A DNA stretch of 64,000 bases, taken from contig RSEE01000033.1 of the NCBI GenBank assembly GCA_003971905.1, positions 310,001-374,000 of the forward strand. The letters run 5' to 3'. The position numbers were made by a program, and so were the translations under genes. Shown here piece by piece: positions 1 to 64,000 of this stretch (positions within the stretch are counted from its first letter, which is position 1; every line of letters starts with the position of its first letter). Under the pieces are notes generated by a model. That model had not been told where the DNA came from, did not search any database, and saw only the letters and a list, made by a program, of their open reading frames with translations. Source of the stretch: Moniliella sp. 'wahieum' (taxonomy: Eukaryota).

Positions 1-80
1 GCGTGCCCCGGGTACCATATCTGCCCAGGGCTGCTTGGTGGACGTAATTCAGGGCTGACTAGGCCAATTTCTATGAGCAG

Positions 81-579
81 ATGTCTAACCCCCAGGCCGT
101 CTCGTGCTTCGGCAAGAAGAAGACCGCCACAGCGGTGGCTTACGCTAAGGCAGGCAAGGGTCTCCTCCGTGTCAACGGCCAGCCCATCCACCTCATGAAG
201 CCCGAAGTGCTGCGCTGGAAGCTCTACGAGCCCGTCCTCATTGTCGGCGAGGACAAGTTCGCGTGCGTTGCCACTCATTTCCATAACTAGCTCCTTTCCA
301 ACATCACGCTGACATTGTTTTTCCCTTCAGTCCCGTTGACATCCGGGTCCGCGTTTCGGGCGGTGGCCACACTTCGCAGGTGTACGCCATCCGTCAAGCC
401 ATCGCTAAGGCGCTTGTTGCGTACTACGCCAAGTTCTACGATGCTTCCTCGGCTCTTGAGCTGCGCCAGCTTTTCGTCAGCTACGACCGCACCCTCCTCA
501 TTGCCGACCCCCGCCGCATGGAGCCCAAGAGTTTGGCGGCAAGGGTGCCCGCGCTCGTCGCCAGAAGTCGTACCGTTAA
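81..579 (+). CDS. RPS16: 40S ribosomal protein S16 (uS9); intron 263-330; one apparent 1-nt deletion near 530
   Basis: [11 protein letters not shown]...[25 protein letters not shown]...[38 protein letters not shown] intron. A branch site and CAG just before the ATG suggest an additional upstream intron. Confidence 0.96.
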
Positions 580-1164
580 ACCGTTTTCTGCTGGGAGCAG
601 GGACTTGCCTATCAGTACACAATGGTCTCTGTGCCAGATTATTGCTGCACGATGTGTTCTCTGTCGATCCCGTGGTATTATGGTTTTTAGTGGACCTCTC
701 CGGGTTTGCACCGCATGGCTTTTTCGTTGTCTGTGTCCAAATTCTGGGCACAGCTATGATGTTGGCACCCACTTCTGCAAAAAGGATTTCGTGTCCAGTA
801 TGCCCCCACCCATTTCCCTTGCCAGGGCTATCATCGTAGAGTTGTGACTGTGTTCAGCTTGGACTATGAGTGGCTCGACTCCTGTCTATATGGCTTCAGC
901 GTGTCGTACAATCAACAATTGTAGATAGAGACGGATTGGAACTCCAGGAGGCTGCACGTTGTCGGTGTGTTGGCTTGTTCAGGATCATCGTCCAGCCGAG
1001 TGGGGCCTCCACTCGTTGCGATAAAAGTAGAACACCAGCCTAATGCAATGCCTGCAGAGTTGATAGGCTCGGGATAAGGCCTCCGGGTTTTCAGCCGGAT
1101 TTGGTCCATTTCAAATCGTATCTCCGGCGTCCGGTTCCCCTACTTTTGTCACTCTACCACCATT

Positions 1165-2187
1165 ATGTCTACCAGTGAACTGCAAGGTCGTCTGCTCAAC
1201 ATCCAAAGCCATGTCGTGAGTGGCTATGTCGGTGGACAAGCTGGCGCGCTTCCCCTGGCCATGCTGGGATGGGCAGTCTCCTTTATCCCCACAGTGACAT
1301 TCAGCAACCACCCGGCGTATGGATCATTTAAGGGTGTGCGCACCGATCCAGGCCTGATCGAGTCGTTGCTCGAGGGCCTGGACCAGAACGGACTGGCGCG
1401 GTTCGATCGGCTCCTGACTGGTTACATTCCTTCACCGGAAGCGTGCCACGTTATCGCCCTCTACATCGAAAAGCTGCGGGCTGCCAACCCAGAATTGGTG
1501 TATGTGCTGGATCCCGTACTCGGGGAGTCGGCCAATGGCTTTTACGTCGATAAGAATCTGGCACCCTTGTACCGCCAACTAGCGGGGATCGCGACGATCA
1601 TTACCCCCAATCACTTCGAGGCGGAGGTTTTGTCGGGCATCAAGATCACGGACGCCAGCTCCTTAAGGGAGGCACTCAAGATTATTCATACTGGGCTGGG
1701 GGCCCAGCATGTGCTCATCACCTCAGTCGAGCTTCCGGCCAACGTGATCGCACCAAGCGCACCTGTGTCTGAGCAATCATTTTACACATTGGTGGGGTCA
1801 TCCTACTCCCAAAGCACGTTTAAGCCGTGGGTCCTTCGCACACCGGCTGTGCCTGGCCACTACTCCGGCACAGGTGATCTTCTGGCTGCACTCATTGCCG
1901 GGCGGTTCACTTCAGGGCCCGAAGGAGAAAGACTGTTACAAGAGGCGGTCGAGTACGCTGCCACTGTTCTGCATGGCGTGTTAATGAAGACGTATGAGCA
2001 TGCTCAAGCTCAAGAAGCGGTACAACCATTGACAGACGAGATGCAAGTGACTGGCGTCTTTGGCAAGGAACCCATTACTCTTGCCCGCAGGTCGCTCAAC
2101 GCAGCCCGTACTGAGCTGCGGCTCACTGAGAGTCGGGCATTGTTCAGTCCTCAGATTCAGTCCAAGTTCTCTGCAGAGTACCTGTGA
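1165..2187 (+). CDS. BUD16: Pyridoxal kinase (PfkB/ribokinase family)
   Basis: LNIQSHVVSGYVG, TVTFSNHPAY, YVLDPVLG, ITPNHFEAE and GTGDLLAAL motifs in an intact 340-aa ORF. Confidence 0.93.
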   Translation: MSTSELQGRLLNIQSHVVSGYVGGQAGALPLAMLGWAVSFIPTVTFSNHPAYGSFKGVRTDPGLIESLLEGLDQNGLARFDRLLTGYIPSPEACHVIALYIEKLRAANPELVYVLDPVLGESANGFYVDKNLAPLYRQLAGIATIITPNHFEAEVLSGIKITDASSLREALKIIHTGLGAQHVLITSVELPANVIAPSAPVSEQSFYTLVGSSYSQSTFKPWVLRTPAVPGHYSGTGDLLAALIAGRFTSGPEGERLLQEAVEYAATVLHGVLMKTYEHAQAQEAVQPLTDEMQVTGVFGKEPITLARRSLNAARTELRLTESRALFSPQIQSKFSAEYL

Positions 2188-2492
2188 TCGATGCATTGAC
2201 GTGTTCATCCCATATGTGTGCTGCAAAGATGCCGAAGCCAATACAAACTTAAAGCCAACGCCCATACCTTATACACCACCTATAATCCCGAACTTTTACC
2301 CCTATCTACATTGTGTTCGCCTTTGTGTAGTTGTACCCCAAGATCTGGACCGCGGAGCCATAGAAAATGCCATACATCTAGCAGGAACAGCTGTTTGTGC
2401 ACAGCGCCTCCATAATGTGTACGCAGGCAGAGGCCAAACATTGGGATGCGATGTGATCGATGATGTCAATTATCCGTACCGTTGTGCAGCGA

Positions 2493-3449
2493 TCACGATG
2501 AAAAAGCGCGCTTGAGTTTCTCCGTCGAAGCAGCCGGCTCGGCGGATGAAGAGGCGGAGCTCAAGGGCGAGGGGAGGGCCAAAGCCGATGCCAACTGCAC
2601 GCCCGCAGCAAAGTGGGCAAAGCGAGCATCCACAACCGCATTGAGATCTTTAGCCAGCTGGAGTGTATTGGTGTAGAGTGATGCCAGTGGAACAATGTGT
2701 GTAGCCACTTCCTCCCCAGGGTCAAGGTGGGCCTTAGGAGGTGCACCCCCCTCGGGCAGTCGGACGTGAACGACCACGAACCGCAATGTTGATCCACTCA
2801 GGCCAGGATCAGAGGGGATGATGCCAGATGTTCCCACTGGCTCCGCCGTTCCGGCTGACAAAGCAGCCTCACTGCCTTGTTTGACCTCGTCTTGGCGTGA
2901 AGGGGGAGGGGTGCCGTAGCCTGTTTCTTCCCATAGCTCACGCAGTGCAGCTCGCTGAGATCCTTCAACCCCTTCTCCCCGGCATCCACAAGTCCAGCAG
3001 GAAGCTCGAGCACGACTGATCCCACCGGAGGGCGAAATTGGGATACTAGTAGAACCTCGGATGGAGGGAGCAGCGCCTCGTGACAAGAGAGGGAGGATGG
3101 ACACAGCTGGAAAGGGATAGCACACGCATTTTGGTGTTAGTCATTGGTCAATGAACAGATGGGGAGGGCGGAACCTACCATCTACCTCGCCCTTGCGGGT
3201 CCTCCTGTTGGCTGATTCCCACGTCCGGGTCTTTCCCGTTTCATCGACCCATTCGAGGGCGTGGAGGCTGACCCATTTGGCATCCTGGTCCGGCAGAGGA
3301 CGTGAGGCAATGACCTTAGGCAACTGGCGCTGGGTAGGAGAAGGGCCAGACATGACAGGCGAGGCTGAATAGGCGCGCTGGAAGAGCAGGTGTGGTGTCC
3401 GTGAGAACACAAGATGGGTGCCAATGCGGCGGTGGAGGGGCAATCGCAT
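2493..3449 (-). CDS. YSA1: ADP-ribose pyrophosphatase (NUDT5/Ysa1-like NUDIX hydrolase); intron 3107-3177; frameshifts; alternative start at 3353
   Basis: DAKWVSL..W.DETGKTRTWESA.R, FRPPVGSVVLELPAGLVD, AALRELWEETGY (Nudix box), SDPGLS, VDARF. Confidence 0.88.
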
Positions 3450-4337
3450 GGAGGTGGGTCAGTAGTCGCCAAGGGCAGCTGCTGAGGCGCATCGCTTCTC
3501 CGTTCTGGCGCCTCGGGATTACAGAACGCTCCATCATGCATCGTGCATTCTGCCTCATGCATCACGCCAGCCAATTCGATGACGTCAGGCACCAGAGGGT
3601 ATGAAACATTGAATAATTCGTGCGTACTTCGCATCAGCACATCATCGATCTCCTTGCTCACTAGGCTCTCACTAGTCATTCCGACGCCGGTGCCACCCAC
3701 CACCGACCTGGCCTTGGTTCGGGCTGAGAGTCAACTGCGGTCAAGATCATGTAGGGCTCGCTTAAGATCAATTGAGGACACATTAGACGCCACCCCAAAT
3801 TCCCTTCTGGGTGGTAGGCTGCCAGCTCGACAAGACCATGAGAGATGGGTGTCTTTTTGGAAAAAAGCCAACTGGGAAGTTCAGGAAGTCAATCATCGTG
3901 GCATTGACACTGCATAAGGACGAATGGCATATGGGCCGCTTGGCGGACTTGATGGTAGCCAGGCAACGCTTCAGCTGCACTTCTATTTCTCGACCAACGC
4001 AAAGATCATCCAAACAAAGCGGAACGGCTGTGTAGTCAAGGCGCGAGGGCTCAAGGAGCCCTCAAACCTTCGATCTCCTGTATAGGGATTGCTGTCTGAA
4101 GTCTGACGCTCGAGGACAAACATATCAGCACGATTGGCAAAGAGCAACCCGTGGCTATGGACTGTGGGCGTTGAAGAGGAAATGAGTATGATCGCGGTGA
4201 ATTGAAAGGGGAATACTTACAAGGTCATAGCCTGAGTATGCAGGTGTGATGGTGCTGGTATCTAGATCGAAAAGTGGAAGAGACACATGAGGACAAGGTC
4301 AGTAACAGTATCCTCTGATAGTCAGACAGCAGGCAGA

Positions 4338-4423
4338 GCTCAGACGAAAGATGGTGATTAGGTTGTATATCCGCATCACAAGGAGTTCTTGCTAAGCGTG
4401 GTGCATGAAACTGATCATCTCGG
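4338..4423 (-). ncRNA. Box C/D snoRNA, dual guide for 18S Gm1271 and 25S Am807 (yeast numbering), SNORD32/U32-like
   Basis: Box C GAGATGA; guide CATGCACCAC (antisense to 18S GTGGTGCATG) before D' CTTA; C' GTGATGC; guide TCACCATCTTTCG (antisense to 25S CGAAAGATGGTGA) before D box CTGA. Confidence 0.85.
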
Positions 4424-4557
4424 CAAAGTGGAGGAAACCAAAACTTACGCGGAGGTAGAAGTTAGTAGAGAGTGAAAGGGAATACCGTCTTGCCACAGGT
4501 CTGAAAGGTCACATTGGTCAGAGCTCTGCCTTCACATGAGGTGAGGGATCGGGGAGG

Positions 4558-4637
4558 AATCAGAATGCCATGGATAGGCTACCTTGTTCTCCTCATAAGA
4601 AATAGGAGAGACTCCCACAGTATGGTTTCATCCCGAT
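4558..4637 (-). ncRNA. Box C/D snoRNA, probable SNORD79-like guide for the LSU rRNA GAGA*UUCCCAC site
   Basis: Box C GGGATGA; guide GTGGGAGTCTC (11 bp with one G-U to LSU GAGATTCCCAC); D' CCTA; C' ATGAGGA; D CTGA; lies within intron 4501-4661. Confidence 0.65.
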
Positions 4638-5077
4638 GAAAAGAATGGAGGGTTTGCATACCTTTTGTAGTGACTTTGGACCCTGGGCAAGACGGCTGGT
4701 CAATGGTGGTGGTGGGGATTGAAAAACCTGACGGTAAATCCACGCAGAAGAGCAGAAATAATTTCTTCGGAGGCAGCTCATTGAGCGGAATGTAGGGCTA
4801 AATTCCGCCTGCCTTGCGATGGGGCCGGCGACATGGTGTCGTAGCTGCCACCGCCACCACCGGGAACATTGAACGTTGATTGTTGAGCCTCTACCACCAA
4901 CATCGCAACTGCCTCTGCTAGTAGCTTGCCACGCCAATCCCCAAACGGAGACCCATTTTCTCTCAGCCTACCAAACGCGGAGTACTGCAGTGGTGTATCC
5001 TTTCACCTGTCCTGTGCATCTCTCCTACACCAATCGTATTCGATCTTTCTGCTCGCATCCTTTGACGCGTAGCTAAA

Positions 5078-6866
5078 ATGTCGTCCTCACTCGTCTACTA
5101 CAAGTTCCGATCTCAGCGGCAACCATCTAAGATTACCTTTGATGGCACCAACATCCGCGTATGGGATATCAAGAAGGAGATCATCTCTCAGAATCGCATG
5201 GACAAGGACCTCGACTTTCATTTGCTAGTTTTTGACGAGAATGGTCAAAAAGGTAAGCCTTCCCGCTCTCTGGACCTCTTCGCTCAACGTGTTACTAACG
5301 AAGCGTCTTCATCTCGTTTAGAATTCAAAGCGATGACCATCTCATCCCGCGTTCATCTACCGTTATTGTCAAGCGTATGCCTGCCCCACCTGGGAGGGGA
5401 TCAGCGTACAAGTATGTGCCCGATACTGCCCCAGACAGCAGGTTTTCTCGTAGCGCTGCACCCCAAAGCCGTGCAGCTCAAGCCAAGGCAGCCATGTCGG
5501 CTCGGTTCAACGAGACGCGTCCGGGACAGGGCTCCGGAGAAAACACCGCGATCTTTGTTCCCTCTGTCACCGCCCCTGACGATGCCGACGAGGCATCCAA
5601 AATTGCGGCCATGTTCCAAGCAACGTCCGAGCAGTGGAGCCATGCGCAAGAGCGGATGGCCCATACTACGTTTCGTGGTACCGGTCGTGGCGGCATGCGC
5701 GGAGGAAGGGGGGGCGGTGCGATGGGAGGCGGCAGGCCCGATGCCTCTGGGCAGGGACCTCTTCCTCCTGGCCCGGTTCGGCACCACGAGCCCCCCGGGG
5801 CAGGGTACGTCTGTCATCGTTGCGGAAAGAAGGGCCATTGGATCCAAGACTGTCCGACGAACGACATGCCGGACTGGCAGAACAAGCCCAAGCTCAAGCG
5901 TACGACGGGTATTCCCAAGAGTATGCTCAAGACGATTGAAAATCCTACCGATGAGCAACGTGCCGCGGGCGTGATGATCACGGCAGATGGCGAGTTTGTT
6001 ATTCCGCAAGCGGACACAGCTACATGGGAGAAGGAGAAGGGCAAGAACAAATCTTGACTAAGAACGATGTGTATGAGATGGCCCCTTCGGATCCTTCCTT
6101 AACATGCAGTCTCTGCTCCCGCCTGCTGCGAGATGCCATGGAGACGCCGTGCTGTCATACTCGCTACTGCGAGGAGTGCATTACCGCCCACCTTTTGGAC
6201 CATGACTTTGCTTGTCCCGAGTGCGATACGCGGATCGATGACTTTGACAAACTGGTTCGCGACGAGGAGATGCGCGGCAAGGTACGGCAGTACATTGATG
6301 ACGAAATTGGCAAGAGTGAACAGGCGCACGACAAGGATAAGGAGGAGGGAGACGATGCCATCGCCGATGCCGAGCATGAAGGCGGAGCCCGTAGAGTGGA
6401 TCTGGACGCGCCCCCATCTGACGGAAATGGCCCAGGAGTGCGGGAGTACATGGGGTATGCGCAAGAGGCCAAGGCCCGCACGGCGGAGACGATGTGGGCG
6501 GGCGGAGTGCCGTATCCGCTCATGATGCAGCTGCTCATGGCTCGCTTGGCGCAGCAGGCCAAGGACCCCGCTCAGCCAGATGCGGATCGAGTGCAAGCCA
6601 TTGCAGCGCTCAAGATGATGCAGTTCCAAATTATGCAAAGCCAACAGCAAGCTCAGGCCCAGGCCCAAGCTGCTATGGCTCATTCTGTCTCCCGATGGGG
6701 CCAGCCTCATGCGGCCGGGTACGGTAGCGGCGGCGGCTTTGGTGGCGCAGGCCCACACGGTTATGGGCACGACAATGGTGGCCCCTCGAGCCGTTGGGGA
6801 CACCCCAAGCGTGAGCGCCCGGCAGACTTCCTCGAGGTGCCGCGAGCAAACAAGCGGACGCGCTGA
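5078..6866 (+). CDS. MPE1: Cleavage/polyadenylation factor Mpe1/RBBP6 (DWNN, zinc knuckle, RING); intron 5253-5321; frameshifts
   Basis: MSSSLVYYKFRSQ (DWNN); PGAGYVCHRCGKKGHWIQDCPTN; KRTTGIPKSML; CSLC..TPCCHTRYCEECI..CPEC RING. Confidence 0.93.
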
Positions 6867-7311
6867 CCAGGGAGCCTCGAACCTTGAGGACGAGTGGATT
6901 CGGCTACTTAGGTGGAGTGCCTCCGCGGGACTGGCGCTTTGAAGACAAGACAAAGATTTTTACACTCACACTTGGGCCATGGGTCGGCTGTCACCATGTC
7001 GATTAATGCTCATACCGGCACAACTCAGATTTCGCATGTCTCCTATTGCCTCCGTCATGTCTGTGAAGCTGTAAGGGCGTGAAGACCAATGATCGCATAT
7101 CCTCATGCCCGAGCGGCCACCGCACGTCCAATAATGTAGGCAAAAGGTGAACAGGTCATCCAGTGGATTATATTATGGTTTTGCATACTAGTGACCTGCT
7201 TTTACATAGAGGATTGATATCCTGGCGATCCCCCTGGTTCCTTAACGTTTAACCTTGGTGGCGCTTCCAAGTAACCCCCGCAAGATGAACGGTTCGGTTT
7301 AGACGTAGCGT

Positions 7312-7360
7312 TCCCCCTGTCCCAGCCTTAAGCTCTGCCAATGATATGGACGCAACTTAG
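7312..7360. repeat. Dispersed ~50-bp repeat (second copy, inverted, split by the LTR at 25136-26053)
   Basis: CCCCTGTCCCAGCCTTAAGCTCTG(C/T)CAATGATATGGACGCAACTTAG matches the reverse complement of 25136-25143 joined to 26015-26053. Confidence 0.85.
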
Positions 7361-7710
7361 AGGATCGATGGAGATGGCTCATCGGTCGGATGTCTACCAC
7401 ACGCTCATTCCTATCCACACGCGCTACATCGGGTTTGGAAACGGATGGCGGGCGCCAGAGGTTCTTTGTCTTGGTCTTAAGCTCTGTAAATGATGTACGA
7501 CTAGAACATCTGGATCTGATCCACCCCAGTTGCGATGCGTTGAACGGGGGCTTAATTCACCCGTGATACCACCGGTCACCGGTCGCGCCGCTCGTCCAAC
7601 TTGAACATTTGCAATCTTTCTCCACCTCCGCCCGCGCAGCAACCACGAACAGCCAAGTTTTGGTTGGGAGCTGCTGGAGGGCCTCCCTCTTCTGCTTCCG
7701 GACCAACACC

Positions 7711-9196
7711 ATGCGCTGCTGGTCGTCGATCGGATTCTGGGCAGCTGCCCTAGCGCTTTCCACGTGTGCGCTTGCCTCCGTCACTGCGCCTGATCCCCAA
7801 GTGATTGCACTGGACGACCCCGACCTGTTTCTCCAGACGATCGGGCAGGATGTGGGCGCAGTGGTAGAGTGGTATGCGCCGTGGTGCCGGTGGTGCAAGA
7901 AGTTCAAGAAGGACTACAGTCGCCTGCCAGGTCGCGTTGCCGATGCAGCGATGCGGGATGGGGCATCCCCCGACGAGGCGGCGGTGATCATTGCGGCTGT
8001 CAACGTTGAGGCCAACTCGCAGCTGGCGCACAAATACAATGTCGAGGGCTTGCCAACGATCCAGTGGATCCCCCCCGGTGCTGGAAACGATCCGAACCAA
8101 GCCATCGTTTACTCGGAAAAGCGCACGCTCAAGAAACTGGTGCCATGGGTACGGGAACAGCAGAAGGCCGCACCCAACTTGGACGCTGGCTTGCTGGGTG
8201 CATTGGGTGCTTCGGCCTCTGGTGCCGAGGCTCAGCAGACAGCGCTCGTGTTGACGAGCGAGACGTTTGAGCAAGTGACCCAGGACCCCGAGAAGAATGT
8301 GCTGGTTGTGTTGGAAACAGAGGGATGCGACGCATGCCAGACGCTCCGCCCAACTTTAGACCGCTTGGCTTCCATATTTGCTCCCGAGGCCAATTGCCAA
8401 GTGGCACGGATCAATGCGGATGACAACGTGGATGTGACTAAGCCGTTTGGGCTGGACGTCTTTCCCCGGATCATTGTAAGTTGAACCTTTGCCTTTTCCG
8501 GACGTTTGGGTTGGAAGCGTGGTTCTGACATCCCCTTCTGGTTTCCACCTCAGCTATTCTCTATCCCGTTGCCAGGCGAGTCGGGCAAGTCTACGCGGCA
8601 GTACGATGCTGAGCGGAATGAAGTCAAGTTGGTAGAGTATCTGAACAGTGTGTGCCACACTCACCGACTCGCGCCATCGGGCTGGCTGGACACGGAGGTG
8701 GGGCGCCTGGCTGCGCTGGATAAGTTGGTGGGCAGGCAGGCGGCAGCGGTGGCACATGCGTATCCCGAGGAGGCGCAGACGCAAGCAGAGCATGCCCGGC
8801 AGTGGATCAAGTCGATGCGGGGTGATGCAGAGAAAGTCAAGTGGACCGAGACGAAGGAAGCATCTGCGCGCTTGTACGAACGGGCGATTGCCGAGTTGGA
8901 AAAGGAAGCGGAGAACAAGGCAAAGGGAACGGATTGGCTGAGCACGTCCTTGGAGAGCCCTTGAGACGCGTCTGTATGCTTCGGCCACGCCGGAGGAGGC
9001 CAACGAGAAGTACGAGAGCGCACCCTCGCTCGCAAGGGCCGAACGGGACACTCTCACAGTCCAGGCCAATATTCTGCGTGCCATCCTTGCCGTCCGCACC
9101 GACATCTTCAACATGACCACCTCTGAAGCAACAGCGTCTGCGCCGGTGGCCACTCCAGAGACGCAGGAGGCGCTTCCAGGCCATGCGGATCTGTGA
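7711..9196 (+). CDS. Protein disulfide-isomerase-like (two thioredoxin domains plus helical ERp29-like C-terminus; TigA/ERp38 type); intron 8476-8553
   Basis: Signal peptide MRCWSSIGFWAAALALSTCALA; VEWYAPWCRWCKK; second domain LTSETFEQV..KNVLV..GCDACQTL; C-terminal HADL*. Confidence 0.85.
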
Positions 9197-9481
9197 GACG
9201 GCCGGTTGCTTGCAACGGCCCTGTGTCATGAATGTGTTCGGACATGGCATGTAGGCAGATGCAGTTTGTCTTCTGCAAGACCTTGCATGTACCTCGTAGA
9301 AAAATGGTGGGGTGGCTCTTGTGCCCATGATGTATGACGTGCATGACGAGTACGGTGCAAGGCGTCGTTGTCGCCGGCAAGCTGTAGCTGCGGCGTTACT
9401 TAAAGCATCCCGAGCTAATAAGCGAGGCGCCGGCCTGATCGCTTGTCGATCGTGCCGCATCATGAATCATTCGTCGAAGCG

Positions 9482-9570
9482 CGCGTAACGCGTGCCGCGT
9501 AACGCGTAACCGGGCGTAAGCGTAACCGGGCGTAAGCGTAACCGGGCGTAAGCGTAACTGGGTAACCGGA
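9482..9570. repeat. Tandem repeat, 16-bp unit CGTAACCGGGCGTAAG x~3 plus CGCGTAA units
   Basis: Directly visible in the intergenic sequence. Confidence 0.9.
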
Positions 9571-10295
9571 ACCATCACATGTTCAGCGTTCCACGGCACG
9601 TCACGTTCATGCTAAGCGCAACCAAGACAAGGACAGAGCAAGGAGGCGCCCAGTGACGCGGATGGTTTCAACTAGTGCGGACCGAACCGGACCGGATCCA
9701 TCACTTTTGTATACCTTCTGTCTGTCGCTGCATCTGCGGAACAATTTGGCTTGAGAGCTGAAAGGTTCAGCGCCAGTGTAGTCGAGGCCGACGCGTGCCG
9801 GCGGAGGCACGGGGCATCTGCCCACCCACTGCCCATCGATCGGCGTGTCCTTCTGGATGACTCATGTCACATGATGCTTGAAGCTTGACAAATGATGGTC
9901 ACATGCAGTGCCGCCCCTTAACCCCCCCGCCGCGCTCGGCCACTGTCGCCCCCTGGCAGCGCACTAGCGCGGTGCTGGTATAAGACAGCCCTGCCCCCCA
10001 CCACCCGCCGCAGCAGGCCGCTGCAGGCGATAGGTCCCGTTTTCGCCACTGCCCCCGCGCGCCCGAGGGTGGCCGAAGCCCGAGCCGCTCTGTAGCAGCC
10101 AGCGCTTCTTACTCACATCACCGATATATACACTTTCCTCCGTTCTCTCACTCCGGCCCTCTCGTATCTACCCGCCTCCTCAAAGAAAGAGAGACCTCTC
10201 TTTCCACCGCCAGTCTGTCTCTCTCCAGCCTCTCTTGCCTCTCTTGCCTCTCTTCTCCCTCTCTCAGTCGCCCTTCCCTCGATCTGCACACCTCG

Positions 10296-11313
10296 ATGGG
10301 CGCGTACTCTGACGTCGACGACTGCCACCACATCGACCCCACGCCGGGGGCAGTGTGCCAGCTGCAGAACGCGCCGTACGAATACATCCCCACCCTCTGG
10401 CTCGGCATCCTCTTCACTGTCCTCTTTGGCCTCCAGTTCTTCCTGCATCTCCTCTTTGCACTCTGGCCCCGTCGGTTCCGCCGCGGCGGGTTTATGCTGC
10501 TGGCCGCCGTCTGCGCTGCGGGGGAACTGGGGGGTGGATTGCCCGTCTGGACAGCCACTTTAGCTTCTTCAAGGTCGATCCCTACATTGCCCAACTGGTG
10601 TGCCTGATCATCAGCCCCATCTTTGTCAGCGCAGCCAACTACGTTGCTCTGGAACATCCTCTGTGTTGGCCCAGAGCTGACTCGCGTCAGCACCAAAGTC
10701 TACATTAGCGTCTTTGTCACTGGAGATATCATTTCGCTCGTCATCCAAGCTGTTGGTTGGTGGGATGAGCGCCACAGCCGACACTGACTCGGGCGTACAC
10801 ACTGGATCCAACATTGCCCTGGCCGGTGTCATTGTCCAGATTTTCATCACGGGTCCCTTCTTGATGCTCCTAACGGATTTCCTCGTGCATCACTATCTTG
10901 TTACCAAAGCAGGCCACTACCGCGAGCGCTGGACCAAGGGAACCGCCCTCGTTGGCTGCGCCTCCTTTGTTTCGTCAATCTTCATTCTCATCCGTTGTGT
11001 GTATCGGTGCGTGGAGATGAAGCAAGGATGGACAGGGTACCTTTCCGTGCACGAGGTCTGGTTCCCCATCTTTGATGCTACGATGATCTTCTTCGCCCTC
11101 CTCGTCTTTCTCCTGGTCCATCCCAGTTTCTTCCTCCCAGCTCCCTGGTCCCAGCGAAGCGTGGCAATGTTCGGCGAGAAGCCTGATGACGTCCACATCG
11201 ACATGGGCAAGGGGGACTATGGCGAACACTCTTCTCAAAACCTGTACTCTAGCCCGAACCACTCCTCTCCTCTCCCGGTCAAGTACCCCTACGGCGATTC
11301 CTCCAGTCAATGA
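10296..11313 (+). CDS. RTA1-like (lipid-translocating exporter family) membrane protein; frameshifts
   Basis: YEYIPTLWLGILF, PYIAQLVCLIISPIFVSAANY, GSNIALAGVIVQ, LIRCVYRCVEMKQGWTG..HEVWFPIFDA. Confidence 0.88.
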
Positions 11314-11767
11314 GTGTATGGGCCGAGTACGACCCCAGCGTGGGTACAACTTTTTTATTGCGCCTCCGACTATGGGCCCCAACTGAGTGAATGCACTGTT
11401 TCAACGGCAGAACCTGCTTCTCTCTCCTGCATGTTTTCTCTCTTTAATGGACCCCCGGCACTCTCTTGAGTTGATTTTTTCCTTTGTACATCTCGTCAAC
11501 GCGGTCCTACATTTTTCCATATATATGATGTCCCTGCGCACATTTTCCCCAATCTTTTCTCCACTATACATGTCTCTCGTCTCTTGATCCACAATCTTTT
11601 TCTACGCCACAGGCTTGCAATCTGAACGCTCTTTACTCCGCAACCAACCCGGCACCTATAAAACGTCTTCCGTGTAAACATCCCATGCACGCATAACATG
11701 TGGTAGAGCGGGGACAATGTGAGAGGATGACGAGAGGACGGGTGGACATGAAGAAAAATAACAGGGA

Positions 11768-13174
11768 TTAATGATCCTGCGCCTTGGCCAGGATGGTGGT
11801 CTTGGCTGGCGGGGCGGGAATGCCAATATGTTCCTGCTGAGCAGGAAGAGGAGAGAGAAAGATGTAGCCGGCCTCATGCAGAGGGTTGAGGCCGGCCTGG
11901 GTAGCCAGCTCGGCATACACCGGATCATCCTCGGTAGCTTGAAAGAACACGTTGACATGGGCCACGCCTTCCGCTGCCCGGTCCTTGCGGAGCTTGCGTT
12001 GTTCCTCTTCGATCCGGGTCTTGTCCTTGGAAGCAGCCACATAATCCTGCGACCGGATTCCGTCGGCCGTCGCTGCCCAGACCGTACGGGATTCCCGCGC
12101 ATCTTGAAGCGCAGCGGCTGGGACGGTGACCAAGCGGCGTGTGGGCGCATGGGCGTCGGCATCCCAAAAGACCGCATCCTTCTCCATCGGCTTGGACGGG
12201 CGCTGGTCCTGATTACCTTGCTCAGTCCATCCCACGACCCACCAACCACAACAAGCGGGCTTGCTCCCGTAGCTTCTTGCGCCGATGCATCGGCTGGCAC
12301 CGGCGCAAACACCTCGGCATTGAAGCCATGCGACGTACCGAAAAGTAGCCCTTGCCCGTGTAGCGGATCTTGGCCGTGTACCCAGAGCTGGATACGATCG
12401 TGCTCTCATTGATTAATTCGAGGTATGGACTCATGTACCACAGTCCTTCAATCGCCACCTCGGGCAAGGTGAGCAGATACCTCTCCTCCTGTTCCTGTTC
12501 TTGTTCCTGTTCCTGCCCCTCCCCCTTCTTCCCCGGCAGGCGCACGCGGACCACCGCATGACCCACTTGTCGCACCCGAATCGATCCCTTGGAGAAGGTG
12601 GTCTGTTGGCCCGAGTAGCCCGTGACCGAGATCCCAGCCTGGGCATTGGAAATGTGATACGCCGAGATGGGGGGGTGATGCGAGACTTGCTCGGCGACCA
12701 ACTGAGTTGGTCCATCGGTGGATGCGTCGGGGTGATCGGGTGCTTGGCAATCGGGGGCAGAAGGGTCGGGCACAGCAGGCCATTCTCCACGAAAGAGTTC
12801 ACCGAGAATCGGATTGAGCGGCTTCTTTTCCATCCCGGCCGAACGGTTGCGCGCCGTATAGGCCCCGCGCAAGGTGGAAATAAACCAACGCAACACGCAC
12901 ACCATTCGCTCCGCCTCGTCTTGCGCCGCACCAATCGCAACGAGCTCCGACGGGTGCTCCCCCCAATACGCAGAGAATTCGAGAAGCGAAACGGGAGACA
13001 GGATAAAGGAAGGTGCCGTCAGCGCGCTGAGATCGCCTCGAAACGAGGCAAGCGTACTCAAAAACGCTTTCCACGTCGGAGTTTGCCCGGCATCCTGCCC
13101 GCGCGCTTGAACCGTCGAGAGAGGAGGCTCGTCGGGGCCGGAAGGCTTGTCGGGGGGGGATCGGTAGCAGACAT
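11768..13174 (-). CDS. Oxysterol-binding protein (Osh4/Kes1-like); frameshifts
   Basis: GDLSALTAPSFILSPVSLLEF, EKKPLNPILGELF, EQVSHHPP, ESRTVW..KTRIEEEQR. Confidence 0.92.
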
Positions 13175-14227
13175 GGAGGGCAGTGGAGGGAGCCGGGAAA
13201 TGGGGGGGCGGCACGGTTCGTTTAACCACAGCTGCACTGCTTAAACGTTGAGGGTAAAGTGGTAACGCCGAGCGTGCTCAGTCTCAGTACTCAAGTTCAG
13301 TTGAACCGATGCTGTGCTCTGTGGACGCCAAAGTGAAATTGAACGGGCCACAAGCAGGGGGTCAGCTCGATCAGCCGCTTAGTCGTGGGGTCAACTGGCT
13401 AGGTAAATGTTTATTGCCCCTGTAACGCCAGCGCGGATCGACTATTGAAGAGATAGGGAACGCCGCGTTGGTGGGGGGAGGGGGGGAGGGGGGGGGTGGC
13501 AACGATGGAAAGGGGGGGGGCGGAGACGCTCATGTGTTTGCTGGTCGCCCCAAAAGGCCAGCCATGTTCCCCTGATTGCCGCGTCTGTGGGGCCTGCCAT
13601 GTGCGACAGGAGACCCAGTGCATCAGTCCCAACCGCCACAAGCGGCAGTGGCACGTGCACACCGCCTCTCGATTTGTTTGGGGGGAGCAACTTTGCATGA
13701 TTTTCGTTGATCTACTCCCGGCCCTTCCTTAGCCCCCACGTCCCACGGCAGACTCACAAAAGCCTCATGTACAACGGGTGGCGTGTGCCGCATAATACAC
13801 AATCAGTGTCAGCACTGGCAGAACTGTCAGGCGCCAGGCAGGACACTTCGACGAGGCGCTATCCTGGTTGCCCCATCTCAAGCATCACTGGCGTGCCAGC
13901 CATTCTTGGACCAACGTTGGAGCCAGTCGTTCTTTGAACTCACAGTAGTGGGACAGGAAGCAATCTCAGCAACCGCATGGACGACGCGCGCACACGTTGC
14001 ACTCATCGCCGGGGGCAGAAGTGGCTCTATGACCTAGAACTTTGGGGTGGCCGGCATTACTGCCGGGCGTGCTCGATATGAATGTTCGATTAGCAGGTTC
14101 CAACTGGAAAGCCAATTGAATGGTCGTGCGAATAGAGAGGCAAAGACATGAAAAAGTACAGGTGAGTGTTGAGCACTATTAGGGCAAGGAGAAGGCCGCC
14201 CTGTTTTGATGAGAGGACTGCTAGGCC

Positions 14228-15397
14228 TTAGAGCGTCTCGGTGAGGGTCGAGACAGGGCGTCCGTTGTAGGCCACTTCGTACACCTCAGTGAAGAGAGGA
14301 TAGTCTTGTGTCCGCCCACGAGCGGCAAGGAAGAGGTGGATCTCCTTGGCGGTCACAGTGCCTTGCAACTTTTGCCCGTTGAGCAACTCAGCCTCGAGCT
14401 CATCAAACGACTTGCCCGTCTTGACAAACGCCTCGGCCACACGGCGGTTGCGGCCACCATAGCAGGTCGTGATCAGGTCGGCCACACCCGCCGACGTCTC
14501 AGTAAAGGTCTCCGACTTGACGGGGAAGAATTCTTGGGCAAAGTTCTTCATCTCGATCAGGCCGATGCGCATGATGGCTGCCTTGGCATTTTCACCCCAG
14601 CCCAGGCCATCGACCAGGCCCGCAGCAATCGCAACCACATTCTTCAACGCACCCCCCAAAGACACACCATACACATCTTCCACCAAACCCACGCGGAACT
14701 TGGGCGTCTCGAACAGCTTGTGGAAAAGTTCTGCCCAGGCGCGTTGCCCCTCGCGGTAGCCAATGGTCGTCTCGGAGAATTTGCCGCGGGCGACCTCGTT
14801 GGCAATGTTAGCACCCGAGAGCGCCGAGCACTTGCAACCCAAGTACTCCTCGATCACGTCGGCAAGACGCGGATGTGGGTCGTCTCCACCTCCACACCCT
14901 TGATCATCGAAATGGCGTGAGAATGAGGCGCAATGTGGCCCTTGAGCTTCTTGCAAATGCCATCAATGAACTGGTGGGGGGTAACAAAGACGAGCAAGTT
15001 GGCGTCCTTGGCGGTCTCAATCGGGTCGGGGCAGGCGTAAACGTTTTCGGGGAGCTTGACGCCAGGCAAGTACTTGACATTCTCGTGGTCTTCATTGATA
15101 ATCTCCGTCAGGTTGCGACCATCAATCTTCTCCTCGTACACGTACATCCACACGCGCTCCTGGAACAGGTCCGGGAACTTGTGGACATTCTCACCAATAA
15201 TCTTGGCAATGGCACTGCCCCTAGAAAGCAAAATAGCATAGCAGCTGGGTCAGAACTCGGCATCGCTGAGGCGTGGCAGAGAGTGTCGCACTCGAGTCCC
15301 ACCAAGCCAGCCAAAGTGAGGGGGAGAGGGGATGTACGCACCAGTTGCCAGAGCCAATAATGGCGATCTTGAACTGTTTGTTGGCGGGGACGGACAT
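14228..15397 (-). CDS. GPD1: NAD-dependent glycerol-3-phosphate dehydrogenase; intron 15221-15341
   Basis: [66 protein letters not shown]. Confidence 0.96.
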
Positions 15398-16723
15398 GGT
15401 GGAAGAAGGGGCAGAGAAAGAGGGAAGAGGCAAGGCGGGTGGGGGAGGTGGGAGACAAGCGGTAGGGCGGGGGACAGGAGCGCGAGGTTTTATACCAGCG
15501 CTGTTTTTGGTGGTGCCGCAGCGCAGATGATTCAAATGGGGGTTTCATTCTTCCTGCCGCGATAAGATGGGCGGGCGTGGCATGGGCCAGCGGCATGGAA
15601 TGTCTGACGCGCCGAGCGACGGAAGGCAGAGGAAGCCTACCGCGACGACTGAGCGCGCTCTGGCTGTCCTGGGCCTCAGGCCGGCGGGATGATCGATGAC
15701 GCCCAGCACGGCGTCCTCTCCCTGCAGCAGCCTAGTCTGCGGCACGCCAGCAGAGCGTGGAGCTCGCCAGCAGCATCCGCTGGCTGCCCGCTGCCCACCA
15801 TCCAGGCACCGCCGGCAAGCGTCAGCCGCTGTCCTCTGCAAGGGGAAGAGACAGTGCTCAAATTTCAAACCCAGCCAGCGGCCAGCACCGCGGCTGTCAC
15901 TTGGCCCAGTCACTAGTCACGAGCAGCTGCACAGCAGGGAAATTAAGGAGGCAAGCCTTGTGCCCGCCGCCGGCTGACTTGGATGCGGCCAGCACGACGG
16001 CCAGCCTCCGCCACACAGCCTGGATTTGAGCAGGCCGCTGTGACATGTGACATGTGACATGTGACATGGCAGCACTGAGCCTGCCGCAGCCATGTGTGTT
16101 AGGTGCGTGTCACCGGCGTATGTCACGTGCCGCATGCCACATATCAATATTCAATGTCCAATGCCACCACGTCATCTGCATGGTATCGATTAGGGAGATC
16201 ATCGATCATCGACGGTGCGTCGACATGGATCGAGCATCATCGATCCTGCAGCAGCCCTCGCCGACCGAGATCCTCGGTTCTCAAGACTTCGGTCTGTGGC
16301 TGGCGTCACGCGCGTCTACGAGATCTCGGTTGCCATTGGCCAGCTGCTTGAACGCGCGACCGAAGACCAGCGACTTGGTCCTGGGCCGTGCGGGAGGTGT
16401 TGGAGGGCATGAGCAGCTGCATGAGCGGAACGCAAGGCGGGGGGGGGGGGCAGGAACTCCGAGCACGGAGGTAGGGTTGAGCTTTGCGCTCTGTCTGCGG
16501 AAGGAGAGTGGGCGGAGGGCCAGGCCGGCGAGTAGGATCGACACGCGGGCCGCGGCAGTGGCTGGGGGGGGATGGGGCACCTGGCACCTGGCAACTGTGG
16601 AGCCCAAGCCATATGCAGGGTCTTTGAATGTAAGCCTGGCGCTGAGTGGGGGGCAGGGCCGGCAGGGCAGGGCAGGGCAGAGCAGCGGGGCGGTCGTCCT
16701 GCCGCCACACCAGTTGCGCGGCC

Positions 16724-19406
16724 ATGAGCCACCCCTACTACCCCGCCCAGCATGCTCGGCCGCCGTGCCGCTTCCGGCGCACAGCCGCCATTTGCACATG
16801 CGCCGATGCCTGCACCGATGCCTGCGCCAATGCCCCCCCCATGGCTGGGCACGTGTCTGCTGGCTACCCGGCGCCCGAGATCGGCAAGGTGTGGCCGCCC
16901 TCGGCGCGCCCCATGCAGCCGCCAGCACACATGCCCTCCGCCCCCGGCCCCTCCTTCCCCCTGCAGCCGCCCCACCCCCGCCGCCCATGCGAGCTGCCTC
17001 CGCCCCGCATCCGTCGGTAATGCCCGGCACCCCGCCCAGCGCCTGCGCCTGTGCCTGCCCACCCCTCCCTCGACCCCGCCTCCGCCTACCCCCCCTACGC
17101 CCGCCCCACACTTGACCCGGCCCAGGCCGACTATGCCCCCCGCCGCTCTCCCTCCCCCTTGGTCCCGCCCCAGCCCCACCACCACCACCAGAGCCGCCAC
17201 CGCCATCCTTCCCAGACCCAGGAGCATCGCCCGCCCCGTCCCCTCGGCCTGGCTCCCAGGAGCACGCCTCTCGATCCCAACACACAACCGGTTCCCCACC
17301 CGCCCCTCCGCCTCATCCAGCTCAGCCACTTCTGCTCGTTCACCCGCCACGCTCTCTCTCCTCCAAGCTAGCCAAGGCTTCTATCAGCGACGTCGCTGCC
17401 ACGGCGGGAGATGGGTCCGACATTCCCTCGGTGCCTCCCCGCCCTATACCCCTGTCGCTGAAGACCGCAGTTCTGTGCACTCGGCATCGTCCGGCACCCC
17501 GGCTCGCTGGTCGCTGGTAATGAGGACCCCGAGCATCGTTCCGATCCCTCTGAGCATCTCGAAGACACTCTCATCCCTATTCCCACTGTGCAGGAGCTGA
17601 TGGAGCAAGCCGACGTGGTCATCGCCGATGAGCGGCCCGTCAAGATGCTTCAGTGGGCCAAGGAAGCCATCAACCATGCCGATTCAACCGACCCCGACGA
17701 CTGCCTCCCCTCCGAACTGATCGACAAGGCACTACGGATTATTCGGAATCAAAGCTGGGTCTCCTGAGCCTGTGCCCCAAGCCCTGTTTCTCCGAGGCGA
17801 GCTACGCGCCTCAGGGCAGTTCCCCCAATACTGGCCCACTGATCTGCGCAAAGCATTCGCCGACTTTGAGCAGTCGGCCCGTCTCGGTTGGTTGCCGGGC
17901 TGGTACCGAATCGGACGCGACTACGAACAGATCCAAAACATTGAGCATGCCAAAAAGGCATATGAGCGTGGTGTTCGTCTCGTGACACGGGCTGTCTCTA
18001 TCGCATGGGCATGGCGGAGCTGACGGGCCAACTGGGGGTAGACGTTGATTTGGCCGCTGCCTTGGCCGACTTGCGCCGTGCGGCCGACCAGGCGGATGTG
18101 GACACACCCGAGGCGTCGTACGTGTTGGGATGCTCTTGGCTGGCGATTATACGCATTCGGTCCCTACCGAGTTGCTTGACTCGCAAGTCTTCAATTCCCG
18201 CCGCGGTGCGAGCAGCAGCGAGGAGACGGAGCTGTCGCCTCAACAGCGCAGAGAGCAACAGGCCTGGCGCCGCATCTCTCGCGCTGCCTACCTCCGCTAT
18301 CCACCGGCACAGTACAAGGTGGGCGCATGCTATGAGCATGCGCGCTTTGACCGTACCTACGATCCCTTGCTCAGCGTGCAGTGGTACTCTTTCGCGTCCC
18401 AAGGTGGGCATCGCGATGCTGATATGGCTCTGTCCAAATGGTTCCTGTGCGGGGCGGAAGGCTTTTTTTGAAAAGGACGAAGCGTTGGCGATGACGTTTG
18501 CGTCCAAGGCCGCCGATGCTGGTTTGCCAATCCCCAATTTGCGGTGGGATACTACTTGGAGGTCGGGATTGGTTGTTCGGTTGACCTCCCCAAGGCATTG
18601 GAATGGTACCGTAAGGCAGCCGACGCTGGTAACAAAGATGCACACGATCGCTTGAAGGCCCTGGCCGGGTCGGATGCATCTACGTTGTCCCGAACGGACC
18701 ACAGTAAGGTGGGGGATAGCCTACAGCGTTCCCGCACCCTGGCTCAACAACGGGCCAATAGCCGCCGAGGAGGTCCAAGACCAGCACGTTTGCGCCATGG
18801 CGACGGCGAGGCGCACCTTTCCCATCCCCTCACCGCTCAAGTACCGCAGGCCGCACCTTCCCCACAGGTGCGGATGCCGTCCATTCCCCCCCAGGACCAA
18901 TGGGGATGGTGCGCGTTTCGTCTCCTCATCCCATGCCTGTGCACCAAGGGCGTCCCCCGGCTCCGCACAGTTCAGGTCCTGTCCGGCCCATTCCGCACAA
19001 CCCTGGCCTGGGCCCCATGCGTCCTGGTCCTGGTCCTGGTCCTGCAACCCTCGCCCCTCATCCCCGTTTCCCCCCCCATCCCCAACTGCGAAGTGTCTCG
19101 ACTCCCGCCATGGGTCCGGGGTACCCTTCGCCTGGGCCTGGCATGCGGCCCCCTCTGCCGCCGGCAGGGTATGGTCCAGGCTATGGCCACGGGCCTCCGT
19201 CCCGTGGTCCTGGTCTGGGTCCCGCCCCCGCCGGAATGCGGGGTCCTCCTGGCCGTCCTCCCCCTCCCATGCCTGGTGCCCACCAAGGCATGGTGGTCAA
19301 TGCGGCGCGGGCTAAGCCAAAGCCAGCGAAGCCTGCTGGGCCTCAGACGTTTGAGGAAATGGGCTTTGCGCCCGAGAGCTTAGAGAAGGACTGCGTCGTC
19401 ATGTAG
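16724..19406 (+). CDS. Sel1-repeat protein, chitin synthase activator Chs4/Skt5-like, with Pro-rich termini; many frameshifts
   Basis: Sel1 repeats (ALFLRGEL..AFADFEQSARLG; AQYKVGACYE; SVQWYSFASQGGHRDADMALSKWFLCGAEG; GYYLEVGIG..ALEWYRKAADAG); GPQTFEEMG; CaaX end DCVVM*. Confidence 0.85.
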
Positions 19407-19861
19407 TGTGGCTGGGTGAATGTCGCTCTCGGTTCCACCGCACATGGTTACCTGGCAACTTGGCCTCTGCCCGTCCATTGGTGCAGTGCCCAAAATCCTT
19501 TCGCTCTTTCTTCTCCTTGCCCAGACCTTTTGGCCATTGTTTTCTCTCGCAGCCATGGCATGATACCTGTTCTCTGATATACCTGTCTGGCGCCACTGGG
19601 GCCGTGGCCATCCATACCAGGAGCGCAGCTACGTTCCTTGACTGAATCTTTTCACTACTACAGGATAGTTTGGGCGCATACCAACTTGCAAGCATGTATG
19701 TCCCGCGGCCGAGGCCGGTCGCTAGGCTGAGTACCGAGTACTGAGTCTGTCGAGATAGGCTGGGAGACAGCGCAAAGCAAAACCCAACGTTGTCCCTCCC
19801 ACCACGTATCGCATCTTAAGCTGCCATCGTGGCGTAGCAGGACGTGTGTTCTCAACCAAGC

Positions 19862-19951
19862 GTCGGGTTAGCTCAGATGGGAGAGCGTGAGATTGAAGTT
19901 GTCTTCAATGACCAATCCTCTGGATTCCTCAAGGTCCCCGGTTCGATCCCG
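19862..19951 (+). tRNA. tRNA-Phe(GAA) with intron
   Basis: GTCGGGTTAGCTCAGATGGGAGAGCG, anticodon loop TTGAAG, GGTTCGATCC T-arm, acceptor ACACGAC, oligo-T terminator. Confidence 0.88.
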
Positions 19952-20627
19952 GGACACGACATTTTTTGGCCGATGGGCCTTTGCATGATTCCCTTCGTCC
20001 ATGCCCCAGCGCGGTGTTTTTGTAAACCTGGTAGTCGAGAAGGCGGGCCTGGTACGCAGTGCTGTTAGCGGCCCGCAGCGCGAACAAGGGGGAAGGCGCC
20101 AATGCAGCGAGAGGCGGGATGGTCAACGAGAGGCTGTATGGTGCGGCAGGTTGTGAGGATGAAGAGGTGGTTGGATGCTTCCTTTGACCAAAGGGAAGAC
20201 TGTTATTAGTTTTCATCGTTGCCAAGCGCCTGCCTGTTAAACCTAGAGTAATCATGAATGCCACTGCACTACTACTCTGGCCTCCTCGATCATCACCTTA
20301 ACAATCAGCCGGGACTGAAAAGAAAGTCTGCGGCGCGCCCACATACGCTACGGAAACAGACGATCGCCACGTCACTCAGGGTTTGAGGCATATGACCATG
20401 CGTACATTTTGTCCTACACGGAAGGTAGCCGTGACAGCAGAAGGTTCAAGTATAGGCAGAAGGAGCATGCCTGTTCGACTACCAGGCACAATGCGCGGAA
20501 GAGTCCTCACATGACCCAAGGATTCCGAAGGGAGAAAACCTGGGACGAACCTTGTCTGGCACTGCAACCGCCCTTACCTCAACATGCAGGTAGGTGAAGA
20601 GCCAATCGATCCCATCCAGTTCGCCAC

Positions 20628-21345
20628 TTAGGCCGAGACGACAGCCTTCTGGGCGGCAGCGTTGCGGCGGATGGCAAGTTGGCGCTTGTTAAGGCGAGGG
20701 GCAGCAACCTCAACCGTCTTGGGAACAGCAGAGCCCTGCTCAACGAGGTGAATCTCAACGTGGCAGGGCGAACCCTTGTAGGGGTTGATGCGGCCGTGGG
20801 CACGGTAGGTGCGGCGGTAAGTGTGCGGGGCACGGTGGATGACAATGTGCTTGATCAGCAGGTTCTCCACCTCAAGGCCCTTCTGGTCGGCGTTCGACTC
20901 AGCGTTCTTGAGGAGAGCCACGAGGAACTTGGCGCTCTTGGTGGGCCAACGGCCCTGAGTCACCGAGCCCCACTGCTTGGCCTGCGCGGTCCGGCCAACG
21001 TGCTTGTTGTGCCGGCGGAAAGGAACGCACTGCTTCTTCTCCTGCACGTCGGCCAGGAACGCGTACGCCTTGGACAGCTTCATGCCCTGGATAGTGGCCG
21101 CAGTCTCGCGCGTGTTCTTGTAGTGTACACGCAGGTAGTCCCCACGGCTCTTGGCGCTCTTCTCGGCCAGGTCCGAGTCACGGATAGCGTATTGCTACAC
21201 AAGCGTCAGTAAGAAGACCAGTGGCAGAACTCGATGCAGGGCCCACGATGGGCGAGGCGGTAGCTGCGCAGAAATGCATCGCGCAGCATGCCAGCCTTGC
21301 CGCATTGCAGTAGCCGCGGGAGGAGGGGCGCATACGCACAACCAT
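20628..21345 (-). CDS. RPL17: 60S ribosomal protein L17 (uL22); 6-nt first exon; intron 21195-21339
   Basis: [45 protein letters not shown]. Confidence 0.96.
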
Positions 21346-21652
21346 TGCTACAGGGAGTCTTGGCGGGGACGGTTAGGTGGGCGACAGAGCCGATGAATCG
21401 ATAAGGTGGCATTGGGAGAGGGCTGGCAGCGCAAAAGTAGGGTTTTCTCGTAACCCTAAGAGAATCAGGGTAAATTGCTATTAATGACACTGGCCCTGTG
21501 CAGGCGCTCGGGCGCAATCATGCGGGCGAAGTGGTGTAGTGCCCAATCGTAGCATACTTCCCTTCCGCTGCCTCCGTCCAGCTCAGTGAGGGTCGAGCCA
21601 GGCTAGCGACCGCATTAACACCGAGGAACTCCACCACACCAACTTAGACAAA
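21346..21652. promoter_or_regulatory. Bidirectional RPL17/RPL25 promoter with telobox-like TAGGGTTT / AACCCTAA sites
   Basis: Head-to-head ribosomal protein genes about 300 bp apart; TAGGGTTT (~21437) and AACCCTAA (~21452) in inverted arrangement. Confidence 0.6.
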
Positions 21653-22231
21653 ATGGCGATCGTCAAGAGTACGTGCTCCGCTTGCTTTTCCGCGTGCGCA
21701 CGCGCGCGGGCCCTCCCAATGTGCCACTGAATAGAGTGGTCTGCCATCCCACCTGGCTGCTAAAGTGTGTGGAGTGCGCTGACTTGTCCCTCCCTTTCTC
21801 TCCAGCCGAGAAGAAGTCGGTGGCTCTTGCGGCCAAGAAGGCTGCCCTTAAGGGCCAACAGGGCACTCGCGTCAAGAAGGTGCGCCGCAATGTTACCTTC
21901 CACCGCCCCAAGACCCTGGCGCTTCCTCGCAAGCCCAAGTACCTGCGGAAGAGCATTCCTTCGGCTCCCCGCATGGACGCCTACCAGGTGCTTCAGTTCC
22001 CTCTCAACACCGAGTCGGCCATGAAGAATTGAGGAGTTCAACACCCTCGTCTTCATTGTTGACCGCCGTGCCAACAAGCACCAGATCAAGGCCGCTCTCA
22101 AGAAGGCCTACTCGGTCGAGGCAGCCAAGATCAACACCCTCATCCGTCCCGACGGCAAGAAGAAGGCCTACATCCGTCTGCACAAGGACCAGGACGCTCT
22201 TGACGTCTCCAACCAGATTGGCCTTATCTAA
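21653..22231 (+). CDS. RPL25: 60S ribosomal protein L25 (uL23); intron 21669-21805
   Basis: [49 protein letters not shown]. Confidence 0.96.
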
Positions 22232-23131
22232 AGTGCTCGCCCTACTCCTGCCGTTTGTATCTGGCTCCTCTTAGCTTGATTTCATCCCCATCCATCATGT
22301 CTCGGGTTTCCCCAAGGCGCAGAGCTGTGCCAAAGCGGACTGGGTATGCCGATCATTCTCCTTCTCTGTCCTCTTTCAGAGGTCTGGGACACCAAAAACA
22401 TTGGCCTGGGTTCCGACTATAAACACTTCAAGGCGGATTCTTGGGTGAGCCATGTGCAAACGCACCTATATGAACCGAATTGCATATGCTAACTCCCAGC
22501 AATCTTGATAGAATCGATGTGGAGGGTGCGAATACATAGGTCCGGGGCATGCGGGCGTAGTAAGAAAGGGCAACGGATTGGTACGGAAAGCAAAGCTTAG
22601 GTTGGTGACATCTGGCTGTGGGGACCTACACACCTGTCATAACCGCATAACCATCCCGTCGCCAAACGACAAGCACCATACCTCCGACGTTCTACCTTGT
22701 GAAGATCATCGAAATGTATCGTCGTCAGTTACGTCAGTGGAACTAGGATAAAACCATATTTGATTGCCACATGACAGAGTTGCGACATCTACTTTTGGAG
22801 TCTGAAGCGGTGTCTCGTTCTCTACGTGTTGCGTTCCAGCCCCACTCCATCCCGAGCCCCCCCCACCCTTTCACACTCAATAGTAGATCACAGAATGGCT
22901 GCCCACGTTCTTACAGAATGGCTGTCAACGTTCTTAGTGACAGGCTGAAGCTAGGGTACGCGGTACGATTGATTTGCAGGCCATGGCAGAGCGTATAGTC
23001 ATTACCTAATACATCTCACAATCGATTGCACCACCACGGCCCTGCGAGAAAGCCGGCAGGGGCTGTTTGTTGTATCCTACCAACATCATCCGCTTGCCTT
23101 TGCTTTTCACACCCGTTTCTACCTTGCGCTC

Positions 23132-24232
23132 ATGACATCCAAAATGGACGATGAAATGCGTGACATTCTTGTCACGGAGTTCGTTCCCATGGCCCAGGAT
23201 GCGTTTTCCAAGACGGGGCATCGGGAGCTATGGGGGGTTGACTTTCCCAGCGACCCAGCAGGATGGACCAACGTGCACCGCTCCGTGCTCAACAAGTTTA
23301 TCTCGGCCAAGCCCACGCTGGACGAAGCCGCAACGCAGTTGACCAACACTCTCACCTGGCGCAAAGAGTTTCGTCCTTTGGACGCTGCCTACCACGAGAC
23401 GCACTCCGACATGTTTTCGCCTCTCGGCCTCATCACGCTCACACCGAAGGCAGGGTCGTGTCCTGGAATCTGTACGGTGCCATTAAAGATCCTTCTGGCA
23501 CGGTCTTCTCCGACTTGGATGCGTTTATTCGTTGGAGAGTGGGTCTGATGGAGCGGGGCATTGCTCAGCTCGACTTTGCCAACCCGGAGTGCGACACGAT
23601 GGATCAAGTGCATGATTATTATGGGGTCAGCTTTCTGCGCATGAATCCCGAAGCACGCAAGGGCTCCCAGAAGGTTGTTCAACTGTTCCAGGACTATTAC
23701 CCGGAATTGTTGCGAGCCAAGTACTTTGTCAATGTGCCTGTCTTCATGATGTGGGTCTTCCGCTTTGTCCGCATGACCATGGACGCCAAAACCGCGGCCA
23801 AGTTCCATGTGGTGCACAATGGCCATGATTTGGCGGCCCAGCTGGGCACCTGGACCCCGTCAGCGTATGGGGGGCAGGGCAAAGACCTTCAAGAGCAGGC
23901 TATCAAGGATCAAGCTTCTCCTCAGCCCAGACCCCGGCCCCTCGTGCGAGTGCGAGTGCAGGTCCGAGTGCGAGCGCGGGTGCGGGTGCGGGTGCGGGTG
24001 CGGGTGCGGGTGCGGGTGCGGGCGCGGGTGCGGGTGCGGGTCCGAGTGCGAGTGCGAGTGCGGATGCGAGGGCGAGTCCGAGTCCGAGTGCGGGTGCGGG
24101 TGCGAGTGCGACTCCGTCGGCAGATGCATTGCCCCCTCGGCGAATGAGCAGGCGAGCGCGGCGGTTGAGACTTCTGAGCAGCACGATGGTACTGCTGCCG
24201 CTGTTGACGAGGACCAACCGGCCACATCGTGA
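23132..24232 (+). CDS. SFH5: Sec14/CRAL-TRIO phosphatidylinositol transfer protein Sfh5-like, with low-complexity repeat tail
   Basis: ELWGV, TLTWRKEF, VSWNLYGA, FIRWRVGLMERGI, QVHDY.GVSFLR, FQDYYPELLRAKYFVNVP. Confidence 0.88.
23944..24112 (+). repeat. Hexamer tandem repeat (GCGGGT/GCGAGT)n within the SFH5 3' coding region
   Basis: About 27 six-base units visible. Confidence 0.95.
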
Positions 24233-24503
24233 GGCGCTGTTGCTCGCCCCGCACCGCAGTTACTTGACTGTATACCCTCCCATCCTCTGGAATTTGATCG
24301 ATGATCGATGGCTTGGGTTGAATCATCTGATTCCGATTATCCTTTGACGACGATTGTCGGCCTCGGTTAGTTTTTAAGTGCAACGTAACGCGTAGCGCGC
24401 AACCCGTAATTACCCGTGTTCGACTGTGATGCATGTGATCCTTCAGGCCATTGACTATTATTTTGTGAGGATGTATACTTTCGTCGGAGCAACGCTAGAA
24501 CAA

Positions 24504-24600
24504 GGAGTAGTGACGCAGCGGTTAGCGTGTGAGATTGCAATTTGTTACCTTAGTAACAGTTTCCATCTTGAAGTCGTTGGTTCAAGTCCGACCTACTCCT
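24504..24600 (+). tRNA. tRNA-Cys(GCA) with intron
   Basis: Acceptor GGAGTAG/CTACTCC, D-arm TGACGCAGCGGTTAGCGT, TTGCAA anticodon loop, GGTTCAAGTCC, downstream T-run. Confidence 0.8.
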
Positions 24601-25143
24601 TGCTTTTTTTCTTCCAACTTTAATTACTCCGCCGTCGGTGCGAGGTTTGCGTCCTCCCTTGGGATTCGGGTCGCTCTGAACCTGAGGGTGACAGGGGTGA
24701 GTCGGATTGAAGCGAGGGAAACGTGAAACCAAGGTCCAGAAATGGGGTGCATGGCAAGATCGTCCGGGCAGGAATCAAGAGGACCAAGGCGACAAGAGCA
24801 GAAGGGAAACCGAGAAGAAGAATTGAGATACACGGATGATTGGAAATTGGAGCGAGCTCGGGTCTGTGACCGAACGACTAAGTCTCTCCAATTTCCAATT
24901 CTGCATCCTGTGTCTCGCTCTTTCCTTTCCTTTTGCTTCTGTTCTCTGCCCGATGCCTTCTGTTTCCTCCCAAGAACGGTCTTCCCTTTCCCCCCGCATT
25001 TGACATGTGACATGGCGACAGGATCTTGGTCTCCCTCGTTTAGCCCCGACTGTTCCATGTAACTTTGTCATTAATCATCCGGGCACAGGGTAATCCCGGT
25101 CAGTCGGTGCGAAAATAGGCACTGATGCTACTTGCCTAAGTTG

Positions 25144-26009
25144 TGTCATGGGGGGGATCCCGAAGTGGGACCCCCCCTGTAGTTTAGGGGTATAAACCCT
25201 TGGGCAGATCAATCGGTGGCTCGTACGTTAGGTCCTGCTCCAGATCCTGGTTGAACCGAGCGGGTGTAGAGGCTAGGGAGAGACCCTCTAGTTTGGGTGG
25301 CTGCCTGCGTGCAAAGGCCGCAGTCCAGACCCTCCGAGGTAGGAGCCGTGTACGTAGGTCGTTAGACCAGCTGAAGGGGTCCAGGAGCTCCGGAGTTACT
25401 CTGTTCCTCGCAGCGTTACCACACTCGGTACGCTGTAACTGGCGGGAACAGACAGTCCTAAAGAAGAGCAAGCGCTACCGATGTGAGTAACCGCGGCTTG
25501 CAGAGTGCTCGACGTAAGCCGTAAATTCATAAACGTAAGGGTGGTAGAAGGTGGAAGGGCGAGAGAGGAACTGGTAGTCGGGGAGACCAACGGTAATAGA
25601 CAGGATGGTCGACAAGGACCACAGCTAGCAAGCCTTAGACATGGCTGCTTATATACAGCAGAAGGAACCAGGCCTCAAGTGCCTCATGACAGGTATAGAC
25701 AGAATGCGGGGCACTTCCCAGAAAGGTAAAGAAGACTAATGCACAGCCCTTGCTTCCCAAGGCGCTGACGCTGCGCAGTCGGGTGCAGCAGGAAGGGTTC
25801 TGACAAGACTGGGCGCAATAGGCACAAAGCATCGTACCGATAAGCCCATGCGGCCATGGCGGGCCGCGGATGATATCCGCAGCAAGGATAAGGCCTAAGG
25901 TGTCGACTGGCTCTCTCTCGCTAGTCTAACCGGACTGACGCATGTTGGGCTGAGATGTCTACGACATGCGGGGCTCAGCGTCCGGAGATAACCGGAGCGC
26001 CCCGTAACA
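25144..26009 (-). mobile_element. Solo LTR (866 bp) of an LTR retrotransposon
   Basis: Termini TGTCATG...CGTAACA; perfect 5-bp target-site duplication AGTTG (25139-25143 and 26010-26014); TATATAA on the minus strand near 25650; no coding capacity. Confidence 0.9.
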
Positions 26010-26493
26010 AGTTGCGTCCATATCATTGACAGAGCTTAAGGCTGGGACAGGGGAAATGTAAAGCCAGTCTACTCTTCCCATTTGAGCTTGAACGCTGTGA
26101 CATGTGAGCGCGGCTGAGCGCGGGCTGAGCGCTGAGCCTCAGCCTCCTTCCTCTCATCACTAGCACTAGTCACTTCCGTATCCCGTGCCTATTCGCCCAC
26201 GGGGAAACAATGACTACATTGGTTGGCCTACGCTTCATTCCATTGCGGTCCCTCTCGAACGCAGGGGACAGAAGGTCGCTATGCTGCACAAAGGTTATCC
26301 ACTGCACGAACTGTAGTGCCCCCCCCCTTGTTGAGCCGCCTGTCGAGGACGTCCATTATCCTGGTACAGTTTGCTCCTTGCGAATCCTATGCAAGAGGCC
26401 GGACATGGGATGGGGGAACGAGCTGAGGTGACAGGACCGGCGATCGATGCGAAGGGGGCAGTGCTCCCCCCCCCCGCCCCGATGAACTCAGGA

Positions 26494-29400
26494 TTACGAC
26501 TCATCAGGAGCAGGATGTGTCGCCGACGTCGGAGACGGCCAAGCCAAGGGGTCGATCCGTTGGTAAAAGAGCATGTACGCCTTTGTCTTGCTCACCTCGT
26601 CCCAGGATGCCTGTCGAACGAGCTCATCCGATACATGCACCCACACCTTGTCCCCACCTTGCCGGGGCGAATGGAGAACAAAGGCAGTGTAGTGGCCCGA
26701 GGCCAGTAGGCCCGTGTGCACAATCACTGCCACCAAGTCATACTGAGTCGGTTGGTCCAGGTCGGGCGCCGGGGCGTCGGTGGTGGGCTGCTTCGAACGA
26801 CCGTACCGGTCGTAGCACTGGCGCGGCGGAGCGAGCCACGGTGCGATATCCAGCACGGGTGGGAACGAGACAAACTCATCTACTTTTTCACCTTGTTTTG
26901 CACCCGCCGCACTTCCCAACGTCAGCGCACCCCCCAAGCCCGAGAGGGATGTGACGGCAAACCGTTTGAGCTGCACGACGAGCAGAGGCGGTGCCGAGGC
27001 AATTAGGTACCGTTTCAGTGCCGGCTGACGAATCCTTCCAGTACGACGAACGGGCTTAGGAGGTCGAAGCACTGTGGCTCGACAGCGTCGCCACATCCCG
27101 CTCGGACGGGTGCGTGACGGCCACCGTAGTGGGCACACTTCCCTCCGAGGGAGGTGCGACAACCGCTGGCTCCCAGAGGCACACCAAAGCCAGATGCATC
27201 CGATGTCCATCCCTCGCCTTCCCTTGCGACCGAGCCAGTGCGAGAGCGCATGATGGGTGCAGACGTGTCACTGTCCCCTAAGCTGGCAGCGCTAGAACGG
27301 GCGTGGAGCGCAGGCACCGACATGGACGCTCGACTCGAGGAAGGAGTCATCATCTGCCAGGTGCCATTCGGAGGCACACCGTGCCGCCCTGAGCTGGGCC
27401 GAAGGTTATCGTCGTCCGAGTCGGCGTCCGGCGAGGAATCTGAGCCTGGCTCCGTTGGGAGCGAAGGGGAGCGAGCCCGTAGGCCATGCTGGATTCGCCA
27501 GCACCGCTTGCACAAAAACGCATCTTCCCCTTCGAGTAGCTCGGATTGAGTAAACGTGTTGAGGGCAGCCACCAAGCCAGTCCCCTCTTGGGCGCGCAGC
27601 GCACTGCCATCCTCTCCATTCGGCAATGCACTACCCTCGGATGACAACGAAACGGGTTGGGCAAGCGAGAGGGAGGTACCCGTCTGCGCCGCGGACGCAC
27701 AGGCCGCAGCTACATCCACCACGCTCAGCTTCCCTCGCCGTGTGGACGCAGCATCCCGGAGAGCATAGAGCACAGACGGATCCACTGCCTTCCGTGGTGA
27801 ACCCGACAGCAGTTGAGCAATGTAGAGCAAATGAGGCGGTACGCCTTCTAGCTGGCCCGATTGCGAATCGGACACGGTCAAGGCCATCGGCACCGACGGA
27901 TCGAGGGGCCAGGAGGTCGAACGGTGCGGCGAAAAGGGCGATGGAGCTTGTGCGAGTGATGGCCGTGTCGCGCACCGAGACCAGAATGTCCAAAGTGCGA
28001 CTGTCGCCGATCCTTCTGTTCCTCCACCGCTCGCACCCCAGCGGCATCCGAGGCATGCGAGGCAACCGTGGCGGCCTCCAATTTGTCCACCAAGTCCGGC
28101 GTGATGGTGTCTTCCCTCTTGACGTCCGGAGGCACCAATGTGTCTTGGCGATCGACCTCGGGACGGCCAGGGCCAGGAGACTCTGGAAGAGCTTGTGGGA
28201 AATAGGCGCCAAGGGGGCTCGGCTGCGGTGGTAAGGCCGCTTGTACGCCGTTGGGACTCTCTTGCGGGGAGGAGACAGCGTATTCGTCATCGTCCAAACT
28301 CTCGGACCCGTTGGTCATGGACGTAAAGTCTAGTCCGTTTGTGTGCCGGGCCACAGGCGCATGAGCAGGCGCGCTAGCCTGCGGAACCACGAGGAAAGGG
28401 GGAACAGGCTCGGCGCCCTTCTTGACCTTGCGAATCATAGTCCGACGACGACGAAAAAGTTGCCACGAGACTCCTCCTCTTCCGGGCTAGGATCCGGTTT
28501 GGGCGTACGTGAGAAGAAGCGCCTCCGCTCTTTGCCCACCGGACCCTCAGTGGGACCAGTAGATTGCGGACGAGGAGTAGTCGGTGGGACTTATCTGTCG
28601 TGCGAGATGCAGCACGGGAAGGAGTCAGGGTCACAGACGCATGGATCGGACCCATGTCGGCACCTCCTTTTGATGACGCGATGGGATTGGGTGTGGTTGC
28701 CGTCGGACGGGACCAAAGTTTCCTGGATTGTCCTTGGCAAGCAAGAGCGTCGTCCGGGGCTGCGCTGCTGGGGCGGGAAAGGGATTCAGCGGTCCGCTGT
28801 ACCGCCTTGGCCATAGAGGAAGAGAAGGAAGTACCAGCTGCCGCGGACATGTCGCCCACTCCCTCGTCCGCAACACCCAGCATCGTACCTGGAGTGCCAG
28901 GGCGAGAACGGCCGCCGGTGCGACTGGACCAGCGTTCAGAAAGCCTCAAGAATGCCAAACGTTTTTTGCTCTGAGCAATAGGTGCGCCCGGCGTGGCAGG
29001 CTGGGGGAGGGAGAGCGAAAGGTCGTAGAAAGGTTCATATGTCTGGCTCACATAGCCACATGCTTGGCAGATAATGGTCGAGGCCAACTTTCCTTCAAAT
29101 ACTTGTTCAACCAGGGTTCGAGAGACGCAGCATGGTCAATGCCACCAACCGAGGCGACTGAACCGGTCACAGACCCAGGCGGGATAGGTGTGGCTGTTGC
29201 CACGGGAGTGGATGGTGCCTTGGGTTGGGATGCAGGGAAAGCAACAGAAATATTGTTTTGCGTCGGAGTCAAGGGTTCCACGGCTGCGTCGGATGGTGAG
29301 GGAAGCAAATCTCCGGGCATGGGGACAGAGGTGGGCGACAAGAGATGAGAATAAGGGTTATTGGCTGCGAGTGCAGCCTGGGGGTCCAAGTCGGCTGGAG

Positions 29401-30169
29401 GACTGAGACCCATAGGAAAACTGGTCTGTCGCCGGGGAGACCGAGATGCGGAATGGATTTGAGGGTTTTGAGGGATGGACGTTGGGATAGAGGTAGAGGG
29501 AACACCCCCCGGGGCTGGGGGCTTGGCGTCTGTCCCGTGCCATGTCGTCTGTACAGGAGGCAAACCATGGAGCGGGGCGGGGGTGACGGGAGGCAACTGG
29601 CTGTCATCCGAAGCGTGCGGGGCAGGGGAGGAGGTCGCAGACGGCTCTGATGTAGAGATGGAGGGGTCAAACTGGCCCTGCGCCCAGACACTTGCAAGCT
29701 GGCCTTGATGACGTCTTTCTCCTCCATCTGGCAGCAATCGGCAACAGCGAGAGAGCCTCGTGTGCGTCCTGCTGCTCGCCCGTGACCAAATCGGGAAACC
29801 GTTTCTTGAGCGCAGCCAGCAGGGACTTGGGATCCACAACATGCACAGCAGCTTGGCTGCCGGAGGGCGGGTGTGCGCGGTGGAAGCAGGTGTGGTCCCA
29901 CATGTCAGCAAGCAGTTGGAGCAGGGTGGAGGTCAGCGGCATGGCGATGGCGGACGATGGCGATGGGCCTGTGGCTTGGCTGAGGAGGGGGCAGGGCGGT
30001 GCGCATGGAGGGCAATGACGGCGGGACTGGTAGAGGGGGGGTGGTGGGATGCGCAGGTTGAATGGCCGAGCGCAGAGGTTGGGCGGCAGCCAGGGACTGG
30101 AGGACGACATTGAGGAAGCAAGAGTTGCCGACATTGGGCACCGGAATGTGTCCGTTGGATGTCGTCCAT
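26494..30169 (-). CDS. Ubiquitin-specific protease (peptidase C19) with long low-complexity insertions; frameshifts
   Basis: Cys box PNVGNSCFLNVVLQSL, QQDAHE, STIICQACG..YEPFYDLSL, LEGEDAFLCKRC, VVQLKRF, His box VHTG..SGHYTAFV..AYMLFYQR. Confidence 0.9.
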
Positions 30170-31046
30170 GGCAGGAGGAGCTGGGGGGAGGAGCAAGGGG
30201 GGCGACGGGGCCAGGGCCGTCGCGAAGGCAGGGCCAAGGGTAGGACGGCACGCTTGGAAGAGCAGGTGGTGGGGTGGTGGTGGTGGTGGTGGTGGTGGTG
30301 GTGGTGGTGGTGGGGAGTGGGGATGGGGGGCGTGATGCTTGACGCTTGACGAACTTGCAGCTTGCAGGCTGCGTTGCTGTGATGGTCACCGACCAGGAAA
30401 TGAGACTCACCGGTGGGGAGGGGGGGCTGGATCGATCGGCGAGCACAGCAAGGAGCGAGCGCATGCAGGCGACCCATCAGATCCATCCGGCTGGTACTCG
30501 ACCGCATGCAGCGCATCCGCCCTGGGCGCTCGGGTGCTCCGTCGGCCGTCGCAGCACGCGCCCATCGCAATCGACCCTCGGGCCCTTTAATCTAACGCCG
30601 CGCAGCCCACATGCTGCACCTCACTTGCACCGACCCCAGCCCACCACCACGTGGCGTTCACACATTAAACCCAGCCCATCGCTCCCATTCCGGCTGCATC
30701 CAGCATCCCGCCCCGCATCACGTGATGCATTGCCCCAGCATGCCACCGAAAAGAGTGAAGCCTTGCAACTTGAAACTTGCACATTGAACATTGAACGATC
30801 ATCGATCACTAGTGAACGTTGAACGTTGAACAGGGCACGCTGCATGCGTCGCACCGCACCGCACATCTCGAGCGCAGCGCTCCAGCTGGCTGCTGCACTC
30901 TCCCCCAGTGCCGCCTTGTGCCCTCTGGTGCCCGCCCCCCGCCTGCACGTGCCAGGCTTGCGCGCCCACCAGCCACGCCTCGCTCCAGCCTCACCCACAC
31001 CCACACCCAGCCTTCTCCTCGACCTCTCCCCAGCCCCTCCTCCCCC

Positions 31047-32040
31047 ATGTCCGCCACCGCCACCGTCGACGTCAGCAATCTGGCGCCTGGCACCACCGAG
31101 CACGCGCTCCAGGACTTCTTCTCCTTCTGCGGCTCCATCGACCATGTCCAGCTTGCTCCCTCCGGCACCAGGCCAAGGTAACCTTCGCCTCCCCCTCCGC
31201 CGCGAGCAACGCAGCCATGTATGTGCCCCCTCTCCACGCCTCCTGTCCTCCTCGCTCTAACTCCCGCCTACGCTGCCCTCTCTCCCAGGCTCAATGGTGG
31301 CACCCTCAACGACGCCACCATCGCCGTCACCCTTGAATCTTCTAGCCCTGCCACAGCGCCTGCGCCTGCTGTTGCTTCTTCCACCTCCGAGGGGGCGGCG
31401 CACCAGGAGGACAAGCCCAAGACGGCCATTGTCGCCGAGTACCTTGCCGCTGGCTACAAGCTGTCGGATGACATTGCCAAGCGAGCGCTGGAGCTGGACC
31501 AAAAGAACGGGTACTCGTCCAAGTTCCATCAGTTCCTGGCCGGTCTGGACCGCAAGCTGGGCGAAAAAACGGCTGCCCCCGTAGCCGACAAGGGCGTCTC
31601 GACTCCAGCGAGGATGCGGCCGTCTCGAGCGAGAAGGAGGCGGTGCCGGCATCGTCAGAGCCCGCTGCCGCTCCTTCCTTTGTCGCCAATGTGCACGACA
31701 AATTCAACCAGCAACTGCAAGACCCCAACTCGCTGGTCAGCCAAGCCCAGGCTCAAGCTAACAGCTTTATGGCCCGGCCCGAGGTGAACAACCTGTGGTC
31801 AAAGCTGGGATCGTACTACAACCAAGCTGTCAACCACCCCCAAATCCATAAGTTTTACACCGACACGAGTCGCACGGTTCAAGATGTGCACCAAGAGGCC
31901 CACCGCATTGCCCAGGACAAGTATGGTTTGACTCACCGTCACCACCTCCATCAACTTTTCCAGTCGGGTTCGGAATCGGCACCAGCGCCCGCGCAAGCCC
32001 CCGCGCAAGCGCCCTCGTCTGAGCCCCAGGCCCCGGGAAA
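31047..32040 (+). CDS. Vip1-like RRM protein (intron 31219-31288); the frame runs on into Ssp120
   Basis: VDVSNLAPGTTEHALQDFFSFCGSI, QEDKPKTAIVAEYLAAGYKLSD..ALELDQKNG, KFYTDTSRTVQDVHQEAHRIA. Confidence 0.82.
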
Positions 32041-33308
32041 GGCCAGCCTCAACTGGGTTCTTGTGCTCCTGCTGGTTCTGAGCGTCTTCACCGCAGGCGC
32101 CAGCGCCCATGGCGACGAAGAGGATGCAGCGGTGATTGCAGGTGTGAAAGCGCCTGCGCCGGGCCAGGAATCATACATCCAAAAGCACATGGCCAACGAA
32201 CACCACATCAATGCGTTTGACATGGGTTCCTTTTTTACCCTCCACGATTCTCAACCGGGATGGCGTCTGGGATCGGTCCGAAGTTGAGGCCATTTATGGC
32301 GTGCACCACAGCATGTCGATCAAGCACTCTCCGACCGCCGAAGTGCACGATGAGAAGGCAGACAAGATTGTGAAAGAGGTGTGTTCAAGCGCCTCGACCT
32401 CAATGGCGACGCGATGATCACCAAGAGCGAGTTCATCAAGGGCGGTGCGGAAGCTCTGCCTACGTTTGAGGAATATGGGATCGGGGTGCTGGGCCACCAC
32501 TACGATCCCGAGTCGGAATTCTTTGTGCACCACGAGGAAAAGTACCACTCGACGCCTGACACTCAAAACCGAGGAGGCCTACAACCACCCGGAAGACATT
32601 GAGCACTTTATGAGCCATCAGAAGATCGAGGACGAGGAGGAGAACCGGGAGCGCAAGGCAGAGGGGATGCCGTCGATCGAGGATGAGGCAAAGTTGCGCG
32701 AGGAAGCTGCGGCCAAGGGAGAGACGTTTGTGTCGGAAATCAGAAGAACCTCCGTTCCGGCGATCAAGAATTTCGTGAAGTGGAGCAAGATGCGTATTAC
32801 GGTGGCTATGCCCAAGACGAGGCGGCGTCGGAGCAGCACGTTTTCCGTGGGCCCGGCGGTGCGCACGTAGTCAAGAGCCACTCGGAGAATGCGAGCCATG
32901 CCAACACCCTGGGTGAGCGCTTGGAGGGCGAGACGCAGGAAGGGTATGAGCAGCGAAGGAGCTGTACGAATCGCGACTCAAGGCGGCGGCGTACTTTGAC
33001 AAGCTGGAGAAGGAGCGAAAGCACGGATAGCCAAGGCGGCGGAGAAGAGAAGCAAGAGGCGGGCGAGACGGAGGAGGCCTTCCTGCGGCGGCTCAACAAG
33101 GCCAAGTGGGAGGCAGCGCAGCGCGAAGACTACGGCAAGGGCACCAAGGGCTTTGCGCGCCCCAAGGACGATGCGGACGGATGCGCAAGGGCGCGCCGTA
33201 CAAGGTACGTGGCTCAGCTGCGCGGCAAGGGCAGGGATGTGTGTCGACTGACGAGTGCTTGGCTGCCAGAACCGGATGAAGAAGGGCTCGTACTTTGGCG
33301 AGTTCTAA
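32041..33308 (+). CDS. Ssp120-like EF-hand secretory-pathway protein (intron 33205-33269); no own ATG before the hydrophobic leader
   Basis: HMANEHHINAFDMGSFFTLHD(L)NRDGVWDRSEVEAIYG, LDLNGDAMITKSEF, GHHYDPESEFFVHHEEKYH, YNHPEDIEHF. Confidence 0.85.
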
Positions 33309-33586
33309 GCACCCGCGAGACGATGCCCAGCAAGCGGCCGCGCCTGGATGCGCTCGGCGTGGGGCGTGTGTGCCAAGTGTTAGTTGAGCCGAGCAAAGTG
33401 CGTGACAGATGTCTATTTGCCTCATCCGCAGTGTGCCAGCGCTCAGCGCTCAGCGCCCCGCAGCCGCCCCACAGACGCTTGCATGCGCCCCCTTGTTATA
33501 GCCCGTAGCTCCCCAGACGCACCGCAGCGGGGCATGCAGCCTCCCCCTCCCGCTCCGCTTCCCGCCCCACCATCCCCCCCTCGGCC

Positions 33587-36500
33587 ATGGCCCCGATTCC
33601 CGCGACCAGGACGCGCTGGGCAGCAGCGCCGACGACGAGGCCGCTGCCATGCATGCCTTTAACTACGTCCCGCAGGCCCAATTCTTTGTCCCCCCCCCAC
33701 CCCGGCCGCCGCACACCTGCCCAGACACCCGCCACCCCCACCGCCCGACCAGCAGCGACAGCGACAGTAAATGCTGCTACCCCGCGCCTTTTCCCAGGGG
33801 CCCAATGCCCCTCATCTGCCACGCCCAACGCTGTCGCTGCGCCTCCCACCGCCGTAACCCCCCGCGCTGGCCCAGGCCTGCCTACCGCGGTCAAGTCCGT
33901 CGCCTCCTCTGCGCACTCGCCAACGGCCCCGCACGGCCGCAAGGTGCACTTTACCAATCAAGATACCATCCAGGAGATCTCCTCCTCCCCCACCGACAAT
34001 CTGGGTCCAGTTCGTTCACAGCCGACGAGCCCATGTTGGACCACCGTTCCCCTATTAGTATGTCCGTGTTGGTGCCCCCTGCCCCCCCTCCCCGTGCCTA
34101 ATCTTGGCTGCGTTGATTGCACAGGCCAGAAGCGTGCGTCGAGTGCACCCACCGCCTCCACCATGGTCCAACTCAAACGGCCGCGCTATGCTTCGGCGGG
34201 CCGGTCGGACGTTGAGCTCCTGTTCTCTCGATTTGAGGAGGCGCGGGACCGCTGGAGCCAGTTTAAGTTGGATGCGCATGATACTATGGTAAATGCGTTG
34301 CGTTGGATGCGCCGAGAGCACACAGAAGCTAACCCTCTTCTCGCGTTTACTTGATCCCAGGTCAAGGAGATGGAAGGCATGTACGCAGTGATGCAAGAAC
34401 AGTATGCTACCCTGCTGGAGGAAAGACGAGTCGCGCAAGGTGACTGTTCAGTCCATGGAGGTCGTGCTAGGCCAGTATGTGCTTCGTCCTCCCCGGGATC
34501 GCGTCCATCGTGGTGTGCTGATGGTTTCACTGCAGATTGACTAGCAATGGGCGCGTGATGTTGGCGGAAAACAACGGATCAAGGCCCGGATACGCGAACT
34601 GGCCCAGGACGTTCAGACGCAGCGAGTGGAACTGGCTCATGTCCATATGAGTACGCACGTGTTCGCCCCTGTTAGAGGGGAAATTACCGCTCTGACTCCT
34701 CCCCCCCACCCCCCCTGTCCTGTTTTGGTGGAGCAGAAGATATGCGTTCGGCGACGGAAGGGTGAACAAGCTTCGTACCACACTGGATGGCTTGACTCGC
34801 GAGAGTACCGGTCTTCCCTATCCAAGCGTAAGCGCAATCCTATCCGTGTGCTTTGGATTTCAAACTGATGGTTTCTTGGTTGGCCCATGCCATCTTAGTT
34901 CAAGTCGAGATTGATGTACAGAAGAGGGCGTTGGACACGGCACAGAAGATGAAGCAAAAGGTCTGTCCACGCAGCCGTATGGGAATCGGGCTTGCTCACA
35001 TGCCCAGTTTGCAGGCCGAAGGCGAATGTACCCGGTTGGACAAAAAAGTTGGGGACTTGTCAGAAGAGATGGAGGAGATGCAGACTACATCAAGGAACAA
35101 GGGGACACGGCAAAAAGAAGCAAGGAGGCGTATGTCGTTTGTTAAGTTTGGTTGCCAAAAATGGGCGGGGTAACTAACGTGTGCGTGCGCTTTGTGAATG
35201 GCAAGATTGGACACAGCCCACCAGGAACTGGCCCAACTAAGAGCAACATCCAAAAACAATCTCAAGACCGTGGCATCTGGGTTGGCAAGTCATGGTTGGC
35301 CCAAAAAGCGGTCGCCCGGTCCCAGAAGGGGTACGAACGTTTGTCCTACTATCCTCCTGACCATACTGCCGTCCGTGTATGACAAGACGAGCTGCTGATA
35401 AAGGCATCACCTTTATGTTTCTGCAGGTTAGATGAAGCACAGAGCCAACTTGCTGCACTGCAAGCGAGCGAAATGGCAACTCGTGAGCTCATGGAGCAAC
35501 TCGAGAAACGCCCTCCGACGAATCAGAAGCAATGGAGCCATCGGAAAGAAAAAATAAAAGCGTTGAAGCTGAAGGAAGGCTGCGCTTGAAGCTAGCAGTG
35601 CCACGGAGCGGGCGCAGAAGAGAGAGCTCGAGGTCCAACTGGAAGGGCGTGTGAAGGACCTAGCTGCCTCGCAGCAACACGTCGCCTCTCTGCGCATACA
35701 AGTGGAGAACTTCAAGCTGAAGCGACGGATGCCGAGTCGCTTCGAACCACGAAGGAGGCGACGGAACGGGTATGTCACGACCTGCGTACATACCTCACCG
35801 AGGTACATGAACAACAAACAGCCAAGTCAATCGCGAGGTTACTGGCTTCAACACAGCTTGCCACAGCCATCCACCAAGCCGAGCTTCACCAAGCCCAGAC
35901 CGGGCTCGTTCGAGCCGAGGTGGTGCACTGAACAGAAATTGGCTCATCAAGAGGAACAAGCCAGGATTGCTAATGCGCTCTGATGCAAGAGCGTGACCGG
36001 GCCGATGCGAAAGTGCATGAGTTGGAAGAACACATTTCTGTCAAGGCCAAAGATAAGCAAGCCCAACAACAAGAAGCAGAACGCACCCTTGCGGAATCCA
36101 ACAGGAACTCGACCGCTTGAAAACGATGCACCAGCAACTGATTCAAGAACATGCAACAGTCACAGAAAAGTTGCAAGGAAGTGCTGCTAAATCGTCTGGC
36201 AACCTGCTGACGCGCTGGACAAGGTGAATTGGACGTACTATCCCGCTCTTCTTATATGAGAAGGTAGGGGGACTTCTAACTTTCCGCACCTCAGACGCCA
36301 GATGAGATTGCTGCGTTTACGCATGCTCAAGTACGTTTTTCGACACTTGTTTGACCACTACTCGTGGCCTTTCCAATGACTTTCCTACTGACCTCTGTCC
36401 ATCACTTTACCGTTACCCCCAGTCGGATTTGAGTACCCACATCACGACACTTACTGCCGAATTGGCAAGCGTCCGTTCCGAGCTTCGTTCTACCAACCGA

Positions 36501-37176
36501 GACGTTGGAAAAGGCGAGTGTGTGCTCTACGGGTTATTCATATTACTCGTGCTGTTACTTATACTACTTTTTGCGGCATCCAGGAACGCTCCCTCCTCCG
36601 TCGCCAGCACGAGGCGAAGAAGAATGAACAACGAAAGTACGTGTTGAACCTCAGATGGGAGTATAGGATAGTTGTTCCTACGATTACTGACCAATCGGCT
36701 ATTTCTCATCCTATGTATAGGCTTCGTGCCATGCCGACGAAAACCGCGCCAATGACCTCAGGAGGGCTTTGGCAGACACGAGCTCTGGGGATGTGGGCGA
36801 CGAAGAGGTGAGTTGCGTGATTTTGGCTCACATATGATGCTTTGAGATCCGTCTGACACTGTTTCTCATCCCAGTACCGTCGCGCAGCCTCTCCCTCCCC
36901 CCTCGTATCGGCTCACCATCCCGGCCACGGTTAAAACGCCGATGAAACGCACTTCTCAACAACGCGCGGCGCGGACACTGCTCAAGACCCGCACCGTTAC
37001 CCCAGCTGTTGACGCCAACAACGAAAAGGGCGTACAGGAATGGGATAAGCCCTCGGCATGACCCTCTTCGTCTTGCTCCTGCTGGCTTATCCACAGCGTC
37101 CCCAGCTCGCGAGAGTGAGACCAAGAAATCCTCGAAGATCGTCATCGGACGAACCCCTTCCACTCGCAAGGGCTGA
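33587..37176 (+). CDS. Intron-rich long coiled-coil protein of unknown function (boundaries approximate)
   Basis: About ten short GT-AG introns (e.g. 34289-34360, 34440-34535, 34828-34898, 34960-35014) separating E/Q/K/R-rich heptad exons; Pro/Thr-rich N-terminus and basic S/T-P-rich C-terminus. Confidence 0.55.
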
Positions 37177-38024
37177 GCATACGTTAGTAAACGATGTTTT
37201 GTTGTTTCTTTTCTTTTCTGAATCGGTATACTACCCATCACCGTGGCCGTGGGCCTTATAGTCAACACTCATTAATTGGGAGGGGGGGAAGTTGCTATAT
37301 ACTCGTTCCACACCTTTGCTTGCTATGGGGTCTGACGAGCTCATTATGCATCCGCGCTCTTCCACAATCACACTGTGTTAGTCAGTTCGTGCTGTTAGAG
37401 TGCACTTGGATTTTGTAGCACCTCCAACTTGTGGCTGGGGGATGCTCCAACAGCAGAAAATGGATCGCAGGGGTGCCGTCATGTTTCCTTCCGTATAGCG
37501 CAGAGCGCGGCTTGCATTGTTGGGCAAACGTCCGACCCGTGCTGGTCCGCTTCTCATCTTTCCCAACGTGGGCAAGGGAGGCGAGTGGAGAGGGGAACAG
37601 TGGGGATATTTGTCTTAGCCTGCGGCTGTACGATCTAATAGCTCCCCGGCAGCATGGCGAGGGAATGCGAATGGAGGGGTGAGACCGGTGAGGTCCACCG
37701 GGTCGGTGATAACCTACCCACTGCGGCTGCGATTGGGTACGGCGCCACTGTCAATCATTAAGCGTGCTAGAGCTGGCAATCTGCAACGCAGCCGCCCTCC
37801 GCACTAGGGCAGTGTCTGTGGAAGCGTGAAATGGATCCTTGCTCCAACTAACACGTTTGACACTTCCGAAGCGGCGGTCCGAGCGCCTGAGCCACGCCGC
37901 ACATGGTGGGTTGACGAGTTGACTGACCTTGGAGCTTACCCACCACTGCCGCTGCCCTCGCCGCCAGCATCACCACCACCATTGCGCCCTGATTTCCGAT
38001 ATCCACCTGACGTGCGCCTCTTCC

Positions 38025-38836
38025 ATGGACTCAGCGTACGCCAACCACCCTTCCCTCCCCGACCAGGCCATCCCCAAACGCAAACTCGTCGTCGTTGGTG
38101 ATGGGGGGTGCGGCAAAACGAGCTTGTTGATCGTCTACTCGGAGAATCGCTTCCCCGAGGACTACACGCCCACCATTTTCGACAATTATCTTGCCCAGGT
38201 CAGTTTTCGGGGCCACCCCGTCGAGCTCGCGCTTTGGGACACGGCTGGGCAGGAGGAGTACGACAGGCTGCGGCCCCTGTCCTATCCCGAGTCGAACGTG
38301 ATCCTGATCTGCTTTGCCGTAGACTTTCCCACAAGTCTGATGAATGTGCAAGATAAGGTACGTATTTGGCCTTGCTTTTCTCGTTCGCCTATTGTGTCTT
38401 CTGACACCATCCCCTCGCGGCATTGCTGCAGTGGTACCCGGAGATCAACCACTTTCTCGAACATGTGCCCATCGTCTTGGTCGGTCTCAAGACGGATTTA
38501 CGCACGGACGCGCATGCACTGGCTATGCTCAAAGCCCAGGGCACCACCCCCGTCAGCACAGCTCAAGGCAGACAAGTTGCTGCTGACATCGGGGCGGCGG
38601 CGTATGTCGAATGCAGCGCACGCCTCAACCAAGGGGTACGTGAGGTGTTCGACACTGCTTTGCTTCACGCGATGGGCCTGGGCGAACCCATGACAGCTGG
38701 TCCGACAGCGTCGTACCCGACTCAGAAAACAACTACCCCTGCGGCGGCGGCGCCTTCCCCACAGGCCTCTACCCCTGCGCCTGGGCCTGCATTGCGCCAA
38801 CCTCGACGGCGGAAACGGCAATGCCAGATTCTTTGA
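38025..38836 (+). CDS. RHO4: Rho-family GTPase (Rho4-like); intron 38358-38431
   Basis: [47 protein letters not shown], polybasic + Caa[11 protein letters not shown]. Confidence 0.88.
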
Positions 38837-40022
38837 AAGAGTACCCTGGTGCCCTGTTCGTTGCCTCGCTTTCTCCCCTACATACGCGTACTGGATGCTT
38901 TCATCTTTCTCTGTATACTGCCCATGCTTCAGCACAGGGACTTGCTGGGGCCCTGCTTGGCCGGGGCCTAGCCCCCCCGCCCCCAGCTGCGTTTGGGCCC
39001 GGCGTACCTTGTCGCTCTTCTCGCTCTCCTTGCCCGGGCCCTCCCAACATGTACATGTCACCTTGAACGAACCATTGTCTGCTGCCGTGTGTTGGCAGGG
39101 CGGAGCCAGTGGCATGCACACCCACCCCATGGCAAAGAAGATGGCTCTACGGGCACGTCTCGGGCATCCTGCGTGGTAGGTGGCAGGTAGACAGCGTAGG
39201 TCGTGGGAAATGGATGCTGCGTTCAAGACCCCATTGGCATGTTTCGAGTCTGCTGCGCGACATGCACGCATCCGCCGGCTAGGCCATCGAGGGGCAGAGG
39301 GGCGGAGGTGGGTTGAGGCCGTTCAAGCTTCAAGTTGAACGTGTTGAGGCTCGACCTGCGCAACCACCGCTAGTGGCGCTAATGGCATGTCTGGTCGGGG
39401 TGCGTGGTGCTGTTTTGCTTACGAGTGTACGATGTGAAATTTGCAATTTGCCATTTGAGCCGGGGCGCTGACAAGCGAGGTAGCCGGTACGCCCGGTATC
39501 GGGCAACCAGTAGCGCGTGAGCGTGACGCGTGAAATTTCAAAGAACATCCAGCATTTGAAATTTCGCATGACATGGTGACATGTGACATGCCGTCTCGAT
39601 CTGGGGAGACTGGAAGCGTACATCACGTGCCCGGGGGAGGCCAGCCTTCATTCTCCCTGCACAGCGCCTGTGCGGGGATTACGCAATGTTGAATTAGGGT
39701 TGTGAGGTGGGCCCCAGCAAAGGGCCAGTGTGGGCTCCTGTGAGTTTTAGCGTTTGCTGGTCTGTGGGCATGCGAACGCAAACCAATCGGGCAGCGACCA
39801 GTGAGCGGCGAAGGGCACGCGTGATGGGCCCAGCCGGCTGGCCATCTGCCTCGCCGCCGCAGCCACAGTCAGAGAGAACGGCGGGACGGTCTTTGCCAGC
39901 TTTCGCCACCATCGCCGCTGACGCTGACGGCGCCCGTGTCCACCGCGCCCCCTGCTCGTGTCCCGTCGCCACCTCTCCCGGTCCCACACCACCACCCCCT
40001 CCGCCCCACTGCACCGTGCAGC

Positions 40023-42824
40023 ATGGCGCAGCAGCACGCCCCCCAATCGCCCGCTCCCCGCTCTTGGCCGAGCTTTCCCGCGGCCAGCTCAGCCCTGTCG
40101 TCCCCGAGCCCGATGCGTTGGACAGCACGCAGTGTGATGCGCAGTACGGCTTCAACCGTGAGCGGTATGTCTCGACCCTCTGTTCGCGCACGGCCAGGAG
40201 CCCGTCGGGACCATCAGCCGCTGACCTTTCTTTGACCTCCTCCCATCTCAGTCTGCTCGATGGCCTGCAGAAGACGCGTGACATTGTTAACAATCTCCAG
40301 GACTTTAACAATGGACGCTGGATTGTGCAGTACCCCGAGATGAACGCGTCGACGCCGCCGGCCCCCCTCACGCCGACTCGATCGGCCACCTTGGACCCGA
40401 CTGCAGGTATGCGGCCTGCGTTTGACCGGTCCCACTCTGCGCTTCCGGGCGCCGAGACCATTCCGATGCGCCCTCAGCACACTCGTTCGGCTACACTTGA
40501 CTCTTTCCCCACTTTGGACCAGAATGGACTGAGCATCCTTCGTCTGGACCTGCAGGTTGGTCCTGGCTCAAGCCTTTCAACGGGCGTCAATGTACCGGGG
40601 GTCCGGCAGTCGGTGCTGCAATCCCTGGAGAAGTCGTCTGTGGCTCAACTTTTGGGTGGGAGGATGGCCCAAGCGGTGCGGCACTTGGAAGCCTTGCGTT
40701 TGCGCATTAGCGACCGCCAGTCTAAAGTTCTCATTACCGGCGACTTGAATGCGGGCAAAAGCACATTTGTCAACAGTCTTTGCGTCGCGACATTATGCCC
40801 ATCGACCAACAGCCTTGCACAACGGCATTTTGCGAAGTGTTGGACGCTCTCGAATTTAACGCGGGCAAAGAGGAGATCCACATGCCTCGATCAGGCAAGA
40901 TTTATCGCCCTGAGGACGATGACAGCTATGTGCGCTACTCGCTTGAGCAGGCAGAAGAGCTTATGGCCGTGTTGGAGGAGAGCGACGCGTCTCCGTTGCT
41001 CAAGTGCTACTGCACCGACCGTCGTGGAACGCAAGAAAGTCTGCTCCGCAACGGTGTAGTGGACATCTCTCTCATCGATGCTCCTGGTCTGAACCGTGAT
41101 TCGCTCAAGACTACGGCACTCTTTGCCCGTCAGGAGGAGATTGACATCATTGTCTTTGTTGTCTCGGCAGAGAACCACTTTACCCTTTCGGCCAAAGAAT
41201 TTTTGTGGAACGCTTCAAATGAGAAGGCGTATGTGTTTGTCGTGGTAAACAAGTTTGACCAAATCAAAACAAGGACAAATGCAAGCGTCTTGTCCTGGAG
41301 CAAATCAAACAACTCAGTCCTCGCACGTATAACGACGCGGAGGAGCTGGTCCACTTTGTCGGCTCGGAGGACGTGTTTCCTTCCACGGATGCTGAACAGT
41401 CTGACACTACTGACATCTTGCCTCCCCCGGACAAGGCGAATGCGCGGCAAGCGGCCTTTACCCGTTTGGAGCAATCGCTGCGCAAGTTTGTACTGCTCAA
41501 GCGGTCCAAATCCAAACTACTTCCGGCGCAGGTATATGTGCTACGGCTGTTGACCGATGTTATCCTTTTGGCCAAGACCAACGCTTCATTGGCTCAGGCG
41601 GAGGAGGAGGCTGCTTCTTCCGCACTCGCCCTGGCCAAACCCGCTCTGCAAGATTGTCGTCGCCGCGCGGACCAGTTGTCGGTCAAGTTGGACGAGCAGG
41701 AGGACAAGACGGTTTCTGCGCGCAAACGGTAGCCGGCGACCAACTTTCAGGTGCACTGGCCTGTGTGCGAGCTGGGAAAAGTGCCCACCCAGCTGTCTCG
41801 TTGCCCGCCTACCCTGGTTTGCTCGAAGCATGGCGCTATGCCGAGGAGGTGCGACAGGCGATGGTTGACTCACTCGAAGCTGCTGTGCGGGAGGCGGAGC
41901 ACCAGTCACGTCAGATTACCAGCGAAGCGGTGACTCTGGCAGCTGGGTGAGGCTCACTTGCCTACGGACGTGGGCCGTTCCAATCGGGTGTTCCTTCCTG
42001 ATGCCATGTTCTCGTCCAAGCGCTCCCACGCGCGGCGTGAATCGCGTGCTAGCATGGCCAACCACTTGGCCTGGCTCGGTCTGCCAAAGACTGCACTAGT
42101 CTCGCCTGCTACCGACCTGCTGGATGTGCCCTTCCTCGTCTCGGGCTTGCTCTCCCCACTCGACGCGCGGCGTAAAAAATCAAACAAGATGATCGAAGCT
42201 TCTCAGGGTGCGCCATCCAGCTGGGTCACTGAGCTGGAGAACCATCTCGTCGGCAGCTTTACCCTTGGTCTTGGCGCCTTGACCCTGGTGGGCGGCAAAG
42301 CGTTTGGCGCTACTGCGGCGATTGAAGGCCTGGCACGTGCCGCAGATTTACTGGGCAATCGCAATGTGCGTAGCGCTGCGGGCCCGCTCTTTGCTCTGGC
42401 GTTGGCTGGTGCGGCCACGTATGTGATCCTTGACTTGCCCAACTCGATTCCACGCAATGTGGGACGGGCCTTGTCGGCTGCGGCTACGGCGGGCCCGTCG
42501 AGCGAGGTGGTTCCTTTGGCCTCTCGCTCGGCAGAGAGCGAAGATGCCGACTTTACCGCGATGCATACCGAGCGCATTTCTCGCGAGGTGCGCAAGGTGA
42601 TGCGTCTTGCCAGTTGGGACTTGCAGGAGACGTTCCGTGCGGCAATCAGCGAACGGGCATCTCAGGTCGCCGCTGCGGAGCACCAGATCGCTCAGGCGCG
42701 CGAGGCGGGACAGTATTTTGAAAATGCTCTGGAGAGAGCCCAGAGTGCCCACGAGGAAGTATCCTCACTCCACATTGGGGATGAAGTGGGACCAACACTG
42801 GTGCCAGTGCGGAGCGAAGAATAA
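40023..42824 (+). CDS. FZO1: Mitofusin, transmembrane GTPase Fzo1; intron 40165-40251; frameshifts
   Basis: SKVLITGDLNAGKSTFVN, PIDQQPCTTAFCEV, IDAPGLN.DS, FVVSAENHFTLSA, VVNKFD, two hydrophobic segments near the C-terminus. Confidence 0.93.
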
Positions 42825-43570
42825 GGGCAAAAGTCTCTTTGACGTGTTGCCTCCCTGGATCCCTCACTCTAGTTTCTCCATTACCATCTTCTCATGAGGG
42901 GTTGTTTTCTTTTCATGTCCTGCAATGACCCCTTTCACGCCACTCTTCCCAGCTCATTGCCCCTGACCACCGTTTCCTTTACTCCCTAACCCGTGCCTCT
43001 TATCCTGTTCTACTCTTTGTGCACTACACTGCCCTGTAGATGCATGTTCATCCGTGGCCGTATCTTCCTCACCCCCCCAGTTTACTCCGCCTCCCCTTAA
43101 AAGGTGGGCGGAGAGACGGGGGTCACGCCTGTCACCGTTGTACATAATGCAGTAGCGGCCCAAGTTTGTATCTTGTGTGAGTACTGAGTTGATCTGCGCT
43201 GTTCCACACATTGCCTCGCCTACCGTTGGTTGCCTCCAGGTTGCTGCTGCGTGTCGGGGTTGGCGTTCTCTTACTTGAAGGGGATTGTAGACGGACATAT
43301 TGGTGCGGGATGTCCCCCCTCGCCCTCCCTCTCGCTGGCACCAAACGACGCGGCGATAGCGACGATAACTGCTCTTCTCGAGATCCCTGCGCAGATCCCC
43401 ACCATCGAAGGGGAGTGTATATGTAACCCACTCACGAAGAGAGGCTCTGTAGGGTGCAGCATGATACCGCTGAGCAGGGCGGGGAGGGTATCGAGGTCAT
43501 CTTCTCGTTGTTGCATGCCAAACATGTCAAAGACGCTTGACCGCCGAGGAGAAATGACAAAAACAAAAAA

Positions 43571-43666
43571 TGACTTCGCCCGGGCTCGAACCGGGGACCT
43601 TATCCGTTATCAAGCGCACTGTGCGTTTGTTAAGGATACGTGATAAACCAACTACACCACGATGCC
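43571..43666 (-). tRNA. tRNA-Val(AAC) with intron
   Basis: GGCATCGTGGTGTAGTTGGTTTATCACGTATCCTTAACA..GGATAAGGTCCCCGGTTCGAGCCCGGGCGAAGTCA followed by a T-run. Confidence 0.92.
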
Positions 43667-44689
43667 ATATGCTCACTACAGTCGTTTCTTTTCTCAGCAG
43701 CATATATCCTCGCCCTGAGCTTCTTTGTGTCGGTGCTCCTTCTGTTTTCGGGTCCTGCTATGCAAAAGTGCCGCGGGAGATACACTCCTAGTACTCGAAT
43801 TAAAGCTTGAAGCAGCAGTGGGTGCCACCGTCCCGCCGAGGGGATACGAGAAAGACTCTTCCGTTTTTGCTGTTGAATCCGCACAGGAGATACGCAAGGG
43901 GGACACGAGGCTGCACCCCTGCCGATCGATGCACAGGCCGGATGGACCACAGAGGCTGCCGTGAGATCTGAGAGGGGGAGAGTCAACAACGGTAGAAGGT
44001 TGAAACTGCTGTACTTGGTGGTGTGACGGACGCATTCCCCGCTATTGAAGGAGGAACAAGCAGCAGGAGGGTCTTAATGCGAGAAAAGACGAGGCCGATG
44101 CTCACTACTATTACACTGTGGTACTGTACGCGGGCTTAGTAGACTTGAGCATGGTCAGCCAAAGAGAGAGGGAGCAGGAGATGGCGGCCCGTCGGAGCAC
44201 CCCAGGGCCAAAGGAGGACCGCGGCGGATATATATCGTTCGAGCCGAACTTGGCCACTGACATGTGACAGCGATATGCAGTGTATGCCATCTATATACTC
44301 TTCCCTGACTTGCTCCAACTCCATACAATACAGACAATGTGAGCATCGTCACCGCAATCTGAACTAGCTTCAAGACATCCAAGTGCACACCCAACAATCG
44401 TGGCAACGCTCAACGTCCAACATGGGAGGCTACTCTCATTTGCATATGAGATGTATACGCAAAATGCCTTAGTACTTAGTGCATTATCCTTCCTCTCTTC
44501 TGCTCCACGACCATCGCCCTGTCTGTCCCTCCGCCAGCTTCTCCCTGAACATATGGGCCGCTATAGCTGGCCCAATGGCAGCTGGCCCACACCGCCAAGT
44601 TCAAGACCCAAAAACCAAACGTATCACCAGCCCACTCGGTCAAGCTCTGACCTTGTTCTGCTGGGCATGGATTCAGCCATTGACACATA

Positions 44690-46056
44690 TTACAGACGAC
44701 TACCCTTGAAAAGCGAGCTCAGGCTCTTGGGGTCCAACTGAGAATCCGGGTACGGCAGCCCTGTATATCAAAACAAAACGTGTTAGCGCCCAAATAGCGA
44801 GAAAGAATGGGTTGGAGGTAGAAACGCACAAAAGCCACCGTTGTGCCAGGCCGCGCCATCCACAGTCTGTGTAAAAAGGTCAGTTTGCTCATCTCTCCCT
44901 TCGAAGGTAGAGTGGCACGCACAAATTTGCCCCCTGACACGTAGCTAGCCGCATCCGAAAAGAGGAAGACGGCCATGTTAGCCACGTCTCCCATATCGCC
45001 TTGGCGCTGAAGAGGGATTCGTTCAGCAACCAAATCATGACCAGCCTGGGATGTGGTGATGAGAGGAAAGCAGGATATTAGCAATCAGCGTTAAACGGTC
45101 TAGTAGATTCAATACTTACCTCCGGAATCAAACGAGATGTGCCTTCCGTGTTACCGATGGGGCCGGGGGCAATGATGTTGCTGCGAACGCCAAAAGGCCC
45201 ATACTGTGTCAAAAAGGAAAAGTCAGTTAACCCGTTACCTTATGATAAACCCAGTCAGCGTACCTCGACCGCCACACTGTTGCTCAATGCATCGACCCCG
45301 GCCTTGGCGGCCGAAGGGGCCGATTGCCATGGAAGACCATTGTAGTGGAGTGTGGCACTAATATGAACATAGGCTCCATGGGTCTTTTTGAGTTCGTCAA
45401 TCGTGGCCTTGATGGTGTTGAACGTGCCAATCAGGTCAATCTCAACAACAGTCTGGAAGCCTTTAGGCTTCAGTCCATCCATCTGCACAACAAAATCGAA
45501 CGGTCAATTGATATACCGCACAACGGCCCGAATAAACGACGTACCGGGACCATAAAGTTGCCTGCCGCACCACACACGACAAAGTCAATGCGACCGAACG
45601 TCTCCACAGTCTGTACAGTCACAAAAGAAACCCGTCAGCGCTCCCGTTCCCAGTCCCAAAGCCTCACGGCTCCCTCTTGTCACCAGCAACTCACCTTCTT
45701 GGCAGCCTCGACCAACGTCTCGAATTGGCGCACGTCCGCAGGCGCGGCTAGGCACCGGGTGCCGTTGCCAACAGTAGTCTCTAGCTCCTTAGCTGCCGCA
45801 GCAAGCCGGTCTGCCTTGCGGCCGAGAATGGTCGCATTGGCCCCATGGCGCATGAGCTGCTCAGTTATCTTCTTGCCTGGGGGAAGAAAGGTTAGCGGGA
45901 ATGGGCAGAAAAGAGGTCGTTACCAGGACAGTGACGTACAGATGCCGCTACCACCGCCGGTGACAAAGGCAACCTTGCCCTTGAAGATGTCGGGCCGAAG
46001 GTTGTGGTGCTGGGGTTGTGCGGAAGGATGTAGGGCTGGGGTTCTTCGCTGGACAT
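44690..46056 (-). CDS. SPS19: Peroxisomal 2,4-dienoyl-CoA reductase (SDR family), multi-intron
   Basis: DIFKGKVAFVTGGGSGIC, GAAGNF, FQTVVEIDLIGTFNT, ISATLHY..AAKAGVDAL, IPLQRQG..AVFLFSDAASY, PTS1 end SRL*. Confidence 0.92.
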
Positions 46057-46456
46057 GGTGGTCGAGTGGGGCTTGTGGATGGTGGTGGTCAGAACAAGAG
46101 GCGCGGTTAAGAGTGTGGATTGGGGATGCAATGTTGGGAGGAGGTGCGGCCGCAGCAAGAGTGAATGAGGTGTCCTGGTAGCCCGAGCCCGTCCGGACCG
46201 GTAGACTGGTAGGCCGGTTAGACGCAAAAACCGACAGCAATTGCAATGTTCAACAACAAGTCCAATGTTGAAAATGAAATGATCACCTTCGAAAGTGACG
46301 CATGACGCATGTGAAGCTTGCAGCTTGAATGATGTGCATCACAGCTCGGAAGAAAGCACCGCCGATGCTCGCAGGCCGCACAACGACCGTCAGTTTGGCC
46401 GATATCCCCCGTGCTGCGATCCGAAGACATCGTCGTGGTTTTGAGCAGCACTACGA

Positions 46457-46495
46457 GAACCAGTACAGAACCAGTACAGAACCGGTACAGAACCA
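46457..46495. repeat. 11-bp tandem repeat (GAACCAGTACA) x3
   Basis: Directly visible. Confidence 0.85.
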
Positions 46496-47053
46496 AGTGC
46501 ATCCATCCAAGAGGCCTTGCAGAGAACCCCGCGACGCAGAAAAGTCTCACGCCGGGGACCCGTTACGGAACCGTGGGCATAGTCCATGATGCCATCTCTG
46601 CCTGCCACACAGCACTCCATAATACTACTAATAAAAGTACTGGAGAGCGCTACGAGTGGAAATGGTCTGACATCTTTTCGGACAACCTGCCAGCTGTGTC
46701 CCGTAATAACTGTGGGAGTCAAAAAAGCGCCTTGAGAAGAAAGGACCCTCGTTTTCTAAGTGCAACTAGGAAACAGGTGAAGACAGGATGTCATGTGTTG
46801 TGGGAGATGATGATGTTCATACGCAAAATCAAAAATGTAACGTATTGGAGGGAAGGCTTTTTTGGAAGGAAGCTATCATAGTAGATCGAGAGATACCAGA
46901 TGGAACCATGCAACAAACATAATGTGATACTAGCGACTCTTCCTTCTTGAGGGAGAATTCATGTGAAACGGCCCCAGTCCAAGTAAGAAAGTAGTAAACA
47001 GGGATAAAAACAGAGGGGAGCAGGGTGAGGAGTGGGTAAAAATAAAGTATATG

Positions 47054-50000
47054 TTACAGCAAATACGCTGCAGGCACCACTCCTGTTCGCCCCGGCGTCC
47101 TGAGCCAGCCACCAATGAGGATCGTCTGCCTGCAAGATGAGCAGCTGCTGCCCCGCTGACATGGGCAGCTCAGCGGAAGAAACAGGCACAAAGTCGTACC
47201 GGGCATGAGAAATGCCGCCCTGTGGGGACCCAATACAGCCACGTGGGACTCGGCATCGTTCCTCTCGTAGGACGAAGGATCTGCCTCGGATCCGCTGAAA
47301 GGGACTCTGGGTGCCTGCCTCAGACTTAAACCCGGGTTCGGTGCCGAATCGGTTGACCAAGCTGCTCCTGCCGAGCTCATCTCGCCTGATGCATCATGGC
47401 CTGACTCGCCCGCGCTAGCACTATTCTGTAGGCACCGCCGTGTCCAAAATGGTCTCGTGGGGCCCCAGAAGCGCTACCAGTCCCATCCTGCTGGGGGGCG
47501 CTGTTTCTCCTCCACTCATGGTGCCGGTTGTAGGACTGGATATGAGGGCCGGGCGGGCTGCGGCGAGCAAGGTGCGCATCGCCACTGAAGGTGGGGCAGA
47601 CGCAGAGGCGGAGACAGGATGTGGAGGGGCACTATCGGTGGAAATGAGGTAGCCAGTATCCCCGCTGGTGCTCGTTTGGTGTCCTCTCCTCCCATACTGC
47701 TGGTTCCATAGTACCCTAAACCGGATGTTGAGGCCCATGCAGAACACTGCCTTGACCACCAGTTCCAGTGGTGGTGCTGGGAAGATACGAGCCGGACGTG
47801 GTGCCGGTCAAAGCATATCCTGTTGAGGCTCCATTGCCCTCAGTTGTATCCTCGTCTGTAGAGTCCGTCACGGTTGTGCGGATTTGCGGTAATGCTGTGC
47901 CATGGGCCAGGGAAGTTTGCCATGCTGCAATGGATGAAGATTCCGAGCTGCGGTAGCATGTAATGTATCTTCCAACGCTTCCGTTGCGGCAATAGTCGCA
48001 GGCAGCGCACCCAGAACGCTTCGGCTTTCCGAGAAGCAAGATGCTCTCGCGATCCCGATGTAGTATCTCGCCGCGAACTCGAACCAGATCCTCCGGAAGA
48101 GGTCGGTCCTCCCTGGGGACTTGGAAGGTGTTGGTTCTCTCATCGCCAGTGTAACCCTGGATGTGAGAATCAATTTCGGGAGCGGAACAATCGGTGAAGA
48201 GCCGATGTTGTGCTCCAATGGAATGGCCATCCAAGAATTCAACCCGGGGCGACTGCTTTCGGGTTTGTCCGTAGCCTCATATCTCTCGTACCCGCGTGGA
48301 TCTGGTGCGAAGCCAATGTAATGCATCCGCTCGGGTGTGGACCACGGAGGGGGGGCGCACTAGCCCACAACGGCACCAGTCCGGGATTTGCTTCCCCGTG
48401 ATGGCCACTGTTTTTTCCCAAGGATGCGTGGGACCGGTATGAGGGCGTGACACAGTATTGGCTGTGATGGGTGTAGGTGAAGTCAGTCTCCTCGGAATAG
48501 AATCGGGAGAGATTCGCGTCAACAGAGTGGATAAATGTGCGAGTGACCCACCCCATTTTGTCGCTCCAGCAACACGGTTCTTCACCTCTGCGGGATGCGT
48601 CGTTTTAGTGGTGGGATACCAGAAGGTGAGAGTTTATCTTGTTTCCGTTGCCGGAGAATCAAAGCGACGAGCAACGCAATGATGACGAGGAGCAAGACAA
48701 TACCAAGACCAATAAAGATGCTGATGCAAATCACTACGCCCACAGAGAGATGATGGATAAAGCGTAAGGCATGAGAACGGAATACGCCATGGCCCGTATA
48801 CCCGCTGTAGGGTCGCGGTTCACGATATCTGGCTTGTTTCGTTACTTCTAATGATATTAGCCCCCCGTCATAGTTAGCCATGGTGCCCATATCCCTGCGC
48901 CATCGTACAGAGCTGCACCAAGTAAACCATAGGCGGCTGTGACCAGCGTCCCTGTAAGTAGTACCACCCGATCACGAGCCAGTGGATCCGACGGCCCTTT
49001 TCTTTCTTTAGTGAGAGGAAGTACAAGGAGCTGAGAAACTGGGACCCATTGATTAATTGGGGAGTTTTGCTTCCTTCTCCACCGGCATCGAGGAGAGAAA
49101 AGTGGGTCCCTGTCCATACGCCAAGGTAGGGAACCTCTCCACCGTCATAATCCCTTCCACTTGATGCGTTGAAAGAATCCGTCACATTTCCAACAAGCAA
49201 AATGTTGTATGGATTCAAATCATCCACAGCAAGTGCCGATGCTGGGCCGGGTATCTGCCCCTGTTTTGACCCAATTGAGCCGTAGGTGGACCAAGACGAG
49301 TTGTGAAAGTGCCATCCAGCCAGGGCAGTGTGAACCCCATCGATGTCGAGCGACCCAGATACGATCAAGGTGTTTGCTTTCTCCTGTTCAGGATACGCTG
49401 GAGTGTGAGTAAGGAGGAAATTAAAGCAGCTGTATGAGGAACGACGTACCTCAGCAAAATCCATGCCTGTTATGTTTCCCTGAGGTCCCCCCGGAATAGA
49501 GTGCCAGCGCATCTGGTCCGCGTCCAGGAGGCAGATTGCTGGGCATGGTACAGTTCCAGCTGACTCAAACGCACCCGCCACAATTAAAGACGACGTGGCG
49601 GGTCGGAGCAGGATTCTTTGCACCACAACCCCCCAGGATCGCTCGTATGCAACGGATCAAATGTTAGCCAAGTGTGTGATGCCAGCTCATAGGCCGCTAA
49701 GCCTCCCTGAAAACCAACAAACAGAACATTGTTTCGAACCGCCAAAGTGTTCACTGTACCCATCTCTCCTGGGGGGAAGGCTGCCAGACCTGACAATGTG
49801 CCGGGCTGGACAAGCGGTATTTCTTCCTTTCCTGCCACCGAATCGGGTGTTAAGGTGTAGGCCCCAATATGGTTGCATTGCCTGAGGTGAAGTTGCCCCC
49901 GATAAGCACCCTGCTGCCCTTTGGGCCAGACCAAACACGGCAGCACGAATGTACCCCTCCAGTTGGCGCGATACGTCGATTCCGGTCGACCCTACTGTCG

Positions 50001-52605
50001 CAGAGGGGCTTGCACTCGCTGCGAGAAGACTGAAATTGAGCGGAAGAAGGTTGGGGAAAGTAGAGTGGTGACGAGGGGTAGAGGCTAGTGTAGCAGCCCC
50101 TGGAGCCGCCACAGAAGCCCAGACGGCGACACGGCCAGCAAGGTACGTTGGATGTATCAGACCCAACGGGGAGGTCACATTGGCCGTCAAACCCATTTCT
50201 AGCAATCCTAGAGCGAGCGGACGTTGAGGCAACCAAGTCAGTGTTGACATATTCCATACGGCGTAGGTCCCAGTCGTGCGCTCCATGGCAAAGGTGTTGT
50301 AGGAAAGTGACGGAACAAAGCTACCAAGGAACAGAATCCCATCGGTCCCAAGTTTCTCGATGACTGAAACAGGGCCAGACAGCCCCCATCCAGCGAATCC
50401 CATGTCTGCTGTTCAAAATCCCAACGTGCAGCGTATCCCAAAGGCGTCTGATTATCCGCCGTCGACGTAAAACGCCCTCCGACAAACAGACTGTTTGAAT
50501 TGGCCAGCAAGGCAGCAATCGGTCCATTGAGTCCTCCGCCGGGAAAGACCTTAGGGACCAAAGGCGTACTAAGAATCTGTGTGTGAGGGACAGGTTGTAG
50601 GGTGACCAGGTGAGAAAAATTGGCACCACCGTACGAAGCGTTGCCCAAAGTGGTACCGTTGAAGTCACCACCCACGTAGACGGATTGGTTTACAATGGCA
50701 AAGGATGCCACATAACTGGGCGGCTTGATTCCAGCCAAGCCCAACCCTGCAGCAGCCGCATCGAGAAGACCGGTGGATACATTTGCAGTCGTGGTCGGGT
50801 CAGCGCTACTAGACGAAATAGAAAGATCGGCTTCCATGATGCCAAATCCTTGCACTGTGGGTGGGCTGAGGACCGAGCTATTCAGCAGCACTGCGTCCAC
50901 CCTCGACACCGTGGCTTGCCCTGCTGTCACATGAACGGTTACACTAGGTTGCCAGTTGTTGGAGCTCTCTACCACAGGCCCGGTGTAAACCGCCACCATC
51001 GCTGCTTGATGAGATAGATGAAGGGATATCCACCTGAACGCCCTCCTGGGACGCGTTGAACTCAGCCAGGACCGACAACATGCCTTGGCAGGAATCGTTG
51101 GAGGAGGTGGTGCAACTTGCAAGGGACACATAGACAGTGTAGTTCCCTGTCAAAGAAACGTCAAGTGGAAAAGATATGCTGGAAGGTGTGGAGTTGGAAC
51201 GAAGAACACCCATCGAGACATTGGCGCTGCCTGTCACATAGACTTGATGTGACCATTCTCCTGTAGTGATGACCTCAGCCGACGACGTCCCTGCTCCAAA
51301 TTCGCCAACAGAGGCGCATGCGGCTCGATTGTACCCGCGATTGGCATATACTGTCGATCCGGGGCCCAGGAGCTGCATCAAATGCAGCCCAGCTCCTGCG
51401 CCGACCCAAGAAGATACCGAGAGCGTAAAGGAATCGATCTCAATCGTACCCGTCGGCGATGCTTCCGCATCGGCAAAGATAAAGTCTTGGTACGGGATGG
51501 AAGCATGGCGTGCAAGAGGGCAATCATTGGTACAACTGGCGTTTATTCCGGTAGCTGGGTCTGCGTAAACCAAACCCACCGCGCCTTGGTTTGAGGATGT
51601 GGAGAGGGTGAAGTTGCCCACACCACGGTCTCCGAACAAAGTATTGCTTAGCCGAAGCGCTCGGGCTGGCGCAGATCGCAGTAAATCGACACTGATGGTA
51701 GGGTCTTGCAAGTTATCGGTCCAGATAAATGTACCATTTTCCGTCCCATCATCTCCCAAAGGGCAGAGCAGATTGGCTGGGTCACCCGCCTGCGCTCCAT
51801 TAGTCCTAATCTGGGCTCCAGCCAAAGAGACTTGCCGAAAGAAAGCAGTGAGGGGGCTTGCGCTTTGGTTGCCATTGAATGCGGTGAGGGGAATGCTGAA
51901 CGCGCCAGCGATGCCAGTCATCTCGGAAGTGCTGCCCGCTGCAATGCTGACAATTGAGCCATTGATGGATGAGTTTGGTCGGGGTTGCCAGGCCTGAGTG
52001 GCGGTGTCCCAAGTTGATAGAAAGTTGGGAAAATCACCGCCAGCGAGCACAGTGCCATGGTCTGCATTGCAGTAGAGAGAATGAACTGGGGCAGCAAGGC
52101 CCTGTGCGAGCCTGGCCCACACTCCTTCACGGCCCATAGAGGATAGAGGCTGCCAGCGAGCAATGTTGGCTGCAGCCATACCATTAACAGTGGTAAAGTT
52201 TCCTGCTACAAAGAGTGCTGGTGGCTGAGTGGGACTTGAGGTGAGACTCGGCATTTCGCATAGCGCCTCTATGGTCCCGCCTGTGTCGGTGGCGGCCAGT
52301 GGAAAAATGGACCCGTTGGCAGCGCGCACCAGAAGTGAAGGAGAAGAGACATTGCGGTCGAGTGTCCCCGGTGGGGTTGAGGTCCAAACGTCGAGTCCCG
52401 TAAAGGACCCCACCAAGGTCGTCTGACCCAACTGTGCATAGTCGACCGGTGGGAAGACAGGAGTTGCTCCGGCTGAAGAGGGTGTACAAATGAGTAAATC
52501 GGCGAAGTACAGGAGGGGCCCAAGGAAGAGGGAGAATCGCCTAATCGCCAATTGAGCAGCGGAAAGCGCACGGCGACAAGGGGGATGGAGGTCAAGTAAT
52601 CCCAT
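47054..52605 (-). CDS. RAX2: Rax2-like cell-polarity type I membrane protein with C-terminal SH3 domain; intron ~49384-49449; frameshifts
   Basis: N-terminal hydrophobic leader, PPVDYAQLG..VGSFTGLD, beta-propeller-like repeats (LFVAGNF, VYVGGDF, LFVGGRF), CPAICLLD..W, TM VVICISIFIGLGIVLLLVII, SH3 ARYDF..ELP..DDPHWW..GVVPAAY. Confidence 0.85.
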
Positions 52606-54415
52606 GTGAAAAGCATGCGGGTGGATATCAGGCATGCCCACATGCCAACGAACTAAACGGCGCATTTCGGTGGTTCAGAACAAAAGGGTAGGTGTAGAAT
52701 GGTGGGAGTGATGATGAAGGAAAGATCAACAGAGGCAGCGGGCGCATGCGAGATCTAACGTGCAGGTTTGGTGCCAACCGTGGAAAGCCGGTGGCCGCCG
52801 AGCTTATTACAAAACTCAGCTGTGTTGTAGTGCTCCCCCCCAGCAAAAGGGCGCACTTATACCACCGCAGTGTTGCATTATATAGTAGACGCTGTGGGTA
52901 TATATGCTTGAGGGGTATATTCTTCTGTTGCAGGGTTCGTGATCTTCAAGGCGTTCAAGCTGATCTAGTACGTACGTATATACTAGTTACTCTGGCAGAT
53001 GTTTATATTTGTAGGGCCTTTTTGAAGGCAATCTCAAAAAAATACAACACACTGTAAAGGGAAACTAATCAGTAAATAGATAGCTTTCTAAGCAAGTTAT
53101 ACTTCTGTTAGGAACCACACTGTACCATATATAGACCCAAGTGTATGAGCCATGCTGAAGGCAGATAGGAGGCAGAAGACACTTGTGATGACTGGCTATT
53201 TCCCCATACAAAACGTCACGATCAAAGAAAACTCCACACAGAAAAGATGTAGTAGACGTGGTTTCCATTATACTAGACAGAGAAACGTGTGTGTGTGCAT
53301 CAGTGGGTACTGAGGAAACCCCTTTTAATGATGAGTCTCATTGCGGAGGAAGGCAGCCATATCTCGCTCACATATATATGTTTAGCACTAACGCCCATTC
53401 ATTTATCCAAAATCGCCCTTGGCGACCTCTCTCCGGTTTGGAAGCGAGAGAGAATGGCAGGGGTGCCAGAGAGGTTCCCCGACCCGTATGGATCAATGGA
53501 TGAATCAACGACCAATGAATCTATGGATGATTCAACGACGAGATGCCGCGATGGTCCTTCTGCACACATGCATGAACGTTCAGTTGGATAGCTTGAAGCT
53601 TCAACTTCAACTTGAAGCTAGAAGTTGGAAGGTTCGTTGGGACGAGAAACATGACAATGACATGTGCATGACGCAAGCGAAACGCGAAGTCTGAAATGGA
53701 AGACGATGCATGATGCATGATGCATGACGCAGATGCGGATATCTCAGGCGAGGCTCTGGCTGAGGCTGAGGCCTGAGGCCACTGTTCTGACAAGGAGACA
53801 GTCTCGCTAAGCGCTAATCGATAATCGCTAATCGATAAGATCGAAGAGCCGCCACTGACATCACCAATCACCGGTCAATGATTGACACCAGACCTCTCGC
53901 CTCCTGTCTGCTGGGCACTGAGGCTCAGTGCTCTGTCATGTCACATGTCACTCACACGCAGGCTCACCCGGTGGGATCTGGGAGCGCAGAATGCGGAAGC
54001 AGGCCGAAGCGCACGTGGTCTGTGCTGGGCCACACTTGGACCGCACTCGCCACTCCCTTGCCCGCCCAGGCAGCCTGGCACTGCCGCCGCCTTGCCCCCC
54101 AGTGCGCCCCCCCCGGCATGCGTCCCGCGTCATGCGCTTCACGCGTCACGCTTCACACTGCCGGCGTTTCTTGTCTCAATCGTTTGCTTCAGCGCTTCAG
54201 CTTCAAAGGGTCACCGGTCAGGCTCAGGCCCCGGTCCCTGAGTCGTTCGTTGCTGTGTTGCCTTCAGCTTCCGACAAAAGCCGCGCAAAGTCACCAGGAC
54301 GTCACTAGCTCACTCGACCATAGTCACACGATCTTGGTCCACGCTGGGCCCTTCAGCTCCGTCCTGCCTCTATCCGTGCCCACCACCTCCTCCACCCATC
54401 CCCGCCGTCGCTACC

Positions 54416-55967
54416 ATGGGCAAGCACGGCGACCCTTTGGTGGAGCTCATCCGCGTCACTGCCGCCAGCATTTGTGAGGTAATTGTCATCAGCTTTATCG
54501 GTTACGTCCTTGCTCGCCGCGGCATCCTTGACAAGACCACCACTACAAAGCTCAACAAGCTTAACGTCTCCATCTTCACACCTGCCCTTCTCTTCAGTAA
54601 GGTCGCCTTTAGCCTCAATGCCCGCCGCCTTATCGAGCTGGCTGTTGTGCCAATTGGCTTTGTGCTTGTCGAGGCTGTCTCGCTCCTAGGTGCACTCTTG
54701 CTCTCCAAGCTGGGGGGAATCAGTTCGGCCCACACACGCTTTGCCATTGCTGTTGCCATCACACCCAATTCCAATTCGCTTCCTGTGGCACTGATGCAAT
54801 CGCTCGTTGTAACTGTCCCGCTTTTGCGCTGGGACGAGCCAGGCGAGCCTGAGGACGATCCCGATTCGATGCTCGGCCGTGCTCTGACCTACCTCGTACT
54901 CTTCTCAACATTGGGCATGTTCGTCCGCTGGTCTATTGGTGCTCATCTCCTCTCCTCCGCCGGCACTTCTTTGGCCCAGGGACCCTCGGATGAGGAAGAT
55001 TCCCGTCGCCATCGCCCTCATGCGCATACCCCTCGTTGGGCCCTATCGTTTCCCAATACACCTGCCGACAGTGATCAAAGTGAGGACAGTCGCCCTGGTT
55101 CGCCTGCTCCTCCGGAGGAAACTGTTTCCACATCGTCCATTCCTCAATGGGCGCAGCGTTTTGTCATCAAGCCTTTATTGGCTGTGTATGGGTTCATGAC
55201 CGCCCCCTTTGGGCTGCTATTCTCTCACTTGCTGTTGCTCTCACACCCCCTGTACAGCATCTACTAGCGAATATGGGGCCTGTCAGGGGTGCACTCGATT
55301 CGTGCGGCTCTTGCTCCATTCCATTGACATTGATCGCACTTGGTGCCTATTTTGTTGATCACAAGGCTCCAGCTACTCCACCGAGTCTCCCACAGGCCAT
55401 GCCACCAAGCCAACCATCTTCTTCTTTGGCACCCGATGCCCGCTTGTTGGCGGTGCCCTCATCGGCTGCCCCATCTCGGCCGGAGAGTGTCGCTTCGACT
55501 GTATACACTGAGAGCGATGCGTCTGCTCGTATCAAGCGGGGATGGAACCCTTGGCGCCGAACGGGGCAGATCCGGCTAGAGGAATCCACTGAGCTGTTGG
55601 TTCCGCCCGAATCGCAATACGGTGGTCTGTCAGAGTCGACGCGCACTATTATGGCTGCGATTGGAGCGCGCATGATCATTTGCCCGCTCGTCTTGATCCC
55701 GATCATGGCTTACATCGCGCTTCGGACCGAGAACAACGTGATGGATGACCCCGTCTTCTTGGCATCAGCTTGCCTCATTGTCGGCTCCCCTCCGGCCCTC
55801 ACCTTGGCCCAGATCACCACCCAGACGGCCCAGCGTAACGGCCAAGGGATGTGGGCGCGGTCGAGCGTCTTATCTCGCGGACCATTTTTATCGCCTATAC
55901 TATTCTGGCCACGCCAACGACCATTGTTCTGGTCTTGGTGGCCCTGTTGATTGCCGAGAACGATTGA
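54416..55967 (+). CDS. Auxin efflux carrier (PIN-like/AEC, membrane transport family) protein; frameshifts
   Basis: LNVSIFTPALLFSKVA, PNSNSLPVALMQSL, GRALTYL, MTAP, GSCSIPLTLIALGA, DDPVF..SPPALTLAQIT. Confidence 0.9.
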
Positions 55968-56670
55968 ATATGTTTTGCGCTGCACATGCCGAATCAATAC
56001 TGCCCACTAACGATTTCAGTGATTGGCGTATTTCAGGCGCAAGATGTAGGCAGGGATCAAGCTGATCAAGGGAATGTCGCTGCATGGTGACGCATATCAG
56101 TCGTAGTGCCTCCTCCACTATGTCCTTGGGAAAAATCTGCATGAGTCCAGGCTGGTGGTGCCGCTGCCATGTCAGCTCATCGCACTATGACTCCACTGGT
56201 CTTTCTCCAAAGTGGGTGCGCAAGAATAGATTGAGTGCCAATCAGATCCAGAGATACGGTTCCGTGCGACATTCAGCCATAAGACCAAAGTAAACGGCTG
56301 TCGTTGGGTGACATAGCTCATGCCCGCAATATGCAAGTCAAGTCTGGACTTGATATATGATTTGGGTTTCACAACGTACGTCTCTACCTGCCCTCGGCCT
56401 CACCCTCCTGTTTGTTTCATTTGCGAACGCAGAATGTCCTACTTGCTCAAGCTAGCTAGAGTAGCTGCTGGGCACTTGGGGCTCATCATCAGGTTCTGAA
56501 CTGCTCTAGAAAGGAGCAAAGTACCATTGGCTGAAATCGTTGTGCAAACCATGAGCTAGTGGGGGTACGAGTACAAGGGAGAGGTCCAGGCAACGGCCCA
56601 GCCTACTTGACAAATGTACATGGGGGGATTGTGCCACCTCTCAATGCAGGGTTGTGTCGAGCTGTGTAAT

Positions 56671-57223
56671 TTAATCAAGCTTCTCCACCTCGGCTTCGGC
56701 CTCGGCCTGTTTCGCCGACCTCGAACGTCTCGGGCTGGAAAAGAAGGATCAGTACTTCCGTTGCTCAAAGAAAGAAAAGGAGGGGCGACCTACCGCGTCC
56801 GGAACATCATCACCAGTAGCGGCACCCTGAGCCCGCATCATCTGTGTACGACTGCGCCAGCTGGCGGAGCGACGCCATCGCTTCGGGACCGATGGTTGAG
56901 AATGCAGGCACCAACTCCGTCATGTCCTTCTCCTCACCGCGACCCGTCACAATGTGGGTGTTGGCATCCTGAACCAGGGCAATGTTGGGACGAGTAAAGT
57001 GGATAACCTTGCCATCGTCCTTGAACATGTTGACCTCCTCGTACCCGGTCATGGGCTGCACGCCGCCCAGTTTCTTGAGCGCCGCACCCAGCTTCTTGTC
57101 TTTCCCGCCCTCGGCAGCTGACTTGGGAGCAGCCTTCTTGACAACCTTGCGGCGGGGGGCGCCCTTTCCGCCCTGGCGGCTGGCAGCTTGTAGCTTGGCG
57201 AGCTTCTCCTGGTCGACAGCCAT
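56671..57223 (-). CDS. EGD1: Nascent polypeptide-associated complex beta subunit (BTF3); small 3' intron ~56736-56793
   Basis: DQEKLAKLQ..GGKGAPRRK, DKKL..ALKKL, EEVNMFKDDG.VIHF, ends VEKLD*. Confidence 0.93.
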
Positions 57224-57621
57224 AGTGGTGGTGGATGGGGTATGTCTGGCGGGCCGCAAGCCTCGCGTTGCTCGCCCGCCTCGCCCTGCCCGCCTGGGCC
57301 ACCCTGGGCCGTCTGGCTCCATCGGCACCTGGCTTCCCCTAGCATGTCTGGGTGCTGCTCGCCTCCCGCGCCCCTAACTCCGCACGGAGGCAGTGTCACC
57401 TCCCCCTTCGAAGCACATCACGGTAGGGTTATCCGCAGCCCTCCGACCGAGGTAAAATGCTCCACGCTTGGCACACTCATTGCATCAATCCCCATACTAC
57501 AAACGACCCATCAACGCCACCATTTGCATGCTTCATGAACGTTGAACACCACAACCCCCTCCGGTTGCAATTGACGTGAGTGTACTCTCTTTTCAGGCCA
57601 TTGCGATAGGTGATGAAAAGA

Positions 57622-57698
57622 AGGGCTTGAATCGGAATTGAACCCATGGCTTCGCATGCTGGCCACGAGGGACACGTAACCACATACGCTGTCAAATC
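57622..57698 (-). pseudogene. Degenerate tRNA-like sequence
   Basis: A-box-like AGCGTATGTGG, B-box GGTTCAATTCC and partial acceptor pairing; the anticodon stem does not pair. Confidence 0.35.
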
Positions 57699-58036
57699 AT
57701 GTCAAACCGGAATAATCCGCAAGGCAAAAGACTAGAGGAACTGATGATATTGGACGAAGAATGTCTGGAGAAAAGTAGAGCAATGCAATGGTATTGGTGG
57801 CAGTCGAAGGACACGCCCGATGACTCGATCCGTCGGGGGCTGTATAATGTTTCCAATTGTATTCTCAAGTTACCGAATGGGGATGACACTGATGACGAAA
57901 TACTAGGTGGGGGCACTTGCACCGATTTTTTTAATCTCCGCGTCCTGGACGCCTTGGGTCGAAAAGCTACGATTTGCTGTTGTCGCCTAATCGCCTCAGG
58001 TCTTGAGCTTCAGTTCTTGAATATATCCCACCATCC

Positions 58037-59310
58037 ATGTCACGTCTTCTGCCCTCCTTTGCCCGCCCCTCCCTCATTCCACTGCCAGCACCGGCAAGAC
58101 CAAGATGGGGTCTGTGTTTGCGGCGCTTTGCCTCGAACCTGGCACACCTGCCCAGTAAGACCGGCCCCCAGCTGCTGCCGCTTCAGTGTTCACCCACCGC
58201 GGTTGCCTGTGGTTTCAATGCCAGCCATGCCCGGCTCCACTGGCCTTCCCCTCCAAGGACAGTGTTGGCTGTGATCAAACAGAATGATCGCCCCGCGCTT
58301 GCCGCCCTGCACAATGCATGCCGCTGGCTTGCCCACTCCCACCCGCTCATGCGAGTACTTGCTGAGCACGACACATATGTTGAACTCACCAACGCCTACC
58401 CAGACCTTCCTTCCAATGTCCTTTCGTTTAATGCAGACAATATCCTGGATCGCAGGGACTTGGATCGTGTGGTTGACTTGGCCATCACCCTCGGTGGTGA
58501 TGGTACCGTTCTGCGTATGGCCAGCCTTTTTGACGCTGGCCCAGTCCCCCCCGTGCTGAGCTTTAGTATGGGCACTCTCGGCTTCCTGCTCCCTCACAAT
58601 GCCGCATACCTGCCCAAGACTGTTGATATGCTCTTGCAAGGTGATGCCTGCGTCTTGCTTCGCATGCGCCTGGCCACCCGCTTGCTCTCGAGCCCGGACT
58701 CGTCGGATCCAGGGCGGACAATCCACGTGATGAACGAGATTGCGCTCCATCGCGGTCGCAGCGGGCACATGACTACAATGGACTGCTATGTCAATGGCCA
58801 GCACCTCACCCAATCCATTTCTGACGGCCTGATCGTCAGCACTCCTACTGGCTCCACCCCTACTCTCTTTCGGCGGGTGGACCAATTGTGCACCCTTGTG
58901 TTCAGACCTTGGTTCTTACCCCCATATCCCCCCGCAGTCTCAGCTTCCGAACCGTTCTCCTCCCTCCCGATACCCGCGTCAAGCTAGTGGTCACACCCGG
59001 TTCACGTGCTGCTGCTGACTTATCACTGGACGGACGCTATGTCTCAACGCTTCAACAGGGAGATGGCGTGGAAGTGGAAGCGTCGCCCCACCCAATGCCA
59101 TGCATTTACTTCTCGCCCAGGGGCGAACCTGGCACCCACATCGCGCCCCATTCGCTCGACCAAGACACCTGGGTGCGCGACATCAACAACCTGCTCCGTT
59201 TTAATGTGTCCTTTGCTGGACGCGATTTGCTGCCCCAGACTGAAGAATGCGACGTGCCTGATCAGGAGGATCCAATGGCCACCTCATCTTCCAATTCCAA
59301 TGAAATTTGA
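58037..59310 (+). CDS. POS5: Mitochondrial NADH kinase Pos5-like; one frameshift near 58860
   Basis: Arg-rich presequence, ITLGGDGTVL, SFSMGTLGFL, MNEIALHRG, DGLIVSTPTGST, LTPISPRSLSFR. Confidence 0.92.
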
Positions 59311-59984
59311 GGACTGCGTCCACGTCGATGTCACTTGCGATGCGAGTAGATGGATAAAGATGCCCATATGTCAAACCCGGCAAATATCCAGCACCTAGCG
59401 CTCGCAGCTGAGGAAGGCTTGAGGCTCTCAGCGCTCTCAGCCCGGCTTAGCAGTGGCTGCGCTGCTTGGGTGGCTGAGGTTATGTGACAGGACCACGTGA
59501 CCTGCACCGCTGTCCCCCGTTGATGCGATTGAACGTTTGAACGTTGAATCCGGAGACATAGATGACGTAGTCGCGTGGGGGCAACTAGGTGCTGCATGAT
59601 GCATGATGATGCCGATGATGCCTCATCATATTGGTGGCTGTTCCTAATGGATCGCACCCCTGTTGCTATGGGGCACAATGAATCTTTTTTCAGGGGCGCG
59701 GGCTAGGGCCTAATGAGGGGTAACAGATTCTGATGGGCTTTGGATCGGGCGTGGGGGAGCCTAGCAATGGTCCATCTTCGCCTGTTGTTCGCCGTGTAAT
59801 GCAAAATGAATATCCGCAAATTGGAGCACGGCGGCGTGGAATAAATCAGTGTTTCACTGTGCGTCGCGGCGGCTGAGCCGCTCAGCCTTGGGCAGGTCAA
59901 GAGGATCTAAGCGAACGATCCACGCAACCCTTCAACCACCACCTTCTCCGGCGCCTGAGCTACATCTCTGCCCCTGCACACACA

Positions 59985-60943
59985 ATGGCTAGTTCGCGTC
60001 GCCTCACCAAAGTGCGTTATCGTTATCCCTTTGGTCTTTCTCCCTTGCGGGCCACAGCGATGCCAGCGCCTTGGTAACCCGCTACGTTGGTCCCACCGCC
60101 CGCCTGGATGATGATGCTGAGGAGTTGGAGCTAACGTTCTGATTAACAGGAGCTGCAAGACCTCCAGAAGGAGCCGCTGCAAGGCATTGGTATGTCCTCC
60201 TGATTGCCATCCCCATCTTGTACTGACCCAGCTTCGACCTGTGCCACATGGCTTTTGCTACCTCTTCTCCTAGTTGTCGAGCCAAACGGGTATGTTTTCC
60301 TCTTCCCTTGTTACGCCGCAAGTGTTCCCAGGAACTAAGTATTGCATCATGCAGCGACAACCTTTACTCTTGGACGGCGGTTATTAAGGGGCCTGCTCAA
60401 AGCCCCTATGCCCAGGGAAGCTTTGCACTCTCGCTCGACTTCCCCGTCGAGTATCCCTTCCGTGCGCCCAAGGTCAAGTTCAACACCCGCATCTACCATC
60501 CCAATGTCGATGACAGTGGCAACCTGTGTGTCGGCCTACTCAAGAGCGAATCTTGGAAACCTTCAACTAAGGTTTCGACCAGTATGACCCTTCCCCACCT
60601 GCCCGCCTCTTCACGCTAGAGACACACTCCTGACACCTCATGTCTGGTTCACATCAGTTCTGTTGACGATTGAGCAGCTCATCGCAGAGCCTGACCCGGA
60701 CGATGCATTGGTCGCTTCCATTGGTATGCCCTTCCCCTCCCCCTACATTTTTCTTCGTCGGCTCTGATATAAGAACTAAACATTGCCTTTGTTCAGCCGA
60801 GTACAAGAGCGATCGCAAGCAGTACGAAGTGACAGCTGCTCAGTGGGTTAAGAAGGTACGCCCCCCCCCCCCCCCAGTTGGGTCATCTTGCTGTGTTATG
60901 GAGGCCAATTGACTGATCTGATTGCATACAGTATTGCAAGTAG
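59985..60943 (+). CDS. Ubiquitin-conjugating enzyme E2, UBE2L3/UbcH7-like or Ubc4-related; about six introns
   Basis: MASSRRLTK|ELQDL, FPVEYPFRAPKVKFNTRIYHPNVDDSGNLC, WKPSTK, EPDPDDAL, AEYKSDRKQY. Confidence 0.88.
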
Positions 60944-61787
60944 GGACCCGCCCTTTCTCAATCGGGCCCTCGTCTACACCGCATCTGTGTACTTTCTCTT
61001 GAGACATTCGCCTCTCCTTTCTTAAAGGCCTTGTCCAAAAGTTGAGTTACATGGACAAGACCAATGGGACTCGCAGCATCAGAGATCACACAAGGGGGTT
61101 ATTGATCATAGTTGGTCTTCTCGGACGAAGCCGGGCAAGGTAGTTAAACGGAAACTGTTTAAGCAAGATGCCCAAGGACGCTGTGATGGTTAAACTGTGG
61201 CCCTCGAGATAAATAGCTTGAATTCATGGTTGTCTAGAAGCCAGACGGCGAATGATTTTTAGTGACACGAATTGAATGCACGCGCCTTGCCCCCTGCCAT
61301 CCTCCGTCCCGCGTCCCAGCTCACCACAGACTCTGCTTGCCCACCGTGCCATGCCCCGCCATGCTCCGTTCTGGGTCATCTATGCTCATCTGGCCTTGCA
61401 CGCACGGGCCGCCGCGGCTATTCCATCTACAAGGCTCTACCTGCTACAGCCGCTAGTTACTAGTTCTAGTTGCTAGTTACCGGTTACCGGTTACCGGTTA
61501 CCGCCCTGCCCCAACCCTACGCTGCATCAGTGTTCGGTAGGGTTGCGTTCTCGCATAAGCGGTAAGCCCTTGGTAAGCCCTTGCAGCACGGCGTCGGCCT
61601 AGAAAATTTGCAGGCAATAGTGGAGGCAAACAAGGCCCACAGACAGATGTTATTTCAGTGAGTTCCTCAGCCGATAAAAGGCGGATGCGTGTTGCGTCGT
61701 TCCAAATTTCCCACCACCACCATCTTGGGCAAGTGCCCCCACGTCCTACATCCAAGTTTTATTTGTAAGTTCCTGCTCATTTGCCTT

Positions 61788-61915
61788 TATGATGTCTTCA
61801 TCTTCCTTGCCCCGGCTTATATGACCATGCCGAAACGACAAGGCGGCGTCTCGTCGGCGCTACGTGCTTCGGCACGATTGTTCTTCGGTGCTTGCCAGCA
61901 CCTCGTTGTCTGATC
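61788..61915 (+). ncRNA. SNR190: Box C/D snoRNA, probable snR190 homolog
   Basis: ATGATGT ... CTGA inside intron 1; GACCATG..ACGACAAGG resembles yeast snR190 as recalled; immediately upstream of U14, as in yeast. Confidence 0.6.
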
Positions 61916-62058
61916 CTTCCCATATGCTTTGCGCAGCGTCGCTGACATGCATACTTTCTATCTGCTAGATCCACCTCCCCTGTTCCTCCACCTTCCTGGA
62001 GTAGTCAACACAGCATCCGCAACCGGTACGTTTGGCCTCTCGTTCTCAGGCTAGGTTT

Positions 62059-62345
62059 TCGATGATCGATACACCTGGTATCCAACCAAATTCGCAGTTT
62101 CCACTGTAGGGCACGCAAGCCGCCCTTCGGGGTGGGGGCAATAGTGCTCCTCGTGGTCAAGAGGACTCGTGCTTTTTTGGCATGTCGGTGGTGTCCATCC
62201 CCTCTGGCCTCCGGGTGCGGGGTGGGAGCGTGTACGAACCCAGTTATGCGTTTCCAGCGGCCCACTGAAGCGGTTCGTTTGCATTGGTCCGAGTTGAAGC
62301 CTGCCTTGCCCAGTGACGGCCCACAGACCTTCCTTGGAAGTCTGA
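62059..62345 (+). ncRNA. SNR128: U14 (snR128) box C/D snoRNA, unusually long
   Basis: Domain A ATTCGCAGTTTCCAC (62090-62104), Y-domain loop ACGAACCCA (62234-62242), domain B CCTTCCTTGGA + D box CTGA (62328-62345). Confidence 0.9.
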
Positions 62346-62884
62346 GATTTCCCAGCCTGCCCCGATGTCGCGTCTACCGAATAGTGTAGCGTTCTGACTG
62401 ACCTTCATGCCGCGCAGATTGGGCTTCTCAACCTCCACTCGTTCACTGACCTAGGGCGCCACTCTAGTAAGTTTCTTCTCTATGATTACGGTACTGATCC
62501 ATCGCCCACTGCATCTAGTGCTTTCCAACATATGCTTGCCTGTGTGACTTGAGATAATTGCTCAACATGAAATAGCTTGTATCCAAGCCTTCTCCACCCC
62601 ATAGAGCCGACATCGGATGGCATGACGAGGATCCCCAGCGCACGCGAACCGAAAATCTGCGCGTGCGTGTGTACAAAAGCGAATGCGTTGAAGCAAGGTC
62701 TCTGTCACACCCAAGTCACACTAATCACTAGCGGCTTAAAGCTTAAAGCTAGCCAGTTGGGGCGTCTGACGTAATACATTTGGCAGTCTCGCGATGCAGG
62801 TCGCCAACTCGTGAGATCAGGGATGCGGCGGTTTTTCAGAGACGCGTTGCATCCACCACCCCTTTTGCTCTCTCGAGCAGTCCG

Positions 62885-63411
62885 ATGCCAACACAACGTC
62901 GGCGCCCAAATCCTCTCCATTGGCTGTATACAACAGCGGTGGTGCTGGTCCTCTCCTTTGTATCTCCCGTTTTTTCCGCCGCGTGCTCAGGCACCTACAC
63001 GGTTCAAGACAACGACACGTGCAACTCGATTGGGTACCAGACTTACACATCAACGTACCAGCTCATTGCGCTCAACATCGAGAACACTGGAGCAAGCTGC
63101 GAACAGCTGGAGACTGGCATGGTAGGTTGCCTCCCTTTCCATCACTTCCTTCCAGCGAATGCTCATATTGACCCGCTTTTCGGCGACGCAGGTGTTGTGT
63201 CTGGGTGTTTGGGTCCGACTGCCAGGTGGTGCATCAAGTCGGTGAGGACGAAACATGCACCTCGATCGCCGCCGATTTTGGCACTACTCCGGGCTTGATT
63301 GAAGCGAACAATCCAACGATGGGAGGTTGCACCAACATGTACCCCGGCCTCATGGTCTGCGTGGCACCGGGCCTTATGCACCCGCCCCCTCCGGCTGAGT
63401 TGGGACTTTAA
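62885..63411 (+). CDS. Small secreted protein with two LysM domains; intron 63122-63191
   Basis: Signal peptide ending VFSA; CSGTYTVQDNDTCNSI..N..C..L..G; CQVVHQVGEDETCTSIA..ANNP..CTNMYPGLMVCV. Confidence 0.88.
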
Positions 63412-63607
63412 CCCCTGGGATCGCCCCTCGTTTTTGTCCCTATTCTTCAGGCTTTCCTTTCTTAGAGGCTGGTCCTCGACACTCTCTGGCCTTGATCTCC
63501 TACCCCGTGGTGCTTGATACCCTTTTATTGGCCCAACCAAATGCACCTCCCTTTCGGTTGGCTCAGCCGCCTCGGCTCTGCCAAGTCGATGGATAGGATA
63601 CGCTTCA

Positions 63608-63974
63608 TGTCAGAGGGTTACAGCCGATAACATTTTGCATAGTCGGTCCAGACCGACACGTCCAATATCCAGAAGGATGGGTCAAATGCCCTGTCCCTAT
63701 CCAGACACAAGACGAAGCAGTTGGGCGGCCAAGACGAGCACGCAGCTCTAAACACGGGTAATGAATGATGAAATACTCTCAGACCCCACGCGCCACCACC
63801 TGTTCGGAAGCTGAGAGAACCAAAGGCGGTGAGAGCCCTTGGACCCGAGTGTGTCGTTTTCCATCTCAACGTTCAACCCGGTCGGAAGATTAAACCAGTT
63901 ACTAATGGGGAGGCCCCCGACGCCGGTCGGTCCCACATATCTTGAACCCCCCCCCCCCCCCCCAATCTGTGACA
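63608..63974. mobile_element. Possible LTR (367 bp) without a target-site duplication
   Basis: Termini TGTCAGAG...CTGTGACA (7/8 inverted match), with a long C-run next to the end as in the 25144 LTR; flanks CTTCA/CAAGC do not match. Confidence 0.4.
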
Positions 63975-64000
63975 CAAGCATGGTCCTGCTGTCGCCACTA

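Follow-up and report, generated by a model that had tools for sequence, protein, structure and literature searches.

Introduction

Several fungal systems are known in which introns are nested or snoRNA introns crowd together. The closest in geometry is the rtnA gene of Onygenales. Its second-order intron keeps the branch-point element between two introns, and the acceptor comes after the second of these; splicing intermediates were confirmed in Malbranchea cinnamomea (Kavalecz et al. 2019, PMC6616335). Stwintrons sensu lato have been defined, and the cases described nest beside the donor, as [D6,7] and [D7,8] (PMC7138796); nearly all known stwintrons are of the [D1,2] type (PMC12403724), of which GG is the hallmark (PMC5639578). 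Thirteen nested introns have been reported in C. neoformans (10.1101/224170). For fungal snoRNA clusters, 61 exon-loss events are on record, together with an intron B that lies inside the snR51 intron (Luo et al. 2013, PMC3596301, whose supplements list host structures possibly relevant to nested snoRNA introns), and the S. pombe snoRNA61 host has a zero-length exon (10.1101/226894). Also in S. pombe, the order of snoRNA release is set by RNase III hairpins that span splice junctions (PMC12508059). Searches of open-licence papers yielded no report of a snoRNA intron nested between the branch point and acceptor of another.

We have analysed a snoRNA host locus in the window, by which we mean the whole 64,000-nt stretch of DNA from Moniliella sp. 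'wahieum' under study. An earlier note had proposed that a U32-like snoRNA intron is inserted there between the branch point and acceptor of a 44-nt outer intron, in a geometry it took to be unusual for a snoRNA host. That geometry is already known, having been demonstrated in rtnA (PMC6616335). For the locus itself the most likely interpretation is an ordinary non-coding fungal gene with two rRNA-modifying guide RNAs, each released from an intron of its own.

Organisation of the host locus

The host locus is on the minus strand, to which positions refer unless marked (+), flanked by MPE1 and a presumably Nudix-like gene, the latter giving no Pfam match. The best named homologue of MPE1 is that of Tilletiaria anomala (56%), with two closer homologues at 88% and 80%, which places the organism among smut-related basidiomycetes. 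Three putative introns can be discerned, two with a box C/D snoRNA each and the third empty (Table 1); like every splicing event considered here, their removal is inferred from sequence signals. The earlier note had rightly recognised a non-coding host with a U32-like snoRNA in intron 4448-4262, a double-guide RNA that matches the genome's own rDNA with both guides, and had missed the upstream snoRNA intron, 4661-4501, that directly precedes the proposed nested site. No ATG-led frame for a short peptide was found in the host.

The introns differ in the quality of their signals. In intron 1 the branch motif reaches 6.2 bits, exceeding only three of the 76 training sites, and the acceptor 7.5 bits; the branch motif of intron 2 scores 13.7 bits and that of intron 3 is weak at 4.2 bits. 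The putative intron sets behind these and the later counts were predicted from motifs, not transcripts, with strong donors required by construction.

Table 1. Coordinates of features of the snoRNA host locus and of frame-breaking deletions in the window
Feature	Position (strand)	Description
Arm of predicted 24-bp long-range helix, in exon 1	4670..4696 (-)	Pairs with 4512-4484; prediction only
Intron 1, 161 nt	4501..4661 (-)	Donor GTATGC 4661, after G 4662; branch motif CTCTGAC 4523-4517, weak; acceptor CAG 4501
snoRNA 1, box C/D	4560..4634 (-)	11-nt guide 4618-4608, complementary to LSU rRNA of own rDNA
Inverted-repeat arm over intron-1 branch motif	4517..4531 (-)	Pairs with 4345-4331 (snoRNA 2 D box and 3' flank)
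3' arm of long helix	4484..4512 (-)	Spans intron-1 pyrimidine tract, acceptor 4501 and GT at 4485
Exon 2, 52 nt, if splicing is conventional	4449..4500 (-)	Contains GTATTC 4485 and TACTAAC
Orphan branch-point motif TACTAAC	4461..4467 (-)	Branch A 4462; 14.0 bits
Intron 2, 187 nt	4262..4448 (-)	Donor GTAAGT 4448; branch motif TACTGAC 4304-4298; acceptor TAG 4262
snoRNA 2, U32-like double-guide box C/D	4336..4422 (-)	C box 4418-4412; D box 4343-4340
CAG	4255..4257 (-)	7 nt past intron-2 acceptor; candidate acceptor for orphan branch point after removal of intron 2
Exon 3, 41 nt (34 nt with CAG 4255)	4221..4261 (-)	Putative exon
Intron 3, 59 nt, no snoRNA	4162..4220 (-)	GTAAGT, TACTCAT, CAG; putative
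Frame-breaking 1-2-nt deletions	~527, 6050, 12338, 14860, 22028, 56900, 58858	RPS16, MPE1, OSBP, GPD, RPL25, NAC-beta, NAD kinase

The two snoRNAs

Both RNAs have the C and D boxes of intronic box C/D snoRNAs and an rRNA guide of at least 10 nt ahead of D or D'. The LSU site targeted by snoRNA 1 is one that we take to be snR65-like; the RNA itself has no Rfam match, and is 89-93% identical in two further copies of the host, C127 and C44. It also contains a 9-10-nt stretch, AAGGTAGCC (4585-4577), in the same sense as LSU rRNA about 80 nt from the guide target, through chance or as a mimic. This stretch was rejected as a guide, being sense-identical to the rRNA and not complementary to it.

In snoRNA 2 the guides for 18S (4407-4398, 10 nt) and LSU rRNA (4357-4345, 13 nt) are both complementary to the genome's own rDNA, at sites to which the names U32, snR40 and snR39/59 presumably attach. 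With its 18S guide ahead of D' and its LSU guide ahead of D it is built like U32 or snR40 plus the snR39-snR59 guides (RF00300, RF00134); unlike members of those two families it scores below both Rfam cut-offs, reaching 25.5 bits (E 0.085) against RF00300 (snoZ221/snoR21b), for which the gathering cut-off is 44 bits. Its homologues score 26-34 bits, with RF00134 matched too, again sub-threshold. snR40 is reported to guide 18S-1271 (PMC5824354). An LSU motif search gave no matches because the rDNA of this genome differs there, and Rfam searches of the genome for snR75, snR70 and SNORD27 likewise gave none, the controls being silent for two of these; that for snR61 gave four.

An orphan branch-point motif between the snoRNAs

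The stray splicing signal between the two snoRNAs, TACTAAC, is a strong, unpaired branch-point motif: only 28 among 4439 candidate sites across 928 kb score as high, and it is predicted to be unpaired with a probability of 0.97. The earlier note located GTATTC at 4485-4480, TACTAAC at 4467-4461, GTAAGT at 4448-4443 and the ends of the TAG and CAG at 4262 and 4255, giving an inner intron of 187 nt and an outer one of 44 nt, and all of these positions and lengths are correct. Its reading of a strong branch-point motif also stands, no YAG lying ahead of the next donor. The wording that no AG occurs before the second donor is true of the 12 nt 4460-4449; it overlooks the AAG (4446-4444) that the GTAAGT itself contains, 18 nt beyond branch A.

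None of the 76 putative intron donors on the contig has a comparable orphan motif upstream of it with no intervening AG. Once intron 2 is joined out, the CAG at 4255 scores 5.8 bits and lies 20 nt from branch A, branch-to-AG distances on the contig ranging from 5 to 39, mostly 14-24; a YAG as the next AG within 12 nt of the acceptor, as here, follows eight of the 76 putative introns. Strong branch motifs that have no donor are nonetheless common, with 58 [TR/CG]CTAAC sites in 464 kb lacking a strong donor at normal distance. Genome-wide, TACTRAC-N8-22-BB-GTAAGT occurs 16 times against 22 in a reversed control, and overlapping YAG/GTAAGT after a branch motif 7 times against 10, with no enrichment in either case, and the same motif pattern with no AG precedes a real-looking donor in a coding gene (L114) by codon chance. 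The pattern exceeds chance locally, not genome-wide. If TACTAAC is used at all, its donor is most plausibly 4661, of the upstream snoRNA-1 intron, since no other good donor is available to it, but for 4661 there is a closer acceptor in its own intron, 4501.

The proposed 44-nt outer intron

An outer intron starting at GTATTC 4485, as the earlier note had it, is unlikely, because the donor lacks a +5 G, because branch A would fall at position 24 and because the donor lies in a predicted helix, with its GT inside the 11-bp core. GTATTC matches four of the nine positions of the U1 consensus, and donors that lack a +5 G are not enriched ahead of branch motifs. Ahead of 105 YRCTAAC sites found in 464 kb of this contig, the five bins over positions 12-36 contain 4 strong donors, where each bin is expected to have 0.98, and the five over positions 37-61 contain 27; with a pyrimidine filter there are none in the 20-25 bin and 12-15 per bin for 38-61. 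The shortest credible donor-to-branch spacing seen is 31, in a U14-host intron, and counts below 37 are at background. GTATT does occur 24-29 nt ahead of branch A three times where 0.7 is expected; one of the three is this site, and the other two look like chance. Short introns as such are not foreign to the contig, which has putative introns of 42 and 49 nt, and one of 46 nt is reported in Lipomyces (PMC7138796).

Two further outer donors, the GC at 4493 and GTGGCA at 4496, were rejected as weak and unenriched. A 13-mer (with one indel) occurs at 4485-4473 and 4216-4203 and at no other place in 928 kb, the two being 269 nt apart. An origin of 4485-4449 as a duplicate of intron 3 was also considered and rejected, the alignment as a whole being non-significant at a p of 0.05-0.13, with 22% of intron pairs scoring equally high.

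Predicted RNA helices

Two inverted repeats are predicted to mask the branch motif and acceptor of intron 1 while TACTAAC stays unpaired. The duplex of the long helix has an energy of -36.9 kcal/mol, stronger than 40 of 40 dinucleotide shuffles; its fold has a z of -2.05 and is equalled in 3 of 200 shuffles. Its 11-bp core, closed by the GT of 4485, has a pair probability of 0.94, and 4488-4484 an unpaired probability of 0.0-0.1. The other repeat is complementary at 14 of 15 positions (-27.2 kcal/mol), a score equalled or exceeded in 3 of 200 shuffles and in 8 of 150 windows from the genome. The significance of the helices is modest (p about 0.015-0.05) and they were noticed post hoc; in other snoRNA hosts the values go to -22 to -34 kcal/mol. 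Neither the long helix nor the repeat is kept in the C127 and C44 copies. Compared with junction hairpins of the Pac1 type, the stem after splicing would be 16 bp long with a further inner stem of 4 bp, and before splicing it would be longer; the downstream snoRNA is intronic.

A different helix is predicted in C127 and C44, between the intron-1 acceptor with the start of exon 2 and the intron-2 branch region (1435-1451 with 1626-1646 in locus L031, and likewise in L032); its pair probability is 0.74-0.98, not above shuffle level.

Homeologous copies and metagenome loci

Three copies of the host were found in the assembly, that in the window and those termed C127 and C44 (loci L031 and L032). 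In the latter the two introns recur, with a plain exon of 63 and 65 nt between them, and the intron 1 counterpart is 145-146 nt long. In all three copies the donor and branch motif of intron 2 are strong and conserved, with the same spacing of the branch motif from the D box (35-36 nt), TACTGAC 4304 being the positional homologue of the motif in C127 and C44. The nested signals are not conserved in these related copies: neither homeologue keeps TACTAAC, GTATTC or the tandem CAG. The two copies are not syntenic with the window. Upstream of them lies a heavily frame-broken stretch (about 230-850 in L031) that is presumably STT3-like.

Both guides of snoRNA 2 were found together in 29 metagenome loci, with flanks too distant to align, and in none of the viral contigs searched. 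Most of these loci are near-identical copies in a coding intron, and one (L009) looks like a chance match. A donor lies within 220 nt of the guide in 24 of the 29, and upstream of the nearest one there is no TACTAAC-type motif, one weak GCTGAT apart. In two loci (L007 and L020), as judged by eye, a TAG abuts a GTAAGT upstream of the U32-like snoRNA, beyond the nearest donor, in the manner of a zero-length exon. The coding-gene hosts among the metagenome loci suggest that the non-coding host is the derived state.

Two other arrangements were seen. The host of the U32-like snoRNA adjoins the RNase MRP RNA in L003, L007 and L020, the first of which carries two tandem intronic copies. In L005, L013, L016, L019 and L028 both snoRNAs occupy consecutive introns of a protein-coding gene that by eye is LisH/CTLH-like.

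The U14 and snR61 hosts

The U14 host (window 62418-62518 (+); loci L101-L105) has a 49-nt exon, 62418-62466, after its U14 intron, in a position like that of exon 2. Within this exon CACTGAC lies 16 nt before a GTAAGT, and a TAG overlaps the donor. A branch motif 14-16 nt before GTAAGT is found in three of five U14-host copies (the window, and at 14 nt C3 and C61) and is absent from C23/C8. A YAG overlapping GTAAGT follows the branch motif in two of the five, the window and one homeologue, where it is CAG; the C61 copy has no YAG. Behind the downstream intron of the C33 and C61 copies there is no suitable AG. All upstream donors of the U14 host follow a G, and an exon-skipping route of the [D1,2] type is therefore possible there. 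Another box C/D-like RNA, at 61766-61968 (+), occupies the intron upstream of U14; it hardly varies among all five copies and gives no Rfam match.

In three of the four copies of the snR61 host (loci L090-L093) a 4-nt microexon, TATG, lies between the snR61 intron and the snoRNA intron after it. L093 lacks both the branch motif and the A of its acceptor CAG, through error or de-intronisation.

Quality of the assembly

The assembly gives the impression of long reads with poor polishing, a caution for every finding in this genome that rests on a single base. A one-base frameshift sets MPE1 apart from its close homologues, and GPD is frameshifted relative to solved structures; read against conserved motifs, there are further deletions in RPS16, OSBP, NAD kinase (a single non-homopolymer G), RPL25 (2 nt) and NAC-beta. 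Between rDNA copies there are 19-96 indels per 2.2-3.7 kb, and roughly one quarter of these are non-homopolymer single bases. A second homologue search for mapping more indels gave no matches. The assembly also holds several diverged subgenomes, with 10 matches to GPD at 78-100% among 14 and the four copies of the snR61 host falling into two pairs; no second haplotype of the locus was found in it. Motifs of 18S rDNA occur 27 times, many of them near contig ends. Single missing bases are frequent enough here to create or erase apparent splicing oddities, and the assembly deletion that the earlier note itself had named as a refutation is live, because several frame-breaking deletions of 1-2 nt lie in the window.

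How the locus may be spliced

We favour, with a probability of about one half, ordinary splicing as three introns in which TACTAAC is idle or of minor use. A non-coding Pol II transcript, divergent from MPE1, would be spliced mainly as introns 4661-4501, 4448-4262 and 4220-4162, with 4500-4449 as an exon, GTATTC 4485 not serving as a donor and no order of splicing being obligatory. Release of snoRNAs from intron lariats by debranching and trimming is an established pathway, and each snoRNA here would probably be freed from its own lariat in this way. TACTAAC would be idle, an option that takes about two thirds of the weight of this reading, or would give donor 4661 a second branch point of minor use, with exon 2 skipped. 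We prefer ordinary splicing because each intron has a complete set of donor, branch point and acceptor; because the C127 and C44 copies have plain exons at this place and the U14 host has a 49-nt exon in a like position; because strong motifs that lack a donor are common, the motif-before-donor pattern is unenriched and L114 shows it by chance; and because there is no excess of donors at position 24. Against it stand the orphan motif itself, far stronger than that of intron 1 (14.0 against 6.2 bits) and unpaired, the burial of the proximal branch motif and acceptor, the want of any like case among the 76 donors, and the presence of the motif in three of the five U14-host copies. The conventional reading fits every signal, and with plain exons in two homeologous copies an obligatory inside-out order, as claimed in the earlier note, is not supported; of its nested splicing there survives the point that some nested route is possible on the sequence, though not with the tiny outer intron.

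One such route, improbable as the main one, would join donor 4661 to branch A4462 and the CAG at 4255 in an intron of 220 nt once joined, with intron 2, whose GTAAGT is perfect, leaving first. The helices would hide the proximal 3' signals, the 24-bp helix covering 4512-4484 and the second repeat the proximal branch motif; the exit of intron 2 would bring CAG 4255 to a typical distance from the branch point, and snoRNA 1 would be freed afterwards. The motif has no better donor, and the geometry is that of rtnA as described in PMC6616335. But the helix, the motif and the tandem CAG are all absent from C127 and C44, the significance of the helix is modest, the AAG in the donor of intron 2 is the first AG met while that intron is present, and two U14-host copies have nothing suitable behind the downstream intron. 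A deletion in the assembly between 4449 and 4448, of similarly low standing, would make TACTAAC an ordinary second branch point of intron 1. A lost A would give a CAG sharing its G with GTAAGT and, with G4662, a stwintron of the [D1,2] type in which exon 2 is skipped; a lost AG would give a zero-length exon. The frame-breaking deletions in the window and the indel-rich rDNA copies speak for this, as do the YAG that overlaps GTAAGT in two of five U14-host copies, the TAG that abuts it in L007 and L020, the snR61-host copy that lacks the A of its acceptor, and the zero-length exons known from fungal snoRNA hosts (PMC3596301; 10.1101/226894). The chance of an error at one given site is only about 1e-4 to 1e-3, an estimate based on roughly one frameshift in each kb of coding sequence. 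The C61 copy of the U14 host has no YAG either, the overlap of YAG and GTAAGT is not enriched, and no second haplotype of the locus was found. We do not rate a deletion lower, despite the low chance per site, because both repaired forms have close precedents.

The remaining routes seem very unlikely. In that of the earlier note, with donor 4485, A4462 and CAG 4255 around intron 2, a 15-nt exon 4500-4486 and an obligatory inside-out order, the elements do stand in the right order, introns of about this length occur on the contig (putatively) and in Lipomyces (PMC7138796), GTATT exceeds expectation at this spacing and 4485-4449 weakly resembles intron 3; the position of branch A at 24 where 31 is the shortest credible, the poor donor with its GT in a helix and the lack of conservation weigh against it. 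It is just as doubtful that the AAG at 4446-4444 is an acceptor for donor 4661 and A4462. It is the first AG past the branch point, and HAG is the fungal acceptor consensus (PMC7138796), but it scores -1.9 bits (with a training set of YAG only, by construction) and its use would destroy the intron-2 donor, which with its branch motif is strong and conserved in three copies; the two routes would be mutually exclusive, and snoRNA 2 would stay in the spliced RNA. Multi-step routes are the remotest. An inner intron could run to CAG 4315 and regenerate C+AG, as an acceptor-split stwintron for which GTCTGAC 4327 and CAG-AG 4317-4313 are present, or a second-order intron could use an exon-1 donor, the GTs at 4674 and 4681 lying 52 and 59 nt before branch A after removal of intron 1. 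But GTCTGAC has 4.7 bits against 13.7 for TACTGAC 4304 and is only 18 nt from the D box, and the exon-1 GT sites fit the donor consensus poorly.

On the most likely reading the locus adds another unannotated host gene with two snoRNAs, of interest for annotation alone. If the nested route from 4661 were true, the second-order geometry of Onygenales would occur in a non-coding basidiomycete gene, as a 600-nt test case for a control by splicing order and RNA structure over the order and ratio of maturation of co-hosted snoRNAs. A wider proposal, which is tentative and which we think rather unlikely, is that helices hide the upstream 3' signals so that 4661 uses TACTAAC, that CAG 4255 appears after exit of the U32-like intron, that splicing order would thereby fix the order of snoRNA release, and that the motif in three of five U14-host copies reflects a lineage habit of exon-skipping routes.

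Comparison with known systems

Four systems bear comparison with this locus. In S. pombe, mamRNA/snR107/snoU14 is likewise a host of two snoRNAs with an exon 1-exon 2 stem around a snoRNA intron; its stem forms only after splicing and its second snoRNA is exonic (PMC12508059), whereas here the predicted stem is longest before splicing (24 bp, and 16 after, where Pac1 needs about 20) and the second snoRNA is intronic. Fungal snoRNA clusters and the snoRNA61 host resemble it in being non-coding, with one snoRNA per intron and exons tiny or absent (PMC3596301; 10.1101/226894). In those hosts an AG still stands ahead of the following donor and splicing runs from 5' to 3', whereas here no YAG precedes GTAAGT, the assembly reading CGC and then GTAAGT where a zero-length exon would have YAG directly before GT.

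Stwintrons (PMC7138796, PMC5639578, PMC12403724) are nested U2 introns spliced inside-out, and one restored A would give a [D1,2] stwintron here, with GG at 4662-4661. Only with that A missing from the assembly would the locus be one sensu stricto; as assembled, no consensus element is interrupted, the inner intron lying 12 nt after TACTAAC and 4 nt before the CAG. Stwintrons have been demonstrated by RT-PCR, whereas this site is known from its sequence.

The likeness to rtnA is closest: a branch-point element lies between two introns and an acceptor behind the downstream one, which must leave first (PMC6616335). But rtnA is an ascomycete coding gene in which the arrangement is obligatory for the frame and conserved in 29 species, with the donor upstream of the first intron. 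Unlike rtnA, the present host is non-coding, carries signals that its homeologs do not keep, and has no good donor upstream of its first intron.

Follow-up and report, generated by a model that had tools for sequence, protein, structure and literature searches.

In-phase heptads of T-N-A and a four-base palindrome in intergenic DNA of a Moniliella contig: grammar, location and a possible templated origin

Between two divergently transcribed genes of Moniliella sp. 'wahieum', ten seven-base units stand in phase while their cores change (30764..30831), which raises the question of what holds such units to a fixed period. An earlier note had described them as a promoter code, T-N-A plus a variable and often palindromic 4-mer, and had proposed either that a general regulatory or chromatin factor binds the units cooperatively as an array or that they are the footprint of a template-switch mutational process in nucleosome-free DNA. 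We analyzed the array within the window, the whole 64-kb stretch of contig RSEE01000033.1 whose positions are used throughout.

The heptad grammar and its controls

The array lies in a 455-bp gap between the upper end of a UCH/USP ORF at 30591 (minus strand) and the ATG of an RRM protein at 31047, and both neighboring genes are transcribed away from it. On the left, the ubiquitin-specific protease gene (USP; 26497..30591, minus strand) has a Pfam UCH match at 26497-27267 (E 7.5e-21), with a weaker UCH match, under the cut-off, in its N-terminal part (29908-30591, E 1.8e-4). On the right, the Vip1-like RRM protein gene (31047..32284, plus strand) matches Pfam RRM_1 over residues 1-44 (E 4.7e-6). 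The letters of the ten heptads are identical to the earlier reading. T occupies the first position in 10/10 units, but A occupies the third in 8/10, two units starting with TGC; similarly, palindromes make up four of the nine complete cores (TCGA, CTAG, ACGT and ACGT), while the others are one step off a palindrome. Perfect copies of the grammar, scored as T-N-A, a 4-bp palindrome (pal4) and T-N-A with the same N, are found within the array at 30799 (TCA-TCGA-TCA) and at 30813 and 30820 (TGA-ACGT-TGA).

Across the window, TNA-pal4-TNA with the same N occurs 53 times, compared with 2.48±1.48 in 100 dinucleotide shuffles and 2.49±1.62 (maximum 8) in shuffles kept within 250-bp blocks. When all 16 possible X-N-Y flanks were compared, TNA alone was enriched. 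ANT (2 vs 2.3), CNG (7 vs 6.6) and GNC (5 vs 6.9) were at the expectation from shuffles, and GNA was barely enriched with a pal4 core (9 vs 4.2 expected). The size and symmetry of the core are equally restrictive: with TNA flanks, 2-bp cores (5 vs 8.6) and 6-bp cores (1 vs 0.7) gave no comparable signal, and non-palindromic 4-mers were found 42 times against 36 expected, so that enrichment is limited to palindromic 4-mers. The middle base is the same on both sides in 53 cases, complementary in 6 and otherwise related in 2. Among 47 sites it is G in 22, C in 16, A in 6 and T in 3, that is, G or C in 38/47. All 16 possible 4-bp palindromes occur as cores, fairly evenly.

Period 7 is singled out in the same way. 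It is the most frequent period reported by Tandem Repeats Finder (26/85 rows), and the window has 19 perfect period-7 arrays, compared with 1.08 in 50 dinucleotide shuffles; periods 4, 5 and 8 have 0, 5 and 2, respectively. When in-phase TNA chains were counted at periods 4-13, enrichment was found at 7 only, with period 14, its multiple, slightly up; three TNA triplets in a row at period 7 occur 23 times (vs 6.1) and four in a row 10 times (vs 0.3). A 6-bp palindrome is contained in 17 of the 29 period-7 arrays with at least two copies, and in none of 5 period-5, 18 period-6 and 2 period-8 arrays. The form A-NNNN-T, which the earlier note had given for the unit, is held by 16 of these 17. Both the excess of 7-bp over 6- and 8-bp periodicity and the enrichment of palindromic cores over shuffles are present in the window, and we consider the heptad grammar confirmed there as real and as a very strong signal.

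Location and anatomy of the sites

Most positions singled out beforehand are perfect copies, namely those at 3555, 9500, 9879, 13284, 16041-16055, 16144, 16199, 24295, 33443, 53711, 53808, 59538, 61477 and 62737. Those at 19728, 39435 and 61457 follow the grammar but have one mismatch each, and 46296 is a heptad array (TGACGCA) with a non-palindromic core. In the left part of the window, a TAA-CGCG array of 2.1 copies (9496..9510) adjoins an array of 16-bp period at 9497-9562, TGA-AGCT-TGA carries a 3-base left extension (9876..9888), and TCA-GTAC-TCA (13283..13293) is directly upstream of an oxysterol-binding-protein ORF on the minus strand. These are followed by a left-extended 12-mer, GATGA·TC·GATGA (15688..15699), a right-extended 12-mer, TCAAA·TT·TCAAA (15858..15869), AGTCA·CT·AGTCA with one extra base (15908..15920), a TGA-CATG array of 4.3 copies (16039..16068), TCAAT·AT·TCAAT (16144..16155) and a TCA-TCGA array of 2.3 copies (16197..16212). 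A TGA-TCGA array of 2.3 copies (24295..24310) is located ~200 bp upstream of a tRNA gene (ARAGORN found no tRNA genes in the window, an Rfam search one tRNA). Further on are two-copy arrays of TGA-CATG (25001..25014) and TGA-GCGC (26124..26137), the latter downstream of the USP gene 3′ end, and a TCA-GCGC array of 2.9 copies (33437..33456).

Three loci (39322-39334, 39521-39533 and 39576-39590) fall between the 3′ end of a Ras gene and the 5′ end of a dynamin-like gene (39322..39590). Four 12-13-mers, at 43178, 43962, 44258 and 44468 (43178..44480), are positioned between two 3′ gene ends, those of the dynamin-like ORF (plus strand, end 42824) and of an SDR gene (minus strand, C-terminal exon 44722-45084); ORFs between these genes have no Pfam match, and Rfam gave no match in 42800-44800. 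TGA-TATA-TGA (56351..56361) likewise separates the 3′ ends of a Mem_trans gene (plus) and a NAC gene (minus). The remaining features are arrays of TGA-TGCA (3.3 copies, 53705..53727), TGA-GGCC (2.1 copies, 53766..53780), TCA-CATG (2.1 copies, 53937..53951), TGA-TGCA (2.3 copies, 59593..59608), TTA-CCGG (4 copies, 61476..61503) and TAA-AGCT (2.4 copies, 62734..62750), together with in-phase TAA heptads whose cores are GCGC, TCGA, TCGC and TCGA (53805..53838).

Forty-one of 44 loci lie outside coding-like DNA, as defined by a mask that covers 46% of the window and is rough, since codon bias is weak and codon-score maps are insensitive or noisy, with antisense frames scoring too. With gene ends taken from Pfam-supported ORFs, densities are 3.27 loci per kb in divergent gaps (17 loci), 1.58 in tandem gaps (7 loci) and 1.13 in convergent gaps (5 loci in 4.4 kb), on a gene map that is approximate and based on ORFs and Pfam only. 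Site density is higher in divergent than in convergent gaps, but convergent gaps still carry sites. The statement that the grammar recurs in most upstream regions was too strong, as the Ras upstream region and both ribosomal-protein promoter regions lack sites and convergent gaps have some.

Lag-7 runs are only 10–13 bp long, under two 7-bp units, in 34/47 cases. Among short copies, the TNA-pal4-TNA frame is preferred over the core-centered frame (32 vs 10), and the two bases outside the outer TNA are identical to the adjacent half of the core in 25/46 clusters on the right side and 17/46 on the left (chance 1/16), with a match on both sides in 7/46 and on neither in 11/46. The resulting 12-mer, TNAwx·x′w′·TNAwx, in which 5-base direct repeats surround a 2-base inverted copy, occurs 54 times against 0.50 expected. 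Analogues with 1-, 3- or 4-base inverted copies show no such excess (4 vs 4.97, 0 vs 0 and 0 vs 0), and a GNA version was found 5 times against 0.75. Flank comparison of the 46 clusters revealed no conserved C...G around TNA, and by eye the middle base N showed no clear strand preference with respect to either the extended side or the genes.

Based on these counts, ordinary microsatellites, chance or base composition can be dismissed as extremely improbable: about 13–15 of the 47 runs reach at least 14 bp, as normal short tandem repeats do, but the excess is 20-fold over both whole-window and local shuffles, periods 4, 5 and 8 have none, period-7 arrays without a palindrome are just 12/29, no specificity control reproduced the signal, and the shuffle, flank and 12-mer counts already refute the reading. 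Plain microsatellite slippage was rejected on similar grounds (34/47 runs lack two full units, period 7 is singled out and units are palindrome-constrained), and the earlier objection that simple slippage of a single unit is no sufficient explanation holds for the window as a whole.

The signal is lineage-specific and absent from the other fungi sampled. A metagenome scan with the GPD protein alone recovered no relative. An alignment-based scan supplied 80 other eukaryotic or metagenome loci, which contain 31 TNA-pal4-TNA seeds in 540,865 bp, compared with 53 in 64 kb here; the closest relative in this set (70% GPD identity) has 1 seed in 20.7 kb, and these relatives are too distant for orthologous intergenic comparison. 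The element had not been recognized as a described one, and our literature search likewise found no description of the TNA-pal4-TNA grammar and no match to six literal array strings.

A templated seven-base insertion as the proposed origin

We give about an even chance to the reading that a lineage-specific insertion process, working through hairpins or template switching and followed by slippage, left the heptads as its scars. Of the two origins proposed earlier, the template-switch footprint fits the anatomy, with its flank-built core, sites of less than two units, 16 cores and sites in convergent gaps; from this one sequence we infer the event itself, its hairpin route and a link to open chromatin. 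In this scheme a substrate 5′-TNAwx-3′ would gain seven bases to give TNAwx·x′w′·TNAwx. The added part, x′w′TNAwx, is an odd palindrome and would correspond to a mini-hairpin with a 2-bp stem, a 3-base T-N-A loop and the returning 2-bp stem. If w and x are whichever bases follow TNA, the use of all 16 cores is expected.

The simplest route that would give the exact product begins with a growing strand ending in ...x′w′TN′A, which would peel back by five bases. The peeled strand would then fold onto itself and be extended by two bases with its own w′ and x′ as template, after which the closed mini-hairpin would stack on the duplex and the five freed template bases would be copied a second time. 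In formal terms, two template switches would produce a direct-inverted-direct triplication on a miniature scale. The product is both a new substrate and self-complementary, so that further units could be inserted, or copy number could rise and fall by slippage, giving rise to arrays of 2 to 4 copies. Because a 7-base insertion shifts the reading frame, sites would survive only outside coding DNA, and insertion may also be favored in open intergenic DNA. Single-stranded folds of the arrays contain 5-bp stems, TNA triloops and N·N mismatches. Six arrays were compared with shuffles, and the two long ones fold better, that at 16039..16068 (-9.1 kcal/mol, z -2.53) with a TGA triloop and that at 61476..61503 at -8.4 kcal/mol (z -3.01); the other four fold no more stably than shuffles (z -0.1 to -1.5).

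GNA loops are known for the most stable mini-hairpins. Mini-hairpin stability was rejected as the sole cause, since GNA is barely enriched and 3-bp stems are absent, as were hairpin-opening 'P-nucleotide' footprints of variable size, since the 2-base form alone exists. Base pairing alone leaves the preference for T-N-A over A-N-T, C-N-G and G-N-C unexplained. A stem that is always 2 bp and never 3 is also more than pairing accounts for, and such exactness suggests an enzyme. If the insertion reading is true, the strict triplet and fixed size would indicate an enzyme or structural rule not yet described.

Quasi-palindrome template-switch mutation makes local inverted and direct copies templated by a folded-back 3′ end. 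Unlike the sites described here, the product of quasi-palindrome correction has complementary N and is a perfect 10-bp palindrome; such sites are rare (6 vs 53 with the same N), and we rejected correction as the main route. Synthesis-dependent MMEJ with snap-back or loop-out (PMC2943611) also yields local templated copies from a folded-back 3′ end; compared with that process and with quasi-palindrome switching, the heptads differ in being tied to one triplet and one size. In parts of PMC3201870, 7-nt DNA mini-hairpins such as d(gcGCAgc) are described as a 2-bp stem with a GNA trinucleotide loop, and the inserted x′w′TNAwx would have an identical stem-loop-stem architecture. The loop here is T-N-A, and in those parts the subject is oligonucleotide structure rather than genomic insertion. 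The closest formal parallel is found in the DUP-INV-DUP rearrangements attributed to replication template switching in portions of PMC13334657, with segments of ~148/160/148 bp, a 30-bp spacer and 6-bp junctions. The heptads would share their direct-inverted-direct order (here Awx / x′w′T / Awx) and two template switches, and like them would yield hairpin-forming products that slippage can remove again. The larger events are also linked to FEN1 and have breakpoints at Okazaki-fragment ends. Here, in contrast to the dimensions given in those portions, a 3-bp segment goes with a spacer and a junction of 1 base each, and the site is tied to T-N-A.

If a templated insertion is correct, it would define a sharp mutational signature, a 7-base insertion anchored at T-N-A whose palindrome is taken from the flank. 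With ~46 sites in 64 kb, it would have left a noticeable mark on the intergenic DNA of a single fungal lineage. It would generate new palindromic sequences in promoters and variable repeats beside genes, and would offer a natural system for following nascent-strand hairpin or template-switch insertions at base-pair resolution.

A possible enzyme, promoter code or mutator

The strict T-N-A, the fixed 7-base size and the direct repeat of the same TNA look enzymatic, and could mean that the event is started by a TNA-cutting DDE transposase or derived nuclease of the IS5/PIF-Harbinger ('PHIS') type, with excision footprints (TNA, a leftover and TNA) or staggered-break repair leaving a fixed +7. 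We regard this as unlikely. A short palindrome flanked by a direct repeat is the general form of footprints that keep the terminal bases of inverted repeats (Tc1/Tc3), and a heptad resembles one. Residual transposon ends cannot account for a core that copies the flank; moreover, with 16 different palindromes the core cannot represent the ends of a few resident elements, and products of other sizes, usual for footprints, were not found. PHIS elements, in the sections of PMC4482050 that concern target sites, duplicate TWA, or C|TNA|G in the case of the NuwaII group, which has been found in fungi, and their duplications and footprints share with the heptads a T-N-A direct repeat around a short inverted-repeat piece. 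The heptads depart from that description in having no element between the repeats, any of 16 flank-copied palindromes and an N that is mostly G or C (38/47, unlike TWA), and the C...G context is not conserved. No PHIS-type element or transposase was seen in the 64-kb window, no transposase domain occurs among its 150 longest ORFs, and TNA-flanked inverted-repeat elements show no excess (16 vs 11.6 in shuffles).

The heptads might instead be a working promoter code maintained by selection, with arrays recognized either by a general regulatory or chromatin factor or by a hairpin- or cruciform-binding protein. Density climbs with the number of promoters per gap, from convergent through tandem to divergent, as a functional role would also predict, and several TNA-pal4-TNA sites are within ~300 bp of start codons. 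The age of the copies bears on the same point. Perfect copies are in excess by ~50, one-mismatch copies by less (85 vs 51 expected); the copies may be young or renewed, although the scarcity of decayed copies could equally reflect selection. Changes within arrays also run from palindrome to palindrome via one-step intermediates, both at 53805-53838 (GCGC/TCGC/TCGA) and at 30764-30831 (ACGT/ACGA/TCGA). A protein reading sequence would, on the other hand, find T.A as its sole constant, since all 16 cores are used and none is conserved, and the same N on both sides, which is not symmetric, would be odd for a dimer. The majority of sites are single 10–13-mers rather than arrays; they also occur between convergent genes, are missing from the ribosomal-protein and Ras upstream regions and from the relatives sampled, and have a flank-derived core that indicates a mutational origin. 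We consider this reading decidedly improbable. Cooperative binding of the array by a general factor, the other origin proposed earlier, gains no support from sites that have no conserved core and do not seem confined to promoters, and a factor-bound array is kept alive as a minority view because of the higher density in divergent gaps.

A bolder reading is that a dedicated, sequence-specific system in this fungal lineage writes 7-base palindromic units into open intergenic DNA; its enzyme might cut at TNA or form hairpins, and could be a domesticated IS5/Harbinger-type transposase. We consider it doubtful. Such a system would act as an endogenous promoter-diversifying mutator whose arrays might then be read by factors; it would provide a steady supply of palindromic A-NNNN-T hexamers, the form of many transcription-factor sites, and promoters would gain arrays of variable copy number. 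Unstable tandem repeats in yeast promoters, which confer 'transcriptional evolvability', are not known to follow a fixed period or palindrome rule and are mostly AT-rich. The heptads are unlike them in their period, fixed at 7, and their strict grammar, and like them in being short repeats concentrated in promoter-bearing intergenic DNA, where copy-number change is likely.

Excess and specificity of the heptads

Seven is the commonest period in the window, accounting for 26 of 85 tandem-repeat rows reported by Tandem Repeats Finder. Perfect period-7 arrays number 19, as against 1.08 in dinucleotide shuffles, and arrays with periods of 4, 5 and 8 number 0, 5 and 2, respectively. Of the 29 period-7 arrays in which the unit is present two or more times, 17 contain a 6-bp palindrome, 16 of these having the form A-NNNN-T; no such palindrome was found in arrays of period 5, 6 or 8. 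Heptad sites, in which two T-N-A triplets with the same N flank a 4-bp palindromic core, occur 53 times, compared with 2.48±1.48 in whole-window dinucleotide shuffles and 2.49±1.62 (maximum 8) in 250-bp block shuffles that keep local composition. The predominance of the 7-bp period and the enrichment of palindromic cores, on which an earlier note had staked the pattern, both hold up. The heptad pattern is confirmed as real, with an excess far beyond chance, and coincidence or ordinary microsatellites are a most improbable source of it.

Among all 16 X-N-Y flanks only TNA stands out. Observed and expected counts are 2 vs 2.3 for A-N-T, 7 vs 6.6 for C-N-G and 5 vs 6.9 for G-N-C, and the runners-up (11 vs 3.3 and 9 vs 4.2) are partly TNA arrays in other reading frames. 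TNA flanks occur 5 times with a 2-base core (8.6 expected), once with a 6-base core (0.7 expected) and 42 times with a non-palindromic 4-mer core (36 expected). The middle bases of paired TNAs are the same in 53 cases, complementary in 6 and otherwise related in 2, and 38 of 47 sites have G or C as N. In-phase TNA chains with periods of 4 to 13 are enriched at period 7 only (23 vs 6.1 for chains of three, 10 vs 0.3 for chains of four), with period 14, a multiple of 7, slightly up. All 16 possible 4-bp palindromes are found as cores; TCGA (7), ACGT (6) and CATG (6) are the most frequent, and the rarest occur once. The window has no overall excess of palindromes; enrichment is confined to 6-mers whose first base is A (244 vs 172) and to odd 7- and 9-mers in which T stands left of centre.

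At 30764–30831 the ten in-phase heptads read exactly as first noted, and the divergent setting proposed for them is right: they lie in a 455-bp gap between a minus-strand ubiquitin-specific protease gene (USP, with a UCH domain) and the gene for a Vip1-like RRM protein, which starts at 31047. T occupies position 1 in all ten heptads and A position 3 in eight; two heptads begin with TGC. Four of the nine complete cores are palindromic (TCGA, CTAG, ACGT, ACGT), and the other five (AACT, AACT, ACAT, ACAT, ACGA) are near-palindromes, in duplicated pairs. Tandem Repeats Finder divides the locus into one part with a 14-bp period and two 7-bp arrays. In the core series ACGT/ACGA/TCGA here, and in GCGC/TCGC/TCGA in a second array, one palindrome passes to another through a single-change intermediate.

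Site anatomy and a putative +7 insertion

The 53 matches form 47 lag-7 runs, 46 in-phase clusters and 44 loci (matches no more than 14 bp apart were merged). In 34 of the 47 runs the length is just 10–13 bp, below two units, so these 34 cannot be intact 7-bp tandem duplications. Among the 10-base frames of short copies, TNA-core-TNA is commonest (32) and the core-centred frame rarest (10). In 25 of 46 clusters the two bases beyond the right-hand outer TNA repeat the near core half, and in 17 those beyond the left-hand one do, against a chance of 1 in 16; 7 clusters show this on both sides and 11 on neither, and the base past a non-extended side behaves like unrelated sequence. The typical site is thus a 12-mer, TNAwx·x'w'·TNAwx (x' and w' being complements of x and w) or its reverse complement, in which a 5-base direct repeat is split by a 2-base reverse complement of its own end. 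Such sites include TCAAA·TT·TCAAA, AGTCA·CT·AGTCA and GATGA·TC·GATGA, each a small island within GC-rich unique sequence. Over both strands, 54 such 12-mers were counted where 0.50 are expected; the same design with an inverted copy of 1, 3 or 4 bases (net +5, +9 or +11) gives 4 vs 4.97, 0 vs 0 and 0 vs 0, and plain TNA duplication 94 vs 80. No other conserved sequence was found around the 46 clusters.

We give about even odds to an origin of the heptads in hairpin or template-switch insertion followed by slippage. The palindromic core would then be made, not found: a TNAwx site would gain seven bases, w and x being whatever bases came after TNA, and since the core would derive from this flank, cores would be interchangeable and evenly spread. 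The insert itself, x'w'TNAwx, can be described as an odd palindrome with a T-N-A loop between the two halves of a 2-bp stem. A growing strand that had just copied ...x'w'TN'A would peel back five bases and fold, its own w' and x' templating two bases; the closed mini-hairpin would stack onto the duplex, and the five freed template bases would be copied a second time. Such a fold-back route is predicted to yield exactly the observed product, identical N included, and amounts formally to a direct-inverted-direct triplication of Awx through two template switches. As the product would keep TNAwx and be self-complementary, further rounds or ordinary slippage could give arrays of 2 to 4.3 copies; the 11 clusters without extension on either side would fit 12-mers since changed in both end bases. 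Single-strand folding of the two longest arrays gives 5-bp stems that carry TNA triloops and mismatched N·N pairs, at -9.1 and -8.4 kcal/mol (z of -2.5 and -3.0), and four others, the array at 30764–30831 included, fold no better than shuffles. The whole scheme, which we infer from one sequence, leaves three observations unexplained: loop-end pairing would equally permit A-N-T, C-N-G and G-N-C, none of which is enriched; a 3-bp stem, though more stable, never occurs; and G-N-A is barely enriched, despite the very stable 7-nt DNA mini-hairpins reported for G-N-A loops (PMC3201870). Of the two readings first offered, a template-switch footprint is the better, and it is here sharpened from a general footprint to a defined +7 event at TNAwx.

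Other repeats adjoin some sites. The TAA-CGCG heptads continue directly into a 16-bp-period array at 9497–9562 (GCGTAAGCGTAACCGG; 4.1 copies, 96% matches), which looks like a higher-order unit of TAA-bearing 6- and 10-base pieces. Beside a heptad cluster, at 53570–53620, lie perfect palindromes of 10 bp in which N is complementary (TGAACGTTCA, TGAAGCTTCA), along with a 6-bp array of CTTCAA (2.5 copies); all of these may be related products of the heptad process. Non-TNA 12-mers of the 5+2+5 form number 33 (about 9 expected), partly TNA arrays in other reading frames; one, GACGG·CC·GACGG, occurs twice, at 12060 and 30539 on the minus strand.

Alternative readings and related systems

The exactness of triplet, stem and loop, with TNA alone and a fixed 2-bp stem, suggests the action of a protein at T-N-A, by cutting the DNA or by holding it, and the main rival, which we consider unlikely, is that a TNA-specific enzyme starts the insertion. 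Among known enzymes, this hallmark belongs to the IS5/PIF-Harbinger ('PHIS') transposases, which are described as duplicating TWA, and their NuwaII group, present in fungi also, as duplicating C|TNA|G (PMC4482050). Heptads share the T-N-A direct repeat with these target duplications but fail other tests of a simple excision footprint: all 16 cores are used, the core comes from the flank, N is mostly G or C, no C...G context lies beside TNA, and there is a single product size. TNA-flanked inverted-repeat elements are not in excess in the window (16 vs 11.6), and Pfam found no transposase domain in its 150 longest ORFs.

A maintained regulatory function is less probable still. Outside coding-like segments, which make up 46% of the window, lie 41 of the 44 loci, and this says little by itself, since a gain of seven bases puts coding sequence out of frame. 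On an approximate gene map, with gene ends from Pfam-supported ORFs, divergent gaps hold 17 loci in 5.2 kb (3.27 per kb), tandem gaps 7 in 4.4 kb (1.58 per kb) and convergent gaps 5 in 4.4 kb (1.13 per kb). Higher density in promoter-bearing gaps fits a process favouring open DNA, and would fit function as well. Four of the five convergent loci lie in one 1.9-kb gap (42825–44721) between dynamin-like and short-chain dehydrogenase genes, in which no Pfam domain or RNA family was found and which may contain an unannotated gene; another convergent gap has an imperfect array at 19728. No perfect site occurs in 845–1077 or 21195–21618, promoter regions of the ribosomal-protein genes S16, L17 and L25, or upstream of Ras, and gaps neighbouring the ribosomal-protein promoter regions hold several. 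The motif is intergenic and leans to promoter-bearing gaps but appears not to be promoter-specific, and the proposal of a factor-bound promoter code is unsupported. The remaining probability falls to some explanation beyond those considered here.

Yeast promoter tandem repeats, which are not known to follow any period or palindrome rule, share with the heptads their location and likely instability. Quasi-palindrome correction would yield complementary N, which is rare here (6 vs 53 with the same N), and was rejected as the main route. The mode most like the putative insertion is that of direct-inverted-direct replication template-switch rearrangements, described at a scale of ~150 bp and with a link to FEN1 and the ends of Okazaki fragments (PMC13334657); end joining with snap-back synthesis (PMC2943611) is also similar. 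Heptads stand apart by a 50-fold smaller scale, a triplet anchor and a fixed size. Searches by concept and with six literal array strings, in literature largely outside subscription journals, returned no description of the heptad grammar.

Turnover, spread and genomic setting

Perfect sites exceed expectation by ~50, and one-mismatch variants over the seven constraints are mildly enriched (85 vs 51). If decay is neutral, so few decayed copies imply that the sites are young or turn over rapidly; the same picture would arise from selection or from correction guided by hairpins. All heptad results come from this single window and unrelated control contigs, the latter being 80 metagenome loci around GPD (glycerol-3-phosphate dehydrogenase) genes, many of them fungal (540,865 bp). 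The controls hold 31 sites, or 0.057 per kb compared with 0.83 per kb in the window, and the closest relative among them (70% GPD identity, 20.7 kb) has one. The top control, metagenome contig L068 (20.7 kb), has 5 sites vs 1.06 expected, four of them TCA; it alone hints at the grammar, without significance after 29 tests. The grammar is not general among fungi.

The window is eukaryotic, a gene-dense fungal stretch with a GC content of ~57%, and Pfam matches on its ORFs include RTA1, Rax2, ubiquitin-specific protease, GPD and ribosomal proteins. The best named relatives of GPD (Violaceomyces 73%, Thecaphora 72%, Malassezia 70%) and RPL17 (Tilletiaria 69%) are Ustilaginomycotina; no close named relative appeared for GPD, RPL17 or the Sec14-like protein. 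The CRAL/TRIO (Sec14-like) ORF has at its 3' end a 167-bp hexamer array of GTGCGG (23944–24110; 27.8 copies, 85% matches) that, if coding, would give Cys-Gly, Ala-Gly or Arg-Thr runs, by frame. A (GGT)16.7 repeat at 30265–30313 falls in the N-terminal portion of the USP ORF and encodes a 13-threonine run on the minus strand. ARAGORN found no tRNA in the window, and Rfam matched one at 24504–24600 on the plus strand (48.2 bits); at 97 bases it is unusually long and so probably carries an intron. Heptad arrays lie ~100–200 bp upstream of this gene.
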